Source: Candidatus Eiseniibacteriota bacterium (GTDB taxonomy: Bacteria > Eisenbacteria > RBG-16-71-46). From it: a stretch of DNA of 60,596 bases. The position numbers and the translations under genes are program-made. The notes beneath the pieces were generated by a model, which worked only from the letters and a program-made list of their open reading frames with translations, had not been told where the DNA came from and searched no databases. Of the stretch, positions 1 to 60,596 are shown in pieces (positions within the stretch are counted from its first letter, which is position 1; every line of letters starts with the position of its first letter). The stretch covers positions 1 to 60,596 of the forward strand of contig JABFRW010000023.1 in the NCBI GenBank assembly GCA_013140805.1, written 5' to 3'.

Positions 1-793
1 GTGCAAGGCGCTCGAGCGGCAGGTGGGTGATCTCGTCGACGCCGGAAGTCATCGCGACGCGAAAGTCCGCGGCGCTCGCGACGTGAGCCGAAACGGTGAG
101 GCCGGCCCCGTGTGCGCGTCTCACGATGGTCGGAAGCAGCGCCGGGTCGAGTCCGAAGCCACCACGTCGGGTGGGATCGTGCGAGCGAGCCGCGTGGGCC
201 TCGGAGTGCTCGAGGTAGACCTTGATGAAGTCGGGCCGGCCGGCCACTACGCGCGGCCACTTGAGTTCGAGTTGCTTGCGATCGTCGATCGTGAAGTAGG
301 CATCGTCGATCCAACGCGGCGAGGCCGTCGCCGTGGCGCCATCGTAAATCTGGGCCGGGTGTCCGTTGCCGGCGGTGAGTCCGCCGTTCGCGTACACCAC
401 GTCGACGGTGCGCGCCTGATTCACTCGCTTGCGCATGGCCGAGACGAGCGAGGTCGGGTTGTTCGGGTTCTTGACGAACAGCACCCCGGCGCGCAGATCG
501 CGCTCGAGGTCGGCCGCGAAGCCCGCGGTGTCGCTGAACAGGTGGCTATGGGCATCGGCAAAAGCCGGAACGACGAAGCGGCCGGAGAGATCGAGCGTCT
601 CCTCGACGGCACCCGACCAGTGATTCCTCAGCGCGCCCTCGACGCTGTAGAAGTCGCGTCGGACGAAGGCGTGTCCGTCGAACCACTCGCCGTTCGCGAG
701 CCGCAGGGTGTGGACCGTGTCGCCGTGGCCGGCGACCGGGCATGCTGCGATGGCGGACTCCAGGACGACCAGCAGGATGATCCAGATGCGCAT
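1..793 (-). CDS. amidohydrolase-family metal-dependent hydrolase, probably secreted (3' end runs off the window)
   Basis: My own minus-strand translation from the ATG at 793 gives MRIWIILLVVLESAIAACP... (signal-like), then PAFADAHSHLF (HxH metal motif). GAGGAG lies 8 nt upstream of the ATG. The gene is absent from the ORF track because it has no stop inside the window. The 23..1039 + ORF is its antisense shadow. Confidence 0.7.
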   Translation of the reverse strand, partial: MRIWIILLVVLESAIAACPVAGHGDTVHTLRLANGEWFDGHAFVRRDFYSVEGALRNHWSGAVEETLDLSGRFVVPAFADAHSHLFSDTAGFAADLERDLRAGVLFVKNPNNPTSLVSAMRKRVNQARTVDVVYANGGLTAGNGHPAQIYDGATATASPRWIDDAYFTIDDRKQLELKWPRVVAGRPDFIKVYLEHSEAHAARSHDPTRRGGFGLDPALLPTIVRRAHGAGLTVSAHVASAADFRVAMTSGVDEITHLPLERLA

Positions 794-875
794 CGAGTCG
801 ACTCCTCTTCTGGTTCGTATCCAGACGCGTGTCTATTTCGAGCGCAGCGTCTTCACGCCGCGGTCGCGCGGCGAT

Positions 876-1853
876 TCAGTGAGAATGAGAATGCGAGTGC
901 GAGTGCCGGTGCAGAGCAGGCGCTTGCGAGTGACGACTCGCCGGCGACACGCCTGGCAGCAGGAGCAGCGCGAGTGCGGCGATCAGGAGCCAGTGGCCGG
1001 TCGCCAGACGCGCGCGCCGTGACTCCGGCGATTGCATGAGCCGACGCAGCCGCGACTCCAGCGCATGTACGCCGAGCCCGGCTGGTCCGAGCACCGACTG
1101 CCGCTCCGGCAGCGTGAGTCGTGCGGCGCGTAGCAGCATGTCGCAATAGTTCGCCGCAGCGTCGCACTCGCCATGCAAAGCCAGATCGTCGCTCGCGTCG
1201 TCCTGCGCGGCACGCAGCCGCGCGACCACCAGCCAGAACACGGGATGCCACCACCACACGATCGCAAGCCACCCGGCGAGCCCCAGCCAGCGCGTGTCGC
1301 CGCGCCGCACGTGAGCGAGTTCGTGCCGCAATAGGAGCTGCATCGAGCGGTCGTCGAGCCTCGCGGTCCACCCGGCCGGCATGACCAGCACCGGACTCCG
1401 CATTCCCCACACGTAGGGAGAGGTCGCGGTGCGACTGACGACGACGCGTGGCGGACGCATGGCGAGGCGCGTCGCTGCCGCTCGCACGCGTGCGGCCAGC
1501 TCGTCCGTCTCGGGCTCCAGACCCTCGCCGACGCTCTCGCGCGCGAGGCGGCGCCGACCCGACCACGTTCGCGCCGCGACCCACAGCGCGCCGACGCACC
1601 ACACCACTCCCACGAGCCATTCGAAGCTGGCGGTCAGTCGTGGAGCGGCGCCACTCCACGCGACGGGACGCAGGAGCACGGGAACCGGTAACGCGAATCC
1701 CGGGAGCGCCGCGATCGCGAACATCAGCAAAGCGAGCGACAACAGCGCCGCCCGAAACGCCGCCGAAGTGCGCCGGAAGAGCGCGAGCGCCACCAACAGA
1801 GCGGTCGAGGCGATCCCCGCCCGCACGCCTCCTTCGATCAAGCCTTCGATCAC
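876..1853 (-). CDS. M56-family peptidase / BlaR1-MecR1-like signal transducer
   Basis: Several N-terminal TM segments and the HELAHVRRGD zinc-protease motif (HExxH). The GTG start overlaps the stop of the upstream BlaI-like gene (GTGA). Odd C-terminal tail HRHSHSHSHSH. Confidence 0.85.
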   Translation of the reverse strand: MIEGLIEGGVRAGIASTALLVALALFRRTSAAFRAALLSLALLMFAIAALPGFALPVPVLLRPVAWSGAAPRLTASFEWLVGVVWCVGALWVAARTWSGRRRLARESVGEGLEPETDELAARVRAAATRLAMRPPRVVVSRTATSPYVWGMRSPVLVMPAGWTARLDDRSMQLLLRHELAHVRRGDTRWLGLAGWLAIVWWWHPVFWLVVARLRAAQDDASDDLALHGECDAAANYCDMLLRAARLTLPERQSVLGPAGLGVHALESRLRRLMQSPESRRARLATGHWLLIAALALLLLPGVSPASRHSQAPALHRHSHSHSHSH

Positions 1854-2290
1854 GCGCTGCCCTTTCGCGCGCGCGGCGTGCGGCGCGCCTTGAGTTCGGC
1901 GAGCACGCTCTCGAGGTGTTCGATTTCCCGCGCCGAGGTCGGCCGGCGGGCGAGCAGTGACGCGACGAAATTCATCGAGTCACCCTCGAACACACGGCGG
2001 ACGAACGAGTCGACGAGGTGTTCGAGCGCGCCTTCGGCGCGCTCGGTCGCCCGATAGACGAAGGCCTTGCCGATCGGTCCACGACGACGCGCGACCAGGC
2101 GCTTGGTTTCGAGGCGTCCCAGGAGTGTGAGCACCGAGCCGTGCGCCATCGGCCGGCGCTCTGCGAGAGCCCGGCCGATCTCGCTGGCCGTCGCTTCCCC
2201 AGCGCGCCGCAGTTGAACCAGCACATCGAGCTCGGCTTCGGGTACGCGCGGAAGGCGCACGGGCGCTGCATCGCGTGAGGGACTGGACAT
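1850..2290 (-). CDS. BlaI/MecI/CopY-family transcriptional repressor
   Basis: The 146-aa product from the internal ATG at 2290 (MSSPSRDAAP...) has a winged-helix region, ATASEIGRALAERRPMAHGSVLTLLGRLETKRLV. It sits immediately upstream of, and overlaps, the M56 peptidase gene. The longer track ORF (to 2860) is an unsupported extension. Confidence 0.85.
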   Translation of the reverse strand: MSSPSRDAAPVRLPRVPEAELDVLVQLRRAGEATASEIGRALAERRPMAHGSVLTLLGRLETKRLVARRRGPIGKAFVYRATERAEGALEHLVDSFVRRVFEGDSMNFVASLLARRPTSAREIEHLESVLAELKARRTPRARKGSA

Positions 2291-2373
2291 GGACGCCACG
2301 ATATAGACAGATGTCGAGATCGACCAGGCCTGCCCGACCAGCGCGGTAAATTCGTTCGCGGGCGAGCCGGCGC

Positions 2374-2805
2374 TCAGGCGCGCGGCGGAATTGGCGCCGC
2401 GACGAAGCGGCCCCACGCCACGAACGCCGCGAGTGCGAACAGCCCCGTGTTGAACGGCAACACCGCGGTTTCGCCGCGCGAAATGTGGAACGCGGCCGCG
2501 AACAGCATGATGACGCCCAGCCCCGTCGCCGCCACCGGTGTGAGTCGCGGCGCGATGCGAGTGAACGCGGGGAGCAGCAGCCCGAGCGCTCCGGCCAGCT
2601 CGGCGATGCCGATGAATCGAATCAGCGCATCCGGGACCGACGGAGTCCAGCGAATCGCCTTGTGAAGCAGCTCGATCGACTGCATCGACTTGATTGTGCC
2701 CGAGATTGCGAACAACGCCGCGAGCAGCACCTGCGCGCTCCACAATCCGATCGAGAGCGCGCGTGACGTCGGCTGGCGTCGCGCGGCGGGCGGGTTGGGC
2801 TTCAT
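2374..2805 (-). CDS. DoxX-family membrane protein
   Basis: From the ATG at 2805 (MKPNPPAARR...): four hydrophobic helices with a DoxX-like pattern (FIGIAELAGALGLLLP). Overlaps the upstream gene's stop by 4 nt. Confidence 0.8.
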   Translation of the reverse strand: MKPNPPAARRQPTSRALSIGLWSAQVLLAALFAISGTIKSMQSIELLHKAIRWTPSVPDALIRFIGIAELAGALGLLLPAFTRIAPRLTPVAATGLGVIMLFAAAFHISRGETAVLPFNTGLFALAAFVAWGRFVAAPIPPRA

Positions 2806-3503
2806 GGTTTGCCTCCGGGGTCGGCCGGGTCCCACCACTTGGAGAGATTGCCCTCCGCACGGCGCGGCTGGTCCTGATAGTGCGAGACGTCGTTGAACAG
2901 CATGAGCCGCGCCCGCACCGCGTCTTTGAAGTCCACGATGTTGAGGCACGCGGGTGCCTGGTCGAGGCGATCGCGGTAGCCGCGCGCGTCGAAACCCAGC
3001 AGACTCGAGAGGATCAGGCGAAGTGTGGCCTTGTGAGCGACCACCAGCACGTTCTCGCCCGCATGCGCGAGCACGATCTCGCGGATCACCGGCAGTGCGC
3101 GGGCCAGCACGCTCAGGCCCGACTCACCGCCACTCGGTGCGAACGTGAACGGGTCGGCCTCCCACGCCGCGTACTCGTCGCAGAAACGCGATTCGACCTC
3201 GGCCCGCGTCAGACCCTCCCAGTGCCCGTGGTCGATCTCGCGCAGGCCGTCGCGCAGCTCGGGCACGAGCCGATGCGGCTCGCACAGGAGTTTCGCGGTC
3301 TCGACCGCGCGACTCAGCGAGCTGCTGTAAGCGATCGTGATGCGGTCGTCGGCCAGTCGGCGGGCCAGCTGACGCACCTGCTGGCGCCCCTCTTCCGACA
3401 GCTCCACCCCGGCCGAGCCCGAAAAGCGATCCTCGGCCGTGCGCGAAGTGGCGCCATGGCGAACCAGGTAGAGACGCGTCGCGGATTTCATGCGGCGCAT
3501 CAT
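2802..3503 (-). CDS. histidine phosphatase family protein (phosphoglycerate-mutase-like)
   Basis: LYLVRHGAT (RHG catalytic motif) and VVAHKATLR (second His). The start is ambiguous between ATGs at 3503, 3500 and 3491. Confidence 0.8.
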   Translation of the reverse strand: MMRRMKSATRLYLVRHGATSRTAEDRFSGSAGVELSEEGRQQVRQLARRLADDRITIAYSSSLSRAVETAKLLCEPHRLVPELRDGLREIDHGHWEGLTRAEVESRFCDEYAAWEADPFTFAPSGGESGLSVLARALPVIREIVLAHAGENVLVVAHKATLRLILSSLLGFDARGYRDRLDQAPACLNIVDFKDAVRARLMLFNDVSHYQDQPRRAEGNLSKWWDPADPGGKP

Positions 3504-3513
3504 ACTCGCTCGT

Positions 3514-3906
3514 CTAGGCGGCGCGAGCGAAGGGGCGCTGCGGGGAACCCCTGGGCCCGACATACCTGGCATCGGTGAACGCGAGCATCGGCAGGAACAC
3601 GAACGGCAGCAGTGCGAGCCCCACCGCCCAGCCGGCACTCTTGCCGAACTTCCTGGCCAGATCGAGGCACACGATGCACGCCGGGATCAGGTTGAGAAGC
3701 GGCACGCACAGCCACAGCACCCACCACCACGGCCGCTCGAGAATCCGCATGAAGACGACCGCACCGTAGATCGGGATCAGCGCCTTCCATCCGGCCTGCC
3801 CCGCCTTCTCGAATACGATCCAGTTCGAGGTGATCATCAGGGCGCACAGCCCCAGCATGGTCGAGAAGAATCCCATTCCCATACCAAGTCCGGTTCCGGT
3901 GTCCAT
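3514..3906 (-). CDS. small integral membrane protein (DUF5684-like)
   Basis: 130 aa with 3-4 TM helices. The motif AGQAGWKALIPIYGAVVFMRILERPWWW resembles the DUF5684 family as I remember it. Confidence 0.55.
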   Translation of the reverse strand: MDTGTGLGMGMGFFSTMLGLCALMITSNWIVFEKAGQAGWKALIPIYGAVVFMRILERPWWWVLWLCVPLLNLIPACIVCLDLARKFGKSAGWAVGLALLPFVFLPMLAFTDARYVGPRGSPQRPFARAA

Positions 3907-4022
3907 GTTCGACCTCCTGACGTGGCAGGGTCATCGGCACTGCGGAGGTCCGGCGTGAGCCGAGTCTGAACGGTTGCGCTACGCTGCGACCCTCAGCGCC
4001 CTCTTGGACCCAGGAGCCCGAC

Positions 4023-4469
4023 ATGATGCCTGCCGTGCTGGATCTGGCACTCGCTGTACTGCTCGCGACCACCACCCCGGCGGCGGCCCCTGCGGCGGCC
4101 GAGCTGACCTCGCTGCTCACCCAATTCCTCGCCGGTGCTTCGCGCAACGACGCAGCGATTCACGAGCGCTTCTGGGCTGACGACCTCATCTACACCGGCT
4201 CGTCCGGCCGCCGAATCGGCAAGACCGACATCATGAAAGACGTCAGCGCCACGCCGCCTTCCCCACCCGATGAGCCGGTGTCGGTCTACTCGGCCGAAGA
4301 GGTCCGCGTTCAGCAGTATGGCGACGCGGCGATGGTGGCGTTTCGACTGATCGCCACTCAGACCCACGGCGACAGCACCGAGGTGGCGCGCTACCTGAAC
4401 ACCGGTTTCTTCATGAAGCGCAAAGGTGAATGGCGCGCGGTCGGATGGCAGGCCACTCGGATGCCGTAG
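4023..4469 (+). CDS. NTF2-like / DUF4440 (SnoaL-like) domain protein with signal peptide
   Basis: N-terminal hydrophobic/Ala-rich signal. Size and pattern (RFWADDLIYTGSSG...VRVQQYGDAAMV...KRKGEWRAVGWQAT) are typical of the DUF4440 fold. Confidence 0.6.
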   Translation: MMPAVLDLALAVLLATTTPAAAPAAAELTSLLTQFLAGASRNDAAIHERFWADDLIYTGSSGRRIGKTDIMKDVSATPPSPPDEPVSVYSAEEVRVQQYGDAAMVAFRLIATQTHGDSTEVARYLNTGFFMKRKGEWRAVGWQATRMP

Positions 4470-4474
4470 CCGCC

Positions 4475-4663
4475 ATGCACCATGCCTGGTCGCTCTTCAC
4501 CCGCGCGCTGCGCGCATTCGTAGCCGACAACGGCATGCAGCTGGCGGCCGGGATCGCGTTCTACGTGCTGCTCTCGCTGGTGCCGCTCGCCACCTTCAAC
4601 GTCGCGTGGAAGATCCGCACGCACCGGAGCGTTGTTCGGCGCCGAACTGGCCGCATGCGCTAG
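4475..4663 (+). pseudogene. truncated YihY/BrkB-family membrane protein remnant (N-terminal ~45 aa only)
   Basis: MHHAWSLFTRALRAFVADNGMQLAAGIAFYVLLSLVPL is the canonical YihY N-terminus, but the frame then degenerates and stops after about 60 codons. Full-length members are roughly 280-300 aa. Confidence 0.45.
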
Positions 4664-4717
4664 TCTGCGCGACGTTGCAGACGCCGCCACTCCGCGTCGA
4701 AGTCCGAGGGAAACGCC

Positions 4718-5131
4718 ATGAACTTGAATCGCGCCACATCGATCAGCTACTTCTTGCTCCGCGCCGTTACGGGCTGGATGTATTTTCAGGCGGGGGCAAC
4801 CAAGTTGGCCGGCTGGTTCGGCGGCATGCCCGGTTCGGGCGGCGTCCCCGCTCCGCTCATGACGCAGGTCGGAATTGGCGGGGCGCTCGAATTCTTCGGC
4901 GGCATCGCGATCATGCTCGGACTCTTCACGCGCCCGGTCGCGTTCATCCTGTGCGGCGAGATGGCGGTCGCTTACTGGCAATTCCACGCCCCCAACGGCG
5001 CCTGGCCGGTGCAGAACGGCGGCGTGGCGGCGGCGCTCTTCTGCTTCGTGTTTCTCTACATGGCTGCGCGCGGCGCCGGCGAGTGGAGCCTGGACTCGTT
5101 GATCGCCCGTCGCGGTTCGAAGAAGTCCTGA
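4718..5131 (+). CDS. DoxX-family membrane protein
   Basis: 137 aa, four TM helices. LRAVTGWMYFQAGATKL and FFGGIAIMLGLFTRP are DoxX-like. Confidence 0.8.
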   Translation: MNLNRATSISYFLLRAVTGWMYFQAGATKLAGWFGGMPGSGGVPAPLMTQVGIGGALEFFGGIAIMLGLFTRPVAFILCGEMAVAYWQFHAPNGAWPVQNGGVAAALFCFVFLYMAARGAGEWSLDSLIARRGSKKS

Positions 5132-5143
5132 AAGGAGTTCGCG

Positions 5144-6259
5144 ATGAGCGGCGTGCGGGTACTGGTCGGAACCAAGAAGGGCGCCTTCGTCCTCACCTCG
5201 GATGCGAAGCGCGACCGGTGGAAAGTCGAGGGACCGCATTTCGCGGGCTGGGAGATCTACCACGTCAAGGGTTCGCCGCTGGATCCGAACCGCCTCTACG
5301 CTTCGCAATGCAGTGGCTGGTTCGGTCAGGTCATTCAGCGCTCGAACGACGGCGGCAAGACCTGGGAGCCGGTCGGCAATGCGTTCCCGTACGACGGCAC
5401 CCCGGGAACGCACCTGTGGTACGACGGCACGCAGCATCCGTGGGAGTTCAAGCGCGTCTGGCATCTCGAACCCTCGCTCACCGACGCGGACACCGTGTAT
5501 GCCGGCATCGAGGACGCGGCGCTGTTCCGTTCGACCGATGCCGGGAAGAGCTGGCAGGAACTCCCCGGGTTGCGCGCGCAGAAGGGCGCGCTGTGGCAGC
5601 CGGGCGCGGGCGGCATGGGGCTGCACACGATCGTGCTCGATCCTGCCAATCCCTCGCGCATGTACATCGCGATCTCGGCGGCCGGCGTGTTTCGCACCGA
5701 TGACGCCGGGCAGAGCTGGCGCCCGATCAACCGCGGACTCAAGTCGCTGTACGAACTTCCGGATCCGAATGCCGACGTCGGCCATTGCGTTCATCGGATC
5801 GCGATGCATCCGACGCGCCCGGACGTGCTGTTCATGCAGAAGCACTGGGACGTGATGCGCAGCAACGACGGCGGCGAGTCGTGGGTGGAAGTGAGCGGCA
5901 ACCTGCCCAGCGACTTCGGATTCCCGATCGATGTTCACGCGCATGAACCCGAGACCATCTACGTCGTGCCGATCAAGAGCGACTCCGAGCACTATCCGCC
6001 CGAGGGCAAGCTGCGCGTGTATCGCAGCCGCACCGGCGGCAACGAGTGGGAGGCGCTCACGAACGGGCTGCCGCAGAGCGACTGCTACGTGAACGTGCTG
6101 CGCGAAGCGATGGCGGTCGACCACCTGGATGACTGCGGCGTGTACTTCGGCACCACCGGCGGGCAGGTCTACGCCTCGCCGAACGGCGGTGACACCTGGG
6201 CTCCGATCGTTCGCGATCTGCCGGCGGTGCTGTCGGTGGAGGTGCAGACCCTGCAATGA
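5144..6259 (+). CDS. BNR/Asp-box repeat beta-propeller protein (sialidase-like fold, no signal peptide)
   Basis: Five Asp-box motifs (SxDxGxTW): [40 protein letters not shown]. It lies 12 nt after the DoxX gene and overlaps the next gene by 4 nt. Confidence 0.75.
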
Positions 6260-6552
6260 TCCGCATCGTGCTTCCGGCCCACTTGCGAACCCTGGCGCGT
6301 GTCGACGGTGAGGTGAGGCTCGAGCTCGCCGGTCCGGTGACCCAGCGCGCGGTGCTCGACGCGCTCGAGCTCCGCTTTCCGGTGCTGCGCGGAACCATCC
6401 GTGACCACGGCACGCTGCAGCGCCGCGCGTTCGTGCGGTTCTTCGCCTGCCAGGAGGACCTGTCGCTCGAATCGCCCGATGCTCCCCTCCCTGAGGCGGT
6501 TACGAGCGGAGCCGAGCCCTTTCTGGTGATCGGGGCCATGGCGGGCGGCTGA
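6256..6552 (+). CDS. MoaD/ThiS-family ubiquitin-like small protein (C-terminal Gly-Gly)
   Basis: 98 aa ending ...VIGAMAGG followed by a stop. Beta-grasp-like length. ATGA overlap with the BNR gene. Confidence 0.7.
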
Positions 6553-6710
6553 GTTTCACGCCGCGCTCCCAGCGAATCCCGCCCCGGCGTGTGACGGCAG
6601 CCAGCGCGCCGCGTTCCCGGTAGTGAAGCTCACCCCACTGCCCGGAGGATTCCATGCGCCTGTCATCCTCGTCGCGCTTCGCCAGACCGTCGGTACCGTC
6701 ATGGAAATGG

Positions 6711-9700
6711 ATGCGGGTGCCGAGGGCCGCGCTGACATTGCTCGGTGTGTCCCTCCTGCTGCCGGTCCTCGCGGCCGCCGGCTCCCCCGACGCCGCGCGC
6801 CTCGACGCGTTCCTGAACGGATTCTCGTCACGGACGACGCCGGCGCCCGACGGCCGCAGCGTTGTGCTCTCGCAGCCGAACACGCCCCAGGTCACGGCGT
6901 TCGCCCACACCCTGGTGTCCGGCTGGCCGCGCGAGTCGAACGTTGCGCTGCGACGGTTCGGGCTGCGCGTGTGCACCGCCGGCGACGTGAACGGCGACGG
7001 CTGGAGTGACGTGCTCACCTACGGCGGCAAGGATGTCCTGCCGGCCGACGGTCAGCTCGCGCTCTACCTCGGCACCGGATCCGGCACCTCGACGACTCCG
7101 ATCTGGGTGCGAACCGGCATTCCGATCAATCTGGAAATCGCGCCAGCCGGCGACGTGAACAACGACGGGCTCGCCGACATCGTGATCGGTCAGCCGACCG
7201 CACTCAGCGGTTCGATCCAGATCATGTATGGCCGTGGCTGGGGCCTCGATACCGTGAACATCACGGTGGTGGCGCGTTCGATCAACGGCTTCGGCGGTGC
7301 GGTGGCACCCGCCGGCGACGTCAATGGTGACGGCTTCGACGACGTGATCGTCGGGGCGCCGAGCGGCGTGAGGCCCGGAAGTGCATGCGCGGTGGTCGCC
7401 GGCTACGCCGAGGTGCTGTTCGGCTCGGGCACCGGGCTCGACGGCAGCAATCGCTGGTGGGTGAACGGCTGCGATCTCAACTACCCGGCCGCCTCGCAAC
7501 TCGGCGCAGCGGTCGCCAGCGCCGGTGACGTGAACGCCGACGGCTTCGGCGATGTCGCGGTCGGCATCCCCGGCTACCAGCAGGGTCACGTGGTGATCTG
7601 GTACGGCTCGGGCACGGCCGACGGACTGCCGCAGCCGCCGAGCAGCACCTTCTCGTTCCTGGTCGGCGACGAATCGGGTGCGCGCTTCGGCGCCGCACTC
7701 GCCCCCGCCGGCGACGTGAACGCCGACGGCTATGCCGACCTGCTGGTCGGCGCGCCGAACCACGACTCGGGTGGCGATCCCGATCGCGGGGCAGCCTATC
7801 TCTACCCGGGTACATCGACGACGCTCTCGACGACTGCGTTCTGGGCGGCCGGCGGACCCTCGCCGATCGGCGGCAACAATGCTCACTTCGGCGCCGCGGT
7901 CGCTTCGGCCGGCGACGTGAACGGCGATGGACTCGGCGACGTCATCATCGGCGCCCCGAACTACTCGAACGGCCAGTCGAACGAGGGCGCGTGGGTGGTC
8001 TACACCAGTCTCGGCTTCACCATGGCGTCCGACCTCGGTGCGGTCGAAAGCGGCGAGGTCGGCGCGCAGCTCGGAACCTCGGTGTGCACTGCCGGAGACT
8101 CGGACGGCGACGGGTTCGGCGACTGGATCGTTTCAGCCCCGTACCACAGCAACGGTCAGGCCGAAGAGGGCCAGGTGTTCGTGTGGCGCGGAGGGGCCGA
8201 CTTGCTCGCAGCGGCACCGTGGTTCACCTACTCGACGTTTCAGAGTGGCGCGAGCTATGGCTGGTCGGTGGCGTCGGCGGGCGACGTGAACGGGGACGGC
8301 TACGACGACATCATCGTTGGCGCGCCGTTCTTCACCAACACGCTCAACGCCGAGGGCGGGGCGTTCGTTGTGCGTGGCGGCCCCACCGGACCGCTCGGAG
8401 TGGTCGACTGGCAGGCTTACGGCGGTCAGGCCTCGGCGCAGCTCGGCGTGTGTGTGAGCAAAGCGGGCGACGTCAACGGCGACGGCTACGACGACATCAT
8501 CGCGGGCGCGGATCAGTACGACGGAACCGGAACCGCGTGGGTGTACTACGGGTCGTCCAGCGGGCTGACCGGATCGCCGCATCCTCGCACGCAACTGTTC
8601 GGGAGCGGTGACCCGGGTGCGCACTTTGGCAATCGCGTCGCGGCCGCGGGCGATGTGAACGGCGACGGCTTCGCCGATGTGATCGTGGGCGCGGTGCTCG
8701 AGAATCACGGCGAGAACGACGAAGGTCGTGCCTACGTGTTCCTGGGCAGCGCGGCTGGAATCCAGACCACGCCGCAGCTGACTCTGGAAGGCAATCAGGA
8801 GTCGGGTCAGTTCGGAGGTTCGGTGGCCTCGGCCGGCGACGTGAACGGCGACGGCTACAGCGACATCGTGATCGGCGCTCCGCAATTCGACAGTCCGATC
8901 GGGCCGTTCTTCCTCGTGGATTCGGGCCAGGCGTGGGTGTTTCCAGGCACCGCGTCGGGAGTCTCGTCGACTCCGCTGCGCGTCTACCTGGGCGACGATG
9001 ACTTCGGGAGTCTGGGAAGCGCCGTCTCATCTGCCGGCGACGTGAATCGAGATGGCCTGAGCGACGTGGTGATCGGCGCCTACGGGCGCAACAACTGTGG
9101 TGCGGTGTTCGTGTTCCCCGGCGTGCCGGGCTCGATCTCGGCCACGCCCTACTTCACTTTCCAGTCGAGCGAAGTGGGTTCGGCGTTCGGTTCCGCGGTT
9201 TCGACCGCCGGCGACATGAACGGCGACGGCTACAGCGACATCGTGGTCGGCGCGGTGTTCGCCGACAATCTCGGCCCCCAGGATCAGGGGACCGCCTCGG
9301 TGTTCCTGGGTGGACCGCTCACGATGTCGGGGCCGGTCACGCGCTCGGGCGGCGAGTCGTTCGCCAACTTCGGTGGTTCGGTCGCCGGCGGAATGGACAT
9401 GAACGGCGATGGCTTCGGAGACCTCCTGATCGGTGCGCCGGGCGACGACGTATTCGGCTTCAACGACGGCACCGCCACTGGATTCCTCGGCAGTACCACC
9501 GCAATCACCCGGCGGATCGTACTGCTCAACGGCGGCGTGACGGAGGTTCTTCCGTCACAGGGCATGAACGACAACACCAACCGCGTTTATCTGTACCACC
9601 GGCTTCGCAGCGCCGGCGGACGGCTGCGCGTGCGCATGGAGTGGCGCTTGAATCCGACCGCGACGCTGGCCGCGAACGCTTCGGTGCTGAGCGGACTCAC

Positions 9701-10211
9701 GACCGAGAACCTGCTCGGCACGCCGATTCCGGGTGAAGGCGCCGTCAGCGCCGCGCTGGTGCCGGTGAACGGCCTGCAGCGCGCGACCTGCTACGGCTGG
9801 CGCTCGCGAGTGCGTTCGCGTTCGCCCTACTGGCCTACCGAGCCGTGGCAGTCACCGCAGGCGAATGGCTGGTTCGAGACCGACTTCCGCAACTCGTCGA
9901 TGACGGTGGGCGTCGAGCCGGTCGCAATGGTGACGCAGATCGAGCTGGCCGCGCCGTCGCCTAATCCAACTCGCGAAACGTCTCGCATCGCGTTCGCGCT
10001 CCCCACCGCGGGCCGGGTGCGGCTCGCGGTCTACGACGTTCAGGGTCGCGAGGTCGCGCAGCTCGCCGACGGCCTGCTCGCGGCGGGACGTCACGAGATG
10101 ACGTGGAACGGACGCGATCGCGACGGGCGTGCGACCCGAGCCGGCGTTTACTTCTACCGGCTCGAGACCGGCGGAAGGATCATGACGCAGCGTGCGGTGC
10201 GACTCGACTGA
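6711..10211 (+). CDS. secreted FG-GAP (integrin-alpha-like) repeat protein with FlgD/T9SS-like C-terminal domain
   Basis: More than 12 copies of the GDVNGDGxxDxxVGAP calcium-binding FG-GAP motif. Signal peptide from the ATG at 6711 (MRVPRAALTLLGVSLLLPVLAAAGS). C-terminal ~80 aa: NPTRETSRIAFALPTAGRVRLAVYDVQGREV...GVYFYRLETGG. Confidence 0.85.
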   Translation: MRVPRAALTLLGVSLLLPVLAAAGSPDAARLDAFLNGFSSRTTPAPDGRSVVLSQPNTPQVTAFAHTLVSGWPRESNVALRRFGLRVCTAGDVNGDGWSDVLTYGGKDVLPADGQLALYLGTGSGTSTTPIWVRTGIPINLEIAPAGDVNNDGLADIVIGQPTALSGSIQIMYGRGWGLDTVNITVVARSINGFGGAVAPAGDVNGDGFDDVIVGAPSGVRPGSACAVVAGYAEVLFGSGTGLDGSNRWWVNGCDLNYPAASQLGAAVASAGDVNADGFGDVAVGIPGYQQGHVVIWYGSGTADGLPQPPSSTFSFLVGDESGARFGAALAPAGDVNADGYADLLVGAPNHDSGGDPDRGAAYLYPGTSTTLSTTAFWAAGGPSPIGGNNAHFGAAVASAGDVNGDGLGDVIIGAPNYSNGQSNEGAWVVYTSLGFTMASDLGAVESGEVGAQLGTSVCTAGDSDGDGFGDWIVSAPYHSNGQAEEGQVFVWRGGADLLAAAPWFTYSTFQSGASYGWSVASAGDVNGDGYDDIIVGAPFFTNTLNAEGGAFVVRGGPTGPLGVVDWQAYGGQASAQLGVCVSKAGDVNGDGYDDIIAGADQYDGTGTAWVYYGSSSGLTGSPHPRTQLFGSGDPGAHFGNRVAAAGDVNGDGFADVIVGAVLENHGENDEGRAYVFLGSAAGIQTTPQLTLEGNQESGQFGGSVASAGDVNGDGYSDIVIGAPQFDSPIGPFFLVDSGQAWVFPGTASGVSSTPLRVYLGDDDFGSLGSAVSSAGDVNRDGLSDVVIGAYGRNNCGAVFVFPGVPGSISATPYFTFQSSEVGSAFGSAVSTAGDMNGDGYSDIVVGAVFADNLGPQDQGTASVFLGGPLTMSGPVTRSGGESFANFGGSVAGGMDMNGDGFGDLLIGAPGDDVFGFNDGTATGFLGSTTAITRRIVLLNGGVTEVLPSQGMNDNTNRVYLYHRLRSAGGRLRVRMEWRLNPTATLAANASVLSGLTTENLLGTPIPGEGAVSAALVPVNGLQRATCYGWRSRVRSRSPYWPTEPWQSPQANGWFETDFRNSSMTVGVEPVAMVTQIELAAPSPNPTRETSRIAFALPTAGRVRLAVYDVQGREVAQLADGLLAAGRHEMTWNGRDRDGRATRAGVYFYRLETGGRIMTQRAVRLD

Positions 10212-10236
10212 CGCGATCGCGCACCGCTCAGGCACC

Positions 10237-10645
10237 TCAAGATCGGGCCGGCATCGCCGCCGGCCCGATCTTCGCGAGCAGTGCGCGGAACCGCGGCGCG
10301 TTTCGCAGCACGTCGAACGCGGGCTCGCGCCCCAGCAACGGCATCCACCTCACACGCTCTTCGTAGGCGCGCTCGAGCAAGTCGAGCGCCCGGTCGGGTT
10401 CGTTGAGGTGCGCGTGCGCCATCGCGAGTCCCATCGGCCATACGAAGTCGGTGCGATCCGGACGCTCGAGCTCGGCGAGCAGCGCTCGCGCCTGGCCGTG
10501 CGATGCCGGCGCTCCTGAGCCCCGCTCTCGCCGCCTCGCTCAGCGCGCGCGCGATTCCGAAGTCGGTCACCAGCGCGTGGCCGTCGTGGTGGAGGATGTT
10601 CCCGGGCTTGATGTCGCGAGGCGCGATGCCGCGCTGGCGTGGTTG
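10237..10645 (-). pseudogene. Ser/Thr protein kinase remnant: catalytic-loop fragment fused out of frame to a C-terminal TPR tail
   Basis: One frame reads QRGIAPRDIKPGNILHHDGHALVTDFGIARAL (HRD-loop to DFG region, with HRD mutated to PRD). A second frame reads SHGQARALLAELERPDRTDFVWPMGLAMAHAHLNEPDRALDLLERAYEE...ALLAKIG (TPR end). There is no N-lobe, no P-loop and no activation segment to subdomain XI. Confidence 0.6.
10239..10272. terminator. perfect 14-bp stem hairpin between convergent genes (putative bidirectional terminator)
   Basis: aagatcgggccggc-atcgcc-gccggcccgatctt, read directly. It begins 28 nt after the FG-GAP stop. There is no clear U-tract, which is common in high-GC genomes. 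Confidence 0.5.
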
Positions 10646-10731
10646 TTGCGAAGTACCTCGAGCGGCGGACCGAGTCGACCGCGAACATCGGTCCAAATCA
10701 AGCAATTCTCGGCGGAAAGGGGAAAATCCCA

Positions 10732-11241
10732 ATGCCTCTGCTCGCACAAATCTGCATTCTGATTGTAACTGTTGCTCTGGTCGCGGTCGCGGTGGTCTCG
10801 ATCCGTCTGATGCTTCAGACCAAGGCGTTGATCGAGAACGCCAATGTCTCGCTCGGGAAGCTGCCCGCGCTGCTCGAAGACGTTCAGCGAACGTCAGACC
10901 GGGCGGATGAACTGCTCCACGCCTTCTCCCGAATCACTCGCTCGGCCGAATCCGGGGTGTCGGCGGTCGAGCAGCTCACGAATCGCGCCACGGGCCTGGC
11001 CAGCAGTCTGCTCGACGAGGTCGAACGCCCGATCGCGCAGACGGTCGGAATCATGCGCGGCATTCGCGCCGGCGCTCAGTTTCTGATGCAGCGATGGCAG
11101 ACGCGTGGCCGCAACGGCTCAAACACCATTCAAGGAGACGAGTATGTCGGAGAACAAAGGTGGCTCGATGATGGTGGGGTTCCTGCTCGGCGCAGCAGTG
11201 GGCGCCGGTTTGGCTCTGATGCTCGCGCCGATGGCCGGTGA
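10732..11241 (+). CDS. DUF948-domain protein (YtxG-like), N-terminal TM anchor
   Basis: ATG at 10732 preceded by aaagggga. TM helix (LLAQICILIVTVALVAVAVV) then a helical region. Its position directly before a YtxH-like gene mirrors the Bacillus ytxG-ytxH arrangement. The 3' end overlaps the next gene by 98 nt, so the end is uncertain. Confidence 0.55.
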   Translation: MPLLAQICILIVTVALVAVAVVSIRLMLQTKALIENANVSLGKLPALLEDVQRTSDRADELLHAFSRITRSAESGVSAVEQLTNRATGLASSLLDEVERPIAQTVGIMRGIRAGAQFLMQRWQTRGRNGSNTIQGDEYVGEQRWLDDGGVPARRSSGRRFGSDARADGR

Positions 11242-11407
11242 GGAGACGCGTCGCCATCTCGGCGAAGCGGCCCGCAAGCTGAAGGACGGGGCCAAAGATC
11301 GGGTGGACGACATCAAGCACATGGTCAAGGACCGTGCCGAGGAAGTCGGCGGCGCGATCGACGCCGGCAAGGACGCGTTCCGAGGAGCGGTCCGAGAGCA
11401 CGTCTGA
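11144..11407 (+). CDS. YtxH-domain protein
   Basis: AAGGAG lies 6 nt upstream of the ATG at 11144. The product MSENKGGSMMVGFLLGAAVGAGLALMLAPMAGEETRRHL has the typical YtxH N-terminus. Confidence 0.75.
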   Translation: MSENKGGSMMVGFLLGAAVGAGLALMLAPMAGEETRRHLGEAARKLKDGAKDRVDDIKHMVKDRAEEVGGAIDAGKDAFRGAVREHV

Positions 11408-11414
11408 TTCGACT

Positions 11415-11446
11415 CGCACCCGGCAACGCGTATCTTGCCGGGTGCG
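11415..11446 (+). terminator. 12-bp perfect stem hairpin after the YtxH gene
   Basis: cgcacccggcaa-cgcgtatc-ttgccgggtgcg, 8 nt after the stop codon. No U-tract. Confidence 0.45.
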
Positions 11447-11479
11447 AAGCGGTCCCACCCTGGTCCGGAAGACGATCTC

Positions 11480-12160
11480 GTGATCCCCTGGGTTCGACTC
11501 GGTGAAGCGATCGTGCCGGGGCAGGCCGACCCCATGATCCTCGAGCGCCGCGGTGACGAGTACGTCATCCGTGTCGGTTCGCGCGCACTCATGGGCAGTC
11601 GCGCACATGGATCCGAAGCCGCACTCGCCGAATGGACATGCGTACGAATCGCGGATCACCCGGACCCGCGGGTGCTGATCGGTGGCCTGGGAATGGGCTT
11701 CACGCTCGCGGCCGCACTTCGTCACCTACCTGCCACGGCCCGAGTCGTGGTCGCCGAACTGGTGCCCGCGGTCGTCGACTGGAATCGCGGTGCCCTGGCG
11801 CATCTGGCGGATCGGCCGCTCGACGATCCGCGAGTCGAGGTGTTCGTGGGCGACGTCGCCGAGCCCATGCGCTCCGGACGATCCGGACTGGATGCGATTC
11901 TGCTGGATGTGGACAATGGTCCGACTGGTCTCACCCGAAGCGCGAACGATGCGCTCTATTCATTGACGGGGCTGCGTGTTGCGTTCGACGCGCTCAAGTC
12001 GGGAGGAGTCCTCGGCGTGTGGTCGGTGCAGGGTGATCCCGGCTTCACGCAGCGCCTCGAGGCGGCGGGCTTCCAAGTCGAGGAGCGATCGGTGCGCGCC
12101 CGTGTCACGCGGGGCGGCCGACACACGAGCTGGCTTGCGACACGGACCAGATTTCGCTGA
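11480..12160 (+). CDS. spermidine-synthase-like class I SAM-dependent methyltransferase/aminopropyltransferase fold protein
   Basis: VLIGGLGMGFTL (GxGxG) and ILLDVDNGP motifs. The GTG at 11480 was chosen because the track start at 11435 lies inside the terminator hairpin, so the start remains uncertain. Confidence 0.65.
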   Translation: MIPWVRLGEAIVPGQADPMILERRGDEYVIRVGSRALMGSRAHGSEAALAEWTCVRIADHPDPRVLIGGLGMGFTLAAALRHLPATARVVVAELVPAVVDWNRGALAHLADRPLDDPRVEVFVGDVAEPMRSGRSGLDAILLDVDNGPTGLTRSANDALYSLTGLRVAFDALKSGGVLGVWSVQGDPGFTQRLEAAGFQVEERSVRARVTRGGRHTSWLATRTRFR

Positions 12161-12287
12161 CCCGAGGCCCCGAAGCGGCCGAAACCCCGGGTGAACTCCG
12201 TGCATTCGCGTCGGCCCTTTGGCCGCGGATGTCGCGCCCCTCGGCGCCCCCCGGCGAGCGTTGTGATCGCTGGTTGCGAGTCTCGAC

Positions 12288-14984
12288 ATGCCGAACACAT
12301 GGGCTCCATTCGCGGCACGATCGCGCGCCGCGTGGGTGCTGCTTGCTGCACTCCTCGCTTCGGCTCCGCCGGCGCGTGCGGCCGTTCGCTGTCCGCCCGA
12401 GGTCGGCGACCTGGTCGATGCCGGATGGCGGGCGTATCGAGCGGACTCGATGGCGGTCGCGGCGGCCCGGTTCCAGCGCGCCGATCGGAAGTGCCCGCAC
12501 GGTCTCGACGCGCGCGTCGGGCTCGGCTATGCGTGGCTGCGACTCGGTGTGCCGGCGCGCGCCGAATCGCTGCTCCGACCTGTCGTCGCCGCTGACTCGA
12601 ACTACGTCGACGCCTGGCAGGGACTCATGCACGCCGCGAGGCGCAATGGACACGATGCGCTGGCTCTGAGAGCGGCGCGCCGCGTGCGAGTACTCGCGCC
12701 CACCGATGCAGACGCGAGAGCGATCCTCGATGCTCTGAGCCCCCACTGGGATCTCGCTCCGCGCGTGGCGCGCGCTCGACCGGCGCAGCTCGTCACTCAA
12801 GCGCGAACGCACGGTGAGCACTTCGAGGTCCCGACCGCCGCCGGCTGGCAGTTGTTCTACATCAACGGCATCAATCTGGGCGTGGCGCTCCCGGGAAGAT
12901 TTCCCGCCGAGTTCCCGACCGACTCGCTCGTCTACGCCGGATGGCTCGATCGCATCGCCGGCATGAACGCGAACACCGTGCGCCTCTACACCATTCTGCC
13001 GCCCGCGTTCTACCGCGCGCTGGCGGGGTGGAACCACGCGCACCCGAGTCGCGCGCTGTGGCTGATCCACGGCGTGTGGGCCGAGCTGCCCGAGGGCGAC
13101 GACTTCGACGACCCCAGGTGGAAGGCCGCGTTTCGCGACGAGATGCGCGACGTGCTGGGCGCCATTCACGGTGACGCGGACATCCGCCCGAGTCCCGGAC
13201 ACGCGCGGGGTCGTTACGATGCCGACGTCTCCACTTGGACGCTGGCGTACGTCATCGGGCGCGAATGGGAGCCGTTCTCGGTCGCGGCGTTCGAGGCCCT
13301 CTCTCACCGTGAGCGTCGCTACGACGGCCGCTATCTCGAGATGGCCGACGGTTCGGCGATGGAAGCGTGGACCGCCGAGCAGTGCGACTGGATGCTCACG
13401 ACCGAGGTCGAGCGCTACCACACGATTCGTCCGATCGCTTACACCAACTGGCCGACCCTCGATCCGCTCCACCACCCGACCGAGGCGACAACGCCCGAAG
13501 AGCGCGAGTGGCGCACCCGGGTCGGCCGCCCGATCGAGTATCAGAAGCTCGAATACGACAACGACGTCGTGAGCCTCGATGCGTTGCGCGTTCGGCCAAC
13601 CGCCGCGAATCCTGCCGGCTGGTTCGCGAGCTATCACGCGTATCCCTACTACCCGGACTTCATGATTCACGAGCCGGATTACGGTCGCGCGCACTCGAGC
13701 GAAGGACCGTCGAACTACTTCGGCTACCTCACTGCGCTGCGGCGCCACCTCGCCGGGATCCCGCTTCTAATCGCCGAGTACGGCGTGCCGTCGAGTCGCG
13801 GGCTCGCGCACCAGCAGCCTCAAGGGTGGTCGCACGGCGGGCACGACGAAGTCGCGATGGCAGAGATCGACGCGCGACTGACGCGCGAGATCCGCGAGAG
13901 CGGCTGCGCGGGCGGCATCCTGTTCGCGTGGATCGATGAGTGGTTCAAGAAGAACTGGGCGGTGATCGATCTGGAGCTGCCCGGGGATCACACCCCGCGC
14001 TGGCACAACCGCATGGACGCCGAGCAGAACTACGGCGTGCTCGCCATGATCGCGGGGCCCGCCGACGGGCCGTCACTCGGCGGCGACGTGTCGCGCTGGC
14101 TCGCGCTCCCGACCGTTGCGAGCGGACCCACCGGCGCCACCGCCGCGCAGCCGTCATCGCTCGGCGTGGGGAGCGATGCATCGAATCTCTACCTGGCGAT
14201 CGAACTGCCCGGCCTTCGCGGCCGCGCGTTTCCGTGGGACTCACTCGGCGTTCAGATCGCGCTCGATACCTACCAGCCCGACTCGGGCCAGCATGCGCTG
14301 CCCGGGCTTCCAGTCACGAGCGATCTGGGATTCGAGTTCCTCGTGCAGTTGAACGGCCACGAGGACGCGCGGCTGCTCGTCACACCCGACTACAACCCGT
14401 ATCTGGGACCAGCCGCGATTCGCGAGGGCGACGACCTGGGCGGCTTCTACCATCGGCCGGCGGTGACGGGGAATCGCGCCGACGGGCAGTTCGACGCGAT
14501 GCACCTGATCGTCAATCGCGCGCGCTTCGGTCGCGACGGCCGCTTCTTCCCCGCCCAGACCTGGGAACGCGGGCGCCTGCGATTCGGCCGCGAGGATCAG
14601 TCGACGCTCTCGGACTGGTACTACGATGCGAGCGCAGGAGTGCTCGAGATCCAGATCGCGTGGGCGTTGCTCAACGTGACCGATCCCTCGAGCGCCACGG
14701 TGCTCGATGATCATCGCGCGCAAGGAGCCGACTTCGGCACCTCCCACACCGAAGGCTTCCACATCGGCGTCGTCACCCGGCTCAAGCATTCGGGGCAAGT
14801 CGCGGGGAGTCTGCCACCGCTCGGTGCCGAGGCTCGCTGGCGGCGCGACGACTTCCGCACCTGGACTTGGAAGCCGTGGAGCGAGCCGGTCTTTCACGCG
14901 CGTCTCAAGCCCGTCTACGACTCGATGAAGGCGGTGTGGAGCAGCGCAGGACCGACGCTCGGCACTCGCGACGGACCGCCATGA
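12288..14984 (+). CDS. secreted TPR + TIM-barrel glycoside-hydrolase-like protein (exopolysaccharide-modifying candidate)
   Basis: Signal peptide (AAWVLLAALLASAPPARA), N-terminal TPR-like repeats, then INGINLGVALPG...NANTVRLYT...REWEP, resembling a glycosidase (beta/alpha)8 core. First gene of a 4-gene operon that ends in a GT2 synthase. Confidence 0.55.
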   Translation: MPNTWAPFAARSRAAWVLLAALLASAPPARAAVRCPPEVGDLVDAGWRAYRADSMAVAAARFQRADRKCPHGLDARVGLGYAWLRLGVPARAESLLRPVVAADSNYVDAWQGLMHAARRNGHDALALRAARRVRVLAPTDADARAILDALSPHWDLAPRVARARPAQLVTQARTHGEHFEVPTAAGWQLFYINGINLGVALPGRFPAEFPTDSLVYAGWLDRIAGMNANTVRLYTILPPAFYRALAGWNHAHPSRALWLIHGVWAELPEGDDFDDPRWKAAFRDEMRDVLGAIHGDADIRPSPGHARGRYDADVSTWTLAYVIGREWEPFSVAAFEALSHRERRYDGRYLEMADGSAMEAWTAEQCDWMLTTEVERYHTIRPIAYTNWPTLDPLHHPTEATTPEEREWRTRVGRPIEYQKLEYDNDVVSLDALRVRPTAANPAGWFASYHAYPYYPDFMIHEPDYGRAHSSEGPSNYFGYLTALRRHLAGIPLLIAEYGVPSSRGLAHQQPQGWSHGGHDEVAMAEIDARLTREIRESGCAGGILFAWIDEWFKKNWAVIDLELPGDHTPRWHNRMDAEQNYGVLAMIAGPADGPSLGGDVSRWLALPTVASGPTGATAAQPSSLGVGSDASNLYLAIELPGLRGRAFPWDSLGVQIALDTYQPDSGQHALPGLPVTSDLGFEFLVQLNGHEDARLLVTPDYNPYLGPAAIREGDDLGGFYHRPAVTGNRADGQFDAMHLIVNRARFGRDGRFFPAQTWERGRLRFGREDQSTLSDWYYDASAGVLEIQIAWALLNVTDPSSATVLDDHRAQGADFGTSHTEGFHIGVVTRLKHSGQVAGSLPPLGAEARWRRDDFRTWTWKPWSEPVFHARLKPVYDSMKAVWSSAGPTLGTRDGPP

Positions 14985-16231
14985 GCGTGCTCGATCTGCT
15001 GGTGATCACGCTGCTCGCCACCGAGCCCGCCGCGCAGCTCGCACGCGCGGACTCGGCCTACTTCGCCGGGCAGGACGAAGCGGCGCGCAGAGCCTACCGC
15101 GAAGTGCTGGCCCGCGACCCGCGTTCGGTGCGCGCGAATCATCGCCTGGGGTTGCTGCTCTCGAGGGTGGGCCGGCTCGACTCGGCGCTGGTGCTGATCG
15201 CACGGGCGCGCGAGCTCGAGCCACGAGACCCCGGGCTGCTGCTCGACGAGGCGCGCCTGCTCGGGTGGGCCGGGCGACTGAACGCGTCGATCGCCGACTA
15301 CCACACCTTGCTCTCGCTCGATCCCGACGACTCCGATGCGCGGCAGGGACTCGAGCGTGCGCAGCACGCCCAGCGTCCCAGGGTCGAGCTCGACTACAGC
15401 GTGAGTGAGGACTCGGACCACAACGTGAACGGATCACGAACCGTCACGACCTCGTTCGCGATCGCCGACGGAGTGCGCGGGTTGCTCTCGGGTGGCTCGC
15501 TCGCCGCCAGCGATCCCGCTCGCGACGCCAGCCGCACGTTCGGCGAAGCCGGCCTCGAGGCGGCCCGCGGCCGTGCTCAACTCACGCTGGCAGGCGGTAC
15601 GCGCTGGCTCGATCCCGCGGGCGCCGCCTCTCGGTCTCTCTCGACCTACCGCGCTTCGATGAACGTTCGGGCGTCTCGGCAGCTGAGCGTCGGGGCAGGA
15701 TTCGCGCATTCGCCACTCGATGAAACCGCGGCACTGATCGGAAGCGGACTCGAAGTCGACGAACTGAACGCAAGCATCGATGCCGAGCCCGGTGCCCGGC
15801 TCTCGTTGAGCGCCGGAGGCGGCGCGGCGTGGCTGAGCGACGGCAACCGTCGCACCTCGGTGCTGATCGCGGTCATGCATCCGCTCGCGCGACTGGGTTC
15901 CTTCGGGGTGCTCGGCCGAGTGCTGGCCTACGAGCGAAGCGGCGTCGGGTACTTCTCCCCTGACCGTTTCGCGCTCGCCGAGGCGCGGACCGTGCTGGCG
16001 CATTCGCGAGGTGCCTGGACCGGCCGATTGAATGCGAGCGTCGGTTCCCAGCAGGTTGGCGCAGAGGCTGCGACACAACTGGCGTGGCGCGTGACCGGCG
16101 ATGTGCAGTGTGCCTGGGCCCCGCTTCACCGCATCGTGGCATCGGTCGGCGCGTCGAACAGTGCCGCCAGCTCCACCACCGGCGCCTACCGCTACCTGAC
16201 CGCGGCGCTCGGGCTGCGGTTGGGACTCTAG
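14981..16231 (+). CDS. TPR + predicted outer-membrane beta-barrel export protein (PgaA/BcsC/NfrA-like role)
   Basis: ATGA overlap with the upstream gene. N-terminal TPRs (AYREVLARDPRSVRANHRLGLLL...). The C-terminal half is rich in alternating beta-strand-like segments and ends LTAALGLRLGL. Confidence 0.5.
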   Translation: MSVLDLLVITLLATEPAAQLARADSAYFAGQDEAARRAYREVLARDPRSVRANHRLGLLLSRVGRLDSALVLIARARELEPRDPGLLLDEARLLGWAGRLNASIADYHTLLSLDPDDSDARQGLERAQHAQRPRVELDYSVSEDSDHNVNGSRTVTTSFAIADGVRGLLSGGSLAASDPARDASRTFGEAGLEAARGRAQLTLAGGTRWLDPAGAASRSLSTYRASMNVRASRQLSVGAGFAHSPLDETAALIGSGLEVDELNASIDAEPGARLSLSAGGGAAWLSDGNRRTSVLIAVMHPLARLGSFGVLGRVLAYERSGVGYFSPDRFALAEARTVLAHSRGAWTGRLNASVGSQQVGAEAATQLAWRVTGDVQCAWAPLHRIVASVGASNSAASSTTGAYRYLTAALGLRLGL

Positions 16232-16255
16232 CGCGACCGCGAAGGATCGAGTCCC

Positions 16256-17350
16256 ATGGAATTCAGTGGCGCCGCGCGGCTGCTGACCATCGGACTCGCG
16301 GTGTTGTGCGCGCTGACGGTGGCGCTCGCGTGTGCGCTTCTGCTGTGGCATCGCTGGTCCTCGCGGCGCGAGGCGCGCCGCGCGTCCGAGAGCCATGCGC
16401 TGGCGCTTCAGTTCGCTCGCCTTCTCACCGGTCGGATCGACGCCGAAGCGCTGCGACCGATCGCGGCGCAGGCACGACCCGAGGTGTTCTGGGCGGCACT
16501 CGAGACGTTTGCCGACAGCGTGGCGGGCGACGAGTGGACGAACCTGTCCGAGGCGCTGTGCGGCCTCGAACACGTGGCACGCGAACGCCATCGGCTGGCG
16601 AGCGGGCGGACGTGGGCGCGCTCGCTGGCGGCCCGCCATCTGGGAATGCTCGACGCCCCGGCGAACCGCGAGCCGCTGCGCCGCGCCATGGTCGCAGGGC
16701 CCTCGACCGTGACGCTCATGGCGGCCCTCGCCCTGGCTCGCATTCACGATCACGCGGCACTGGTGTGGCTCCTCGATCACGCGGAGACACTCGCGCCGCT
16801 GAGCCGCCACCAGCTGGTGGCGCTCATCAAGCGCTTCGGCCCTGAGAGTTTGCCGACCTTGCGCTTCGGCCTCGCCGCCGCCGACTTCGAACGCCCGAGC
16901 GGTCTGGCCGCGGTGGATGTGCTCGGACTGTGGCGTGATGTCGAGTCGCGCGAAGCCCTCGAAGCGCTTCTGAGCTCGGGCGGGCTCGAAGCCCGGATCG
17001 CGGCCGCACGTGCGCTCGGAAGCCTGGCTGCGCCCGAGTCGGTCGGGCCGTTGTGCGCAGCACTCAGGGACGCGGCCTGGCAGGTGCGCGCTCAGGCGGC
17101 GCGGGCGCTGGGCGGGCACGGTGTGAGCGAGGCGGTCGCCGCACTCGCCCCGTGCCTCAACGACCATTCGTGGTGGGTGCGCCGCAACGCCGCGTACGCC
17201 ATGGGCAGTCTGGGTGCAACCGGACGCGCGCAACTCGACCTGATTGCCACGCTGAGCGGTGACGCGTATGCGCGTGGCGCTGCGAGCGAAGTGCTTCAGG
17301 CACTCGAGTGGGACGTCGAGAGTCCTGGCGGAGTCAGCCGTGTGGGGTGA
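16256..17350 (+). CDS. membrane-anchored HEAT-repeat protein
   Basis: N-terminal TM (LLTIGLAVLCALTVALACALLLW). Repeated PBS-lyase/HEAT-like units (ARIAAARALGSL, WQVRAQAARALG, WWVRRNAAYAMGSLG). Confidence 0.7.
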   Translation: MEFSGAARLLTIGLAVLCALTVALACALLLWHRWSSRREARRASESHALALQFARLLTGRIDAEALRPIAAQARPEVFWAALETFADSVAGDEWTNLSEALCGLEHVARERHRLASGRTWARSLAARHLGMLDAPANREPLRRAMVAGPSTVTLMAALALARIHDHAALVWLLDHAETLAPLSRHQLVALIKRFGPESLPTLRFGLAAADFERPSGLAAVDVLGLWRDVESREALEALLSSGGLEARIAAARALGSLAAPESVGPLCAALRDAAWQVRAQAARALGGHGVSEAVAALAPCLNDHSWWVRRNAAYAMGSLGATGRAQLDLIATLSGDAYARGAASEVLQALEWDVESPGGVSRVG

Positions 17351-18785
17351 CGTGGCGCTGCGGCTCTCCGATCGGCTGTTCGGACGGTTCGTTCTGATCT
17401 ACGGCGCACTGCTCTTTGCTCAGTACTTCGTGCTGGGAGTGCTCGCGTTCGTGGATGCAAGGCGCGAGCTGCGCCGCCAGCAGGTCTCGGATCGCTTGAG
17501 CCTGTTCGAGGGTGATCTGGCGCCACCCATCAGCATTCTGGTGCCGGCCTACAACGAAGGCCCGACGATCGTGGACTCGATCCGCTCGCTCATGCACCTG
17601 CGTTACCCGTCGTTCGAGATCATCGTCGTCAACGACGGCTCCAAAGACGGCACGTTGCAGGCGATGGTGGATGCGTTCGGATTGCGCCCCTCCCTTCGCA
17701 CGCTGCGCGCACGCGTGCCTCAGGAACGCGTGCGCGGGGTCTACTCTTCGCCCGACTATCCGTTTCTGGTGGTGCTCGACACCGTGAACGGCGGCAAGGC
17801 GCAGTCACTCAACATGGCGCTGGCGGTGGCGCGCCACCCGCTGTTCTGCGCCATCGACGCGGACTCCATGCTGGAGCGCGACACGCTGCTTCAGCTGGCG
17901 CTCCCCTTCTATCTCGACGCCTCGGTGATCGTGACCGGGGGCGTGGTGCGACCCGCCAACGGCAGCCTCTTCGATCACGGTCGCATGGTGAAGGCGCGAG
18001 TCTCGAGGCGAGCACTCGTGCGGCTTCAGACCGTCGAGTACCTGCGCGGCATGCTGGCGGGACGCATGGGTTGGAATCTGATGGATAGCCTGTTCATCGT
18101 GTCGGGCGCACTCGGGTTGTTCTCACGCGACGCGGTCCTCGCGGTGGGCGGCTTTCGTACCGACACGCTCGGCGAAGACATGGAGCTGATCATGCGACTG
18201 CAGCGCTGGGCGCGGCGCAACGGGCGCCGCCGTGCGGTGCGTTTCGTCGGCAGTGCGGTGGCATGGACCGAAGTGCCCGAGAACCTTCGCACCCTGTCGC
18301 GCCAGCGCGGGCGCTGGCATCAGGGCCTGGCGGAGTCGCTGTGGCTCAATCGCCAGATCCTTCTGACCGAGCGCTTCGCGATTCACCACGGCATCGCGTT
18401 TCTGTCGCAGTTGCTGTTCGAGCTGTTCGGTCCCGTGATCGAACTGACCGGGCTGGCATTGACGGTGGTGCTGGTCGCGACCGGGCACCTGCACTCGGTG
18501 TTCCCGTTGCTCTACCTGGCGCTGTTCGTGGCCGGAGGCATCGTGAACTCGCTGCTCGGACTCGCACTCGAGACCGTCGTATGCCCACGCTACACGCGCG
18601 GGCGCGAGTTCCTGATTCTGATGGCGTATGCGGTGCTCGAGAACCTCGGCTACCGGCAGCTCATGGCGTGGTTTCGCGTGCGCGGACTCTGGAACGCCAT
18701 GCGCAAACGTAAAGCGTGGGGCGTCATGGCGCGGAAGGGTCACGCCGCGGCGACCGACTCGAGCGAGATTCAGCGCGCCGCGTGA
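17340..18785 (+). CDS. processive family-2 glycosyltransferase (PgaC/NfrB/cellulose-synthase-like polysaccharide synthase)
   Basis: PAYNEGPTI, VNDGSKDGT, IDADS, GEDMEL and QRGRWHQG (QxxRW) motifs, with TM helices on both sides of the GT domain. The GTG at 17340 overlaps the HEAT gene end. The track start at 17259 is also possible. Confidence 0.85.
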   Translation: MWGDVALRLSDRLFGRFVLIYGALLFAQYFVLGVLAFVDARRELRRQQVSDRLSLFEGDLAPPISILVPAYNEGPTIVDSIRSLMHLRYPSFEIIVVNDGSKDGTLQAMVDAFGLRPSLRTLRARVPQERVRGVYSSPDYPFLVVLDTVNGGKAQSLNMALAVARHPLFCAIDADSMLERDTLLQLALPFYLDASVIVTGGVVRPANGSLFDHGRMVKARVSRRALVRLQTVEYLRGMLAGRMGWNLMDSLFIVSGALGLFSRDAVLAVGGFRTDTLGEDMELIMRLQRWARRNGRRRAVRFVGSAVAWTEVPENLRTLSRQRGRWHQGLAESLWLNRQILLTERFAIHHGIAFLSQLLFELFGPVIELTGLALTVVLVATGHLHSVFPLLYLALFVAGGIVNSLLGLALETVVCPRYTRGREFLILMAYAVLENLGYRQLMAWFRVRGLWNAMRKRKAWGVMARKGHAAATDSSEIQRAA

Positions 18786-18789
18786 CGCG

Positions 18790-20952
18790 CTAGGTCCGCG
18801 CGGTGAACCGAACCGGAAGCGTCGCCGGGCCGCGCAGGAACAGCCCGACATCGGGCGGCGGCACCTCGCCTGCGAGTCGCAGGTCGGGCAAGGCATCGAA
18901 GATGCGGCTCAATGCCACCTCGATCTCGAAGCGCGACAGCACGGCCCCCAGGCAGAAGTGCCTTCCGCCTCCGAACGCGAGATGGTCGGCCGCACCCGTG
19001 AACGCGCGCCTGGGGTCGGCCTCGGGTCGATCCATGTCGAAGCGATCGGGGTCGGTGAAGCGGCGGTCGTCGCGGTTGGCCGAGCCCAGAAAGCACATGA
19101 CCTCGGCCCCCGCCGGAAGCAGTCCCCCCGAGACCGTCACCTCCTCGCAGGTCTGACGCGGCACCATGTGAGTGGGCGCCGTGTAGCGAAACGACTCGGC
19201 GATCGCGCGCGGCAGCAGTGAACGATCCTGTCGCACGGCGGCCAGCGCGTCGGGATGCGCGAGCAGGTTGCGCAGCGTGGTCGCGAGTCCCTTTTCGGTG
19301 GTCTCACCACCCGCGAACACCATGAGCATCGCGAATCGGATGATCTGCTCGTCGGTCAGTCGATCGCCCTCGACCGTGGTCGCCGCCAGCGTGGAGATCA
19401 GATCGGTGCCGGGGAGCTCGCGGCGCGCCACGATCAGCGGTCGCAGGTAGGCATCGAGCTGATCGCGCGCCGTGGTCGCCGCGATCGCGATGCCCGGGTC
19501 ACCGGCGAGATTGAGCGCTCCTTGAATCAGCGCGGTGTACCACTCGCGAAACCGGTCGCGGTCTTGCGCGGGCAGGCCGAGCAACCCCGCCATGATGCGC
19601 ACGGGAAGATGCACCACCACCTGACCGATCAGATCCGCCTCGCCGCGCGCCGCGACCGCACCCGTCAGCTCGTCGATCGCACTGGCGATCAGCTCCGAGA
19701 AGCGCTCGCGAATGCTCCCCTCCCGAAACGACGGCGTCAGGAGCTGCCGCTGGAGCGCGTGCTCGCGACCGTCGAGCTGGATGAGCGTCTTGCCGAGCAA
19801 TGGCTCGGTCTGCGCGGCGTAGCTCCGGGTCGTGAACGCGGGGTGGGTCAGCGCCAATCGCACGTCGTCATAGCGGCTCAGGATCCATGCGCGAGTCGGG
19901 GCGTGAAAGTGGAGCGGATACTCGTCTCGCATGCGGCGATAGTGCGGGTAGGGATCGGCCGCGAACTCCGGGGCGAACAGGTCGGGCGGTGACGCCACCA
20001 CCTCGTGCGGGGTCGTAGTCGGCGCAGGCCGGTAGCTCATCCCCCGCGCAAAGCTGCCCGGGTTTCCCGCTCTCGCTTCGAGCATGCGCTTGATCGCCAT
20101 GCTCTCGGCGCACAACTCCACGGAACTCGTGCGACCGTAGCTCTGAAAGCCGTCGCTGCGAACGAACGCGATCCGGTGGAGCAGGAACCCCGGGGCCTCG
20201 GCGCCGAACGCACGCGCGCAAGGAATGAGCACGATCGGGCAGCGTTGCAGCTCGCCGAGCTCTCGATAGTGGTAGTCGTGCTCGATCAGAACGTAGTCGC
20301 CCAGTTCACACGCGGTGAACTCGACCTGGACCTGCCGCGCGTACTCATCGCGAAACGAACCCGCGCCGGCGTCCACAGCTCGAAAGAGCGGGGCCCATGT
20401 CGCGAGGGCCTCGCGATCGGCGAGCAGCTCGCGGGCCATGGCCATCGGAGCGTCGACCCATAGGGTGTCCGAGAGCACCGAGTAACGGCCGGCGGCCGGC
20501 GCCGCCAGGCTCTCGCCTCGCTCGAGTGCCGCCTTGAGCCCCCGCGCTTCGTAGTGATGCACCGCCGCGATTCCCTGCATGATCATCTCGGTGCGACGCG
20601 CGGGGTCGATCACGCTGACCCAGTGGACATAGCTGCCGGCTTCGTCGCCGTGCGGGTTCACGTACTGCGAAGGAAACACGAACACCGGGTACTGCTTGAA
20701 GTACTCGCGATAGCGGTAGCCGCACTGCCACTCGATCGCGGCGAGCCGCGGATGCTCGAGTGTTCGCACGTGATAGCACAGCATGGACTGGTAGCCCGAC
20801 GCCGTGCCCATGAAGGTGTCGTCGTCGATGCGCGTCGTCATGCGACTGCCCAGCGTCCACTCGTCGAGGTTCTGCAGGCGTCGCAAGTACGCGAACGCTC
20901 GCGATGACGGCGTCTGCGCGTAGATCGAGGCGGTGAATGTGTTGGATTCCAT
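18790..20952 (-). CDS. fusion protein: two N-terminal SRPBCC/START-like domains + C-terminal cytochrome P450
   Basis: The C-terminal ~400 aa carry AGGETT (I-helix), ESFR (ExxR) and FGGGRHFCLG (heme Cys loop). The N-terminal ~310 aa have no P450 features and look like two tandem ~150-aa alpha/beta domains. The SRPBCC assignment is tentative. Confidence 0.8.
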   Translation of the reverse strand: MESNTFTASIYAQTPSSRAFAYLRRLQNLDEWTLGSRMTTRIDDDTFMGTASGYQSMLCYHVRTLEHPRLAAIEWQCGYRYREYFKQYPVFVFPSQYVNPHGDEAGSYVHWVSVIDPARRTEMIMQGIAAVHHYEARGLKAALERGESLAAPAAGRYSVLSDTLWVDAPMAMARELLADREALATWAPLFRAVDAGAGSFRDEYARQVQVEFTACELGDYVLIEHDYHYRELGELQRCPIVLIPCARAFGAEAPGFLLHRIAFVRSDGFQSYGRTSSVELCAESMAIKRMLEARAGNPGSFARGMSYRPAPTTTPHEVVASPPDLFAPEFAADPYPHYRRMRDEYPLHFHAPTRAWILSRYDDVRLALTHPAFTTRSYAAQTEPLLGKTLIQLDGREHALQRQLLTPSFREGSIRERFSELIASAIDELTGAVAARGEADLIGQVVVHLPVRIMAGLLGLPAQDRDRFREWYTALIQGALNLAGDPGIAIAATTARDQLDAYLRPLIVARRELPGTDLISTLAATTVEGDRLTDEQIIRFAMLMVFAGGETTEKGLATTLRNLLAHPDALAAVRQDRSLLPRAIAESFRYTAPTHMVPRQTCEEVTVSGGLLPAGAEVMCFLGSANRDDRRFTDPDRFDMDRPEADPRRAFTGAADHLAFGGGRHFCLGAVLSRFEIEVALSRIFDALPDLRLAGEVPPPDVGLFLRGPATLPVRFTART

Positions 20953-22731
20953 CTAGTGACCGCTCCCGTTCCCGTTGGTCTGCGGGAAGACGCGCTCGTG
21001 ATTCGGTGGGAGTGGCTCGGCGAGTGCCGCGTTGCGAAGCGATGCCGGGGCCTTGCATTGCGGGTCGATCCGAACGTCGAGCACGAACGGGCCATCCGCC
21101 GCCATCGCCTCGGCCAACGCGCCGTCGAGCTGCACTTCGTGGTCGACACGCGCCGCCCGGGCACCCTGCGCGCGCGCGAACGCCGCGAAGTCGACCTGCG
21201 GAAACGCGGCGTCGGCCACGAGTCCGAGTGCCTCCATACCCTGGGCGCACATGCCGTAGCGGCCATCGTTGAGCACCACCCACGCGACCGGCGCACCGAA
21301 CTTGACCGCCGTATTGATCTCGTTGGTCATGAGCAGCGCGCCGTCGCCGACCACGGCGACCGCGCGCCGACCGGTCGCGAGCGCCGCACCGACCACTCCC
21401 GCGGCCGCGTGCCCCATCGCCCCCACGCCGGTGCTGACCCGGTAGCGGTGCGGCTCGGCGAAGCGCAGTCGGTGCGTCGTCCACAGGAACGAATTGCCGG
21501 ACTCGGACAACAGCGTCGCGTCGCTGCGATCGACCACACAGTCCTGAAGTGCATCCATGAGCGCTTCGGGGCGCACCCGTCCGTCACCGCGCTTTTGAAC
21601 CCGCTCGATCTGCGGATGCGGCAGTTCCGGCGCCACGCCGTCGCTCGGCGGCCGCAGCGTGTCGAGCACCTCCCGCAGCGTCGTGCCGACGTCGGCCACG
21701 ATCGCGAGCGTGCGTGCGGTACCGAACGCAACGCCCGGAACCTCGGGATCCACGTCGATGTGAACGAACCCCTCCGGCGTGATGAATCGGCGATCCCAGA
21801 ACGAGGTCGGCTCGCCGATCCGCGAACCGAGAACCAGCAGGCGCCGGGGCTTGAAGTCTTCGAGGTACCGCATCACCGATGAGTGTCCCGCCAGACCGGT
21901 CACGCCCACGAACAGCGGATCGGTTTCCGGGAAGATGCCCTTGCCGCGGGGTGAGCACATCACCGGAGCGCGCATGCGGCGCGCCAGTGCAGCGACCTCG
22001 GCGGCCGCGTCGCGTGCGCCGAAGCCGACCCAGATCGCGAACGGACCATCGCTGAGCGCATTCACGCAGTCGGCGACTCTGGCGAGGGTCGGTGAATCCG
22101 CGGGCACCGGGGTGGCCGCCGACAGCACTTGCGACCGGGCCGCAGGTGCGCTCTGTACCGCGCTGTCCAGAGCCAGGTGAGCGACGAAGCCGCCGCGGCG
22201 GCGCAGGCCGGCCGCGAGCCCGCTCTCGATCGCGTCGAGCTGTCGGGTGTCCTCGACCACCGAGGCGAAGTGAAACATTCGACCGGCGTCGTAGAGTGAA
22301 GCAGGCATGGTGCTTCGAGAGGTCTCCTGGATCGCGAAGCGTCCCCGAGACGAGGCCGAGGTGTAGGCGGACAGGACGATGACGCGAGCGCGCTCTTCGC
22401 GGGCCGCCACGATGCCCGTCATGGCGTTGGTGAGTCCCGGGCCGGTGGTCGTGAACAGCACCGTCGGCCGACCACTCGCGAAGCTCGCTTCGATGGCCGC
22501 GAACGCGGCACCGTTCTCGTGACGGAAGTGATAGACGCCGAGCGAGCTGGATGACATCGCGTCCCACAGGGCCGCCATCGCGCCGCCCGAGACGCCAAAC
22601 GCTTCCTTCACCCCGAGGCGCTCAAGCAGTGCGACCAGCTCCGTCACGACCGTTGCATCGGCCGCACCGCGGCGAGGTGCGACACCCATCGGATTCGCGC
22701 GCATTGCACCCTGCGTCACATGCATCGCCAC
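20953..22731 (-). CDS. thiamine-pyrophosphate-dependent enzyme (acetolactate-synthase/benzoylformate-decarboxylase superfamily)
   Basis: FGVSGGAM and TTGPGLTN in the N-terminal Pyr domain. VVGDGALLMTNEINTAVKFGAPVAWVVLNDGRYGM is the GDG...N TPP-binding motif. Its stop codon abuts the ATG of the P450 fusion with 0 nt spacing. Confidence 0.85.
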   Translation of the reverse strand: MAMHVTQGAMRANPMGVAPRRGAADATVVTELVALLERLGVKEAFGVSGGAMAALWDAMSSSSLGVYHFRHENGAAFAAIEASFASGRPTVLFTTTGPGLTNAMTGIVAAREERARVIVLSAYTSASSRGRFAIQETSRSTMPASLYDAGRMFHFASVVEDTRQLDAIESGLAAGLRRRGGFVAHLALDSAVQSAPAARSQVLSAATPVPADSPTLARVADCVNALSDGPFAIWVGFGARDAAAEVAALARRMRAPVMCSPRGKGIFPETDPLFVGVTGLAGHSSVMRYLEDFKPRRLLVLGSRIGEPTSFWDRRFITPEGFVHIDVDPEVPGVAFGTARTLAIVADVGTTLREVLDTLRPPSDGVAPELPHPQIERVQKRGDGRVRPEALMDALQDCVVDRSDATLLSESGNSFLWTTHRLRFAEPHRYRVSTGVGAMGHAAAGVVGAALATGRRAVAVVGDGALLMTNEINTAVKFGAPVAWVVLNDGRYGMCAQGMEALGLVADAAFPQVDFAAFARAQGARAARVDHEVQLDGALAEAMAADGPFVLDVRIDPQCKAPASLRNAALAEPLPPNHERVFPQTNGNGSGH

Positions 22732-22866
22732 CCTCCCGTCGCGTCTGACTCTGACGGCGCTTGTTACGCGGGAGTGTGGGCGTGGAGTTGCACGACAGTG
22801 GTCGATTGCGACCAGTGGCGGTCGGAGGCGAGTGAGGCACGCTCTGGGCCGACGAACCGCGGCTGC

Positions 22867-23658
22867 TTACATCTGGCGGAACAGGTGGAGGTAGCTGCGA
22901 CTGACCGGCAGCACCTCCGTGCGGCCCTTCAGGTGGACGTCGGCCGTTTCGTTCTCACCGCGTGTGACGTGACTGATGGCGCGCAGATTGACCACCACCG
23001 ATCGATGCACCTGCGCGAACTGGGCGGGATCCAGCTGGGCCGCCAGCTCCTTGATCGCCATGCGAACGAGCGCTTCGGCCGGCGCACCGGCCTCGTCGCG
23101 CCACGCAACCATCGTGTACTTGGTGTCGGAGCGCAGAAAGTCGATGTCGTCGACCGGGATCAAGCGCAGCGTCTCCCCGACCTGCGCGCGAATCCACCGC
23201 AACGGCTCGGGATCCGCGCCGCTCTGGAGCTGCGCGAGTTGCGCCGCGAGCTGCAGCAGCAGCGCCTCGGTGTTCGGCGCCGGCTGTGCAGCCTGCAGCC
23301 GCTCCTTCAGGCGCGCCACGGTCTCGGTCAGGCGCTCCTGCTCGACCGGCTTCACGAGATAGTCCAGCACACCCTGCGCGAACGCCTGCACGGCGTACTG
23401 GTCGTAAGCGGTGACGAACACCAGATGCGCGCGGCGACCGATCTGGTGCGCTGCCTCGACGCCGGACATGCCCGGCATGTGAACGTCGAGAAAGCAGACG
23501 TCGGGCTCGAATGACTCGAACAGCTTGATCGCCTCGCGTCCATTGCGCGCCTGAGCGACCACCTCGAGCTCGGGCCATGCCTGAGCGAGCTGGCGCGCCA
23601 GGGCCTCGCGCAGCAGCGGCTCGTCGTCGGCGATCAGCGCGGTTGGGTGCGGGCTCAT
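22867..23658 (-). CDS. LytR/AlgR-family response regulator (REC + LytTR DNA-binding domain)
   Basis: ALIADDEPLLRE...VCFLDVHMPGMSG receiver motifs. The C-terminal LytTR-like region reads LRLIPVDDIDFLRSDTKYTMV. ATGA overlap with the kinase gene. Confidence 0.9.
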   Translation of the reverse strand: MSPHPTALIADDEPLLREALARQLAQAWPELEVVAQARNGREAIKLFESFEPDVCFLDVHMPGMSGVEAAHQIGRRAHLVFVTAYDQYAVQAFAQGVLDYLVKPVEQERLTETVARLKERLQAAQPAPNTEALLLQLAAQLAQLQSGADPEPLRWIRAQVGETLRLIPVDDIDFLRSDTKYTMVAWRDEAGAPAEALVRMAIKELAAQLDPAQFAQVHRSVVVNLRAISHVTRGENETADVHLKGRTEVLPVSRSYLHLFRQM

Positions 23659-24740
23659 GAGGTCGCCGTGCCGCGCGCGGGGAATTCGACTTCGGCGCAC
23701 ACGCCCCGCGGATGCTGTGCGCTCACGCGCAGCTGTGCATCTCCGGCGAACGCCAGTTGAAGTCGCTCGCGCAGCGTGGAGAGTCCGGTCCCGAGTCCGC
23801 CGACCGACTGCCGCAGGCCTGCGCCGGTGTCGACGACCTGCAGGACGCAGCGCTCGCCGCGCCGTTGCAGGTGAATGTCGATGCGGCCGCCTTCTTCGCT
23901 CGGGTCGACGCCGTGGCGCACCGCGTTCTCGACCAGCGTCAGCAACGTCATCGGCGGACAGCTCAGCGCGAGTGCGGTGTCATCGACGTGCACCGCGAAC
24001 TGAAGCCGATCGGGCATGCGCATGTGCATCAGCTCGAGGTACGCCTGCACCAGCTGAAGCTCCTGACCGAGTGTGGTGGCCGTCTCGTTCAGCCGCGGTA
24101 CCGATGCACGCAGATAGGCGACGAGACTACGCAGCACGATGGCGGCCTGCGGCGACCCTGAGTCGACCAGCTCCTGGACATTCGCCAGCGTGTTGAACAG
24201 AAAGTGCGGAGTGACCTGCGCCTGCAACAGGCGGAGCCGCGCATCCACCGCCTGGCCCTCGAGCTTGGTGCGCTCCAGTTCGAAGGCCAGCGCCTGATGG
24301 CGCGCCAGCGCATCTTTCTGTCGCACCACTGCCCCGAGCGCCACCCAAGGTGCCAGCAGCAGCCCGAGCACCGTGAGCAACCCGAAGCCACTGAGGCGAT
24401 CGGAGTCCTTCCAGAATGGCGGCGCGCCGGGTGCGGTCGAGAGGATGTAGATCCACAAGGTGGCGCTCGGCATGGTCGCCGCGACGGCCACCACCTGCAG
24501 CACCCAGCGCGCGAGCCACCGGGGCAGCCGCTTCGGCCACTGCTCGAACAGTCCGAACGCAAGCATCGCGAGCAGGCCCAGCAGAACCGTGCGGATCAGG
24601 AGCGAGGGCAGCCCCGACGTCCAGCCGAAGCTGAACAGCAGGCCGAATGCGATCGAGAGGATCAGCGTGAACCGGATGCGGCGCCAGTCGAGCAACAGCG
24701 CGAGGCCCTGCGGTTTTGCCTGAGTTGCAGTCGTGCTCAT
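23655..24740 (-). CDS. LytS/YehU-type sensor histidine kinase
   Basis: From the ATG at 24740 (MSTTATQ...): about five TM helices, then QVTPHFLFNTLANV (His_kinase-type H box) and LVENAVRHG / VDTGAG ATPase motifs. The upstream 180 codons of the track ORF are an unsupported extension. Confidence 0.85.
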   Translation of the reverse strand: MSTTATQAKPQGLALLLDWRRIRFTLILSIAFGLLFSFGWTSGLPSLLIRTVLLGLLAMLAFGLFEQWPKRLPRWLARWVLQVVAVAATMPSATLWIYILSTAPGAPPFWKDSDRLSGFGLLTVLGLLLAPWVALGAVVRQKDALARHQALAFELERTKLEGQAVDARLRLLQAQVTPHFLFNTLANVQELVDSGSPQAAIVLRSLVAYLRASVPRLNETATTLGQELQLVQAYLELMHMRMPDRLQFAVHVDDTALALSCPPMTLLTLVENAVRHGVDPSEEGGRIDIHLQRRGERCVLQVVDTGAGLRQSVGGLGTGLSTLRERLQLAFAGDAQLRVSAQHPRGVCAEVEFPARGTATS

Positions 24741-25354
24741 TACTCGCCAGCCGAAAGCGCTTGCCCGACCCATGCGAGCAACGCGGGGCGTCCCTCTCCG
24801 GCGTGGCTCGAATAGCCCACCATCGGCTGATCCGCCGGCAATTCGAGCGTCGTCGCGATCGCGCGCATGGCTGGTTCTCGCTTGCTCGAAGCCAGCTTGT
24901 CGGTCTTGGTCGCGACCAGGCAGAAGGGCATGCGCTCGTCGAGCAGCCACCGCACCATCTCGCGATCCTCGCGCGAAGGGTCGTGACGAACGTCGACGAG
25001 CTGGATCATCGCGACGAGCTGGCGACGCGTGCGCAGGAACTCCTGCATCATGCGGGCCCATTGCTCGCGCACCTTGGGCGGCGCCTTCGCAAACCCGTAG
25101 CCGGGCAGGTCGACGATGTGGAACTTCTCGTTGACCAGGAAATAGTTCAGGCGCTGCGTCTTGCCGGGTGTGGCGGACACCATCACCAGGTCCTTGCGCC
25201 CGAACAGCGAGTTCATGAGCGAGGACTTCCCCACGTTCGATCTCCCCGACACGGCGATCTCGGGCAACGCGCCCTCGGGGCACTCGCGCGCATTGCCCGC
25301 ACTCATCACGAATTCGACTGAATTGATCTTCACCTCGCGCACCTCCGCCGGCAT
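24740..25354 (-). CDS. engB: ribosome-biogenesis GTPase YihA/YsxC (EngB)
   Basis: From the ATG at 25354: SVEFVMSA...PEIAVSGRSNVGKSSLMN (G1), DLPGYG (G3), TKTDK (G4). TAATG 1-nt overlap with the kinase start. Confidence 0.85.
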   Translation of the reverse strand: MPAEVREVKINSVEFVMSAGNARECPEGALPEIAVSGRSNVGKSSLMNSLFGRKDLVMVSATPGKTQRLNYFLVNEKFHIVDLPGYGFAKAPPKVREQWARMMQEFLRTRRQLVAMIQLVDVRHDPSREDREMVRWLLDERMPFCLVATKTDKLASSKREPAMRAIATTLELPADQPMVGYSSHAGEGRPALLAWVGQALSAGE

Positions 25355-25540
25355 CCTACGGGTTCGGCGGCGGGAGCACATCACGAGGACGACGCTTAGG
25401 ACTGGCATTGCCGACTTCCACGTACAGCGCTGCCGGCACACGCTCGCAATGCGCTGGCTCGAGGCCGCGCGTGTGGCGAACTCAGTTCGGCGAACCCGTT
25501 GGGAGTCCGGGTGAACGCTACGCCGCGGCGCGCTTCTTGG
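25340..25540 (+). pseudogene. tyrosine-recombinase (phage integrase) 3'-terminal remnant
   Basis: Reads ...LRVRRREHITRTTLRTGIADFHVQRCRHTLAMRWLEA, then degenerates. The 60 nt at 25408..25467 align by hand with 34178..34237 of the intact integrase at 49/60 identical positions. The catalytic HxxR is present, but the N-terminal ~250 aa are absent. Confidence 0.5.
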
Positions 25541-25847
25541 GCCGCAGCTCGCGCGCGATGTCAGCGGGGGTCGCGCCGGCAGCGAATAGCGCTCGGAACA
25601 GGAGATCCATGGAGACGCCAGGTGCGCCGGATTCCAACTTGGCAATTCTCGACTGGCTGGACCCCAACTTCTTGGCAAGAGCAAGCTGAGTGAGGTGCTG
25701 CTTCTCTCGATGGCGCCGGAGAGAGTCGGCCAGCGCCAGCTTCAGCTCGACGATGTGCGCTTCCTCGGGTGACAGGCCCAGGAACTCACCTGCAGTTCCA
25801 AACTTCCAGCCAGCGGACTCGAGCCGCTTTCGCTTCGTGGAGTTCAC
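25518..25847 (-). CDS. XRE-family HTH antitoxin (HigA-like)
   Basis: HLTQLALAKKLGSSQSRIAKLESG helix-turn-helix. It lies 13 nt downstream of a Gp49/HigB-like toxin gene, the toxin-first order typical of HigBA. Confidence 0.8.
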   Translation of the reverse strand: MNSTKRKRLESAGWKFGTAGEFLGLSPEEAHIVELKLALADSLRRHREKQHLTQLALAKKLGSSQSRIAKLESGAPGVSMDLLFRALFAAGATPADIARELRPKKRAAA

Positions 25848-25860
25848 GATCGCTCCTGGG

Positions 25861-26196
25861 TCAATCGTTCGCGTTGTAAGCCCTGAGCCGACGCTTGCAG
25901 GTGCTCACCACGTGATCGGGGGTTTGTCCGGTCTTCTTGGCGAAAACATCGAGCATCACGATCGCATCGGCCTGAACCGAGAGCACGATCCGCCAGGTCA
26001 CTTGTCTGTCGACGATCCGAAGCTCGTGACAGTTGTGCCCAATCACAGGCATTGGCCTCGACTGGGGCAGGGAGAGCTTTTTTCCGCGCTGAAGTCGCCG
26101 TAGCAGGACTCCGGCTTCGATCCGGGCCTCTCGAGAGAACGGAGGTGTTTTGACGTCACCATGAAGCCAGACGATCAGTTTGTCGTGCGCATCCAT
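25861..26196 (-). CDS. RelE/ParE-superfamily toxin, phage Gp49-like (HigB-like)
   Basis: 111 aa. The pattern PFSREARIEAGVLLRRLQRG...PQSRPMPVIGHNCHELRI...WRIV...IVMLDVFAKKT matches the Gp49/DUF891 toxin family. Confidence 0.8.
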   Translation of the reverse strand: MDAHDKLIVWLHGDVKTPPFSREARIEAGVLLRRLQRGKKLSLPQSRPMPVIGHNCHELRIVDRQVTWRIVLSVQADAIVMLDVFAKKTGQTPDHVVSTCKRRLRAYNAND

Positions 26197-26344
26197 GCAC
26201 TCGAAGGCTATGTCTGATCGGACATGTTAGTCAATAAGGATTTTCGGCCGACAGCTCTTCGACCTGAACTCGCGCATCCGTAATGGTCTCAACCCCGCAA
26301 TCCCTGGGCAACGCGCGCCCGTCGGCTCCGCGAGAGACCCTGCT

Positions 26345-26615
26345 TACCCGACCGGCCGGGTGCGCGTCTCGAGATACCCGCGCGACACCCAGAGTCGCTC
26401 CTCGCGGGCGTTGCCAACCATCACGCCGAGCCGCAGCCATTTGGAGCCGTTCTCGGCTGCCCAGCACTCCAGCCCGGTGTACAGCTGTTGCGCGAGCCCG
26501 CTACCGTAGCGCGAGGTCGATCGTGTGCAGTTCCGGCACTGGCGAAGGCGGAAGCGTGGTCGGCGACAGCGGTCGAGATTGTCGGCTTGGGACCCCGGCT
26601 CTACTCACGACGAGA
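26345..26615 (-). pseudogene. possible GNAT N-acetyltransferase C-terminal remnant (frameshifted)
   Basis: My translation gives ...PELHTIDLAL (one frame), then RYGSGLAQQLYTGLECWAAENGSKWLRLGVMVGNAREERLWVSRGYLETRTRPVG-stop (a second frame). This resembles GNAT motif A (R-x-x-G-x-G) plus the C-terminal strands. There is no start codon and only about 90 codons. Confidence 0.35.
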
Positions 26616-27476
26616 TCAGTCGAGGACTTCGACGGGGTCTCCCTCCCGCACGCCGCCTTCCTCCACCACGCTCGCGTAGATCCCCGCGGTGTGGCGCGTC
26701 TCGCGCACCAGCGTTCGCATGATGCGGTGATCCTGGGGCAGGTCGTCTTCCGGAAGCGTAACCATGACGCACCGCGGGCAGCCCATGACCACTTCGATCA
26801 GCGCCGTGCCAACGCGCAGGCGCCGCCCCACCCACGCGAGCTCGGGGTAGCCGTCGTCGTCGCTCTCGACCAGCAGGTTGGCGCGAAAGCGGCGCTCGTC
26901 CCAGTCGGACTCCGGGGCGAGACGCGAGAGAGTTCGCAAGGTAGTGCGGGTGATGAGGTGAATCGAGTACGCGTCGAAGAAGTTGCCGTGGCGCAGCAAG
27001 CGCAGTCGCTCGGGGGTGAATGCGCTCAGGTCGGCTTCCGGCTCACCCGGCAGGATCCCCATCAGCGCGCGGATCGTGTCAGGCGACTCTCCCGCCGCCG
27101 TGATGCGTGGGGCTGCTTCGCTTCCGGCGGGTCCTAGGGGGCAGAGTGAGACCGCGCGTCCGAGCAGTTCGCCGAGCCGGAGAGTCGCCTCGGCCGAATC
27201 CGTCGAGACCATGGTCCCATCCGGAAGGGTGATCTCGGCGGGCGGTGATCCGAGGCGCGAGTCGGGTTCGCTCGGGTAGCGCGCGCGGCAAGCGCGCAGC
27301 GGCGGCAGGCGCTTGGCGGTCGTCACTCCACTTCGCGACTCGTCGAACACCGCCCAGCCGCGATCACCTGGGATGCCGCGCAGGGACAACGCGGCAGTGT
27401 CCAGGCGCTCCCCGCCCATGCTCTTGACGGGATAGCGCCACAACTGAGAGAGGGTCCCGACTCGCATGCTCGGCAC
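26616..27476 (-). CDS. MOSC-domain protein (MOSC_N beta-barrel + MOSC)
   Basis: LWRYPVKSMGGE (MOSC_N), RFRANLLV, and the conserved Cys context VVMGCPRCVMVT. Confidence 0.85.
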   Translation of the reverse strand: MPSMRVGTLSQLWRYPVKSMGGERLDTAALSLRGIPGDRGWAVFDESRSGVTTAKRLPPLRACRARYPSEPDSRLGSPPAEITLPDGTMVSTDSAEATLRLGELLGRAVSLCPLGPAGSEAAPRITAAGESPDTIRALMGILPGEPEADLSAFTPERLRLLRHGNFFDAYSIHLITRTTLRTLSRLAPESDWDERRFRANLLVESDDDGYPELAWVGRRLRVGTALIEVVMGCPRCVMVTLPEDDLPQDHRIMRTLVRETRHTAGIYASVVEEGGVREGDPVEVLD

Positions 27477-27646
27477 GGTAGAGGGGCAGCGCGCCTGGGG
27501 TCAATCGCGCGGACGCCAGATCGTTAAGCGCTCGGAGCTGGCCTGACGCCTCGCCGCTGTTGGGCGCGAGGACGACGGGACCCTCGAGGACGACCCACGC
27601 CAGCACCGCCGCCTCGATCATCGTCTTGAACTAGGGTCGCTCCATA

Positions 27647-29104
27647 TCAGCGCGCCAGAACAATCCGCTGAGTTTCGACTCGGTCACCCGCAGAGAGCCG
27701 CGCCAGGTAGACGCCGGCGGGCAGCTGGCCACCGTGGTCCGCCGTGCCGTCCCACGTCACGCGATGACGGCCGGCCGCCAACGCGCGGCGTTCCAGCGTG
27801 CGAACGCTTCGCCCCGTCACGTCGTAGATCGCCATGTGAACGCTCGCCGCAACCGGAAGGTCGAAGTCGAGCGACGTCGAGGATGTGAGCGGATTCGGGC
27901 TCGCCGGGTGTAGTAGATGAGGGCCTCGGCCCGGATTCGGGCTCCGGACCGACACGGTTCCCTGCATCCGATTCAGCAGGACCGAGACGTCTTCACTGTC
28001 TTCATTGATCGTTACCAGATCGGGTGCGCCATTGCGGTCGATGTCGCCGGTCAGAAGAACTTGGATACTGGGATTGGAGCCGACGGCGAACACATTCGGG
28101 ATCGTGAAGATGCCGATGCCGCCATTCTTGTTTGCTGAGACGTTGTTGGTAGCGGCGTTCGCAGTTGCCACGTCGATGAGCCCGTCGAGGTCGAAATCGG
28201 CAGCGGCGATGCCGGTCGGCTCTACTCCCGGCAGGGCTGTCCCGTTGACCGGACCCACCCAGATGTTCGGTCGACCGCCATTGTTTTGAAGGAAGACGCT
28301 CGGGTGCTCCTGCCCCGGAGTCGTCCCGGACGATGCGGTCACCAGGTCGAGCGCGCCGTCCCCGTCGAGATCGGCCATCGCCACGCCCTGCGGCTTGAGG
28401 ATGGATCCCATCGACAGATCGCGGAAGATCTGGAAGGCGCCTCCGCCAATGTTCTTAAAGAGCCGCACCCTGCGGCTGTCGCGAGCGCTGACCGCAAGAT
28501 CCGGAACGCCGTCACCCGAGAAATCGCCGACCGCGATGCATCGCGTCTGGTCGCCGACCGGGTATGTGACTGCGCTCAGCAACCCTCCCGCCCCATTGTT
28601 GAGAATCACCGACATGTCACCGGAAACGCGATTGTTGACCGCGGCGTCCACGAATCCGTCTCCGTTCAAGTCCGCGGTGACGACGACACTCGGTTCAACG
28701 CCCACGGTGGCAGAGGGTCCCAGCGTGAAGTTTCCCGCGCCGTCACCCAAAACGAGCTGAACGCTGCTGGTGCCGAACAGCGCGACGACGAGATCAAGAT
28801 GTCCGTCGGCATTGAAGTCTCCGGCCGCCAGACCTTCGGGGCCCGTCTCATTCCCGGTCAGCAATGCGACCGGAGCCCCAAACGTGCCGTCGCCTTGATT
28901 CGCGAAGAACTCGATCTTGTTGGGGTTGTCGCTCGAAATCGCGAGATCGAGTGAGCCATCGCCAGTGAAGTCGAACAACACGCCGCCCGCGGGCTTGCCC
29001 CCGACGCCGAAGGTAGCAGCCGGGTGAAAGTCGATGAGGTTCTGACTGAAGGCAGTACCGGTGAGCCAAGTCATCAACAGCGCGGTCAGGGTCGAACGCA
29101 GCAC
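27647..29104 (-). CDS. secreted FG-GAP/VCBS repeat protein with FlgD/T9SS-like C-terminal domain
   Basis: Signal peptide (LTALLMTWLTGTAFSQ). Repeats of the form DFTGDGSLDL, GDFNADGHLDLV, ADLNGDGFVDA, GDFSGDGVPDL, ADLDGDGALDL, ADFDLDGLIDV, GDIDRNGAPDL. C-terminus: NPLTSSTSLDFDLPVAASVHMAIYDVTGRSV...GVYLARL. Confidence 0.85.
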   Translation of the reverse strand: MLRSTLTALLMTWLTGTAFSQNLIDFHPAATFGVGGKPAGGVLFDFTGDGSLDLAISSDNPNKIEFFANQGDGTFGAPVALLTGNETGPEGLAAGDFNADGHLDLVVALFGTSSVQLVLGDGAGNFTLGPSATVGVEPSVVVTADLNGDGFVDAAVNNRVSGDMSVILNNGAGGLLSAVTYPVGDQTRCIAVGDFSGDGVPDLAVSARDSRRVRLFKNIGGGAFQIFRDLSMGSILKPQGVAMADLDGDGALDLVTASSGTTPGQEHPSVFLQNNGGRPNIWVGPVNGTALPGVEPTGIAAADFDLDGLIDVATANAATNNVSANKNGGIGIFTIPNVFAVGSNPSIQVLLTGDIDRNGAPDLVTINEDSEDVSVLLNRMQGTVSVRSPNPGRGPHLLHPASPNPLTSSTSLDFDLPVAASVHMAIYDVTGRSVRTLERRALAAGRHRVTWDGTADHGGQLPAGVYLARLSAGDRVETQRIVLAR

Positions 29105-29318
29105 GCTCAGAGCTCCTTCAAGGGGTGAGGGCAGCGGGGGAAAGCGTGGATCGCTACGCTACGAAACTAGTGTGTGCCCGTCGTCGATCTATCGGCTATC
29201 GCGGTTGAGACGTCGCATTCTAGCCAGCGCAGCATCACGCGTCCGCTGAATATGCCATTCATGATGTGTGTTGGATCGTGCTTAACTTGGTCGCCGCCAC
29301 TGGTCGTCCGATCCGAAC

Positions 29319-29714
29319 TTACGTGGTGCCGGAAAGGTTGGCGACGACCGCCTCGCGGACGAGCGCCTTGAACGAGGACTCGTTCACCGCTTCACCTTCG
29401 GGAATGTCGATCGCGCGGCGGACGTTTCCTTCGAGGCTCGAGTTGAAGAGTCGCTTCGGATCCTTGAGCGAGGCACCCCTGGCGAAGGTCAGCTTCACGA
29501 CCTTCGTGTAGGTCTCGCCCGTGCAGATGATGCCGTCGTGCGACCAGATCGGCGTGCCCATCCACTTCCACTCCTCGACGACGCTCGGATCCGCCGCCTT
29601 GATGAGCTTGCGCATTCGGCTGAGCGTCTTCCCGCGCCAGTCTCCGAGTTCGGCGATTCGCTTGGAGATGAGCTTCGATGCCGACTCGACCTGGGGCGCT
29701 TCCGACTTCTTCAT
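29319..29714 (-). CDS. DUF1801 (YdhG-like) domain protein
   Basis: WRGKTLSRMRKLIKAADPSVVEEWKWMGTPIWSHDGIICTGETYTKVVKLTFARGASL. It is a paralogue of 30436..30858. Confidence 0.75.
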   Translation of the reverse strand: MKKSEAPQVESASKLISKRIAELGDWRGKTLSRMRKLIKAADPSVVEEWKWMGTPIWSHDGIICTGETYTKVVKLTFARGASLKDPKRLFNSSLEGNVRRAIDIPEGEAVNESSFKALVREAVVANLSGTT

Positions 29715-29723
29715 GATCTCCTC

Positions 29724-30164
29724 CTAGAGCTTGGCTCCGCCGTAGCGATTGGCTCCGCCGTCCCAACCGGGGATGGCGGCCGCCTGTTTGATCCAGGCCG
29801 CCATCTGCTTCTCGTCGAGCTTGTCCGACTCGCGTAGATCGAGTGAGCGCACGTCCTTGAACTTGCCGATAGGCGGAGCGGGCTCGAGCGAGCTTCCCTT
29901 GAAGAAGCTGAATTTGATGTGGCGCTGGAAGGCATTGCAGGCGAGGAACCAGCCCTGCCCCTCTACTCCGTAGAACGGGCAGTGCCACCGGATCGCCTTG
30001 TTCACACGCGGCACATGCTTCACGACGAGCGCATCGACGCGCCTGGCGATGGCGGCCTGCCAGGGTTCGAGGCTGGCGATGAACGCCTTCACGCCGGCGT
30101 CCCCGTCGGACTTGGGCAGCGACGCGGGCTTGCGGGCCTTCGCCGCGGCCGGTCGCGCGGTCAC
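29724..30164 (-). CDS. DUF1801 domain protein (second subtype)
   Basis: The GTG at 30164 overlaps the stop of the upstream small membrane gene (GTGA). VKAFIASLEPWQAAIARRVDALV...AIRWHCPFYGVEGQGWFLACNAFQRHIKFSFFKGSSL. Confidence 0.7.
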   Translation of the reverse strand: MTARPAAAKARKPASLPKSDGDAGVKAFIASLEPWQAAIARRVDALVVKHVPRVNKAIRWHCPFYGVEGQGWFLACNAFQRHIKFSFFKGSSLEPAPPIGKFKDVRSLDLRESDKLDEKQMAAWIKQAAAIPGWDGGANRYGGAKL

Positions 30165-30379
30165 TGGGCGCGTTGCACGCTGCGCCGCCTGGTGACGTAC
30201 GGCAGCACGAACATGTAGAGGCCCGTGAACAGCAGCAAGCCGAGCGGAAGCAGCGGTGCGTAGGTGACCCAGGCCGGAGGTGTCCCGCGCGCCATGACGA
30301 CGAAGTTGGCGATGACGGTCAACGTGAAGGCGATGGACAGCCAGCGGTGAGTCTGCCGAATCCATTTATTCCAGTTCAC
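30161..30379 (-). CDS. small two-TM membrane protein
   Basis: GTG at 30379 with GGGAGG 5 nt upstream. 72 aa: VNWNKWIRQTHRWLSIAFTLTVIANFVV...LLPLGLLLFTGLYMFVLPYV. Confidence 0.55.
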   Translation of the reverse strand: MNWNKWIRQTHRWLSIAFTLTVIANFVVMARGTPPAWVTYAPLLPLGLLLFTGLYMFVLPYVTRRRSVQRAQ

Positions 30380-30435
30380 TGGGACCTCCCTTGAAGACGA
30401 GTGGTGGGTTCCTCGCAAGCAAGTTGTCTCAGGGC

Positions 30436-30858
30436 CTACCGATTCTTCGTCGACGCGCCGTTCAGGGCGACCGCGGCCTTCACCAGCGCCTTGAACGCGC
30501 GCGCGTCGATCTTCTCCCCTTCGGCGATGTCGATCGCCCGCCGCGTGTTGCCTTCCAGGCTGGAGTTGAAGAGACGCGAGGGATCGGGGACGCCGGCTCC
30601 GCGCGCGAACGTGAGCTTCACGACATTCTTGTAGGACTCCCCGGTGCAGACGATGCCGTCGTGCGACCAGACCGGGACTCCCTTCATCGCATTCGACGGC
30701 TTCCGCCACTTCTGCTCCTCGGTCATCTTGGGATCGGCTTCGAGGATCAGCTCGCGCATGCGGTCGAGAGTCTCTGCTCGCCAATCCGTGACGGACTTGG
30801 CTGGCTTGCTCGCCTTCGACGTGGTCTTGGCCTTCGGCTTCGGCTTGGTCTTGATCAC
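30436..30858 (-). CDS. DUF1801 (YdhG-like) domain protein with Lys-rich N-terminus
   Basis: WRAETLDRMRELILEADPKMTEEQKWRKPSNAMKGVPVWSHDGIVCTGESYKNVVKLTFARGAGV. It aligns along its whole length with 29319..29714. Confidence 0.75.
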   Translation of the reverse strand: MIKTKPKPKAKTTSKASKPAKSVTDWRAETLDRMRELILEADPKMTEEQKWRKPSNAMKGVPVWSHDGIVCTGESYKNVVKLTFARGAGVPDPSRLFNSSLEGNTRRAIDIAEGEKIDARAFKALVKAAVALNGASTKNR

Positions 30859-30877
30859 GGGATCCTCCCCTTGCGGC

Positions 30878-33277
30878 TTACCGCACGATCGCGAGCTTGG
30901 TCGTCTCCGTCTGACCCGGCGCGATCACTCGAACAAAGTAGACGCCGCTGGAGAATCGCGCGGCATGATCCCACGCGGTCGCATGACGTCCGGTAGTCTG
31001 GAATCGATCGACGAGAGTCTGAACGACGCGACCTGTGACGTCGAGGATCTCGAGGCGCACACGACCCGATCTCGCAACCGCGTACTCGATCTGTGCCGCC
31101 GACCGGATGGGATTGGGCATCACGGTGATCGTTCCGGGCACGGCACCCGGGCCGTCACCCACCGACACCGACTGATGAACGCCGAAGGTGGCCAGGCAGG
31201 ACTGAGGTTGTCCGGCGATGCTCGTGAAGTTCCCGCCGACCAGAACCGTGCTTCCGATCACGCTCAGCGCACCGACCGTGAAGTCGGGATTCGGGGTCGG
31301 GTTCCAGCTGACGGCGAGGCCGGTCGCCGCATCGAGGGCGGCCAGATTGGTACGCGCCTGTCCGCCGATGCTGGTGAACGTGCCGCCGGCGTAGACCGTG
31401 TTCCCTCCCACCGCCAAAGCGCTGACCAGGTTGTTGCAGTTCGGATTCCAGGCGGTCGGAGCGGCAGTCGAGGTATCGATTGCGGCGATCCGGTTGCGAC
31501 CCAGACCGCCGAGCAAGGTGAAGCTGCCGCTGGCGTAGAGCGTGGTGCCGCCCATGGCGAGGGCATTGACGCCCCCGTTGAAGTTCGGGTTCCAGGCCGT
31601 GACCGCACCGCTGGATGCGTCGATCGCCGCGATTCGGTTGCGCGGCTGACCGCCGACGGTCGTGAACGTGCCGCCCACGTAGACTTTTCCGCCGCTGAGC
31701 AGCAGCGCGTTGACCAGGCCGGTTCCGACCGGGTTCCAGAGCGTGGCCGCCCCGCTGGTTGCATCGATCGCGGCAATCCCGCCGCGGGTCTGCCCGCCGA
31801 TCGAGCTGAAGTTCCCGCCTGCGTAGAGCGTGCTGCCGCTCACCACCAGGGCGTTGACGTTCGCGTTCGCGTTGGGATTCCAGGTGGTCGCAGTGCCGCT
31901 CGCGGCGTCGATCGCAGCGATCCGGTTGCGCGTCAGTCCGCCGATCGTCGTGAAGCTCCCGCCCGCGTAGAGCGTGCTGCCGTTCATGGCCAGCACATTG
32001 ACACCGCCGTTCGCGTTCGGATTCCACGCGGTGGCCGCACCGCTCGCGACATCGAGTGCCGCGAGGGAGTTGCGAGACAGTCCGCCGATGCTGGTGAACT
32101 CGCCGCCCACGTAGACCATGCCGCCGCTCACGGCCACCGCGTTGACTCCATTGCCGGCGTTCGGATTCCACGCGGTGGCGGCACCGCTCACCGCGTCGAG
32201 TGCCGCGACCCGCGCGCGCGTCTGACCGCCGATCGTCGCGAAATTCCCGCCCGCGTAGACCGTGACGCCTTCGACCGCGACAGCGAAGATCGCGCCGCTC
32301 GACACCGGATTCCAAGACGTCGCGGCACCGCTGCTGGCATCGAGTGCCGCGATGAAGCTGCGCGGCTGACCGCCGATGGTCACGAACCCGCCGCCCGCGT
32401 AGACCGTGCTTCCGCTGACCTCGAGGGCGAACACTGCGGTGTTCGCCGACGGATTCCAGGCGGTGGCGAGTCCGGTCGCGGTGTCGAGTGCTGCGATCCG
32501 GCTTCGCGACTGGCCGCCGATGGTCGTGAAGGAGCCGCCCGCATAGACAAGGCCGCCGCTCGCGACCACCACATTGACGGCGCCGTTGGAGTTCGGATTC
32601 CAGGCCAGCGCCGCACCGCTTAAGGCGTCGAGTGCCGCGATTCGATTGCGTGTCTGCCCGCCGATGCTGGTGAAGGAGCCCGCGACGTAGATCGTGTCGC
32701 CGCTCACGGCAAACGACTCGACGATGTTGTTCGAGTTGGGATTCCACGCCTCGAGCACGCCGCTCGTCGCATCGACGGCGGCGATCTGATCGCGTCCCTG
32801 CCCGCCGACCTGGGTGAACTCACCGCCCACGTAGACCCTGCCGCCGCTCACCGTGAGTGCGCGGACGGTTGCGTTGGCATTCGGGTTCCAGGCCGTCAGG
32901 GCTCCCGATGCGTCGATGTGAGCGAGATTGTTGCGCGCCTGCCCGCGCACCGAGCTGAAGATGCCGCCCAGGTACCAGCCGCCGCTGCCGTCCGCGGCGA
33001 TGGCAAAGACGGTCCCGATCACCTTGGGGTACGGCTGCTGAATAGCACCCGTTCCCGCATCGATCGCGACACCACCCCCGGTGGGTGGGCCGACATGGTT
33101 GAAGCTGCCGCCGATGTAGAGCAGTCCACCGTCGCGCACGAAGGACAGCACCTGGGAATTCGCCACCCACAGCGTCGTGTCCACACTCTGGGCGAGCGAG
33201 ATGCCTGCGGTGACAAGCAGCAGCGAGAGTGCGAGGGCGACGACGTAGCCATATAGGCGCTGGGTGAGCAGGCTCAT
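30878..33277 (-). CDS. secreted tandem-repeat beta-propeller-like protein (about 14 x 48-aa blades) with FlgD/T9SS-like C-terminal domain
   Basis: Signal/TM at the N-terminus. There are twelve units containing WNP(N/S/V/T)xN...V(N)ALAVSG.T(L/V)YAGG.FT.IGGQ.RN.IAA(L/I)DA.SGA.T plus two degenerate leading units. C-terminus: MPNPIRSAAQIEYAVARSGRVRLEILDVTGRVV...GVYFVRV. Confidence 0.8.
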   Translation of the reverse strand: MSLLTQRLYGYVVALALSLLLVTAGISLAQSVDTTLWVANSQVLSFVRDGGLLYIGGSFNHVGPPTGGGVAIDAGTGAIQQPYPKVIGTVFAIAADGSGGWYLGGIFSSVRGQARNNLAHIDASGALTAWNPNANATVRALTVSGGRVYVGGEFTQVGGQGRDQIAAVDATSGVLEAWNPNSNNIVESFAVSGDTIYVAGSFTSIGGQTRNRIAALDALSGAALAWNPNSNGAVNVVVASGGLVYAGGSFTTIGGQSRSRIAALDTATGLATAWNPSANTAVFALEVSGSTVYAGGGFVTIGGQPRSFIAALDASSGAATSWNPVSSGAIFAVAVEGVTVYAGGNFATIGGQTRARVAALDAVSGAATAWNPNAGNGVNAVAVSGGMVYVGGEFTSIGGLSRNSLAALDVASGAATAWNPNANGGVNVLAMNGSTLYAGGSFTTIGGLTRNRIAAIDAASGTATTWNPNANANVNALVVSGSTLYAGGNFSSIGGQTRGGIAAIDATSGAATLWNPVGTGLVNALLLSGGKVYVGGTFTTVGGQPRNRIAAIDASSGAVTAWNPNFNGGVNALAMGGTTLYASGSFTLLGGLGRNRIAAIDTSTAAPTAWNPNCNNLVSALAVGGNTVYAGGTFTSIGGQARTNLAALDAATGLAVSWNPTPNPDFTVGALSVIGSTVLVGGNFTSIAGQPQSCLATFGVHQSVSVGDGPGAVPGTITVMPNPIRSAAQIEYAVARSGRVRLEILDVTGRVVQTLVDRFQTTGRHATAWDHAARFSSGVYFVRVIAPGQTETTKLAIVR
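31166..33187 (-). repeat. intragenic tandem array of ~144-nt (48-codon) units, about 14 copies, diverged
   Basis: The periodicity shows in the protein (WNPN every 48 residues). It also shows in the alternate-frame shadow ORFs (30644..32623 +, 31155..32747 -), which repeat with the same period. Confidence 0.8.
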
Positions 33278-33486
33278 GCCACGGACCTCCGGTGCTCGAT
33301 CGAGATGCTTCCATGGCTTCGAGTCAGCCGGGGGGACTGGCCGCCTTCGACAGCAGGATTGTGAGGTGAAGAGTCTAGAGGATGCGGCCCCGGACGTGCA
33401 GTGTGAGTGGGGGCGCGCGCATCACGGGTTGGGGCCTGGCCCATTCTTGGCGCGCGTGTGTCAACGCCCCTGCCGGAGGTGTCGCC

Positions 33487-34392
33487 ATGCGCAACAGGTG
33501 CCGGAGACCCGGGAACCCGCGGGGCCTGCAGTTGTCCCTGCCGACGCCTGAGCGCGAGCCCACCTGGTACGAGGCTGGCTGGCGGTGGCTGGAGACCTAC
33601 GTCGCGACCGCCAGAAACGTGAAGGGCCAGCGGCTCGCCGCGTGTCGGTTCACGCGCTACGTCGCGGGCTCGCTGCTTCACATCTCGCTGCGTCGACTGT
33701 CCGGCGACCACATCCGCAAGTTCCGGCTCGAACTTGAGCACGATCATCACTTGAGCCCCTACACGGTGATGCACGTGTTGAGCGACCTGCGGTGCTTCCT
33801 GAGGTGGGCGGTCGACGCCGGCATCCTCGAGCGCACGCCATTCCCCGCCCGCGTGATGCCGCGGATCGCGGAGACACTGGCGCGCGGCTTGAGCGAGCCC
33901 GAGGTCGCGCATCTCGTGCGGTTCCCCGGCCGCGCCGGATTCGTGCTGCGGCTGCTGCTCGAGACCGGGCTCCGCTGGGCCGAGTCCTGCCAGGTGACGC
34001 GCCACGACGTGCGCGGCAGTCTGCTCGAGATCGCGCACACCAAGTCGGGCCGTGTGCGGCGCGTGCCGCTCTCCCCCGGGTTGATCGAGGAGATCGGCGA
34101 GATCGATGGCCCCCTCAATCCGTTCTCGCCGCGAAGCCCCGGCTCGTTCTCACGTCGTGTGAGACGGGTGAGCGACATCACCGGCTTCCACGTGCACCGC
34201 TGCCGGCACACGTTCGCGATCCGGTGGCTGGAGGCTGGCGGCAACCTGGCTGTACTGCAGCAGATCCTGGGACACCGCGACCTCAGCACGACCATGCGCT
34301 ACGCGCGGGTGACCGATGACCTCGTCCGTCGCGAAGCGGAGCGCGTGGCAAAGGTGCGGAAGGCGTCCCGCCGCATGGATGATCCACGGTAA
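33487..34392 (+). CDS. tyrosine recombinase / phage-type integrase
   Basis: From the ATG at 33487: GLRWAE (Arg I), HVHRCRHTFA (HxxR), LGHRDLSTTMRYARV (His..Tyr). It is clearly paralogous to the integrase at 41332..42327 along its whole length. Confidence 0.85.
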   Translation: MRNRCRRPGNPRGLQLSLPTPEREPTWYEAGWRWLETYVATARNVKGQRLAACRFTRYVAGSLLHISLRRLSGDHIRKFRLELEHDHHLSPYTVMHVLSDLRCFLRWAVDAGILERTPFPARVMPRIAETLARGLSEPEVAHLVRFPGRAGFVLRLLLETGLRWAESCQVTRHDVRGSLLEIAHTKSGRVRRVPLSPGLIEEIGEIDGPLNPFSPRSPGSFSRRVRRVSDITGFHVHRCRHTFAIRWLEAGGNLAVLQQILGHRDLSTTMRYARVTDDLVRREAERVAKVRKASRRMDDPR

Positions 34393-34767
34393 AGGCGATT
34401 GTCGCGCAGAGTATCGCTTTGAGGCGGCGCAAGGCGGAGGGCCTGCAGATGGTCGAGTAGGAACCGGTGCGGCGCCCGGCCGCAATCTCGTCACCGCGCG
34501 CCGATCGTCGACGCGGGAACAATCGATCCGGCCTTTGCAATCCTGTGGTCGCACCAGACGAACGAAGTGATCGCCGCGCGTCGCGTTCCGCTTGGCGCAG
34601 GAGCGACGTCTCGCACGCTGAAGACCTGTGGGGGATACGCGCGAGTGACCGACGGATTGATGTGCGCCGAGGCCGTCGAAGTGCAGAGCTGGATCCAGAT
34701 GACTGTGCTCGAGAACTTTGACTCGGAGCTGGGGATCGACCGAGGCGACGAGGGGTGAGGGGGGTGG

Positions 34768-35097
34768 TCACTCCCGCCTTGCGGCGACCGCGTAGGGCAT
34801 GAAGTACCGATTGAGAGAGTCGGGCGTCGAGCGGTAGACATTTCCGCCGAGAAAGTAGTCGCACACGACTTCCCGCACGCGGCAGGGTTCCTTGCGACGG
34901 CCCGCGAGGCGCGGGTCGGAGATCGTCAGGTCCATGAGTTCCAGAAAACGATCGAGGGCCGCTCGTTCCCGGGCCGGGTTCCCGTTGCTGCGTGCGCGCA
35001 GGGCGCGCGAGACCTCACTGCCGGCATTGCCCATCTGTTCCATCAGCGACAGGGTGTGCCAGCGACCCGCCGCAAGGGCGACGTGATGGAAGCTCAT
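34768..35097 (-). CDS. hypothetical helical protein (109 aa), operon partner of the DUF5674-like gene
   Basis: ATGA start/stop overlap with the upstream gene. [33 protein letters not shown]... I recognise no family motif. Confidence 0.5.
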   Translation of the reverse strand: MSFHHVALAAGRWHTLSLMEQMGNAGSEVSRALRARSNGNPARERAALDRFLELMDLTISDPRLAGRRKEPCRVREVVCDYFLGGNVYRSTPDSLNRYFMPYAVAARRE

Positions 35098-35444
35098 GGC
35101 CGAATCAGCTCCGCGACGATCGCACGGATGAGATCGCGCACCTCTGCGCTCTCGACGCCGCGACTCGGATTGCCCCGCGCGGGGCGCACGTTGATCATCG
35201 AGTCGAACTCGATCCAGCCCTCCGACGCATCTGCCGGGTACAGGTTGATGCCCCAGAGGTCGGCCTGCTGCGAGCCGTTGTCGAGCAGCCACTGTTCCTC
35301 ATCGGCGTGCATCTCGCCTCCGACCGCCATCACCCGGCGCCGGCAATCGACCACCGCCTTGATCATGTCTCCGAAACCGGCCTCGGCCAGCTGCTGGAGT
35401 CGGCCGCGAGTGATCGGATCGTAGATCCTCTCCATGGGTGACAT
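35094..35444 (-). CDS. DUF5674-like protein
   Basis: 116 aa from the ATG at 35444: [64 protein letters not shown]. The family assignment is from memory. The track ORF's upstream 78 codons are unsupported. Confidence 0.5.
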
Positions 35445-35508
35445 GGGCGCCACTCTACCGGAGGTGCCACGGCTGCCGGAACCCGGCCGCTCTCGCGCAG
35501 CACTGACC

Positions 35509-35747
35509 CGGAAGCATGTCATCCCGCTCGCGGACCCGAGTCTGGCACAACGAACCAGGGCTCCCGAAGCACCATCGCCTCGACGCTCAGGCTTCAGGAG
35601 GCCCGGCGGCTTCTCCTCGCCGGCGACTTTGACGCCGCCACTGCCGGATACGAGGTGGGTTACGACGACGCATCCCACTTCAGCCGGGAGTACAAGCGCC
35701 TCTTTGGTGAGCCCCCATTGCGCGACGTGGAACGACTTCGAGGTTGA
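35509..35747 (+). pseudogene. AraC/XylS-family regulator remnant (C-terminal HTH only)
   Basis: My translation: ...[59 protein letters not shown]-stop. This is the second HTH of the AraC domain. There is no start codon and no upstream domain. It is not in the ORF track. Confidence 0.55.
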
Positions 35748-35769
35748 TTGCGGGCTCGGAGATACGCGG

Positions 35770-36204
35770 CTACTTCTTCCTCGCCTTCGAAGGGTAGCGC
35801 TGCACCTTGGCGGCCATGGCGGTTGTGATCATTTCGGCCAGAACCTGCTGATCGACGCCTTCGAGCGATTTGATGTACATGCATCCCCCACGCATCGTCG
35901 CCTTCCCGATCTTCTTCATCAGGGTGGCGTGCCTGGGGGACGCCTGCATGCCATAGAGCACGATGTTCTGCGCCCGAGGCGAGAATCCGCCAATCGGCCA
36001 GTCGCGCTGGTCGCCATTCGCGTAGGTCATCGTTTCGGCGCCCACGCCGACGATGGCGGGGCCCCACATCGCTGCCTTGTCATTGGTCGCCTGCTCGAAC
36101 GTCTCGAGAAGGAACTGACACGCGTCGTAGCGATCGCCCTTCGCCGCCTTCTTAAGAAAGGCCTGCACGCTGGCGGTGGTCTTCTTCGTCTTGGGTTCAG
36201 GCAC
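35770..36204 (-). CDS. DUF1801 domain protein (third subtype)
   Basis: VQAFLKKAAKGDRYDACQFLLETFEQATNDKAAMWGPAIVGVG...WPIGGFSPRAQNIVLY is the typical YdhG-like/DUF1801 pattern. Confidence 0.7.
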   Translation of the reverse strand: MPEPKTKKTTASVQAFLKKAAKGDRYDACQFLLETFEQATNDKAAMWGPAIVGVGAETMTYANGDQRDWPIGGFSPRAQNIVLYGMQASPRHATLMKKIGKATMRGGCMYIKSLEGVDQQVLAEMITTAMAAKVQRYPSKARKK

Positions 36205-36239
36205 CGCGCTTCTCCTTCAGGCTGGCGGCCGGCTCCCGA

Positions 36240-36905
36240 TCACCGATAGAGCAGCTTCACACGGCCCCAGGTCGTGGCACGCGTGGGCGTGGCGCACGGC
36301 GAGTAGTTGTAGGTGACATTGATGATCGCCGCCGCCTGGATGCCGAACGACCAGCTGTTCGCACCGTTGTGTGTGGACGTGTTGGCCACGGTGCACGGCA
36401 GGCTGATGCTGCCCGGCCCCGTGAAGAGCGCCAGGTCGGCCGGTGCCGTGACACAGGTGCTGTCCTCGGCGGTCGCGAACAGGCCCGACTCGGTCACGCC
36501 CGACGTCCCTGCGTAGTCCACACCGCCGTCGAACGCCGAAAGGGAATACGACTTGAGCAGGCTCGGCGTCACCGTGAGCAGCGGCGTCAGGCTCGGCCGG
36601 AGCAGGTCGTACTTGGCGCTCCACGTGACGTTCACGATCTTGGGGCTGGCGTCGAAGTTCTCGATGCTGATGAAGCCGAACTGCTGGCCCTCGAGTCGCA
36701 CGCACACGGACGACAGGCACTGGTCCGGCATGTCGAACTTGGGCACTGGCGTTGCCGGGAACGTATAGGGGGCGTTGAGGAAGGGCGAGAGACTCGTCGT
36801 CACGCTGTAGGTGACGGACGTGGCCTGGGCGCTGATCACCCCGCCGACCAGCGAGAGGACGGACAGCATGGCGAGGCCAGCCAGACGCACGGGTGACAAG
36901 GACAC
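36240..36905 (-). CDS. secreted hypothetical protein ending in a TWGRVKLLYR tail
   Basis: GTG at 36905 with AGGAG 7 nt upstream. Signal peptide VSLSPVRLAGLAMLSVLSLVGGVISAQA. The upstream part of the track ORF (to 37112) is just a translation of the tRNA-derived repeat. Confidence 0.6.
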   Translation of the reverse strand: MSLSPVRLAGLAMLSVLSLVGGVISAQATSVTYSVTTSLSPFLNAPYTFPATPVPKFDMPDQCLSSVCVRLEGQQFGFISIENFDASPKIVNVTWSAKYDLLRPSLTPLLTVTPSLLKSYSLSAFDGGVDYAGTSGVTESGLFATAEDSTCVTAPADLALFTGPGSISLPCTVANTSTHNGANSWSFGIQAAAIINVTYNYSPCATPTRATTWGRVKLLYR

Positions 36906-37061
36906 GGGGAACTCCTGCTCGGTGAGAGGGCAACGTGCGAGATGTGGATCCGAGGGTTCAACTCCTCGTTCGGGGCACAGAGGCGTGACCCTACTGCGCG
37001 GATTCCGGTGGCTCCTAGCGAAATCGCCCGCATTCAGCCGGTGTGGTCGCGGCGATCGAGT

Positions 37062-37106
37062 TGGTGGCCCCGGCTGGAGTCGAACCAGCGGCACGCGGTT
37101 TAGGAA
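37062..37106 (-). repeat. 45-nt exact copy of the 3' part of tRNA-Arg(CCT) (att-type direct repeat, distal copy)
   Basis: tggtggccccggctggagtcgaaccagcggcacgcggtttaggaa is identical letter for letter to 41247..41291. It covers the anticodon loop through CCA. The 5' half of the tRNA is absent here. Confidence 0.9.
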
Positions 37107-37193
37107 CGGCAACTGGAGGGTTCGCGGTCTATCAGTTGCCTGCCGGACCAGGGCCCGCGGTCCACCAGACCGCTGCGCGGGATCCGAACGACA

Positions 37194-37801
37194 TCACTTG
37201 TCTCCGCTTTCCGTCGGCAGACCGGCATCGATCCAGTCCTTCTGGAGGTTCTGTGCGATGTAAAGAATCTTGACGGCCCTGCCGGTAGACGCCATCGCTG
37301 CGTATGCGGGCCGCATGTTTGGGCAGTCGGTCCACGGACAGCAGCCGCAGTACAGGACGACCGGCTTCGTCCGCGGCAGCTTCCGGACTGCGTCGCGCAG
37401 GGCCTGCAGGCCCTCGGGTTTCGAGGCAGGCCAAAGTATCGCGAGCCGGCGATGTGTCCACCTCGGTAGAGGACGTGGTAACCGACGTGCAGCACAGCGG
37501 GGCGCTGCGCAACTGGGCCTGCGAGCGCCTCCCCGAACTCCTTGACGTGGATCAGGCTCGCCTCCGGGATCGATTTCGCGACCGGTGCCACTGAATCCGC
37601 CGCTCCCGAATCGGCGCTGTCCGGTCGGTCGGCCGCGCTCGAAGCCAACTGGGTTCCACCGGCACGCCCGCTCACGGGCCCGAAAGCCATGAGCCAACCG
37701 ATCGCGAAGAGCGTGACGAGGGCCATCAGCAGCCACGATGCACGATGCGTCTTGTCCACTGGCAAGCCTCTCCCTGATTGGTTCGTGTACGTGGATGACA
37801 T
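37194..37801 (-). pseudogene. membrane-anchored rhodanese-like sulfurtransferase, interrupted by a 1-nt frameshift near 37430
   Basis: Frame 1 (from 37801): TM anchor, then ...LHVGYHVLYRGGHIAGSRYFG. Frame 2 continues PASKPEGLQALRDAVRKLPRTKPVVLYCGCCPWTDCPNMRPAY...DWIDAGLPTESGDK-stop at 37194. The junction is at the ggcc run 37429..37432. A sequencing error cannot be excluded. Confidence 0.65.
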
Positions 37802-37825
37802 GGTCGAAGTTCGAGCCTTGAGCGA

Positions 37826-38983
37826 CTACATCCAGCCTCGGAGCCAGGATTGCTCAAGCAACACCTTGCCGAGATGCCAGCGACGGGACGGGGCCTGGAC
37901 AGCGACGGTGGGCAGCGGCTCGCCATAGAAGTCGCCCTTCCCAAATCCGGCCTTCCCGTCGCCCGCCTCGATGAAGCACTCGCCGAACCCGGTGAAGCGA
38001 GCCTCGGCCCCGCGGCCGGTGATCGCTCGAACGATGTTCTTGGCGACCACCTGGGCCGCGGAGTGCGCGAAGACGCCCGCCTTCGGAAGCGGCTTGCCCA
38101 TCTTGAGCGGGACCGAGGTGACGTCGCCGATGGCGTAGACGTTTGGAAAGCGGGTCGCGAAAGTGTGGCGATCCACTTCGATCCATCCGCCCTCCGCGCA
38201 CAGACCCGATCTGCTCACCACCTGGGGCACGTGATGCGGCGGAACGAATCCGAGCAAGTCGTAGGACGCGGCCGCTCCATTGGAGAACTGGATGGTGCGC
38301 GCAGACGGGTCGACACGAGTCACCTGATGCTCGGGGTGGTAGTTGATTCCCTTGCCCTCGACCATCTGGCGAACAGCCGCCGAGACTTGGGGCCCCGCGA
38401 CGCCCATCGGGCCAGGCTCCGCGGTGAACATGTCGACCTGGACATGCTCGCGAACTCGCCGCGCGCGGCAGGCGGCTTCGACCAGCATGGCCGCCTCGTA
38501 CGGGGCAGCCGGGCAGCGGTAGGCCGGTGCCGCGGTGAGGATCGCGATGCGTCCGCGTTTCAGGGAGGCCAGGCCGTCCCGGAATGCGATCACCCCCGTG
38601 AGTGAGTAGAGATCGTGGCCGCCGTCCACCAGGCCGGGGATCGCGCCGCCCGAGGTGGCGGCGCCGAGTGCGACCACGAGGTAGTCGGCGCTCAACGTCC
38701 TCCCGCCCACCACGACCTCCCGGCGGTCGGCAGCGATGCTTTCGATCTCGCCCGTCGTCACCGTGACGCCGCGGCGCAACAGCCGCCGAAGCGGCCGCGA
38801 GATCTGCTCGGGGCGGCGGGCTCCGACTAGCAGCCAGAGTAACGAAGGTGCGAAGACGAATGTCTCCTCACGGTTGACGAGCACGATCTCGTGGCGCGCG
38901 GGGAGGCGCTTTCGCAGGTCGTTGGCGACCACGAGCCCTCCAACACCCCCACCCAACACGAGAATGCGTTGCGTTCGTGTCAC
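37826..38983 (-). CDS. FAD-dependent pyridine-nucleotide-disulfide oxidoreductase, sulfide:quinone oxidoreductase-like
   Basis: GTG at 38983 preceded by GAGGGAGG. ILVLGGGVGGLVVA (FAD Rossmann) and VYAIGDV. Length about 385 aa. The context with DsrE and rhodanese genes supports a sulfide-oxidation role. Confidence 0.75.
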   Translation of the reverse strand: MTRTQRILVLGGGVGGLVVANDLRKRLPARHEIVLVNREETFVFAPSLLWLLVGARRPEQISRPLRRLLRRGVTVTTGEIESIAADRREVVVGGRTLSADYLVVALGAATSGGAIPGLVDGGHDLYSLTGVIAFRDGLASLKRGRIAILTAAPAYRCPAAPYEAAMLVEAACRARRVREHVQVDMFTAEPGPMGVAGPQVSAAVRQMVEGKGINYHPEHQVTRVDPSARTIQFSNGAAASYDLLGFVPPHHVPQVVSRSGLCAEGGWIEVDRHTFATRFPNVYAIGDVTSVPLKMGKPLPKAGVFAHSAAQVVAKNIVRAITGRGAEARFTGFGECFIEAGDGKAGFGKGDFYGEPLPTVAVQAPSRRWHLGKVLLEQSWLRGWM

Positions 38984-38997
38984 CTGTCCTCCCTCGA

Positions 38998-39357
38998 TCA
39001 GAAGATGAGCACCCGGTCGCTCGTCGCCACCCATTCGGTCAGCTCGTCCATGGTGCCGCGGTGTGATCCCTCTACGAGCTCATCCAGTGCGATACCGCGC
39101 GCGTCCATGCAGGTGCCGCAGACCCCCACCTCGCCGCCGCGCTTCGTCAACGCCGCGAGCATGTTCTGGACGTTGTAGTACCCGGCCGGTACGCGCTGAT
39201 TGGTCTTCGCGGCGGACGCGCTGTCGCCGAGCAGGAAGACTCTGATGCTGAGGCCCTCCCGCTTGGCAAGCGAGCCTGCAAGCCGGAGGCCGTTGTACAC
39301 CCGCTCGCTGCCATACGGGGCTTCATTGAAGACGAACAGAAAGCTGGCTGCGCTCAT
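38998..39357 (-). CDS. DsrE/DsrF-like sulfur-relay family protein
   Basis: 119 aa: FLFVFNEAPYGSERVYNGLRLAGSLAKREGLSIRVFLLGDS...VGVCGTCMDARG. Confidence 0.75.
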   Translation of the reverse strand: MSAASFLFVFNEAPYGSERVYNGLRLAGSLAKREGLSIRVFLLGDSASAAKTNQRVPAGYYNVQNMLAALTKRGGEVGVCGTCMDARGIALDELVEGSHRGTMDELTEWVATSDRVLIF

Positions 39358-39366
39358 TCATGCACC

Positions 39367-40035
39367 TCATGGAGGTCCTGATTCGATAGGAAGGCCGGCT
39401 CCCTGCCACTCGGGGAAACCGTCGGCCAGACGCCGCGCGCGGAATCCCCGGGACCGCAACAGCTCCACCGCATGCACTGAGAGCACGCAATAGGGGCCAC
39501 GGCAGTACGCCACGATCTCCTTCCGCTTGGGGAGCTTGGCCAAACGTCGTTTGAGCTCGTTGAGCGGGACAGACATCGCCCCGCGGATGTGTCCGGCCGC
39601 AAACTCCTCGGGCGGTCGCACATCGAGGATGAGCACGTCTTCCTCGCGCGCACGCTTGACCAGCTCGCGCCGGGAGACCGGTTCCAGCAGTTCAGGCGAC
39701 GCGAAATAGGTATGGATCAAGTCGTCGACCTCGGCGATCCGCGCCTGTGCCACGCGGCGGATGACCTGCAGGAGATCGAAGACTTCCGGCCCGGCGAGTC
39801 GGTAGAAGACCCGCGTGCCCTGCTTGCGAACATCGACGAGACGCACGGCCCGAAGTGCCTGGAGGTGGTGCGAGGTGTTCGCGGTTGGGAGCCGGGCTTC
39901 CGCTGCCAACACGTCGACGCTGCGCTCGCCTTGGGCGAGCAGCTCAAGTAGCTGAATCCGCTGGGCGCTCGAAACCGCCTTCCCGATGTGAGCGAAGTGC
40001 TCAAAGAGCCTCTGCGTGCCTTTCGTTCGATCCAT
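39367..40035 (-). CDS. ArsR/SmtB-family transcriptional regulator fused to a rhodanese domain
   Basis: ATG at 40035 with GAGGAG 5 nt upstream. The HTH reads RIQLLELLAQGERSVDVLAAEARLPTANTSHHLQALRAVRLV. The C-terminal rhodanese region reads ILDVRPPEEFAAGHIRGA...VAYCRGPYC. Confidence 0.8.
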   Translation of the reverse strand: MDRTKGTQRLFEHFAHIGKAVSSAQRIQLLELLAQGERSVDVLAAEARLPTANTSHHLQALRAVRLVDVRKQGTRVFYRLAGPEVFDLLQVIRRVAQARIAEVDDLIHTYFASPELLEPVSRRELVKRAREEDVLILDVRPPEEFAAGHIRGAMSVPLNELKRRLAKLPKRKEIVAYCRGPYCVLSVHAVELLRSRGFRARRLADGFPEWQGAGLPIESGPP

Positions 40036-40251
40036 GAATCTCCTCAAAGACCAACCCCGAGTTGCGCGTTATTGGGTCAGTGGCGGCTTTAGCGCGGTCA
40101 TCATGACGGCCTTGACGCCGAAGGCCTCGGCTGAGCTCTGCGTTGACTCCTTGCGGAACTGAAACCGTGGGACGACTGCAGATCGGACACGCACAAAACC
40201 GGACTCCTCGAGCAGTCGGAACATCTCTCCCTCCGGGAGAGCCCCGCCGAT

Positions 40252-40863
40252 TCAACTGGCCCACAGTTTGGGGTCATTGACGATCGATTGGGAGAGCTGT
40301 TTAGCGCTCACAATGTCGGTAATCGACATGCGACCACCTGGCCGGAGCACGCGGAATATCTCCTCCACGACCCGGCGCTTGCGAAAGGACAGGTTGATCA
40401 CTCCGTTCGAGATCACGACATCCACGGAAGCCGAGGGCACCGGGATGTCCTCCATGCGCCCTACCTGGCATTCCATCCGGGTCCCGGTCGCTGCCGCGTG
40501 CGCCTGGGCCTTGAGGCACATCGCGGGGTTGAGATCGACACCGATGACCTTGCCGCTTGGGCCTACGCGCCAGGAGGCGATAATCGCGTCGAGGCCAGCC
40601 CCACTCCCGAGATCGAGCACTGTCTCTCCCGGCTGGAGGTTGCTTCGCTCGTGCGGATTGCCGACTCCGGCGAACGAGCCAACGGCACTCACGGGCGCGC
40701 GATCAAGCCACTCGGGCGAGTAGCCGAACAACTCCGCTGCCTCGCGGCCGTGGAAGAAGTGGAAAGTACCCTTTGGGTTGTCGGCCACTTCCTGATACAT
40801 GCGGACGATCTCATCTTTGAGCACCGCCTCCAGAGAGGCCTGCGAGTCGACGGGATCAGCCAT
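40252..40863 (-). CDS. ArsM/UbiE-like class I SAM-dependent methyltransferase, terminated at an in-frame TGA; the homologous reading frame continues to 40069
   Basis: VLDLGSGAGLD (SAM motif I), VDVVISNGVINLS, LRPGGRMSITD. The ORF stops at ...DPKLWAS-TGA. The same frame then reads IGGALPEGEMFRLLEESGFVRVR...MMTALKPPLTQ-TAA (40069..40071), which still looks like the ArsM-family C-terminus. Confidence 0.8.
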   Translation of the reverse strand: MADPVDSQASLEAVLKDEIVRMYQEVADNPKGTFHFFHGREAAELFGYSPEWLDRAPVSAVGSFAGVGNPHERSNLQPGETVLDLGSGAGLDAIIASWRVGPSGKVIGVDLNPAMCLKAQAHAAATGTRMECQVGRMEDIPVPSASVDVVISNGVINLSFRKRRVVEEIFRVLRPGGRMSITDIVSAKQLSQSIVNDPKLWAS

Positions 40864-41246
40864 GTCGTGACCTCCTCATTCGTGTCTCCCAGATCGACGT
40901 GAGATTCGCACCGCAGCCTGGCGATCGAGCCCAGCCCATTCGATCAAGGCTCCTCAAATCATCAAACGTGTATTTGAATAACACACGAGCGACAGGTGAG
41001 TCAACGGAGCCAACTTTGCGCTGCCGCCAGACGCTCCACCTTGACCGCGGGCTCTCTGCGCGCTGGATCACGCGACTAGGAGGGCATGCCCCTCCATGCG
41101 GCACCGGCCTGGTCTCCCCTTAGGTCTCCCCTCAACGTCCGCTCCCGTCCCATTCTGTCCATTTCCGGCCAAACGGAGAGGGTGCCCCGGAAACCCGGAA
41201 CACCCTCTAGTCGACGCAGTTTCAGCGATGGTTGAGGCGATTTAGG

Positions 41247-41291
41247 TGGTGGCCCCGGCTGGAGTCGAACCAGCGGCACGCGGTTTAGGAA
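41247..41291 (-). repeat. proximal copy of the 45-nt direct repeat (3' part of the intact tRNA-Arg)
   Basis: Identical to 37062..37106. Confidence 0.9.
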
Positions 41292-41323
41292 ACCGCTGCT
41301 CTATCCGTCTGAGCTACGGGGCC
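41247..41323 (-). tRNA. tRNA-Arg (anticodon CCT), CCA encoded
   Basis: Hand-folded cloverleaf: acceptor GGCCCCG/CGGGGCC, D stem GCTC/GAGC, anticodon stem GCGGT/ACCGC with loop TTCCTAA, T stem GCTGG/CCAGC with loop TTCGACT, discriminator A, CCA. 77 nt. Confidence 0.9.
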
Positions 41324-41331
41324 ACAACAAG

Positions 41332-42327
41332 TTACGTTTTGGTGGCTACCACTCTGGCTACCGCTTTTTCGCTGAGCCGCTCTGCCTCACGCATCACGAC
41401 GTCATCGCTGATGCGCGCGTACCTCTGGGTGGTCTCGATCGAAGCGTGCCCGAGGATCTGCTGCAAAGCAGCGAGACTGCCACCGCGTTCCAGCCACTGA
41501 CAAGCGAAGGTGTGCCTCGTCTGGTGGACGTGGAATCCTGCAAGCCCCGTTTGCCTTCGGATGTAGGCCGAGAACGACCCTGGTGAGAGGTTCGAGAATG
41601 GGACCAACCTGCCGACGTGACCCCTGACCTCCGAAAGCAGCTCCGGAGCGAGTGGCACACGACGCACCCTTCCCGACTTCGTCTTCGACACCACGAGAAA
41701 CCCCCTCTCAACATCCGAAGCTTGAGCCCTCGTCAGCTCTCCCCACCTGAGCCCCGTCCCGAGTGCCAGGCGGCACACGAAACCGTGCGGGTCGGGAAGT
41801 TGTTTGAGCGTTTCTGCATCCTCATCAGCAAGCCGGTCGGGCGGCTGCTCCTGAATCCGCGGCATGATCCTTCGCGGAAACGGCGAGCGATCCACCAGTC
41901 CTGCGTCCTCGGCCCAGTTCAGGAAGCACCGCACGTCAGCGAGGATGTGGCCCACGGTGTTCGGTGCGATGTCGTGCTTCTCGAGCCAGAGGCGGTACGA
42001 CCTGATGTGTTCCTTGGTCACGCGCTGCAGCAATGTCGCTCGGAAGAACGGGTCGATGTACCTCCTGACCCGAGCTGCTGCCATGACCTGTTGCTTTTCG
42101 TTCCTAGCGGTCGCGATGTACTGCCCGAGCCAGCGCTTCGCGGCCTCCGCGACCGTGACATCAGCTCGAGGCAAGTGATCTTCGTTCCGAAGCTTCTTCA
42201 ACTTGGTCTTCGCCTCGGAGAAGTCCTCGCCGAGTGAGATCCAGACGTCCCGGCCGGCGAATCGCTTGCGGAAGTAGTACCCGCCCCTGCCCTTTCGCTT
42301 GATCATGTTCTTGGGCAGCTTCGGCAT
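41332..42327 (-). CDS. tyrosine recombinase / phage-type integrase
   Basis: ATG at 42327 with AAAGGAGGG upstream. GLRWGE, HVHQTRHTFA, LGHASIETTQRYARI catalytic motifs. It ends 8 nt from the 5' end of tRNA-Arg. Confidence 0.9.
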   Translation of the reverse strand: MPKLPKNMIKRKGRGGYYFRKRFAGRDVWISLGEDFSEAKTKLKKLRNEDHLPRADVTVAEAAKRWLGQYIATARNEKQQVMAAARVRRYIDPFFRATLLQRVTKEHIRSYRLWLEKHDIAPNTVGHILADVRCFLNWAEDAGLVDRSPFPRRIMPRIQEQPPDRLADEDAETLKQLPDPHGFVCRLALGTGLRWGELTRAQASDVERGFLVVSKTKSGRVRRVPLAPELLSEVRGHVGRLVPFSNLSPGSFSAYIRRQTGLAGFHVHQTRHTFACQWLERGGSLAALQQILGHASIETTQRYARISDDVVMREAERLSEKAVARVVATKT

Positions 42328-42329
42328 CT

Positions 42330-42500
42330 TCAGCCCTCCTTTCGGGCCTGAAGCCACCGGAACACGTCGCCACGTTCGAACCGTAACACACGGCCGAACC
42401 GGATATGCGGCAGGCCCCGCCGGGAGACCAGCCGGCGAACGGTTTTCGGGCTGACACTGAGGTAATCTGCGACCTGTTGGATCGTGAGTAGCTGGTCCAC
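42330..42500 (-). CDS. excisionase / AlpA-MerR-type HTH DNA-binding protein
   Basis: My translation from the GTG at 42500 (AGGAGGGG upstream): VDQLLTIQQVADYLSVSPKTVRRLVSRRGLPHIRFGRVLRFERGDVFRWLQARKEG-stop, 2 nt before the integrase ATG. It is below the ORF-track size cutoff. Confidence 0.7.
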   Translation of the reverse strand: MDQLLTIQQVADYLSVSPKTVRRLVSRRGLPHIRFGRVLRFERGDVFRWLQARKEG

Positions 42501-42527
42501 GCTGTCCCCTCCTGTATTGGAGGAGCC

Positions 42528-43172
42528 TTGTCAGAAGAAAAGGAGTCGCTCTGGCGTCACCCGCTCCTGCACACGTTGCTCGGGGCAGTCTTGGGGGTCG
42601 CGGCGACGTTCGGTGGGACCTACTACGGCTTCCGACTCACCGTGCGGCATGAGCTTCAGAACTACCGGGACGATCTCATCCAGGCCCGGCTCGAAGAGAA
42701 CAAGTTCGACGACGCAAACGCCTCGGCGCTCGCCACGCAGCTCGAGCTCAATGAGGCCGTGGCGCGGAGTAACCTGCGGATGCTCGACGACGAGATCCGG
42801 ATCTATCCAGCCATCCGTGACCTCGTGCCGCTTGCCCCCATGCTCGAGTTTCAGGGTGTCGGACCGGGCGTGCGTTTCCCCGGGATGATTGGTCTCGATC
42901 CTGCGCTCCGAACCCAAGCGCTCAAGATCATGCTCGACGTGCGTGCGATCAACGGCAGTATCGCGCTGCGGGATGAGGTCAAGAAGTCACGCCAGTTCTC
43001 GGCTCTAGCTTTCGACGGCTCACGGCCTGGTGATCCCCAACCTGGAGACGCTGAGCGGGACTCGCTCAACAAGTACCTGCGAGATCACCATCGAAGAGTT
43101 CTGGGGCTGTCGAGTTCGTTTCTGGCTCGATTCGATTCGCTGACCCATCGCACGAGACCTGGGGAGAAGTGA
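42528..43172 (+). CDS. hypothetical single-pass membrane protein (214 aa)
   Basis: TTG start with GGAGGA upstream. One TM helix (LLHTLLGAVLGVAATFGGTYYGF), then a helical soluble region. I recognise no family. Confidence 0.5.
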   Translation: MSEEKESLWRHPLLHTLLGAVLGVAATFGGTYYGFRLTVRHELQNYRDDLIQARLEENKFDDANASALATQLELNEAVARSNLRMLDDEIRIYPAIRDLVPLAPMLEFQGVGPGVRFPGMIGLDPALRTQALKIMLDVRAINGSIALRDEVKKSRQFSALAFDGSRPGDPQPGDAERDSLNKYLRDHHRRVLGLSSSFLARFDSLTHRTRPGEK

Positions 43173-43344
43173 CCCTGGACAGTCCCGGCAGACGTGGCAA
43201 ACTGTAAAAGCTTGGCCCCAACTCGCATCGCGCGACGAACTCACCACCCAATGCTTTCAGGTATTGGTGGGTTCGTGTCTGCGGTAGTCGACTGATCCAC
43301 TATGGCGGTCGACTTCCGGGGCAATCCCGTCAGAGGGAGATCTC

Positions 43345-44310
43345 GTGGAGCTACACATGCTTCAGACTCTTGAGTACCTCGCGTTCGAAGGCGTTCCAGA
43401 TGGGGGTCTGGAACTAGACGATTATCTCCGACTCGGAACGAAGCCGGCGATCTCTAGAGAGCTGATGGAAAAGCGGTTCTTCGATCTCATCAGCAAGCGG
43501 GAGGGCGAAGAACTCGTGTCGCGGCCGAGTTTTCTCTTCAACCTGACGAGGACGACCCCTCCGAACTGTGACGAGCTGACTGGACATGCAATCACGCGGA
43601 ACTTCTTGGTTCGTTCGCAGATCTTCATGTTGGCGCTCTGGTTAGTCCGCGACAACAGCGGCAATCCGGGAAGCGTGTTCTTCATGGTCAACAACGAGGA
43701 TGGCTCGGACAATTCGCTGAGCGAGCGGCACAGCGCGTACTACTTCACCGCGGAATGCACGCTAGTTCATGCCACCTTCACGCGATCGGAGCTCGACACC
43801 GCCATCGGCTACATGAAGCAGCTCGACGCCATCATTCCAAAGGTGGCTCGTGCGCTTGAGGCGGGTCGACCAACCGGCCTGGTTCACGCCTCCCGGATCG
43901 CAAGGTGCCTATACTTTGCTCAAGCAGCTCGTGGCGCAGATGATCCGAGCGTCAAGGCGGCGTTCTACTGCATCTGCTTTGAGACCCTCTTTTCTACGGA
44001 CATTAACGGCGTGGCCCATCGCGTCGCAGAACGCTCTGCATTCTTGCTCGGAACCACTGGCACGGAGCGCCGAGAGATCTACAAGAATATCCACGACCTC
44101 TATGGGTATCGCTCAACGGTCGTGCATGGCGGTCATCTCAAGCAGAAGGATGAGGCAAAGCTTCGGGCAGTGGTTGTACTTGGGGATGCACATCTTCGAA
44201 ACGCGATCTTGAAGATCATCGAGAACGAGCCGTTGTTGAACCTGTTTGGGAAGAACGACGAAGGTGCCATTCGTGAACATTTCTTCAACGAACTGTTTCC
44301 AACGAACTGA
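43345..44310 (+). CDS. HEPN-domain protein (Abi/ApeA-like single-protein defence candidate)
   Basis: The C-terminal ~130 aa form helical HEPN-like segments with the Rx4H motif in IHDLYGYRSTVVHGG. The N-terminal ~190 aa are unassigned. The gene is markedly A/T-richer than the surrounding DNA. Confidence 0.55.
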   Translation: MELHMLQTLEYLAFEGVPDGGLELDDYLRLGTKPAISRELMEKRFFDLISKREGEELVSRPSFLFNLTRTTPPNCDELTGHAITRNFLVRSQIFMLALWLVRDNSGNPGSVFFMVNNEDGSDNSLSERHSAYYFTAECTLVHATFTRSELDTAIGYMKQLDAIIPKVARALEAGRPTGLVHASRIARCLYFAQAARGADDPSVKAAFYCICFETLFSTDINGVAHRVAERSAFLLGTTGTERREIYKNIHDLYGYRSTVVHGGHLKQKDEAKLRAVVVLGDAHLRNAILKIIENEPLLNLFGKNDEGAIREHFFNELFPTN

Positions 44311-44755
44311 GAGCGCGCTCGGCCTCCGATCCAGGCGCGGCTGAGGATAACGAGGCCTAGACGGCCCCAGTCCAGTTGCTACACTCACTTGGACTTTCCG
44401 CAGGCTCGGAACTCGGCTCAACGCCTTGAAGTTCCGCCCTAAACGCCGCCTCCGTTCCTCTCCGGCCCAAATGTCCCGCCCTGCCCCTAATGCGGCCGGC
44501 TAGCCGCCTCGCTACCGCTCGGCTCTGGCCATTTGGGCCGGACACTCACGGTCGGCCGAGCGCGCACCGCCTATCGGCCGCAACTTCGTAATGGTCGACG
44601 GCCCCGAACCCGTCCACTGAGTGCGCCGCCCTTCGGCCTCACGGCCCCAGTCAATCCGCGAGCGAGTTACTCCGACTCGCGTTCCAAGCCCTCCCCGACT
44701 GACACCGGCCATCAAGTAGGCGGGCCGATCACCGGCCCGGAAACCGGAGGGACTC

Positions 44756-44890
44756 ATGACGCAGAACCTGCAAGACGAATTGGCGAAGCTAGACGCGGAA
44801 ATCAAGGCGGACAGCGAGCGACTGAAGGCGAAGAAGAAGGCGCGGCGCCGCCTGGCAGGCGCCCTCGAGCAACTCAACCTCTCCCTTTAG
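44756..44890 (+). CDS. small coiled-coil protein (44 aa)
   Basis: GGAGGG 5 nt upstream of the ATG. MTQNLQDELAKLDAEIKADSERLKAKKKARRRLAGALEQLNLSL. Below the track size cutoff. Confidence 0.4.
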   Translation: MTQNLQDELAKLDAEIKADSERLKAKKKARRRLAGALEQLNLSL

Positions 44891-44900
44891 GGGGCAATCA

Positions 44901-44972
44901 ATGTGGGTCCTGCAGGTGCTCTTCGTCCTCGGCGTGTACGTCTGGGTCTGGGTGTACTGGTACAGGCGGTAG
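44901..44972 (+). CDS. possible 23-aa hydrophobic peptide
   Basis: The ATG is 10 nt after the preceding stop, with AGGGGG upstream. MWVLQVLFVLGVYVWVWVYWYRR. Very short, so speculative. Confidence 0.25.
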   Translation: MWVLQVLFVLGVYVWVWVYWYRR

Positions 44973-45331
44973 AAGTTCGCTTTGGCGGGTGTCTGCTCCG
45001 CAGCTTGACGGTGAAACCCGACGCTGGGCTACCGGCCCGCCGAACTCTATTTGGAGCCTCACAGACGGCTCGTAGCGTCTTCGGCCCGGAGTACCGGGCG
45101 CTCGCCTTCTCACCGATTGTTCAGCCCTGAGTTTTTCATTCGCAACGCGCATTCAAAGTAAGCCTGCCTGTAGGTCTCCCAAGCGTAGCGGTTGGGGTCC
45201 CCCGGCCGTCAATGTAGTTCGCTGCGGCGACTCCACATTGACCGCCACCCCACTAACCGCTTTTGCGCTTGAGCCCACAGGCGGCCGAGCGCCGGGGACT
45301 TTGCATCAACTCGGCGGAAAGGGATCGGCGT

Positions 45332-45442
45332 ATGGAATTCCAAGTCACGCCGGAGAGTTCGGAGTGCTGCAAAGCCCCGATGGTCGGGGGTGTGCAGTGT
45401 GAAGCGTGCGGGGCAGACGGCAAGCGAGTCGTGGAGGATTGA
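45332..45442 (+). CDS. possible 36-aa Cys-rich (zinc-ribbon-like) peptide
   Basis: MEFQVTPESSECCKAPMVGGVQCEACGADGKRVVED, ending 4 nt before the ssb ATG. Weak RBS (aaaggga). Confidence 0.3.
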   Translation: MEFQVTPESSECCKAPMVGGVQCEACGADGKRVVED

Positions 45443-45446
45443 GGCC

Positions 45447-45863
45447 ATGGACCTCAACAAAGTCACGCTCATCGGAAACGTAGTGCGCGACCCGGAGTCG
45501 AGGGTCAGCGCGTCGGGAGATGGCTCACAACGCCTCTGCCGCTTCAGCCTCGCAACGAACTACGCGTGGCAGGACGCGAAGACGAAGGCGAGGAGAGAGG
45601 CGGTCGACTTTCACGACTGCATCGCTTGGGGAAAGCTGGGCGAGATCATCGCGCAGTACGTGAGAAAGGGCTCCAAGGTGTACGTCGAAGGGCGCTTGCG
45701 GAAACGACCGTACGTCAACGCGGACGGTCAACGCCGCATGGCCAACGAGATCGTGGCGGACAACATGATCATGCTCGGGCACCGCGCGAAGGCGCCGAGC
45801 ACGGTCAACGCAACGCTTGTGTCGGACAGTGTCGACGGCAACGGCGTGGAGGAGGGTGCATGA
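45447..45863 (+). CDS. ssb: single-stranded DNA-binding protein
   Basis: GGAGG upstream of the ATG at 45447. OB-fold signature: NKVTLIGNVVRDPE...CRFSLATN...FHDCIAWGKLGEIIAQYVRKGSKVYVEGRLR. There is no canonical acidic DDDIPF tail. Confidence 0.85.
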   Translation: MDLNKVTLIGNVVRDPESRVSASGDGSQRLCRFSLATNYAWQDAKTKARREAVDFHDCIAWGKLGEIIAQYVRKGSKVYVEGRLRKRPYVNADGQRRMANEIVADNMIMLGHRAKAPSTVNATLVSDSVDGNGVEEGA

Positions 45864-46084
45864 CCTCCACCAAGCAGATGACCTGCCCGAAGAGTCCGAA
45901 CTGCTCAAGGTTTGTGGAGGAGGTCGAGGTTGAGGGAGGTGCGTCATACGTTCTCGACGCGAACTTCCGTCCCTATGAGCTCACCGACATTCGAAACGTT
46001 CGACTCGTTCACCGCTCGACAAACCGGGTTTGCGCCGTTCACGGCGTCGCTCCGTTCGTCAGACTGCCCGCGTTCGCCAGGTAG
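45860..46084 (+). CDS. hypothetical protein (74 aa)
   Basis: ATGA overlap with the ssb stop. MTSTKQMTCPKSPNCSRFVEE... No recognised family. Confidence 0.45.
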   Translation: MTSTKQMTCPKSPNCSRFVEEVEVEGGASYVLDANFRPYELTDIRNVRLVHRSTNRVCAVHGVAPFVRLPAFAR

Positions 46085-46144
46085 TCAACCGCTCCGAGGG
46101 CTCCGAAAGGGGCTCTCGGAAGCTCTCACCCACGACCCACCCTC

Positions 46145-47125
46145 ATGACCAAACTATCCAAGAATCGAACCCGGCTCCTCGAGGCCATACGCGACCTGCG
46201 GGTCGCGGACCTCGAGGTCCTCACGGCCCTGCTCGCAAGCGAGCGGGAGCCGGGACGTCATGCCTTTGGTGCCTGGGGAGTGCGGCGAGCGTGCGAAGCC
46301 TTGCTCGAGCAGGGGCTACTTCATCGCCTGTGGAAGTTCCGTGACCCCAAGTTCCGAATCAATCGCGGCTCCGCGCGTCAGGTGTTCCTGTTGAGCGGAA
46401 AGGGGGCTGTGGTTCTAGGCTCGCCCGCGGTCCGCGCCGAGAGATGGTTCGAGTACTTGAAGGATCCGCGCAAGGAATACGTACTCGAGCATGAGCTGAT
46501 GATCGCACGGTTCCATGCCGCGCTTCTGAGGGCCCAGCAGGTCAGGCCCGATCTCCTCACACTGATCGCCTGGGAACAGGGTGAAGGGACGGAGATCAAA
46601 GGCGAGGGAGTCCGAATCCGACCGGACGCGTTCTTCGTAATGCGCTCAGAGGCGGTGAGGCTCCGCTGGAACGTCTTCCTTGAAGCGGACACTGGAAATG
46701 AGCGTATCGAGAGCAGAGACAGCAAGCGTCGCACTATTGAGAAGAAGATCCGCCGCTATGGCGAGGCGGACGCGAAGGAAGTCGTGCAGCGGCAGTTCGA
46801 GGTGTCGCGCTTCAGCGTCTTGTTCATGTCACCGAGGCGTTCGGATCCGAGTGCCTTGTCTGGTCGCGAGAGCAGCATCCTGTCAGCGATCCAGAGGCAT
46901 GGTCGCATCAACGAACACGCGCTCAACTTCTACCGGGTCGTCAGCGAGACGGCCATCATCGAGGCGCTGCAGAACCCAGAGCGACTCTTCGAGGAGGTCG
47001 TGACTCACGGAAACGGTCGAGCCTACCCAATCATTGCACTTCCTGCTTCACTGAAAGCGCTGGCCGGCAGCTCGTCCAGCTCCATTCCTTCTCAGGAATT
47101 GCCTCCCACGCACGAGGCACCGTGA
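46145..47125 (+). CDS. replication-relaxation family protein (putative relaxase/initiator of the element)
   Basis: N-terminal winged-helix-like region (RLLEAIRDLRVADLEVLTALL). Core: HELMIARFHAAL...IRPDAFFVM...VFLEADTGNE...IEKKIRRY, which I recognise as the Replic_Relax pattern. Confidence 0.6.
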   Translation: MTKLSKNRTRLLEAIRDLRVADLEVLTALLASEREPGRHAFGAWGVRRACEALLEQGLLHRLWKFRDPKFRINRGSARQVFLLSGKGAVVLGSPAVRAERWFEYLKDPRKEYVLEHELMIARFHAALLRAQQVRPDLLTLIAWEQGEGTEIKGEGVRIRPDAFFVMRSEAVRLRWNVFLEADTGNERIESRDSKRRTIEKKIRRYGEADAKEVVQRQFEVSRFSVLFMSPRRSDPSALSGRESSILSAIQRHGRINEHALNFYRVVSETAIIEALQNPERLFEEVVTHGNGRAYPIIALPASLKALAGSSSSSIPSQELPPTHEAP

Positions 47126-47238
47126 GCCTTTCGGATCGCACGGGCTTTGCTCCGGAGTGCGAAAGTCCGAAGGGTGCGCCCAGGTTCCCTTACCTGCCCG
47201 ATCAGCGCGTTCCCTGATGAGAACCACTGTCGGCCGGC

Positions 47239-47279
47239 AAACGAAAGGCCCCCCGATTTCTCGAGGGGCCGTTTCGTTT
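47239..47279. terminator. bidirectional hairpin terminator between convergent genes
   Basis: aaacgaaaggcccc-(12 nt)-ggggccgtttcgttt. The A/T-rich flanks give a U-tract on both strands. It overlaps the stop of the 47278..47859 gene. Confidence 0.6.
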
Positions 47280-47859
47280 ACAGCAGCTGCCGCTTGTCGA
47301 CGTACAGCTCTTCAGGCGGCGAAGCGAACCACGGCTCAGGTGACTTCCAACCATTCCGGCGAGCGGTCAACTTCTTCATCGCCCAGTACTGCTCGCTGAG
47401 CGGCGCACGGTCACAAACGCGGGACTCGCCGTTTACCGTGAGCGTTCCGTAGTCGACCTTCTCGCCGTTCTTGACTGCTCTGCGCTTACGCTGGAAGAGA
47501 GCCCACGTCTCTTTCTCGGCATCTCTAATCGCAGCCTCGAAATCGCGTCCGAGCTTGCGATCGTTGCTGTCAAGAAAGATGGCGTGAAACGCTGCGGCCC
47601 TGGCGAGGCCGTTCATCACGACCTGCTGCGTCCGCGTGCGCTTCCACAACTCCCCTTCCTTCGTCCTGAATCCCATCGCGTTCATCAGGTCCGCCACCTT
47701 CTGGTAGGGACGCCCCCTCGGGACACCCTTGCCATTGAGTGGAATCCATCCATCACGCGAGGCGTTCAGGAACAGTGCGATGATCCAAGCCTGAGCCTTA
47801 CTCTCGCACCCGCCGCACGTCGCGAGCGTGTGCCAGTACCGCTGACCATGACGCTGCAT
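47278..47859 (-). CDS. hypothetical protein (193 aa) with a recombinase-domain-like segment
   Basis: VADLMNAMGFRTKEGELWKRTRTQQVVMN resembles the 'LN..G..T..G..W....V' segment of serine-recombinase accessory domains. There is no catalytic domain. Confidence 0.45.
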   Translation of the reverse strand: MQRHGQRYWHTLATCGGCESKAQAWIIALFLNASRDGWIPLNGKGVPRGRPYQKVADLMNAMGFRTKEGELWKRTRTQQVVMNGLARAAAFHAIFLDSNDRKLGRDFEAAIRDAEKETWALFQRKRRAVKNGEKVDYGTLTVNGESRVCDRAPLSEQYWAMKKLTARRNGWKSPEPWFASPPEELYVDKRQLL

Positions 47860-48295
47860 CTGGCCCCCGGCAAAGCCAGAGGTCGATCGCTTTCGTCATG
47901 TTCCCTCCGCCTTGCGGAGCTGGCTCTAGGACTTGGCGAGCTTCGTGCGCGGTTCTCATCTTGGCGCGTGACTGTTGACTCTTGTGCTTGCCGATCTTCC
48001 CAACGCCGAGGCTGGGTTCGATCTGCCGATAAAGGCGGGCAAGTCGTCGTTCAACAGCGGGCTACCACAAGTTGCCGCGGTGGTTCCTAACCCGACGGGG
48101 CTCCAAACATCTGATCCGTCGCTGTCACGTCCCACTGCTCTCGCCAGTCCACAACTGCCCGCACCGCCACTTATGCCGGCAGCCCTCGAGGATCGAGGCA
48201 CACCGATTATCCGAGAGCTGCCGTAGGAGAATCAAGTGTCCTGACACGCCCGCTGGAGTGAGCCGGCAATCCCGCCGGCTAACCAGGAGGCTCGA

Positions 48296-48493
48296 ATGCC
48301 TTGGTTCTTTCGGCCCCGCCGCTACCACTCCCCCCGTACCGGCTCGCCCGTCTGCGCGGGACAGCCCGGTCGCTTTCACCGCCACATCCACACCCAGCGA
48401 CGTGGCAACGGCATCCCCGCAGGCTCCCACCTCCTCCATCAGCTCTTTGTGTGCCCGCGGTGTGGCGCGCGGCACTGGAGGTACGGAGGGTGA
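48296..48493 (+). CDS. small Cys/His-rich (zinc-ribbon-like) protein, first gene of the T4CP operon
   Basis: Strong AGGAGG 5 nt upstream of the ATG. The 65-aa product contains ...PVCAGQPGRFHRH...FVCPRCGARH. Its TGA overlaps the next ATG (TGATG). Confidence 0.45.
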   Translation: MPWFFRPRRYHSPRTGSPVCAGQPGRFHRHIHTQRRGNGIPAGSHLLHQLFVCPRCGARHWRYGG

Positions 48494-48606
48494 TGGCTGA
48501 GTTCTTCAACAACGCTTGGGCTTTTGTCGTCAACGTGTCCGCCTTGGTGTTCTTGCTTTGGCTAATCGGGCAGGTCATCAAGGGCATGTTTCGAGGAGGG
48601 AAATGA
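48493..48606 (+). CDS. 37-aa single-TM peptide
   Basis: MAEFFNNAWAFVVNVSALVFLLWLIGQVIKGMFRGGK. GGAGGG upstream. ATGA overlap with the next ORF. Confidence 0.4.
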   Translation: MAEFFNNAWAFVVNVSALVFLLWLIGQVIKGMFRGGK

Positions 48607-48737
48607 TGGATCAGATCACCCTGAAGCTCTCGTCAGTACTCGACAACGCCCTCATCAGCTTGGCTGCCGGCCTGCTGATGTCCCTGGTGGCCCACTGCTG
48701 GAAGGCCATCTCCTCTCGCGCCCGGAGGTTCAAGTGA
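48603..48737 (+). CDS. 44-aa single-TM peptide
   Basis: MMDQITLKLSSVLDNALISLAAGLLMSLVAHCWKAISSRARRFK. Overlapping start/stop on both sides. Confidence 0.4.
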   Translation: MMDQITLKLSSVLDNALISLAAGLLMSLVAHCWKAISSRARRFK

Positions 48738-48913
48738 ACGACGACCTCATCGTCTACGAGCAGGACAGGTACCGGTCACTCGAGGAGTATCACCGCGCCC
48801 GTCGGGCCCAGGCGAATCTGGCGCATGCGGCCCTCGACTTCGTGCGTGAGCGTCCGGGAACGAGCCTCGTCATCGGTCTCGCGGCACTCTACATCCTCTC
48901 GCGGAGGCGCTAG
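48734..48913 (+). CDS. 59-aa protein with C-terminal TM helix
   Basis: GTGA overlap with the previous ORF. ...ERPGTSLVIGLAALYILSRRR. Confidence 0.4.
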   Translation: MNDDLIVYEQDRYRSLEEYHRARRAQANLAHAALDFVRERPGTSLVIGLAALYILSRRR

Positions 48914-49162
48914 GTGAAGTCCGTCCTGAAGTGGCTCTACCTCAAGACCTGGAAGGAGCCGAAGGACATTCGAGGCGTGGGCTGGACGATCTTGTTCTGG
49001 CTCACGCTTCTCAACGGAATTGTGTGTTCCTCGTACCTGTGCAGGACTCGCGAGGGCGCCATAGCGCTTTTGGGATTCTTCGCGTGCAGCGCGTGGCTCG
49101 ATCACCTCAACTCCAAGCCGAAGAGGCTGGGCCGAGAACTCCCGTACCGGAGGCGTCGGTGA
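48914..49162 (+). CDS. 82-aa two-TM protein (candidate detached membrane anchor of the T4CP)
   Basis: The GTG comes directly after the previous TAG. Two helices: GWTILFWLTLLNGIVCSSYL and AIALLGFFACSAWL. Its stop overlaps the GTG of the ATPase gene (GTGA). Confidence 0.45.
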   Translation: MKSVLKWLYLKTWKEPKDIRGVGWTILFWLTLLNGIVCSSYLCRTREGAIALLGFFACSAWLDHLNSKPKRLGRELPYRRRR

Positions 49163-50538
49163 ACCTGGCCTACGGACAACCGCTCGGCGGTGGGGAGGCT
49201 CGGGACATCGAACTCTCCCCTCCCGACCGCCTTCGGTCGGTCTACTTCATCGGCTCCTCCGGCTCCGGCAAGTCGTCAGCGCTCGAGACGCTCTTGGTCC
49301 AAGACATCCACGACGGCGTCGGGTTCGGCGTTTTCGACGTGGAGGATCGGTTGGTGCCGCGTGTGCTACGGCATCTGGTCGACGCCGGCAGGGAGCCGGT
49401 GCTGATCGACCCAACGATTGGTCCCAGTCGCCTCAACGTCCTTCACGTTCCCGAAGGTGTTCATCCACACACTGTCGTCGAAGGGTGCCTGCAGGCGTTC
49501 AGGCGCGCATGGTTCGATTCCTGGGGAGCAAGGCTCGAGGATCTTCTGCGCCATTCGCTCATCCTGTTCGTCGAACAAGGCCTCACTATCGCTGAACTCC
49601 CCCACTTCCTCAGCGATGCGGCCTGGCGCGAGCGTGTTGCTCAAGCGTCGCAGGATCAGCGGGCGCGCTCCTACTTTCTCGACCACCTTCGCGCGATTAG
49701 TCAGCGCGAGGTGCGTGTCTGGGTCGAGAGCACGCGCAACAAGGCGGCAGCCTTCGCCAACAATCCGTTCATTCAGCCTTCCATCGCCGCGGAGGACTGC
49801 CTCGACTTCCAGAAACTCATGGACGAAGGGCGGCCGCTCATCGTCAACCTCCCCGAGACGATTCTCGGCGATTCAGGAAAGCTCTTGGCGATGCTCATCG
49901 TGTCGAGGCTTTATCAGGCGGCTCTGCAGCGCCGAGAAGGCGCTCGTCCGTGGTTCCTGTACGCCGACGAGTTTCAGAACTTCGCAACTCGTTCGTTCAT
50001 CGACCTGGTGACCAGGAGCCGCAAGCGCGGCGTCGGATCGGTCATAGCTCACCAGACGATCAGTCAGCCGCCGTTCGACAGCAATCCCGAGTTCCTCTCC
50101 TCTCTCCTCGCGAACACTGCGGTCCATGTGGTCATGCAAGTGGGGCGCGAGGATGCGGAGCGATTCGCGAAGGAGATCTTCCCCGCCTCCGGCACCGAAG
50201 CAAAGCGCAGGAAGAAGCACTGGATGTGGGGCGACTTCGGCGACCCGCAGTTCTACTCGGTCAACGAAGAACGCGAAGCACAGTGCCGCGAACTAGAGCA
50301 TCAGCATCAGCGCGAGTGCTTCGTGAAGGTGAAGCGAAATGACGGTACAGAGGTCTTCGTGGCTCAGTCCTACGACCTACCTGAGCCTGACGCCACGCAG
50401 GAGCAGGGAGCGCACCTCGCGGCAGAGGCCGTCACCAGGTTCGCTCCAGGAGCCCCACGCGACCGTCTGGCGCGATTTCTGGCGCAGAAGCGTCGCAGAG
50501 CCGTGGACGAGGGAGAGCAGCCAGGAGAGCCCGACTAG
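49159..50538 (+). CDS. type IV coupling protein-like ATPase (TraD/TraG/VirD4 superfamily), soluble domain only
   Basis: Walker A FIGSSGSGKSS at about residue 30. Walker B-like WFLYADEFQNF. HQTISQ and RKRGVGSVIAH motifs typical of TraD/T4CP C-terminal domains. There is no N-terminal TM segment if the gene starts at the GTG at 49159. Confidence 0.75.
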   Translation: MNLAYGQPLGGGEARDIELSPPDRLRSVYFIGSSGSGKSSALETLLVQDIHDGVGFGVFDVEDRLVPRVLRHLVDAGREPVLIDPTIGPSRLNVLHVPEGVHPHTVVEGCLQAFRRAWFDSWGARLEDLLRHSLILFVEQGLTIAELPHFLSDAAWRERVAQASQDQRARSYFLDHLRAISQREVRVWVESTRNKAAAFANNPFIQPSIAAEDCLDFQKLMDEGRPLIVNLPETILGDSGKLLAMLIVSRLYQAALQRREGARPWFLYADEFQNFATRSFIDLVTRSRKRGVGSVIAHQTISQPPFDSNPEFLSSLLANTAVHVVMQVGREDAERFAKEIFPASGTEAKRRKKHWMWGDFGDPQFYSVNEEREAQCRELEHQHQRECFVKVKRNDGTEVFVAQSYDLPEPDATQEQGAHLAAEAVTRFAPGAPRDRLARFLAQKRRRAVDEGEQPGEPD

Positions 50539-50867
50539 GGGCTTGTTTTCCACAGGGTGGCTCTAGCGAGATTCCCGCATCGGCGTACCATGCAATCCGC
50601 GGCGCCTCGGCTGCGACTCCCCCCGTCCCGTGCTTGGAACGCGAGAAGAGTGTTCAGGGATCCTCTCCCTGATCGACCGAACTGAGCGGCCCCGCTGAAG
50701 CCCTCGCGCGGGCCTTACGCCCCTCCCACATCGGGGCACGGAGTGCCTGAAGGATGGCGGCGCTCGCTAGACGTCGCTCCGGCCCACACTGAACTCCGCT
50801 CTTTTCAAACAACCCTCCGTCCTCTGCCCACGCATTGTGCGCGAGCAGTCATCCGGAGGGTTCACCA

Positions 50868-51116
50868 ATGGCTGAGAAGTCGTTTCTCGCGTCCGTAAAG
50901 GACGAGATCACGGAAGTGTTCGCCGCACAGTACGACGACCTCGTAGAGGTCACGACCGACGAGGAAAAGCTCGGCGCATCACTCAAGGCCGTTCAGAAGC
51001 GAGTCTGGGAGATCGTCGAGAAGCAGCTCAAGCAGAGCTACCTCAATGGCAAGAAGGCTGGCAACGGAAAGGTCTCGCTCGAGCAGCGCAAGCCCAACCC
51101 CTTCCGCAGGGAGTAG
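50868..51116 (+). CDS. hypothetical acidic/helical protein (82 aa)
   Basis: GGAGGG 8 nt upstream of the ATG at 50868. MAEKSFLASVKDEITEVFAAQYDDLVEV... Confidence 0.5.
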   Translation: MAEKSFLASVKDEITEVFAAQYDDLVEVTTDEEKLGASLKAVQKRVWEIVEKQLKQSYLNGKKAGNGKVSLEQRKPNPFRRE

Positions 51117-51280
51117 CCACGCGCCGTCGTATGCGCAAGCGCACCACGCGCCACCCCCCCCCGCTCGCGCGGAGGACCGAACCACGATTGAGACCTTTGC
51201 CGGATTGTCCGGCGGGTCAATGACGACTGGACGCCTCTGTGGCGACTTCAGGGAGGTGATCCTGACGAAAGGAGTCAGTC

Positions 51281-51706
51281 GTGCTCGTTTGCGAGCTGAC
51301 GACGCGCCGCTACGCCAACAAGCCGGTGGTGTCGATCCGCGGCCCCGACGACGTGGTCGCGATTCCTGCCATCCGGCGATTGCGAAAGGCCAAGCGCGAA
51401 CACTTCGTCGCGCTCTTGCTGAACGCTCGTCACGAGGTCGAATCACTCGAGACGATTTCGATCGGTAGCCTCAACGCCTCGATCGTCCACCCAAGGGAAG
51501 TCTTCCTACCGGCGGTCAAGGCCTCGGCCGCCTCGCTTGTGCTGGTGCATAACCATCCCAGCGGGGATCCGGAACCGAGTGAAGAAGATCTCTCGATCAC
51601 CAAGCGCCTCGTCGAAGGCGGCGAACTGCTCGGCATCGGAGTTCTCGATCACGTGATCATCGCTAGTCGAGGCGTGGTCTCGTTCAGAGCCAGGCAACTG
51701 CTGTGA
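51281..51706 (+). CDS. radC: RadC-like JAB/MPN domain protein
   Basis: AAGGAG 6 nt upstream of the GTG. LVLVHNHPSGDPEPSEEDLSITKRL is the JAMM motif HxHPSGxxxPSxxD. Confidence 0.85.
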   Translation: MLVCELTTRRYANKPVVSIRGPDDVVAIPAIRRLRKAKREHFVALLLNARHEVESLETISIGSLNASIVHPREVFLPAVKASAASLVLVHNHPSGDPEPSEEDLSITKRLVEGGELLGIGVLDHVIIASRGVVSFRARQLL

Positions 51707-52005
51707 AGGTCGCGCTCCAGCTCTTCCACGGACGGAAGGACCCGACCGAGGACATGGACGACTGGGGCGAGAAAGGCCCCGTCTTCCTGGTGGACTACGT
51801 CCACGTCACGTACCGCTCCGACCTCAAGCTTGGAATTCCCTCACCGGCCGGCGACGGCGACCTGAAGTTCGTAGACGATCTCGTCTTCTACGACGGGAGG
51901 TACTACGGCGATTGGTCCGTCTTCCCGGCCTCACTCATTCGCGTCGAGGACGAGCTGGCGCATCGCGTTCAGCCGTTCGATCCGCAGAAAGCGAGACTGC
52001 CATGA
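51703..52005 (+). CDS. hypothetical protein (100 aa)
   Basis: GTGA overlap with radC and ATGA overlap with the DUF932 gene, so it is translationally coupled. No recognised family. Confidence 0.5.
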   Translation: MKVALQLFHGRKDPTEDMDDWGEKGPVFLVDYVHVTYRSDLKLGIPSPAGDGDLKFVDDLVFYDGRYYGDWSVFPASLIRVEDELAHRVQPFDPQKARLP

Positions 52006-52724
52006 CGTTGATCGCTCACCGGGGAGGATGGGAGGCAACTCCCGCCGACCTGGCGTCAGTTCCAGTGCCCGATGACACGGACACCTGGAAGGCTGTTCCT
52101 TACCCTCGCCTGATCGAGGAAATAAAGCTCCACATTCCTCGCTTCGGCCTGAGGGTCGAAGACGAACGCTATGCCCTCGCTCGCGAAGGCAACCAGATGT
52201 TCGGCGTTCTCACCTGCCGCAACGGGGTGAAAGCGGACTGGGGCCTCGCAATTGGACTACGGTCGAGCTACGACCGCTCACTGGCTGTCGATCTCGTAGC
52301 CGGCGCTCGCGTCTTCGTCTGCGACAACCTCTCTTTCCACGGCGAGACCCAGGTCTCGCGCAAGCACACGGTCAACGTGTTCCGGGACTTGCCGGATCTG
52401 ATTTACCGGATGCTCTCGGACGTGTCGGCCATGAAGGCCAAACTCCAAGACGAGATCGAAGTGATGAAGGGCACCAAGCTCTCCAAGGGCAGGGCGCACG
52501 ACATCATGGTCCGGGCGGTCCGCTCGAATGCACTGCCGGCGAGTCGGCTTCCCAAGGTGATCGCCGGCTACGACGAGCTGGACAATAGCGACTTCGATCC
52601 GGAGACGGCCTGGGCGCTGTTCAACGCCTTCACGGCGGTGATTGGGCAGCAGAGCCCTTGGCAGCAGATGGACAACACCCTGCGACTGTCGCAGGTCTTC
52701 CGCGAAGCAATCTCGCACTGCTAA
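52002..52724 (+). CDS. DUF932-domain protein
   Basis: From the ATG at 52002: ...GNQMFGVL...GLAIGLRSSYDRSLAV.LVAGARVFVCDNLSF.GE...RKHT is the typical DUF932 core found on plasmids, ICEs and phages. Confidence 0.75.
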   Translation: MTLIAHRGGWEATPADLASVPVPDDTDTWKAVPYPRLIEEIKLHIPRFGLRVEDERYALAREGNQMFGVLTCRNGVKADWGLAIGLRSSYDRSLAVDLVAGARVFVCDNLSFHGETQVSRKHTVNVFRDLPDLIYRMLSDVSAMKAKLQDEIEVMKGTKLSKGRAHDIMVRAVRSNALPASRLPKVIAGYDELDNSDFDPETAWALFNAFTAVIGQQSPWQQMDNTLRLSQVFREAISHC

Positions 52725-52788
52725 GTTCACAGATCCAGGAATGGCCCGCCAGCTTGCTCGGGTTGGTCCCTGGAACGAAATCGACCAA

Positions 52789-52818
52789 CCCAGCTTCGCG
52801 ACGAGGCTGGGCTTTTTC
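52789..52818 (+). terminator. rho-independent terminator after the DUF932 operon
   Basis: cccagc-ttcgcgacgag-gctggg followed by cttttt. Confidence 0.55.
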
Positions 52819-52828
52819 ATTCGCTCTT

Positions 52829-53308
52829 CTACACGGGCACACAAAGGTCGGCCACGCGCCCAACGACATCCTTGATTTGGGCGTAGTACTTCTTGACCGT
52901 GTTCAACGTGACCGACGTAGGCCGGCCGTGAGAGATCGTGTTGCGGAGCGCGACGATGCTGTCGAGGGCGGCCTTCTTCTCGTCAACGACATATGCGGCC
53001 AGATCGCGGCGCCAGTCAGGGTCAAAATCAGCAACGACATCAAGAAGCCGCTGAGTGTTCAGATTGGTCAGTCGTCGCGTCCGCGCCTCGACATAGCGCT
53101 GGATGGTCTTGCCCGCGTTTCGCCGAGCGTGCTCGAGAACGAGCTCGATGACAGCCTGTTCGAAGAAACCAGAGACGAGTACGCACAAATACCGCGCGTG
53201 GTCCGAAAGCAATTCAAGCTCGCCGGCGACGCCAATGAGACCGCTCGCCCGCGCAAACGTGCCATCGAGCCTCTGTTGAAGACGTTGAACCTCGGCGCGG
53301 CCGGTCAT
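52829..53308 (-). CDS. HEPN-domain protein (MAE_28990/MAE_18760-like)
   Basis: 159-aa all-helical protein with the Rx4H motif in SIVALRNTISHG. 4-nt overlap with the upstream DUF262 gene. Confidence 0.65.
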   Translation of the reverse strand: MTGRAEVQRLQQRLDGTFARASGLIGVAGELELLSDHARYLCVLVSGFFEQAVIELVLEHARRNAGKTIQRYVEARTRRLTNLNTQRLLDVVADFDPDWRRDLAAYVVDEKKAALDSIVALRNTISHGRPTSVTLNTVKKYYAQIKDVVGRVADLCVPV

Positions 53309-54420
53309 TGAACATCAGCAAACGCCGCCGTCGCCAGCTCGAGGCGCGCCTGGACGTTGGCCTCCTGCGACGTTCCCGTTTCAACGGCTGCGATATACCC
53401 AGCATCGGCTAGAAGCGCTTCGTAGCGCTTTGCGAATCCCGCCTTGTCGTTGATGGGGCCGTGATCGAGCCGCCGGGCGACCGCGGTCATCAGGGAATCA
53501 ATGACGGCGGCGTTGAGTGCGCGCTTTGGTCTGAACGCGCGTTGGCCGAGGCCGGCTTGAATCGTGTCGATCGTGCGCATGAAGACGCTCTCCAGCACAT
53601 TCTCCGGCTGGCGTGCGAGGTGCCGGTTCGCTGCCATGTACCGGTTCAAGAAGTCCTTCATCGGGCTCGCGTATTTCGCGGAGTGGAAGTAGAGGGCGAA
53701 GAACCGCAGAATCATCTCGAGGTCTTTTAGCCGGCTGGAGCGCCGCCCATAGAGCTGGCGCCAAGGCTCGTGATCGTTCAGGTGACGCAAGACACCCACT
53801 AGCTCGCCGTGGTAAAGCGCGACGCGGATCTCTTGAGGTTGCAGATTGACCCCGCCGGTGTTCAGCCGCTCGAAGATGACGTAAATGCTGCTCTGGTCCT
53901 CCGACGGCTCGTCTTGGCGGACGACTGTTGCGTGGATGATGCTGTCGTCGAGGCGGCGGCGGTCCTCGGTGTCGAGGTCCTTGTAGCGCTTCCCAGCGAA
54001 GCGCTCCTGGACGCCCTGCAGCCGATACTCTTCGGCGTGGATTACGCCCTGGTAGTACGAGTGCAGCGTGAAGAGCCGCTGATGGCCGTCCAAAACAAGA
54101 AGTCGGCCCGACTGCTCCTTCACGAGGAAGATGCCCGGTACGGGGAGGCCCAGGAGAAGGGACTCGATGAAACGATCAGCCTTCGGGCGTGGCCAAACGT
54201 ATTCACGCTGGAATCCAACGATGGCACCGGGTTCTTTTGGCTCCCAGCTGAAACGCGGCACCAGAACGTCGTGGGCCTCGATTCGCTTCACGAGGGAGTC
54301 GACCGGGTAGTCGGCTCCGTACGCTGTGATCGAGTAGGTGAACGGAATGACCTCTGAGACCTCGTCGAGATCGTCAACCGGTTCTTCGGCGTGCTCCTTT
54401 GATTCGTCGTGATCGGCCAC
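53305..54420 (-). CDS. DUF262 (ParB/Srx-like, GmrS-type) domain protein
   Basis: FQREYVW, LLVLDGHQRLFTL (a DGQQR-motif variant) and IFERLNTGGVNL motifs. It lacks the DUF1524/HNH half of GmrSD-type enzymes. Confidence 0.85.
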   Translation of the reverse strand: MADHDESKEHAEEPVDDLDEVSEVIPFTYSITAYGADYPVDSLVKRIEAHDVLVPRFSWEPKEPGAIVGFQREYVWPRPKADRFIESLLLGLPVPGIFLVKEQSGRLLVLDGHQRLFTLHSYYQGVIHAEEYRLQGVQERFAGKRYKDLDTEDRRRLDDSIIHATVVRQDEPSEDQSSIYVIFERLNTGGVNLQPQEIRVALYHGELVGVLRHLNDHEPWRQLYGRRSSRLKDLEMILRFFALYFHSAKYASPMKDFLNRYMAANRHLARQPENVLESVFMRTIDTIQAGLGQRAFRPKRALNAAVIDSLMTAVARRLDHGPINDKAGFAKRYEALLADAGYIAAVETGTSQEANVQARLELATAAFADVQ

Positions 54421-54468
54421 CGTGCGTCTCCTTCTTGAGCACGCGGCGTTGTCGGCCGCAGGTGCGAT

Positions 54469-55302
54469 TCAGACCTCGTCGGATTCCGACTCCTCGAGAT
54501 CTTCCTCGGGTGCAACCACTCTGTCGGCGAAGGCCACCCAGCCTTCGAGCAACCAAGCAGGCAGTTGATCATGTCTGTGGACGGCGACTCTGGCGTTTGG
54601 ATAGGCCATTTGTGCCTCCAAGACGGTTCGGACAAGCAGGCTGCCAGGGCTCACTTGAACGGGTGCGACTAGGTCTGGGGCCCGCGTGATGTTTTCGCGA
54701 CTCTGAAGGTATAGCGGAACCACGTAGTTCATCTGGCCAAAGTACCAGTGACCTAGATGAAGTCCGCGATTCAAAGACCACTGAATGGCGCCAGAGACGG
54801 CGCACATTTGTGCGACCGGTGGCGTATCCCGAAGAAAAGGAACGCGATCAGCGTTGTCTCCGAGGATGTGGTCGTGGCTCATTACGATCTCCGCGCCGCG
54901 GTCAAAGGCCGGCGGCGGTGGGATGTCTGGGGGGGTTGGGAGTTCGGGCGCTGCAATGCGAGAGCCGGCCGCAACGAGCCGCCACGGCGACCGGCCTGTT
55001 TCGGCAAGGCGCTGGAACACGAGATAGAGCGGCGTCCCGTAGCGGGTCTGCAAATGTCCGGCGGTGACGTAGAACTGATTGTTGCGTTGCGTGAACCGGC
55101 CCTGCTCGATGCTCCACGGTACGTGCACTGCGAGGTACTTCTCCAACGCGTAGTGGTTATTTCCCCAGTGCTCGGATAGAGCCTCTCGCGCCAACCCTTC
55201 AAGCAGGTTGTCAGGAATGAAGGCGAATCCATGGAGGCGCGGAACGACCTTGCTCGTGTATGCGGAGCCCAGTTGCTCGAGCAGCTCTTCCTGTGTCGTC
55301 AT
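54469..55302 (-). CDS. DUF3825-like protein
   Basis: FAFIPDNLLEGLAREALSEHWGNNHYALEKYLAVHVPWSIEQGRF...QFYVTAGHLQTRYGTPLYLVFQR fits my memory of the DUF3825 N-terminal pattern. It has an acidic C-terminal tail (EEDLEESESDEV). Needs an HMM check. Confidence 0.5.
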   Translation of the reverse strand: MTTQEELLEQLGSAYTSKVVPRLHGFAFIPDNLLEGLAREALSEHWGNNHYALEKYLAVHVPWSIEQGRFTQRNNQFYVTAGHLQTRYGTPLYLVFQRLAETGRSPWRLVAAGSRIAAPELPTPPDIPPPPAFDRGAEIVMSHDHILGDNADRVPFLRDTPPVAQMCAVSGAIQWSLNRGLHLGHWYFGQMNYVVPLYLQSRENITRAPDLVAPVQVSPGSLLVRTVLEAQMAYPNARVAVHRHDQLPAWLLEGWVAFADRVVAPEEDLEESESDEV

Positions 55303-55367
55303 CGAACCGCCCCCGCCGGTGAGCTTCGATCTCGTTTTGTGGATAAGTCGCGGTTGACCATCGCCGT

Positions 55368-56147
55368 ATGAGTGATAGGGTTTACTCTAGAAGCTATCAC
55401 TCGGGCGCCGGGGCCGCGCGAACGACCCGCGAATCTAAGCCTCGCCAGCGGAACTCGCCATCCATGCGTGGACGACAGAACTCTATCATTCGACTCCCTG
55501 CCGGCCGCCCCAGGTCGCGCCAGAGGCCCGATCGCGCCAGCGCTCGACCCCCGACAGGGGGAAAGGATCGCCTCCCTCGGTACCTAACTCAGGACGAGCT
55601 CGGTCGCTTTCGTCGCGCGGTCGTGGTGGCGGGCAGATCGCGGGATGTCGCCCTGTTCGGTCTCATGTATCGCTTCGGACTTCGCGCGAGCGAGGCGACG
55701 CTCCTGCTTCTCGAAGACCTCGACCTCTCACGCAGTCGAATCCGGATCCGGCGCGCAAAGGGAGGCGACGCCAAGGAGTATCCCCTGCCCCGCGACTTGG
55801 TGCCGGCGATTCGGCGCTATCTCCGCAAGCGCGAGGACAAGGGTTCATTCCTCTTCACCGGTCGCGAGTCCAACAACCAGCACGGTTTGCGGGTCCTTGC
55901 GGTCCAGCGCTGGTTCAAGAAGTACGCCGCCGACGCACATCTCTCCCCTGCTATTGCTTCCCATTCGCTACGCCACTCGATCGCCGTGCACTCGCTCGAG
56001 GAGGGTTTCGGTCTCGAGTATGTCGCCGACCTGCTTGGCCACACGAGCATCCGCTCAACCGCGATCTACGCCAAGGTCACCACCCCGGCGCGAGAGGAGA
56101 TGATGCGCCGCCTAGATCGCAGCCGTCACGTGGTCTCGTGGAGCTAG
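55368..56147 (+). CDS. tyrosine recombinase, catalytic domain only (short, N-terminus Arg/Ser/Pro-rich)
   Basis: GLRASEA (Arg I), HSLRHS (HxxR), LGHTSIRSTAIYAKV (His..Tyr). The first ~75 residues are low-complexity, with no recognisable core-binding domain. Confidence 0.75.
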   Translation: MSDRVYSRSYHSGAGAARTTRESKPRQRNSPSMRGRQNSIIRLPAGRPRSRQRPDRASARPPTGGKDRLPRYLTQDELGRFRRAVVVAGRSRDVALFGLMYRFGLRASEATLLLLEDLDLSRSRIRIRRAKGGDAKEYPLPRDLVPAIRRYLRKREDKGSFLFTGRESNNQHGLRVLAVQRWFKKYAADAHLSPAIASHSLRHSIAVHSLEEGFGLEYVADLLGHTSIRSTAIYAKVTTPAREEMMRRLDRSRHVVSWS

Positions 56148-56402
56148 CCGGATGTGTTCATGAGCGCCCGGGTCGCTGGCCGGAGTCCAGTGTGCGACTT
56201 GAGTTGGCGGGCGATTACGCCGGCGAGCGCCGTGCAGCAGATCGCGAGGTCACCTGCGGCAGTCGTGTGTCCAGCGACACCCAGTCTTCCGCACATAGGC
56301 GACACCCAGATTCCCGCACCCATCCTCCAGTGAACTGTGCCGTGGACCACGACTTGCGCTGCGTCCTCCTTTCTAAGGCGACACCCACTGTTGCGCAGTG
56401 GC

Positions 56403-57191
56403 TCAGTTGCCCTGCTGGGTGACCGCGCGCTCGAGATCGCGGAGTCGATAGCTGCGGCCCTTGATGTCGAGCACGTGACTGTTGTGCAGCAGACGATCGA
56501 GGATGGCGGTGGCGAGGATCTCGTCGCCGGCAAGTACTTCGGGCCAGTCGCGGATCCCCTTGTTCGTGGTGATCAGGATGCTGCCGCGCTGGTAGCGATG
56601 GCTGACGAGGCGGAAGAACAGGCTCGCCTCCTGCCGCGTCATGGGCTCGAAGCCGACTTCGTCGATGATGACCAGCGAGGTGGAGAGGTACTTCTTGCTA
56701 CGCAGGCGCCGCGTCGGCAGATCGGCGTCGCGCTTCAACGCCGTGAGCAAGTCCTCGAGCCGGTAGAACACGACGCCGAAGCCGAGTTCGACGGCGCGCA
56801 TGCCGAGCGCGATCGCGAGATGCGTCTTGCCCACGCCGGGCGGGCCCTGGATCAAGAGTGTGCGGTTCTCGCGGATCCACTGACAGGTGGCCAGCGTCTC
56901 GATGCGGCTGCGCTCGAGTGCCGGCTGGAACGCGAAGTCGAAGTTGCCGAGCGTCTGTCCGGTCGGCAGCCCCGACAGCACCAGCGACGTGCGGACGCGG
57001 CGCTCGTCTCGAGCGCGCAGTTCGTGCTCGAGCATCCGGTCGAGGAACCGCTGCGGTGGCATCTCCTCGGCCACCGCCTCGCTGAGCCAGGTGGCGATCT
57101 GCTCGGCGGCATGCACCAGGCCGAGCTTGCCGAGTCGCTCGCGCGTGACGTCGAGGTCCATCGGCGGGCCAGTCACGTTGCGGGGCTTCAT
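56403..57191 (-). CDS. istB: IS21-family helper ATPase IstB
   Basis: LLIQGPPGVGKTHLAIALG (Walker A), LVIIDEVGF (Walker B). ATGA-type overlap with istA. Confidence 0.9.
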   Translation of the reverse strand: MKPRNVTGPPMDLDVTRERLGKLGLVHAAEQIATWLSEAVAEEMPPQRFLDRMLEHELRARDERRVRTSLVLSGLPTGQTLGNFDFAFQPALERSRIETLATCQWIRENRTLLIQGPPGVGKTHLAIALGMRAVELGFGVVFYRLEDLLTALKRDADLPTRRLRSKKYLSTSLVIIDEVGFEPMTRQEASLFFRLVSHRYQRGSILITTNKGIRDWPEVLAGDEILATAILDRLLHNSHVLDIKGRSYRLRDLERAVTQQGN

Positions 57192-58444
57192 CGCGCCACC
57201 TCCGCCAGCGCGGCGTACAGATCCAGCGGCCGGGTCTGCGGCGTCATCTCGGCGATCTCCTGGAGTCGGCGACCCATGCGCCCCAACGGCAGTGGCGGCA
57301 GGACCGCCTTCGTCGCCTCGCCTTCATAGTGGCGCGGATCGATCACGATCCGCTCGCGCCCGTGTCGCGGATGCTCGGCGATCACCTGTCCATCGGCCCA
57401 CACTTGCACCACCCGGCTGCAGCCGTGGACCGTCACCACTTTGCCCATGCGGGCGAACGGCACCGAGTAGCGCCGCGCCTCGAACGCCACCGTGCAGTCG
57501 GGCGCCACGGTCCGCGTCGCCACCAGGTTGAACGGTTCGGGCAACAGCGGAACCGGTGAGAGGAAGCGTTGCTCCGCCTGCCACGCCTCCCACACGCTGG
57601 TGCCGGTCGCCGGGCACACTCGCACCTGCGCCTCGCGCACCACGCGCTCGTCCGTCCACGCCTGCAGCTCGTCCCAGCCGGACCAGTCGCGTTCGCCGAC
57701 TTCGCGCCATGCACGGTCGGCGCCGATGCCGCGCTCGACCTTGCCCTTGGCCTGAGGATGCCGCACCGGACAAGGATCGATGTGGAACCGCACCGCCTTC
57801 GCATAGCGCCGGTAGCTCGGGTTGAGCTCGCCCCAGGCACCGGCGCCGCGACTCACCGCCGTCTTCGTGTTGTCGATCCGCACGCTCGCAGCGATGCCCT
57901 TGATCCGCCGGAAGCCTTCGTTGTGCACGTGGTGCCACGCGAGCTGGTCGGAGCGCGGTGACCAGACCCGTGCCCCGAACCGGCTGTGCGACAGCCGCAG
58001 GTGGAACTGATACGCGTACACCGGGCGACCCGAGATCCAGATCTTCGGCCAGTCGGCCCAGTCCGCCTGTGCTTGTGCGCCGGGCGGGGTCTCGACTCGG
58101 CGCCGCGCTCGCACCGCGGGCCTGGGGAAGTGTCGACGGAAGTAGCGCTGCAGCCCGCGCAGGCTGCCGGTGAAGTCGTGCTCGGCGATCAGCCACTCGT
58201 GCAGCGACGCCAGGTTCACCGGCCCGGTGCCGGCGTTCTCCAGGTAGTGCGCGATCGCCTCGGCCAACCCGGCCGCCCGCTGGACCTGTCGCGACCGGCC
58301 GTCCGCCGCACCCGCCTGCTGGCGATGCAAGTGATAACGCACCGTGCTCTCATCGACGCCCAAGATCCGCGCGATCACGCGACCGCTCTGCCCGCGCCGC
58401 GCCAACTCTGAGATCGTCATCCGTGCCTCCCGTCCGAGCTTCAT
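57188..58444 (-). CDS. istA: IS21-family transposase IstA
   Basis: N-terminal HTH (ISELARRGQSGRVIARILGVDESTVRYHL). DDE region: QADWADW...RIDNTKTAV...GKVER. Confidence 0.9.
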   Translation of the reverse strand: MKLGREARMTISELARRGQSGRVIARILGVDESTVRYHLHRQQAGAADGRSRQVQRAAGLAEAIAHYLENAGTGPVNLASLHEWLIAEHDFTGSLRGLQRYFRRHFPRPAVRARRRVETPPGAQAQADWADWPKIWISGRPVYAYQFHLRLSHSRFGARVWSPRSDQLAWHHVHNEGFRRIKGIAASVRIDNTKTAVSRGAGAWGELNPSYRRYAKAVRFHIDPCPVRHPQAKGKVERGIGADRAWREVGERDWSGWDELQAWTDERVVREAQVRVCPATGTSVWEAWQAEQRFLSPVPLLPEPFNLVATRTVAPDCTVAFEARRYSVPFARMGKVVTVHGCSRVVQVWADGQVIAEHPRHGRERIVIDPRHYEGEATKAVLPPLPLGRMGRRLQEIAEMTPQTRPLDLYAALAEVAR

Positions 58445-58632
58445 CGCGCGACTTCCTCCCGGGCCTGCCGGGAAGATGCCCGCCCCGCTCGTTCATGTCC
58501 GAATCGGGAGGTGGGTGCGGGAAACTGGCTGTCGCCTTACGGACAACCTAGGCTGTCGCGCGACAGTCGTGCGTCGACGGGTTGGGGAAAGGCCCCATGG
58601 TCGCCTCCCAAGGCCGCCTTGGGCATCGGGGA

Positions 58633-60552
58633 CTACGGCCGTGAAGGGCCCTTCAAACCCCAACATTCCTTGATTTCAAAAGGCACCTCGTGGACACGAA
58701 CGCCCTTTGACCGCGAATCCGGTTTGGCTCGCGCCAAGAGCTCGCGCTGAGCCATGAGCTTCTCCTCCGAAATCCTCACTAGCCCTTCCTCGCCAAACTG
58801 CCGTTGCAAGTCGTCTCTCAGCAAAAGCTCCAGCAATCGGCGCATGCGGCTTTCGACGCCGCTTTCGTCCAACCGTGCAGCAAACATCAGTGGCCTTCTC
58901 ATGAGAATTAGGTCGGCACCATGGTGCACCGCCACGATCTTCACGTGGTCACCTCGCACGAAGGACCGCTCCGACAAACCCAACGCGTCTTCGCGCACTG
59001 CGACGAATGAGTCGGGGATGGATGCGATCCAGGGCGTCCTGCCTGGGGAGTTCTCTAAGAACCTCCACATGGCGTAGCCTGCCCCTGGACTCAAGCACCT
59101 TTCGATCAGTTTCATGCTCCCCGACTCCAGATCCTCTTTTCGCGCGGGCACGAAGACCACCACCCGTCGGCCGCGCCACGCTGGATCCTTGACGCCCAAG
59201 TCACCCCACGTCAGGTTCTCGGGTCGATCGGGTGCCCGCGCGAACAACAGCCTCTGGAGATCCTCGACCCGGATCTGCCTAATCGGGTTGCTCGCATGGA
59301 CGCAAAGGACCATCTCCCCGAAGGCCACGGTCACATAGGCCAAGTTTACGCCTCTGTAGCGCGGCTCTTCCTCGACCAGGTCATCCGGATGGCGCGACAT
59401 CATGCCGCCATCCATCGTCGGGTCTTCGAGAAGACTCTGAAGGGCATTCTCACTGCCTTCTCTCGCGGGTTCACTGACTGAGATTCCGGTTTCCTCCTCG
59501 ATCTTTGAGCGCCGCGGATTGATGATGGCCTCAATCACAGTCTCGCTGCCAACCAGCCTGTAGGGCGGCTCTGGATTCGGCAGTGGCTTGGGCCAAAACG
59601 TCCACGCCACGAAGCCCAGCACGCCCGCTGCGAGTAGGGCGAGCATTGTATTCCGCGCTTTCACTTCTCCCGCCGATTCAATGCCGACGAGACGACTGCC
59701 CGCACTGGCGCACACATCGTCCAGCACGCTCCGGACCGTCGGGTAGCGGCGCTCCGGATCGCGGCATGTACATTGTCGGATGATACGCCGCAGCGATCTC
59801 GTGAGCGGGTCTCTCGCGTGAGCGAGCTCCCCGACATCAGGGGTGGGATGAAATTCGATCTCCGGATCTCGCTCGATCAGCAGGAACAGCAGCAGCCTGC
59901 CGAGGCTGTACACGTCGGCGCTCGCGTCGCGGCGGCCGCGCTTCGACAGTTGCTCGGGCGCCGAATAGGCGATCGTGCCGGGTTCACGGACTGACAACGT
60001 GTGGAGAAACACTGGGTCGGCGATGTCGAAATCCATCAGCACCGGCCTTTGCCGCTCGTCCAATACGATGTTCGCCGGCTTCACGTCGCGATGAAGCACG
60101 TGTTGCTCGTGGGCGAAAGCTACAGCCTCGCAAACTTGCTGGAAGATCACGAGCTTGTGTTCGAGGCTCCAGCCCAGAGTGTTGATCTGCGTCAGGTCGC
60201 CGCCGGGGATGTACGGCATCGAAAACGCCAGTCCGCTGGGCTCAACCTGATCCAGCGGGATGATGGAAGCCGGCCTTCCCTCGGCGTTGCCGAGATGCTG
60301 CATGGCGTGGACGCCGCGGCGGAATTGGTGCATCGCGCTTTCCACCGCCAACCGATCCACGTCGAAGATCTTGATCGCGCGCCGGACGTTGTCAGCAATG
60401 TTGGTGCCTTCCCATACAGTGCTGTAATGCCCTCGGGCGATGACGCGCTGCAGCCGCGCGCCGCAAACCAGATAGTGCAACGCGCTTTCTGTAATTTCAC
60501 AGGTTCCTACCTGTCGCTCTCTGCGTTGATGTAGGTCCGTTCGGTTTCCCAC
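58633..60552 (-). CDS. membrane Ser/Thr protein kinase with extracytoplasmic PstS-like (PBP type 2) domain
   Basis: VLHRDVKPANIVL catalytic loop, DFDIAD in place of DFG, and TIAYSAPEQ. TM helix MLALLAAGVLGFVAWTFW. The C-terminal ~300 aa carry VTVAFGEMVLCVHASNPIRQIRVEDLQRLLF...TWGDLG, reminiscent of phosphate-binding PstS-family proteins. Confidence 0.75.
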   Translation of the reverse strand: MGNRTDLHQRRERQVGTCEITESALHYLVCGARLQRVIARGHYSTVWEGTNIADNVRRAIKIFDVDRLAVESAMHQFRRGVHAMQHLGNAEGRPASIIPLDQVEPSGLAFSMPYIPGGDLTQINTLGWSLEHKLVIFQQVCEAVAFAHEQHVLHRDVKPANIVLDERQRPVLMDFDIADPVFLHTLSVREPGTIAYSAPEQLSKRGRRDASADVYSLGRLLLFLLIERDPEIEFHPTPDVGELAHARDPLTRSLRRIIRQCTCRDPERRYPTVRSVLDDVCASAGSRLVGIESAGEVKARNTMLALLAAGVLGFVAWTFWPKPLPNPEPPYRLVGSETVIEAIINPRRSKIEEETGISVSEPAREGSENALQSLLEDPTMDGGMMSRHPDDLVEEEPRYRGVNLAYVTVAFGEMVLCVHASNPIRQIRVEDLQRLLFARAPDRPENLTWGDLGVKDPAWRGRRVVVFVPARKEDLESGSMKLIERCLSPGAGYAMWRFLENSPGRTPWIASIPDSFVAVREDALGLSERSFVRGDHVKIVAVHHGADLILMRRPLMFAARLDESGVESRMRRLLELLLRDDLQRQFGEEGLVRISEEKLMAQRELLARAKPDSRSKGVRVHEVPFEIKECWGLKGPSRP

Positions 60553-60596
60553 TCGTCACTGGCTTCGGCGAGGATGGCGGTGACGAGTCTCAGCAG

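Follow-up and report, generated by a model that had tools for sequence, protein, structure and literature searches.

A probable selenocysteine-containing ArsM-like methyltransferase, annotated as truncated, in Candidatus Eisenbacteria and Gemmatimonadota

Introduction

‘Arsenite methyltransferase, UxxG’ is a catalogued family of prokaryotic selenoproteins (PMC2398784; PMC5029168; PMC13188914), and published descriptions of selenocysteine (Sec) at this position of ArsM-type enzymes go back to at least 2008 (PMC2398784). The family, a Sec form of ‘arsenite (S-adenosyl)methyltransferase’ (PRK11873/NF008823), was described by Zhang & Gladyshev (GOS 2008; PMC2398784) and by Peng et al. 2016 (PMC5029168); a review (PMC13188914) cites Fomenko et al. 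2007 for the Sec-arsenite methyltransferase family. Three NCBIfam models, all UxxG, represent ArsM/AhpD (NF041537), ArsM/DUF2284 (NF041536), and methyltransferase/UXPK-star (NF047649) proteins (PMC13188914), and a table in that review attributes them to Haft & Tolstoy 2025.

The canonical ArsM/AS3MT enzymes with which we compare the present gene are CmArsM (PDB 4FR0, 4FSD, 6CX6), CrArsM (5EVJ), and human AS3MT (8XT7); their As(III)-ligand or catalytic cysteines are Cys72, Cys174, and Cys224. SAM-dependent chalcogen methylation is tied to sulfide detoxification in the H2S/methanethiol S-methyltransferases MddH, MddM1/2, MddA, and TMT1A/B, which are either UbiE/UbiG-type proteins of ~200 aa or of the membrane ICMT type.

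Here, we describe a minus-strand gene on contig JABFRW010000023.1 of a Candidatus Eiseniibacteriota bacterium; ‘the window’ denotes the whole stretch of DNA analysed (60,596 nt). Since the UxxG arsenite methyltransferase family has already been catalogued, the gene is a new, mis-annotated member of a known selenoprotein family, and Sec at this ArsM-type site is no surprise in kind. By word search, selected papers of the selenoprotein literature make no mention of Gemmatimonadota or Ca. Eisenbacteria.

Gene model and annotation

The methyltransferase ORF starts at ATG 40863..40861 (minus strand) and runs to ...NDPKLWAS, which is followed by a TGA at 40254..40252. The same frame continues as IGGALPEGEMFRLLEESGFVRVR...ALKPPLTQ and ends at a TAA (40071..40069), 33 nt before the ATG of the next gene (40035..40033). 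This layout had been put forward in a sequence-only reading of the window and holds to the base. The full-length coding sequence (CDS; 40069..40863, minus strand) has 264 codons, including the Sec codon, followed by TAA, and encodes an ArsM-like class I SAM-dependent methyltransferase; the translation matches Pfam Methyltransf_31/25/11. It consists of 203 N-terminal codons (40255..40863), the in-frame TGA (40252..40254), and a C-terminal extension of 60 codons and the TAA (40069..40251), which would be translated only with UGA recoding. The peptide spanning the UGA would read LWAS-U-IGGALPEGEMFR, with Sec as residue 204 and the motif U-I-G-G (UxxG).

Public annotation presents the 203 N-terminal codons as a complete ‘methyltransferase domain-containing protein’. 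Gene calls at GenBank, JGI, and ENA alike stop at 203 aa, with loss of the active-site residue and two core beta-strands. Close database homologues are all truncated at the TGA codon: more than 100 clusters (90% identity) are nearly all exactly 203 aa long and end in ...LWAS, and homologues of at least 60% identity in a library clustered at 50% end there as well. One apparent exception, the sole seemingly ‘full-length’ database homologue (P0001), shows Trp at this position; the contig that encodes it reads TGA, and the Trp is therefore a gene-caller artefact, a code-4-style translation of TGA that we rejected as a real residue. Among the ordinary stops of the window TGA is the most frequent, ending 16 of the 31 Pfam-supported genes there, including the two directly downstream; the genetic code is thus standard, without reassignment.

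Taken together with the evidence below, the in-frame TGA very probably encodes selenocysteine, and we hold with high confidence that 40863..40069 is one gene for a 264-residue ArsM-like SAM methyltransferase with an active-site Sec. That the inserted residue is Sec we infer from the nucleotide signals and alignments.

Conservation of the TGA and of the codons downstream

The TGA is present at the equivalent codon in 80 of 80 species-representative genome loci and in one metagenome contig (L081), i.e. in 81 of 81 related genes. These loci belong mostly to Gemmatimonadota and Ca. Eisenbacteria and include a complete chromosome (L010, CP070722.1, Gemmatimonadota bin464). In each context the codon follows DPKLWA[S/A]. 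The 81 genes share 78–94% protein identity, and because they diverge by 6–22% the loci are not copies of one contaminant. Two more distant TGA-bearing lineages (L082 and L083) were found at ~44% identity.

Beyond the TGA, the frame is intact and varies as coding sequence does in all loci that reach its end; one locus (L052) has an in-frame internal deletion in this region. The C-terminal extension retains 70–95% amino-acid identity across the 80 loci. Over 79 sequences, entropies at the three codon positions are 0.36/0.25/1.13 downstream of the TGA (56 codons) and 0.22/0.11/1.11 upstream. The codons past the TGA are under protein-level purifying selection, and selection is shown to keep the TGA, the downstream frame, and the hairpin described below in both Gemmatimonadota and Ca. 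Eisenbacteria.

The downstream hairpin

A hairpin on the minus strand (40225..40241) starts 10 nt past the TGA. Its 5' arm is CUCUCCC (40241..40235), its loop GGA (40234..40232), and its 3' arm GGGAGAG (40231..40225), the same perfect inverted repeat that the sequence-only reading had pointed out at this place. That reading called it loosely compatible with a bacterial SECIS element; the compatibility stands, whereas ‘loosely’ understates it. The published rules for bacterial SECIS elements concern loop, stem, spacing, and minimum free energy (MFE) (PMC13188914), and the hairpin conforms to all four: it has a 7-bp stem, a 3-nt loop that starts with GG, fits N1-G-[G|U]-N-N2, and is of the smallest size allowed, a UGA-to-loop spacing of 17 nt (within the 16–37 nt range), and an MFE of -11.5 kcal/mol.

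Like the E. coli fdhF-type SECIS and the bSECIS consensus, it is an in-ORF stem-loop just 3' of the UGA, with a stable stem and a small apical loop that opens with G-G at 17 nt from the UGA. It differs from the E. coli fdhF-type element in its unrelated sequence, in a loop of 3 nt, or of 5 nt with the covarying closing pair open, and in that a bulged U is not evident. Rfam gave no SECIS match, neither in the window at the gathering threshold nor in 40150..40300 at E values up to 10, a null that carries no weight, the bacterial SECIS models being family-specific.

Hairpins of equal quality and spacing follow 20 of the 1587 TGA triplets in the window (1.3%), so the hairpin by itself would be suggestive only; its retention across the 81 homologous genes places it beyond chance. 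Pairing holds in 99.1% of the alignment cells. The top pair covaries (U-A in 45 sequences, C-G in 30, U-G in 4), with zero mismatches and never C.A, and at least four changes of this pair are independent on a neighbour-joining (NJ) tree. Within the stem, synonymous sites hardly vary, and third-codon-position entropy is suppressed. The distant Sec homologues (~44% identity) have a hairpin at the same offset, which in one of them reads GCUCUGCC-GGA-GGCAGAGC and includes a compensatory C-G to G-C change.

Active site and fold

Aligned with HMMER to the solved ArsM chains, the TGA falls on the Cys of ‘...ilygeCLGGAL’, which is residue 224 counted along chain 5eg5. The sequence-only reading had placed the codon in a conserved-Cys column on the strength of the motif D-P-x-L-(Y/W)-x-x-C-(L/I)-G-G-A-L, and both the motif and the column are correct. 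Its remark that the other two ArsM cysteines are replaced was likewise sound: the equivalent of Cys72 is Val (‘AGVGNP’, as against ‘G-C72-G’ in ArsM) and that of Cys174 is Gly (‘SNGVINL’, as against ‘SNC(174)VCNL’).

In full-length homologues at ~40–44% identity, the TGA column holds Cys within LWAxC(I/V)xGA. Of the 12 full-length homologues from the library search, 11 have this motif and one has Trp in the column. Across the subfamily, the Cys72 column is occupied by Gly, Val, or Thr (alignment A2), and the Cys174 column reads SNG in 21 of the 22 rows of the same alignment and GNG in one, with Cys in none. The loss of two ArsM cysteines is therefore a trait of the whole subfamily and not of one gene, and of the ArsM cysteine set the branch conserves a single active-site residue, either Cys or Sec. 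Because the other two As(III)-binding cysteines are absent, the protein is unlikely to be a canonical As(III) methyltransferase.

The fold is shown to be ArsM-like. The top 13 Foldseek matches in the PDB are all ArsM/AS3MT (probability 1.00, TMq 0.58–0.71), as are the top PDB sequence matches (phmmer E 1e-25). The AF2 model of a homologue (pLDDT 94.3) has a helix, strand, helix, and strand of the core fold after the Sec site, and the 60-codon extension is accordingly predicted to contribute two helices and the final two beta-strands to the methyltransferase fold.

Relation to described families

With canonical ArsM/AS3MT the protein shares a class I SAM methyltransferase core, the SAM motifs, and ~29% identity, and the equivalent of Cys224 is present as Sec. 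It differs in lacking two of the three cysteines that serve as As(III) ligands or in catalysis, in the absence of the ArsM C-terminal domain (264 aa as against about 320–390), and in a genomic context that is sulfur-related and not one of arsenic resistance.

The catalogued UxxG family has the same fold and the same Sec position (U-x-x-G in ...LWxxU(I/L)xGA, Cys224 column), a SECIS inside the CDS just downstream, and Cys homologues. Set against that family, the present gene is without the Cys72 and Cys174 equivalents, its Sec is fixed throughout a clade of Gemmatimonadota and Ca. Eisenbacteria, and its GenBank annotation is a 203-aa protein. Its score against PRK11873/NF008823 is 204.8 bits, under the cutoff of 263, and Cys homologues of the same branch are under that cutoff as well (197–229 bits). 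The three Sec-ArsM models, which match the methyltransferase domain with E 1e-61 to 1e-53, are among the best NCBIfam matches; their scores, 205.2 for NF041537 (cutoff 510), 178.8 for NF041536 (cutoff 575), and 183.8 for NF047649 (cutoff 460), are all far under the cutoffs. In contrast to the proteins that these models describe, the present one has a single domain and one TGA/Sec, without AhpD, DUF2284, or the UXPK-star extension.

Genomic neighbourhood

On the same strand, the methyltransferase gene is followed by genes for an ArsR-family HTH fused to a rhodanese domain (39367..40035; Pfam HTH_5 and Rhodanese), which is a likely regulator of the module, a DsrE-like sulfur-carrier protein (38998..39357; Pfam DsrE), a flavoprotein related to sulfide:quinone oxidoreductase (SQR) and flavocytochrome c sulfide dehydrogenase (37826..39034; Pfam Pyr_redox_2 and FCSD_central), and a rhodanese-like protein with a CGCCPW motif (37194..37801). 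The last is read in two overlapping frames owing to a 1-nt deletion: compared with the intact orthologue in locus L001, one base is gone from a C-run at ~37429–37430. The module is bracketed by att-like repeats and adjoins mobile DNA; around the equivalent modules of L001 and L002, no att-like repeats were found.

Among the 80 loci, the methyltransferase gene neighbours an ArsR-rhodanese gene in eight, an SQR-like gene in eight, and a DsrE gene in six, in at least four arrangements, and the other neighbours vary. As these partners occur in a minority of loci, we rejected a conserved operon; they are a hint and not a defining context. No ars genes (arsB, acr3, arsC, or arsH) are among the recurrent neighbours of the 80 loci. 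One Cys homologue is fused to TusA, and relatives show a variety of fusion partners (TusA, AhpD, MerC, DsbA, FGE, and GNAT).

Judged by its recurrent neighbours, the gene may serve sulfane-sulfur or chalcogen chemistry. A role like that of MddH, MddM, MddA, and TMT1A/B is suggested by the SQR, DsrE, and rhodanese neighbours, as functional speculation only. A link to the MddH/MddM thiol methyltransferases was considered and rejected, the families being different and no homology-based link having been found; by word search, two Mdd papers contain neither ‘selen’ nor any ArsM/arsenite term.

Alternative explanations

The sequence-only reading had offered two accounts of the TGA, a selenoprotein and a recent nonsense mutation. 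In the second, the islet would be in decay, and a TGC/TGT-to-TGA change, or else an error of assembly, would have left a pseudogene with 60 relic codons. The frameshift in the neighbouring rhodanese gene, which had been cited as a sign of such decay, is real in the sequence, and the module does lie between att-like repeats near mobile DNA; the frameshift is nevertheless silent on the TGA, because the intact module of L001, with its intact rhodanese gene, carries the same TGA. A mutation of this kind is refuted by the TGA in all 81 genes of different species, by the intact downstream frame with its coding-type constraint, by the Sec/Cys pairs, and by the kept and covarying hairpin, and we regard the chance that it is correct as negligible. 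The same observations, with purifying selection downstream and a hairpin that fits the rules, bear out the selenoprotein account. The TGA could instead divide the locus into a two-polypeptide enzyme, a 203-aa product being followed by a restart at ATG 40224..40222, 10 codons past the TGA. A 51-aa ATG ORF (40069..40224) exists there, its Met codon is nearly invariant in the clade, and GGAGG or AAGGAG lies 5 nt upstream of it; with GGAGG inside the hairpin as a ribosome-binding site and a conserved ATG at codon +10, re-initiation is formally possible. Codons +1 to +9, however, keep the peptide I-G-G-A-L-(P/L)-E-G-E while third positions are free to vary at +1 to +3 (I-G-G; entropy 0.93, 1.82, and 1.88), which argues that these codons are translated, and they align with the conserved CIGGAL motif of the Cys homologues. 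In the distant L082 and L083, TGA and hairpin are present and an ATG at that place is absent, and a split enzyme would be without its catalytic-site residue; we consider such a division very improbable.

Downstream hairpins can boost read-through in some systems, and a programmed UGA read-through that inserts a standard residue (Trp, Cys, Arg, or Gly) by a near-cognate or suppressor tRNA, stimulated by the hairpin and with no Sec, is a further alternative. [quoted passage not shown] Against it, the codon lies exactly in the catalytic Cys column, where the many Cys/TGA pairs of the family bear the mark of Sec, the spacing and GG loop of the hairpin agree with the SelB-type SECIS consensus, and the same ArsM-type site is already catalogued as Sec. 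Read-through of this kind is, in our assessment, highly unlikely. A separate question is whether the enzyme, with Sec replacing Cys224, is a genuine As(III) or methylarsenite SAM methyltransferase that serves arsenic detoxification as ArsM/AS3MT does. Its best sequence and fold matches are ArsM/AS3MT, its best NCBIfam matches are arsenite-methyltransferase models, JGI names many orthologues ‘arsenite methyltransferase’, and an ArsR-family regulator adjoins the gene. The equivalents of Cys72 and Cys174 are, however, Val and Gly and are missing subfamily-wide, whereas the canonical ArsM domain of one database protein (P0122) retains GCGNP, SNCV, and CCLGGAL; NCBIfam ArsM scores are all under their cutoffs (204.8 as against 263 for PRK11873); arsB, acr3, arsC, and arsH do not recur nearby; and the neighbouring ArsR-type protein, a fusion with rhodanese, is encoded beside DsrE and SQR-like genes, a context of sulfur and not of arsenic. 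An arsenic function is consequently unlikely, with some appreciable chance left to it.

Proposed mechanism and significance

For the preferred reading, a Sec-containing methyltransferase, we propose the following course from the sequence signals. The UGA at 40254..40252 would be recoded during translation instead of terminating it; the in-CDS hairpin 17 nt downstream, serving as a bacterial SECIS, would recruit SelB-GTP-Sec-tRNA(Sec); and translation would run through 60 more codons and complete the Rossmann-type fold. In the finished enzyme, the single selenolate may covalently hold a soft chalcogen or metalloid substrate beside the SAM methyl group, sulfane sulfur or selenium may be handed over by rhodanese, DsrE, or TusA-type carriers, and the product would leave once methylated. 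As the most likely substrate we tentatively name sulfane sulfur or selenium from such carriers, with chances well short of even. A wider proposal, to which we assign a rather low probability, is that the clade represents a Sec-dependent chalcogen methyltransferase and not an arsenic enzyme. Its selenolate would take sulfane sulfur or selenium from rhodanese, DsrE, or TusA carriers supplied by an SQR-like sulfide oxidase, SAM would methylate the atom so bound, and methanethiol, methylselenol, or dimethyl species would be set free.

With the UGA read as Sec, the gene model is put right for the whole clade, which amounts to well over a hundred sequence clusters, and selenocysteine decoding is indicated for many Gemmatimonadota and Ca. 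Eisenbacteria. In surveys, ArsM is widely reported from Gemmatimonadetes; as the branch is without two of the three ArsM cysteines, environmental ‘arsM’ counts may include enzymes with another substrate or with selenium-dependent activity. If the chalcogen proposal were true, some of these survey ‘arsM’ sequences would not be arsenic genes, and Gemmatimonadota and Ca. Eisenbacteria would have a previously unrecognised, Sec-requiring route of sulfide/selenide detoxification and volatile production. A methyltransferase with a lone Cys/Sec of the ArsM set, repeatedly near SQR, DsrE, and rhodanese genes, offers a practicable way towards a new substrate.

Other features of the window

Elsewhere in the window, in-frame extensions past TGA stops were unconvincing as further selenoprotein candidates, and a DoxX/BNR pair (4718–6259) that we considered proved to be two ordinary genes. 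Upstream of the methyltransferase gene there is a TTCAAATACACGTTTGA site. A conserved 5' leader or riboswitch was rejected, the upstream regions being conserved among the closest relatives only. A Shine-Dalgarno-like GAGGAGG (40871..40877, minus strand) is read 7 nt 5' of the ATG, and most loci have a GGAG-type motif at the equivalent place.

An in-frame TGA in an ArsM-like methyltransferase gene

The methyltransferase gene (window 40863..40069, minus strand) begins at an ATG (40863..40861, minus strand), with GAGGAGG just 5' of it, and runs for 203 codons to …NDPKLWAS, where it reaches a TGA (40254..40252, minus strand). The frame past this TGA reads IGGALPEGEMFRLLEESGFVRVRSAVVPRFQFRKESTQSSAEAFGVKAVMMTALKPPLTQ up to a TAA (40071..40069, minus strand), which lies 33 nt short of the next gene's ATG. 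When the sequence was read again, the coordinates that the sequence-only reading had assigned to the ORF, TGA, extension, and hairpin proved exact throughout. Elsewhere in the window, TGA serves as an ordinary stop more often than either other stop codon, ending 16 of the 31 Pfam-supported genes, including both genes immediately downstream; hence, the genetic code is not reassigned. We regard the methyltransferase gene as very probably a genuine selenoprotein gene.

For searches, Cys was put in place of the TGA. The resulting 264-residue product matches Methyltransf_31/25/11 in Pfam, and its best solved relatives by sequence are As(III) SAM methyltransferases: CrArsM (5EVJ), CmArsM (4FR0/5EG5), and human AS3MT (8XT7). 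By residue count on chain 5EG5, Cys224 (‘ilygeCLGGAL’) stands in the TGA column, and the Cys174 and Cys72 columns are occupied by the Gly of ‘SNGVINL’ and the Val of ‘AGVGNP’, respectively; alignment to ArsM chains thus bore out all three cysteine sites as the sequence-only reading had placed them. In an AlphaFold2 model of a 77%-identical homologue (pLDDT 94.3, pTM 0.90), a helix, strand, helix, and strand of the core fold all lie beyond the TGA site, and the top 13 PDB fold matches are ArsM/AS3MT every one. Judging by this model, a 203-residue product would be without two core beta-strands as well as the active-site residue.

Conservation of the TGA and of the frame beyond it

More than 100 clusters at 83–94% identity are present in a 5.8-billion-protein collection, nearly all of exactly 203 aa and all with the …LWAS terminus. 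A one-genome-per-species scan yielded 220 relatives, of which the best 80 loci were fetched (mostly Gemmatimonadota, along with several from Ca. Eisenbacteria and a small number of otherwise labelled bins). The codon is TGA in 80/80 of these best loci, an in-frame conserved peptide of ~59 residues follows it 3'. The nearest Cys forms are ~44% identical. Just one database protein (P0001, with Trp at the site) appeared to continue past it, and its own contig has TGA there, the Trp having come from the gene caller. Averaged per column across 79 sequences, entropy for codon positions 1/2/3 comes to 0.22/0.11/1.11 in the 50 codons before the TGA and 0.36/0.25/1.13 in the 56 codons after it, a pattern that is the signature of translated sequence.

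The public call in question, that of a metagenome gene (JGI contig Ga0589500_04617505, 93-908), places Trp at the TGA and so gives a ‘full-length’ 271-aa protein; this artefact can mislead Sec/Cys comparisons.

A covarying SECIS-type hairpin

Beginning 10 nt past the TGA is a perfect 7-bp inverted repeat, CUCUCCC-GGA-GGGAGAG (40241..40225, minus strand). Across an 81-sequence alignment, 99.1% of the cells of the proposed helix are paired; the closing pair is U-A (n = 45), C-G (n = 30), or U-G (n = 4), with 0 mismatches; a Pro/Leu codon change (CCG/CUG) is paired with a synonymous GAG/GAA change three codons on. On a neighbour-joining tree built on the upstream 540 nt, this pair underwent at least four independent changes on its 5' side and eight on its 3' side. 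Third-position entropy is 0.17, 0, 0, 0.98, 0, 0.33, and 0.10 for codons +4 to +10 (0.98 being the covarying base) and 1.8–1.9 for the Gly codons just 5' of them; apart from the covarying base, synonymous sites within the hairpin are thus nearly frozen.

Bacterial SECIS elements have a loop of pattern N1-G-[G/U]-N-N2 (N1 paired with N2), an upper stem of 4–16 bp, a UGA-to-loop distance of 16–37 nt, and an MFE of <= -7.5 kcal/mol (PMC13188914). With a loop of C-GGA-G or U-GGA-A, a 7-bp stem, a distance of 17 nt, and an MFE of -11.5 kcal/mol, the hairpin falls within all of these constraints; the sequence-only reading had called it loosely compatible with a bacterial SECIS, and the fit is in fact complete. 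A search of Rfam returned no model matching the hairpin. Since a hairpin of equal quality follows 1.3% of the window's TGA triplets, the case rests on conservation, not on the hairpin by itself.

A GGAGG within the hairpin lies 5 nt ahead of an ATG that hardly varies (Met at codon +10; window 40222-40234, minus strand), formally a ribosome-binding site and start codon for a 51-aa ORF. We judge this arrangement incidental, but it could affect translation of the 3' part under scarce selenium.

Decoding of the TGA

The sequence-only reading had offered either a recent nonsense mutation or a selenocysteine-containing methyltransferase. The former, along with an assembly error, is excluded by the conservation of the TGA in all 81 of 81 related genes, with a coding-like frame downstream. 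A split gene, re-initiated at the conserved ATG at codon +10 behind GGAGG, is ruled out, since codons +1 to +3 show coding periodicity; these codons are moreover homologous to the CIGGAL motif, and the distant TGA forms have no ATG at codon +10. Read-through of the UGA by an amino acid other than Sec is disfavoured, given that the Cys/TGA pairing falls on the catalytic column and that the hairpin fits SECIS constraints. The selenocysteine reading is upheld by the 81/81 TGA, the coding signature past it, the covarying hairpin, and the Cys-containing relatives. Under that reading, the intragenic hairpin would, with high confidence, recruit SelB with Sec-tRNA(Sec), and decoding of the UGA by this complex, in which our confidence is equally high, would let translation continue and complete the fold. 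Neither the window nor the fetched related loci yielded selA, selB, selD, or tRNA-Sec.

‘Arsenite S-adenosylmethyltransferase (PRK11873)’ was counted among the selenoprotein families of the 2008 GOS analysis (PMC2398784), the Sec-arsenite methyltransferase family was found in 39 organisms by Peng et al. 2016 (PMC5029168), and a 2026 review (PMC13188914), citing Fomenko et al. 2007, gives its motif as UxxG. The U-I-G-G of the window gene agrees with this motif; this kind of selenoprotein is therefore already known. A word search of the selenoprotein literature, as far as searchable, found no mention of Gemmatimonadota or Ca. Eisenbacteria. What is new is an unannotated, uniformly Sec-containing clade in a non-canonical-ArsM branch, whose recognition corrects a widespread mis-annotation.

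The wider family

When 1.84 billion cluster representatives were scanned in full with HMMER and the relatives aligned, a branch of ~260-aa methyltransferases emerged, with the hallmarks FAG(V/T)GNP, SNGV(I/L)NL, and LW(A/T)x[C/U](I/V)xGA. In the Gemmatimonadota/Eisenbacteria clade, all relatives at least 60% identical terminate at the TGA. Many lineages at 40–48% identity terminate exactly at the TGA column, which makes them further TGA forms, and others run to full length and have Cys there. L082 and L083, two distant TGA forms, both continue in frame past the TGA and carry a hairpin at equal offset: GCUCUGC-UCAAA-GCAGAGC in L082 and GCUCUGCC-GGA-GGCAGAGC in L083, where a C-G pair of the window hairpin is replaced, in compensation, by G-C. 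The first domain of the related protein P0122 is a canonical ArsM that keeps GCGNP, SNCV, and CCLGGAL, making loss of two cysteines the defining trait of the branch. NCBIfam ArsM-type models, three curated Sec-methyltransferase families included, all score well under cutoff.

Some branch relatives (P0133, P0122, P0140, and P0144) are fusions to TusA, AhpD/CMD, MerC, and DsbA-like domains, all of them thiol, sulfur, or soft-metal partners; the TusA fusion is that of one Cys homologue, and the AhpD/CMD fusion shares its chain with the canonical ArsM domain.

Neighbouring genes and possible chemistry

The As(III) site of ArsM is formed by Cys174 and Cys224, with Cys72. With one selenolate and zero partner thiols, an ArsM-type As(III) site could, we suggest tentatively, not form here; arsenite methylation is accordingly an unlikely function, and this single-Sec branch is flagged as probably having another substrate. 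The neighbours, taken earlier as DsrE-like and rhodanese-type, were identified as an ArsR-HTH/rhodanese fusion, DsrE, an SQR/FCSD-like flavoprotein, and a rhodanese-like protein with a predicted N-terminal hydrophobic segment. Members of this set adjoin the methyltransferase in a minority of the best 80 loci (ArsR-rhodanese in 8, SQR-like in 8, DsrE in 6), in at least four arrangements, a recurrence that we estimate to be far above chance placement of one-to-few-copy genes. These sulfur-gene neighbours and the domain fusions favour a Sec-tethered substrate: it might be held on Sec as a selenenyl-sulfide or selenenyl-selenide, or be a soft metalloid, and then be methylated by SAM, a scheme we hold with low confidence.

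The methyltransferase promoter region contains an imperfect palindrome, TTCAAATACACGTTTGA (window ~40962-40978, minus strand), with a near-identical copy in the related locus L002 and a flanking leader conserved among the closest relatives; it may be an operator of the adjacent ArsR-rhodanese regulator. In the closest relative, L001 (4473-5849 and 4117-4611), a MerR-like ORF lies 5' of the methyltransferase. L001 also has a 458-aa membrane-protein ORF whose motif (RHPQY…) resembles, by eye, isoprenylcysteine carboxyl methyltransferase/MddA-type enzymes.

Genomic setting

The 4.1-kb module of five genes, the methyltransferase with its ArsR-rhodanese, DsrE, SQR-like, and rhodanese neighbours, is flanked by direct repeats of 63 nt (37044-37106 and 41229-41291, 92% identity) that comprise 45 nt from the 3' end of tRNA-Arg(CCT) (41247-41323, minus strand) plus 18 nt. 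By sequence, the repeats look like attL/attR of an integrated islet without an integrase of its own; in L001 and L002, the module is located elsewhere, and repeats of this type were not found around it. Past the tRNA, ~17 kb is taken up by an integrase and other mobile-element genes (41332-58444): a tyrosine integrase (41332-42357), a small ORF of HTH/excisionase type by eye (42330-42500), SSB, a Replic_Relax protein, DUF932, a GmrSD-type restriction enzyme, a second integrase (55368-56147), and an IS21 istA/istB pair (56403-58444).

The module's rhodanese-like gene (CGCCPW motif; 37194-37801, minus strand) is in two frames joined near 37429-37430, one C-run base being missing (GGCCT vs the GGCCCT implied by the intact L001 orthologue). 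The frameshift noticed earlier is thus present, whether the gene is truly a pseudogene or the homopolymer was misread in sequencing. It had been taken to support decay of the islet, but it says nothing about the TGA. Elsewhere, a DoxX gene ends in TGA with a BNR/sortilin-like gene 12 nt on in the same frame (4718-6259, plus strand); the latter has its own AAGGAG and ATG, and we reject a second selenoprotein here in favour of ordinary adjacent genes.

What the first reader, a model, noticed from the sequence alone, without database searches (positions are those of the whole stretch)
52829..55302. DUF3825 / DUF262 / HEPN three-gene operon: candidate uncharacterised defence system on the mobile element
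Three co-directional minus-strand genes are tightly packed. There is a 48-nt gap between the first two and a 4-nt overlap between DUF262 and HEPN.

- **DUF262:** it carries the ParB/GmrS-type motifs (DGHQR, FERLNTGG) but lacks the DUF1524/HNH nuclease half that completes GmrSD-, SspE- and BrxU-type restriction enzymes.
- **HEPN:** a separate 159-aa protein with an intact Rx4H motif (RNTISH) sits in the position where the effector would be.
- **DUF3825-like:** a protein of unknown function leads the operon.

The module lies at the distal end of an integrative element, between the conjugation/leading-region genes and a recombinase plus IS21. That is the classic position for defence cargo, and the DNA here is A/T-richer than the host. 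DUF262-HEPN linkage has been noted computationally, but as far as I know no such trio has been tested experimentally. The mechanism is open: an NTP- or modified-DNA-sensing DUF262 might license a HEPN RNase.
Basis: partly seen in the sequence, partly recalled or inferred. Interest (0 to 1): 0.8.

Follow-up and report, generated by a model that had tools for sequence, protein, structure and literature searches.

The report
PD-T4-2-type DUF262–HEPN defence pair
Two of the three genes form a divergent copy of PD-T4-2, a two-gene anti-phage system already validated in E. coli but with unknown mechanism, and the third gene (DUF3825) is an unrelated neighbour, so the proposed new three-gene system does not hold up.

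Summary
**Verdict: a known two-gene defence family plus an unrelated neighbour.**

- **Sequence observation confirmed.** The three minus-strand genes, the 48-nt gap, the ATGA overlap and the motifs are as described.
- **Not a trio.**
  - The HEPN gene follows the DUF262 gene directly in 55 of 56 related genomic loci from about 15 phyla. DUF3825 is present in none of them.
  - None of 83 DUF3825 loci carries a DUF262 or HEPN gene.
- **The pair is PD-T4-2-like.**
  - PD-T4-2 (Vassallo 2022) was validated against T4, also by deletion in its native strain.
  - It has the same two Pfam families, PF03235 and PF18735, and the same gene order and sizes.
  - PADLOC's PD-T4-2_A model matches at 7e-51.
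  - The HEPN profile aligns at 98% probability with an E. coli HEPN that PADLOC calls PD-T4-2_B.
- **Divergent clade.** PADLOC's B model misses the window's HEPN, and the A protein scores higher on Menshen NsnA. No NsnB or NsnC gene is present.
- **Likely mechanism (inferred).** A ParB-fold NTPase/DNA sensor controls a HEPN RNase.
- **DUF3825.** It is a separate, rare, highly conserved solo gene with no recognisable fold.

Novelty: new member of a known kind. Interest is low to moderate.

The parts
53305..54420 (-). Gene A of the pair: PD-T4-2A-like / NsnA-like protein (371 aa). It has an N-terminal ParB-fold DUF262 NTPase domain and a C-terminal all-helical domain, and no DUF1524/HNH nuclease domain.
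   Evidence: Pfam GmrSD_N 8.8e-24. PADLOC NsnA 3.2e-62 and PD-T4-2_A 7.1e-51, both near full length. phrog_2598 2.1e-67. In the AF2 model the C-terminal half is helical with pLDDT 80-98. The best structural neighbours are weak: SspE, then KorB, Noc, ParB and sulfiredoxin.
54193..54210 (-). DUF262 motif I, QRxxxW (QREYVW, aa 71-76)
   Evidence: R72 and W76 are invariant and Q71 is conserved in at least 90% of alignment A4. The motif is defined in PMC12065111.
54076..54090 (-). DUF262 motif II, DGxQR (DGHQR, aa 111-115), the predicted NTP-binding and hydrolysis centre
   Evidence: Invariant in A4. The x position varies (Q, Y, F or H) among E. coli relatives.
53851..53874 (-). DUF262 motif III, FxxxN (FERLNTGG, aa 183-190)
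   Evidence: F183-G190 are invariant in A4.
52829..53308 (-). Gene B of the pair: HEPN protein of the RiboL-PSP family (159 aa), the predicted RNase effector
   Evidence: Pfam PF18735 2.2e-13. It lies immediately downstream of DUF262 in 55 of 56 loci. hhalign gives probability 98.1%, E 6.6e-14, to the E. coli P2-prophage HEPN that PADLOC calls PD-T4-2_B.
52928..52945 (-). HEPN catalytic motif Rx4H (RNTISH, aa 122-127)
   Evidence: In the 49-sequence alignment H127 and G128 are invariant and R122 is conserved in at least 90% of sequences. The consensus across 48 locus-derived sequences is R-x-x-phi-A-H-G.
53305..53308 (-). ATGA stop/start overlap between genes A and B (translational coupling)
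   Evidence: The same 4-nt overlap occurs in about 40 of 52 related loci.
54421..54468 (-). 48-nt spacer between DUF3825 and gene A, holding the gene A ribosome-binding site (AAGGAG, then 7 nt, then GTG)
   Evidence: No terminator-like or sigma-70-like site was found here.
52789..52811 (.). GC-rich hairpin between the convergent DUF932 and HEPN genes, the likely end of both transcription units
   Evidence: Terminator-like site with 10 pairs (7 GC) followed by a T-run on the + strand.
54469..55302 (-). Neighbouring gene that is NOT part of the system: a standalone DUF3825-family protein (277 aa) of unknown function
   Evidence: Pfam DUF3825 6.7e-12. Absent from all 56 pair loci. None of 83 DUF3825 loci has the pair. 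Its contexts elsewhere are variable. The AF2 model has pLDDT 88.5 but no significant fold match.

Best explanation
**What it is**
- Genes 53305-54420 and 52829-53308 form a self-contained two-gene anti-phage module of the PD-T4-2 type. It is carried as cargo on a tRNA-Arg-associated integrative mobilisable or conjugative element.
- Gene A is a ParB/sulfiredoxin-fold DUF262 NTPase joined to a helical domain. That domain is the counterpart of the DNA-binding "ParBDB" domain of NsnA, SspE and GmrSD. Gene A has no nuclease domain.
- Gene B is a small RiboL-PSP-family HEPN protein with an intact Rx4H RNase motif.
- The DUF3825 gene upstream is an independent cargo gene that happens to lie next to the pair in this one element.

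**Shown here**
- The domain identities, motif conservation, strict A-then-B adjacency with a conserved ATGA overlap, and homology of both subunits to PD-T4-2-type pairs.

**Taken from the literature**
- PD-T4-2 protects E. coli against T4.

**Inferred mechanism**
- The two proteins are made in fixed proportion and form a complex.
- Protein A uses NTP binding and hydrolysis together with DNA binding to detect invading, possibly modified, phage DNA. This is what the DUF262 domains of GmrSD, BrxU and SspE do.
- That detection releases or activates the HEPN dimer, which cleaves RNA (tRNA, rRNA or mRNA) and stops phage production. The outcome is probably growth arrest or abortive infection.
For: **Pair conservation**
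- HEPN lies directly downstream of DUF262 in 55 of 56 loci from about 15 phyla.
- The 4-nt overlap is conserved in about 40 of 52 loci.
- Identities of A and B across loci correlate at r=0.84.

**Family assignment**
- PADLOC PD-T4-2_A 7.1e-51 over profile positions 58-361 of 363.
- Vassallo Table S1 lists PD-T4-2 as "DUF262, HEPN" and validated. Table S3 gives PD-T4-2A as PF03235 (99.7%) and PD-T4-2B as PF18735 HEPN_RiboL-PSP (97.8%). The window gives the same two Pfam families.
- The window's HEPN profile aligns with the E. coli HEPN that PADLOC recognises as PD-T4-2_B: hhalign probability 98.1%, E 6.6e-14, across the RNxxAHG motif.

**Activity-competent motifs**
- QRxxxW, DGxQR, FxxxN and Rx4H are conserved.

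**No nuclease half**
- No DUF1524 hit.
- The C-terminal half is helical, and the nearest structures, though weak, are SspE and ParB-family proteins.

**Carriage on mobile elements**
- Homologues occur in 109 plasmids and 21 phages, and in E. coli lambda-like and P2-like prophages.

**DUF3825 excluded**
-.
Against: - PADLOC's PD-T4-2_B model does not hit the window's HEPN even at E<=1. The A protein scores higher on the Menshen NsnA model (209 bits against 171 bits). An automated caller would therefore not label this locus PD-T4-2.
- I could not obtain the validated ECOR65 sequences for a direct comparison.
- No step of the mechanism has been shown for any member. PD-T4-2 is still described as largely uncharacterised in 2025 (PMC12065111).
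- Whether protection is abortive or direct could not be read from the text I could access.
- Co-transcription with DUF3825 in this element cannot be excluded, since the gap is only 48 nt with no terminator.
Confidence: 0.75

Rival explanations
1. One reading: DUF3825, DUF262 and HEPN form one three-component system, with DUF3825 as a leading sensor or regulator.
For: - The genes are co-directional and separated by only 48 nt, with no terminator-like site.
- GC and GC3 are similar for all three genes.
- DUF3825 is fused elsewhere to OST-HTH/LOTUS, an RNA-binding module, which would fit an RNA-directed system.
Against: - 0 of 56 pair loci contain DUF3825. 0 of 83 DUF3825 loci contain DUF262 or HEPN.
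- The nearest distinct relative of the pair (73% identity) follows a housekeeping gene after a 325-nt intergenic region.
- The closest DUF3825 relatives (84% identity) sit next to an Mrr gene instead.
- The only other contigs with this arrangement are fragments of the same element from sibling samples.
- DUF3825 is absent from all 72,556 plasmids and 50,697 phages searched, whereas the pair is present in both collections.
Confidence: 0.05
2. The pair is a remnant or variant of Menshen (NsnABC), because gene A matches the NsnA model best.
For: - PADLOC NsnA 3.2e-62 over positions 38-379 of 385, higher than the PD-T4-2_A score.
- NsnA and PD-T4-2A share the ParB-DUF262 plus helical-domain architecture (PMC12065111).
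Against: - There is no NsnB-type ATPase or NsnC effector. The flanking genes are DUF932 (convergent) and DUF3825.
- Every DUF262-HEPN pair tested also scores NsnA above PD-T4-2_A. This includes the E. coli pair whose HEPN matches PD-T4-2_B, so the ranking reflects the breadth of the models and not family identity.
- The Menshen survey itself treats PD-T4-2 as a separate DUF262 system.
Confidence: 0.03
3. The pair acts mainly as a toxin-antitoxin or addiction module that stabilises the mobile element, with HEPN as toxin and the DUF262 protein as its protein antitoxin. Phage defence would be secondary or absent in this host.
For: - Translational coupling and strict co-inheritance.
- Presence on many plasmids next to replication genes, including 3.9-kb plasmids that consist of little more than a replication gene and the pair.
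- HEPN toxins are common in toxin-antitoxin systems.
Against: - PD-T4-2 gave T4 protection from its native promoter and in its native strain.
- Many members sit in chromosomes among housekeeping genes, where addiction has no obvious role.
- A 371-aa NTPase with invariant catalytic motifs is more than a simple neutralising antitoxin needs.
- The two roles are not mutually exclusive.
Confidence: 0.12
4. The system targets DNA like a type IV restriction enzyme. The DUF262 (ParB-like) protein, or a host nuclease it recruits, attacks modified phage DNA, and HEPN has a regulatory or RNA-binding role instead of being the effector.
For: - DUF262 domains sense modified DNA in GmrSD, BrxU and SspE.
- PD-T4-2 was selected on T4, whose DNA is glucosyl-hydroxymethylated, and T4-selected systems generally also protected against T2 and T6.
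- ParB-fold domains have been described as DNases.
Against: - No nuclease domain is detectable in gene A.
- The HEPN R and H catalytic residues are conserved in at least 90% of the sequences examined, with H invariant in the 49-sequence alignment. That argues for an active RNase.
- The clade is spread across about 15 phyla, whose phages are not known to share T4-type modification.
Confidence: 0.1

Closest known systems
PD-T4-2 (Vassallo et al. 2022, E. coli ECOR65; PADLOC PD-T4-2_A/B)
   Same: - Two genes in the order DUF262 (PF03235, no DUF1524) then a small HEPN of the RiboL-PSP family (PF18735).
- Similar sizes: the reference models are 363 and 168 positions, against 371 and 159 aa here.
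- The two genes are adjacent or overlapping, and the system is carried on mobile elements.
- The A subunit matches the PD-T4-2_A model at 7e-51. The HEPN is linked by profile comparison to a PD-T4-2_B-positive protein.
   Different: - About 30-33% identity in A to the E. coli pairs I could examine.
- The PD-T4-2_B model does not detect this HEPN.
- This clade is environmental, high-GC and unusually conserved: A is 55-75% identical across about 15 phyla.
- Its function has not been tested in this clade.
Menshen NsnA (NsnABC system)
   Same: Gene A has the NsnA architecture, ParB-DUF262 with the QRxxxW, DGxQR and FxxxN motifs plus a C-terminal helical domain. It gives the best PADLOC score to NsnA (3.2e-62).
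   Different: There is no NsnB ATPase and no NsnC inPIN-nuclease effector. The partner here is a HEPN protein.
GmrSD / BrxU / SspE (single-chain DUF262-DUF1524 enzymes)
   Same: The same N-terminal DUF262 NTPase sensor and a related middle helical domain. SspE is the top structural neighbour, though not significantly (E 0.018).
   Different: The HNH/DUF1524 DNA-cleaving half is absent. The effector is a separate RNase-type HEPN protein, so the likely target is RNA and not DNA.
RiboL-PSP-HEPN family (Anantharaman et al. 2013)
   Same: Gene B belongs to this HEPN family. Their Table 1 already lists "operon with ParB" for it and an intact Rx4-6H motif.
   Different: That work was computational only. 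No L-PSP fusion is present here.

Membership tests
PD-T4-2 | Subunit A: a DUF262 (PF03235) protein without a DUF1524/HNH domain | tested here: met
   Pfam GmrSD_N 8.8e-24 with no DUF1524 hit at E<=1. Reference: PD-T4-2A is PF03235 at 99.7%.
PD-T4-2 | Subunit A matches the PADLOC PD-T4-2_A model | tested here: met
   7.1e-51, 171 bits, profile positions 58-361 of 363. Caveat: NsnA scores higher (209 bits), as it does for every DUF262-HEPN pair tested.
PD-T4-2 | Subunit B: a HEPN protein of the RiboL-PSP family (PF18735) with an Rx4H motif | tested here: met
   PF18735 2.2e-13. H is invariant and R is conserved in at least 90% of sequences. Reference: PD-T4-2B is PF18735 at 97.8%.
PD-T4-2 | Subunit B matches the PADLOC PD-T4-2_B model (PDLC04028) | tested here: not met
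   No hit at E<=1. The link is indirect only: hhalign probability 98.1% to the E. coli L062 HEPN, which hits PD-T4-2_B at 1.3e-08.
PD-T4-2 | Gene order A then B, adjacent, as a two-gene unit | tested here: met
   ATGA overlap in the window. 55 of 56 loci have B directly after A. No conserved third gene. The reference system has two CDS within 1540 bp.
PD-T4-2 | Direct sequence similarity to the validated ECOR65 proteins (RCO39066.1 and the unnamed CDS 2) | not tested
Searches of complete E. coli genomes found only other variants.
PD-T4-2 | Protection against phage | not testable with these tools
   Requires an experiment. The published evidence is for the E. coli system only.
Menshen (NsnABC) | An NsnA-like ParB-DUF262 plus ParBDB protein | tested here: met
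   PADLOC NsnA 3.2e-62. All three motifs are present.
Menshen (NsnABC) | An NsnB ATPase gene immediately downstream of NsnA | tested here: not met
   The downstream gene is a 159-aa HEPN. No ATPase lies in the neighbourhood.
Menshen (NsnABC) | An NsnC effector (inPIN plus nuclease) as the third gene | tested here: not met
   The next feature after HEPN is a hairpin and the convergent DUF932 gene.
GmrSD / BrxU / SspE | A C-terminal DUF1524 His-Me/HNH nuclease domain fused to DUF262 | tested here: not met
   No Pfam hit. The C-terminal half is all-helical, and no nuclease fold appears among the structural neighbours.
DUF3825 (PF12873), for the upstream gene only | Match to the Pfam model above the gathering threshold | tested here: met
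   46 bits against a cut-off of 27, covering profile positions 1-231 of 238. It is a divergent standalone clade, since canonical OST-HTH-fused members score 180-230 bits.

The most novel reading that the evidence does not exclude
The upstream DUF3825 protein may itself be a previously unrecognised single-gene conflict module, such as an RNA-directed toxin or defence protein.

**For this reading**
- It moves horizontally between variable chromosomal islands and landed next to a PD-T4-2-type pair here by chance.
- It is 60-84% identical across distant phyla.
- It has an invariant set of polar residues that looks enzyme-like: E138, H143-D-H145, R202-E203 and R243-H-D245.
- The structure model is confident, yet no significant fold match exists.
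- Elsewhere it lies beside Mrr, HNH, WYL/WCX, SIR2 and STAND genes.
- Other lineages fuse it to the RNA-binding OST-HTH/LOTUS domain.

**Less likely variant**
- In this element it modulates the PD-T4-2-type pair.
Probability: 0.2. Interest if true: 0.6.

Novelty: new member of a known kind. Interest (0 to 1): 0.3.

Why it matters
- **Annotation gap.** A clade of an experimentally validated defence system is spread across about 15 environmental phyla, yet it escapes system-level annotation. PADLOC's B-subunit model misses it, and the A subunit is drawn to the Menshen model. Broader PD-T4-2_B profiles would recover many such loci.
- **Material for mechanism work.** PD-T4-2 has no known mechanism or detectable solved structure. 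A clade whose sensor subunit is more conserved than its RNase in 44 of 44 loci could help structural and biochemical study of how a ParB-fold NTPase controls a HEPN RNase.
- **Practical caution.** Tight spacing and shared orientation on a mobile element do not make an operon-level system. Reciprocal neighbourhood tests removed the third gene cleanly.

Tried and rejected
1. **Reference sequences.** I tried to retrieve the ECOR65 PD-T4-2 sequences by distant blastn of three E. coli DUF262-HEPN variants against 5,426 complete E. coli genomes. Only the IncX1/IncF, small-plasmid, lambda-like and P2-like variants came back.
2. **Solved structures.** Sequence and profile searches of the PDB for all three proteins found nothing meaningful.
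3. **Fold searches.**
   - DUF3825 against PDB and BFVD gave no hit with E<0.01. Weak RelE/ParE-like hits recur, but I do not count them as evidence.
   - The DUF262 model had low confidence in the N-terminal half (mean pLDDT 67.8). SspE and ParB-family proteins came top, but not significantly.
4. **DUF3825 internal duplication.** Profile-profile comparison of the two halves was not significant, at probability 0.7%.
5. **N-terminal fusions.** Apparent long extensions of DUF262 in L014, L030 and L047 are low-complexity read-through ORFs produced by my crude ORF caller in high-GC DNA. I rejected them.
6. **RNA antitoxin or repeat array.** Rfam at E<=0.1 and Tandem Repeats Finder found nothing in the locus.
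7. **Element boundaries.** A search for att direct repeats found only short chance-level repeats.
8. **Defence-island enrichment around the pair.** Neighbours are heterogeneous, mostly housekeeping genes with occasional restriction-modification, HEC-06, LeoA or PD-T4-6 genes. There is no consistent association.
9. **Literature on DUF3825.** No papers were found in the library.
Full report
**1. Observation**

- 54469-55302: 277 aa.
- 53305-54420: 371 aa, GTG start.
- 52829-53308: 159 aa.

The first two genes are separated by 48 nt. The spacer carries an AAGGAG ribosome-binding site 7 nt before the GTG. The second and third genes overlap by ATGA.

Pfam assigns the three proteins as follows:
- DUF3825: 6.7e-12.
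- GmrSD_N/DUF262: 8.8e-24, residues 70-203 only, with no DUF1524 hit.
- HEPN_RiboL-PSP (PF18735): 2.2e-13.

The quoted motifs are present: DGHQR, FERLNTGG and RNTISH, plus QREYVW.

The genes lie in a lower-GC segment, 0.616 against 0.672 for the first 40 kb. This segment starts at a tRNA-Arg and a tyrosine integrase. It continues through SSB, a relaxase, a TraG-like coupling protein, RadC and DUF932. After the three genes come a second tyrosine recombinase and IS21. The sequence-level observation is confirmed.

**2. Is it a trio? No.**

I collected 56 genomic loci that encode relatives of the DUF262 protein, at 35-78% identity. The phyla include Acidobacteriota, Spirochaetota, Verrucomicrobiota, Nitrospirota, Desulfobacterota, Latescibacterota, Elusimicrobiota, Gemmatimonadota, Pseudomonadota, Chloroflexota and Cyanobacteriota, among others.

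- tblastn finds the HEPN gene immediately downstream in 55 of 56 loci. It finds DUF3825 in 0 of 56.
- The ATGA-type 4-nt overlap recurs in about 40 of 52 loci.
- Clustering of all flanking ORFs finds no conserved third gene. The commonest neighbour family occurs in 5 loci, at varying positions.
- Neighbours are mostly housekeeping genes, with occasional restriction-modification methylases, NotI, HEC-06, LeoA or PD-T4-6 genes.

The reciprocal test gives the same answer. Of 83 loci that encode DUF3825 relatives, none contains a DUF262 or HEPN gene.

The closest distinct relative of the pair (73% identity) follows a 2-oxoacid dehydrogenase gene after a 325-nt intergenic region. The only other contigs with the window's arrangement are short fragments of the same element from sibling samples. 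The conserved unit is the DUF262-HEPN pair.

**3. What the pair is**

PADLOC matches the DUF262 protein nearly full length to NsnA of Menshen (3.2e-62) and to PD-T4-2_A (7.1e-51).

PD-T4-2 comes from the functional selection of Vassallo et al. (PMC9519451):
- Their Table S1 lists it as "DUF262, HEPN", validated.
- Table S2 gives two CDS within 1540 bp of an ECOR65 contig.
- Table S3 gives PD-T4-2A as PF03235 (99.7%) and PD-T4-2B as PF18735 HEPN_RiboL-PSP (97.8%). These are the two Pfam families found in the window.
- Deleting the system in ECOR65 markedly raised T4 plaquing.
- T4-selected systems generally also protected against T2 and T6.

Anantharaman et al. 2013 had already listed "operon with ParB" for the RiboL-PSP HEPN family.

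Menshen is excluded because no NsnB ATPase or NsnC effector is present. The NsnA model also outscores PD-T4-2_A for every DUF262-HEPN pair I tested. That includes an E. coli P2-prophage pair whose HEPN does match PD-T4-2_B at 1.3e-08.

The window's HEPN is not detected by the PD-T4-2_B model. However, a 48-sequence profile of its family aligns with that PD-T4-2_B-positive E. coli HEPN at hhalign probability 98.1% (E 6.6e-14) over 125 columns, including the R-N-x-phi-A-H-G motif. It also aligns with a small-plasmid variant at 97.5% and with a Hymenobacter plasmid variant at 99.7%.

I therefore file the pair as a divergent member of the PD-T4-2 family. One defining test is not met, the direct B-model hit. 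One test could not be run, the comparison with the ECOR65 proteins themselves.

**4. Anatomy and likely mechanism**

Gene A:
- It carries all three DUF262 signature motifs defined for this superfamily (PMC12065111). These are QRxxxW (aa 71-76), DGxQR (aa 111-115) and FxxxN (aa 183-187).
- The motif residues are invariant in a 45-sequence alignment, apart from Q71, which is conserved in at least 90% of sequences.
- Its C-terminal half (about aa 205-371) is modelled confidently as an all-helical domain with pLDDT 80-98.
- The nearest solved structures are SspE, then the CTP-binding ParB relatives KorB, Noc and ParB, and sulfiredoxin. None is significant, and no nuclease fold appears.
- This fits the "ParBDB" DNA-binding domain described for NsnA, SspE and GmrSD.

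Gene B:
- In a 49-sequence alignment H127 and G128 are invariant and R122 is conserved in at least 90% of sequences.

Across 44 loci the sensor-like A subunit is always more conserved than the HEPN, with median identity 67% against 51%. The two identities co-vary at r=0.84.

What is shown:
- The domain content, the motif conservation, the coupling and the co-inheritance.

What is inferred:
- This rests on the established roles of DUF262 in GmrSD, BrxU and SspE and of HEPN RNases.
- A and B form a complex.
- A binds DNA and uses NTP binding and hydrolysis to recognise invading DNA.
- That recognition releases or activates the HEPN dimer to cut RNA and block phage production.

No study in the searchable library describes the mechanism. 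No solved structure is detectable by sequence or by profile.

**5. Rival explanations**

- **A real trio:** about 0.05, for the reasons in section 2.
- **A Menshen remnant:** about 0.03.
- **A toxin-antitoxin or addiction role for the mobile element:** about 0.12, and not exclusive of defence. The pair sits next to replication genes on IncX1 plasmids. It also makes up most of some 3.9-kb plasmids.
- **A DNA-targeting, type IV-like mode with HEPN as regulator:** about 0.10. The conserved Rx4H motif and the absence of any nuclease domain in A argue against it.

**6. The DUF3825 gene**

It belongs to a rare family. Only 191 clusters at 50% identity match among 1.84 billion representatives.

The standalone clade of about 275 aa is 60-84% identical across Acidobacteriota, Chlorobiota, Ignavibacteriota and Pseudomonadota. 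It has many invariant polar residues, including E138, H143-D-H145, R202-E203 and R243-H-D245.

Its neighbours elsewhere vary: Mrr, HNH_2, WYL/WCX, SIR2_2 and nSTAND3, or nothing notable. It is absent from 72,556 plasmids and 50,697 phages. The pair's A subunit, by contrast, occurs in 109 plasmids and 21 phages.

Other lineages fuse DUF3825 to OST-HTH/LOTUS or to TPR repeats.

The AlphaFold model is confident (pLDDT 88.5, pTM 0.84), but it has no significant match in the PDB or BFVD. Weak RelE/ParE-like hits recur, and they are only a lead. A test for internal duplication was negative.

Its function is unknown. Its adjacency to the pair is specific to this element.

**7. Verdict**

It is wrong on the two points that carried the novelty claim, the three-gene system and the claim that it was never tested.

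The pair is a new, divergent and widely transferred member of a known and validated family whose mechanism is still open. Interest is 0.3.

The residual novel angle is DUF3825 as an independent conflict gene. I put this at probability about 0.2, with interest about 0.6 if true.

Noticed in passing
window 54469-55302 (-); loci L063-L145: The standalone DUF3825 clade is rare, with 191 clusters at 50% identity among 1.84 billion representatives. It is highly conserved across phyla and has enzyme-like invariant residues (E138, HDH143-145, RE202-203, RHD243-245). The AF2 model is confident, yet no significant fold match exists in the PDB or BFVD. Weak RelE/ParE-like hits recur. Other lineages fuse it to OST-HTH/LOTUS or to TPR repeats.
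   Followed up: partly
L131, L132, L134, L135, L137, L142: A divergent DUF3825 subclade (about 50% identity) has conserved flanking genes. One of about 500 aa lies just upstream and one of about 750 aa lies just downstream, which may be a real three-gene unit for that subclade.
   Followed up: no
window 58633-60552 (-): A 639-aa Ser/Thr kinase lies beyond IS21 and has element-like GC (0.609). Its kinase domain matches PADLOC mad6 (2e-35) and PD-T4-6 (4e-32). These are generic kinase-domain matches, so a defence role is not established.
   Followed up: partly
window 56403-58444 (-): IS21 (istA and istB) has GC 0.67-0.70, while the DNA on both sides is about 0.61. The IS appears to be inserted inside the lower-GC element and does not seem to mark its end.
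   Followed up: no
window 41247-42357 (-): A tRNA-Arg(CCT) gene lies 8 nt from a tyrosine integrase gene, where the GC content drops. The integrase is on the 5' side of the tRNA, and no att direct repeat was found, so the element's boundaries remain undefined.
   Followed up: partly
L008, L011, L023, L025 (Spirochaetia long-read MAGs): The HEPN ORF after DUF262 is truncated or frame-shifted in these loci (58-108 aa, or an aberrant 305 aa). This could reflect assembly errors or real decay of the effector gene. I did not check which.
   Followed up: no
L060 (E. coli plasmid NZ_AP027509.1, 3948 bp): Very small E. coli plasmids consist essentially of a replication gene, a VbhA-family antitoxin gene and a DUF262-HEPN pair. 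This suggests the pair benefits the plasmid itself, through stability or through exclusion of competitors.
   Followed up: no
L001-L056 compared with the window pair: The DUF262 subunit is more conserved than the HEPN subunit in 44 of 44 loci, with median identity 67% against 51%. This is unusual if DUF262 is the phage-facing sensor, because sensors often evolve faster than effectors.
   Followed up: partly
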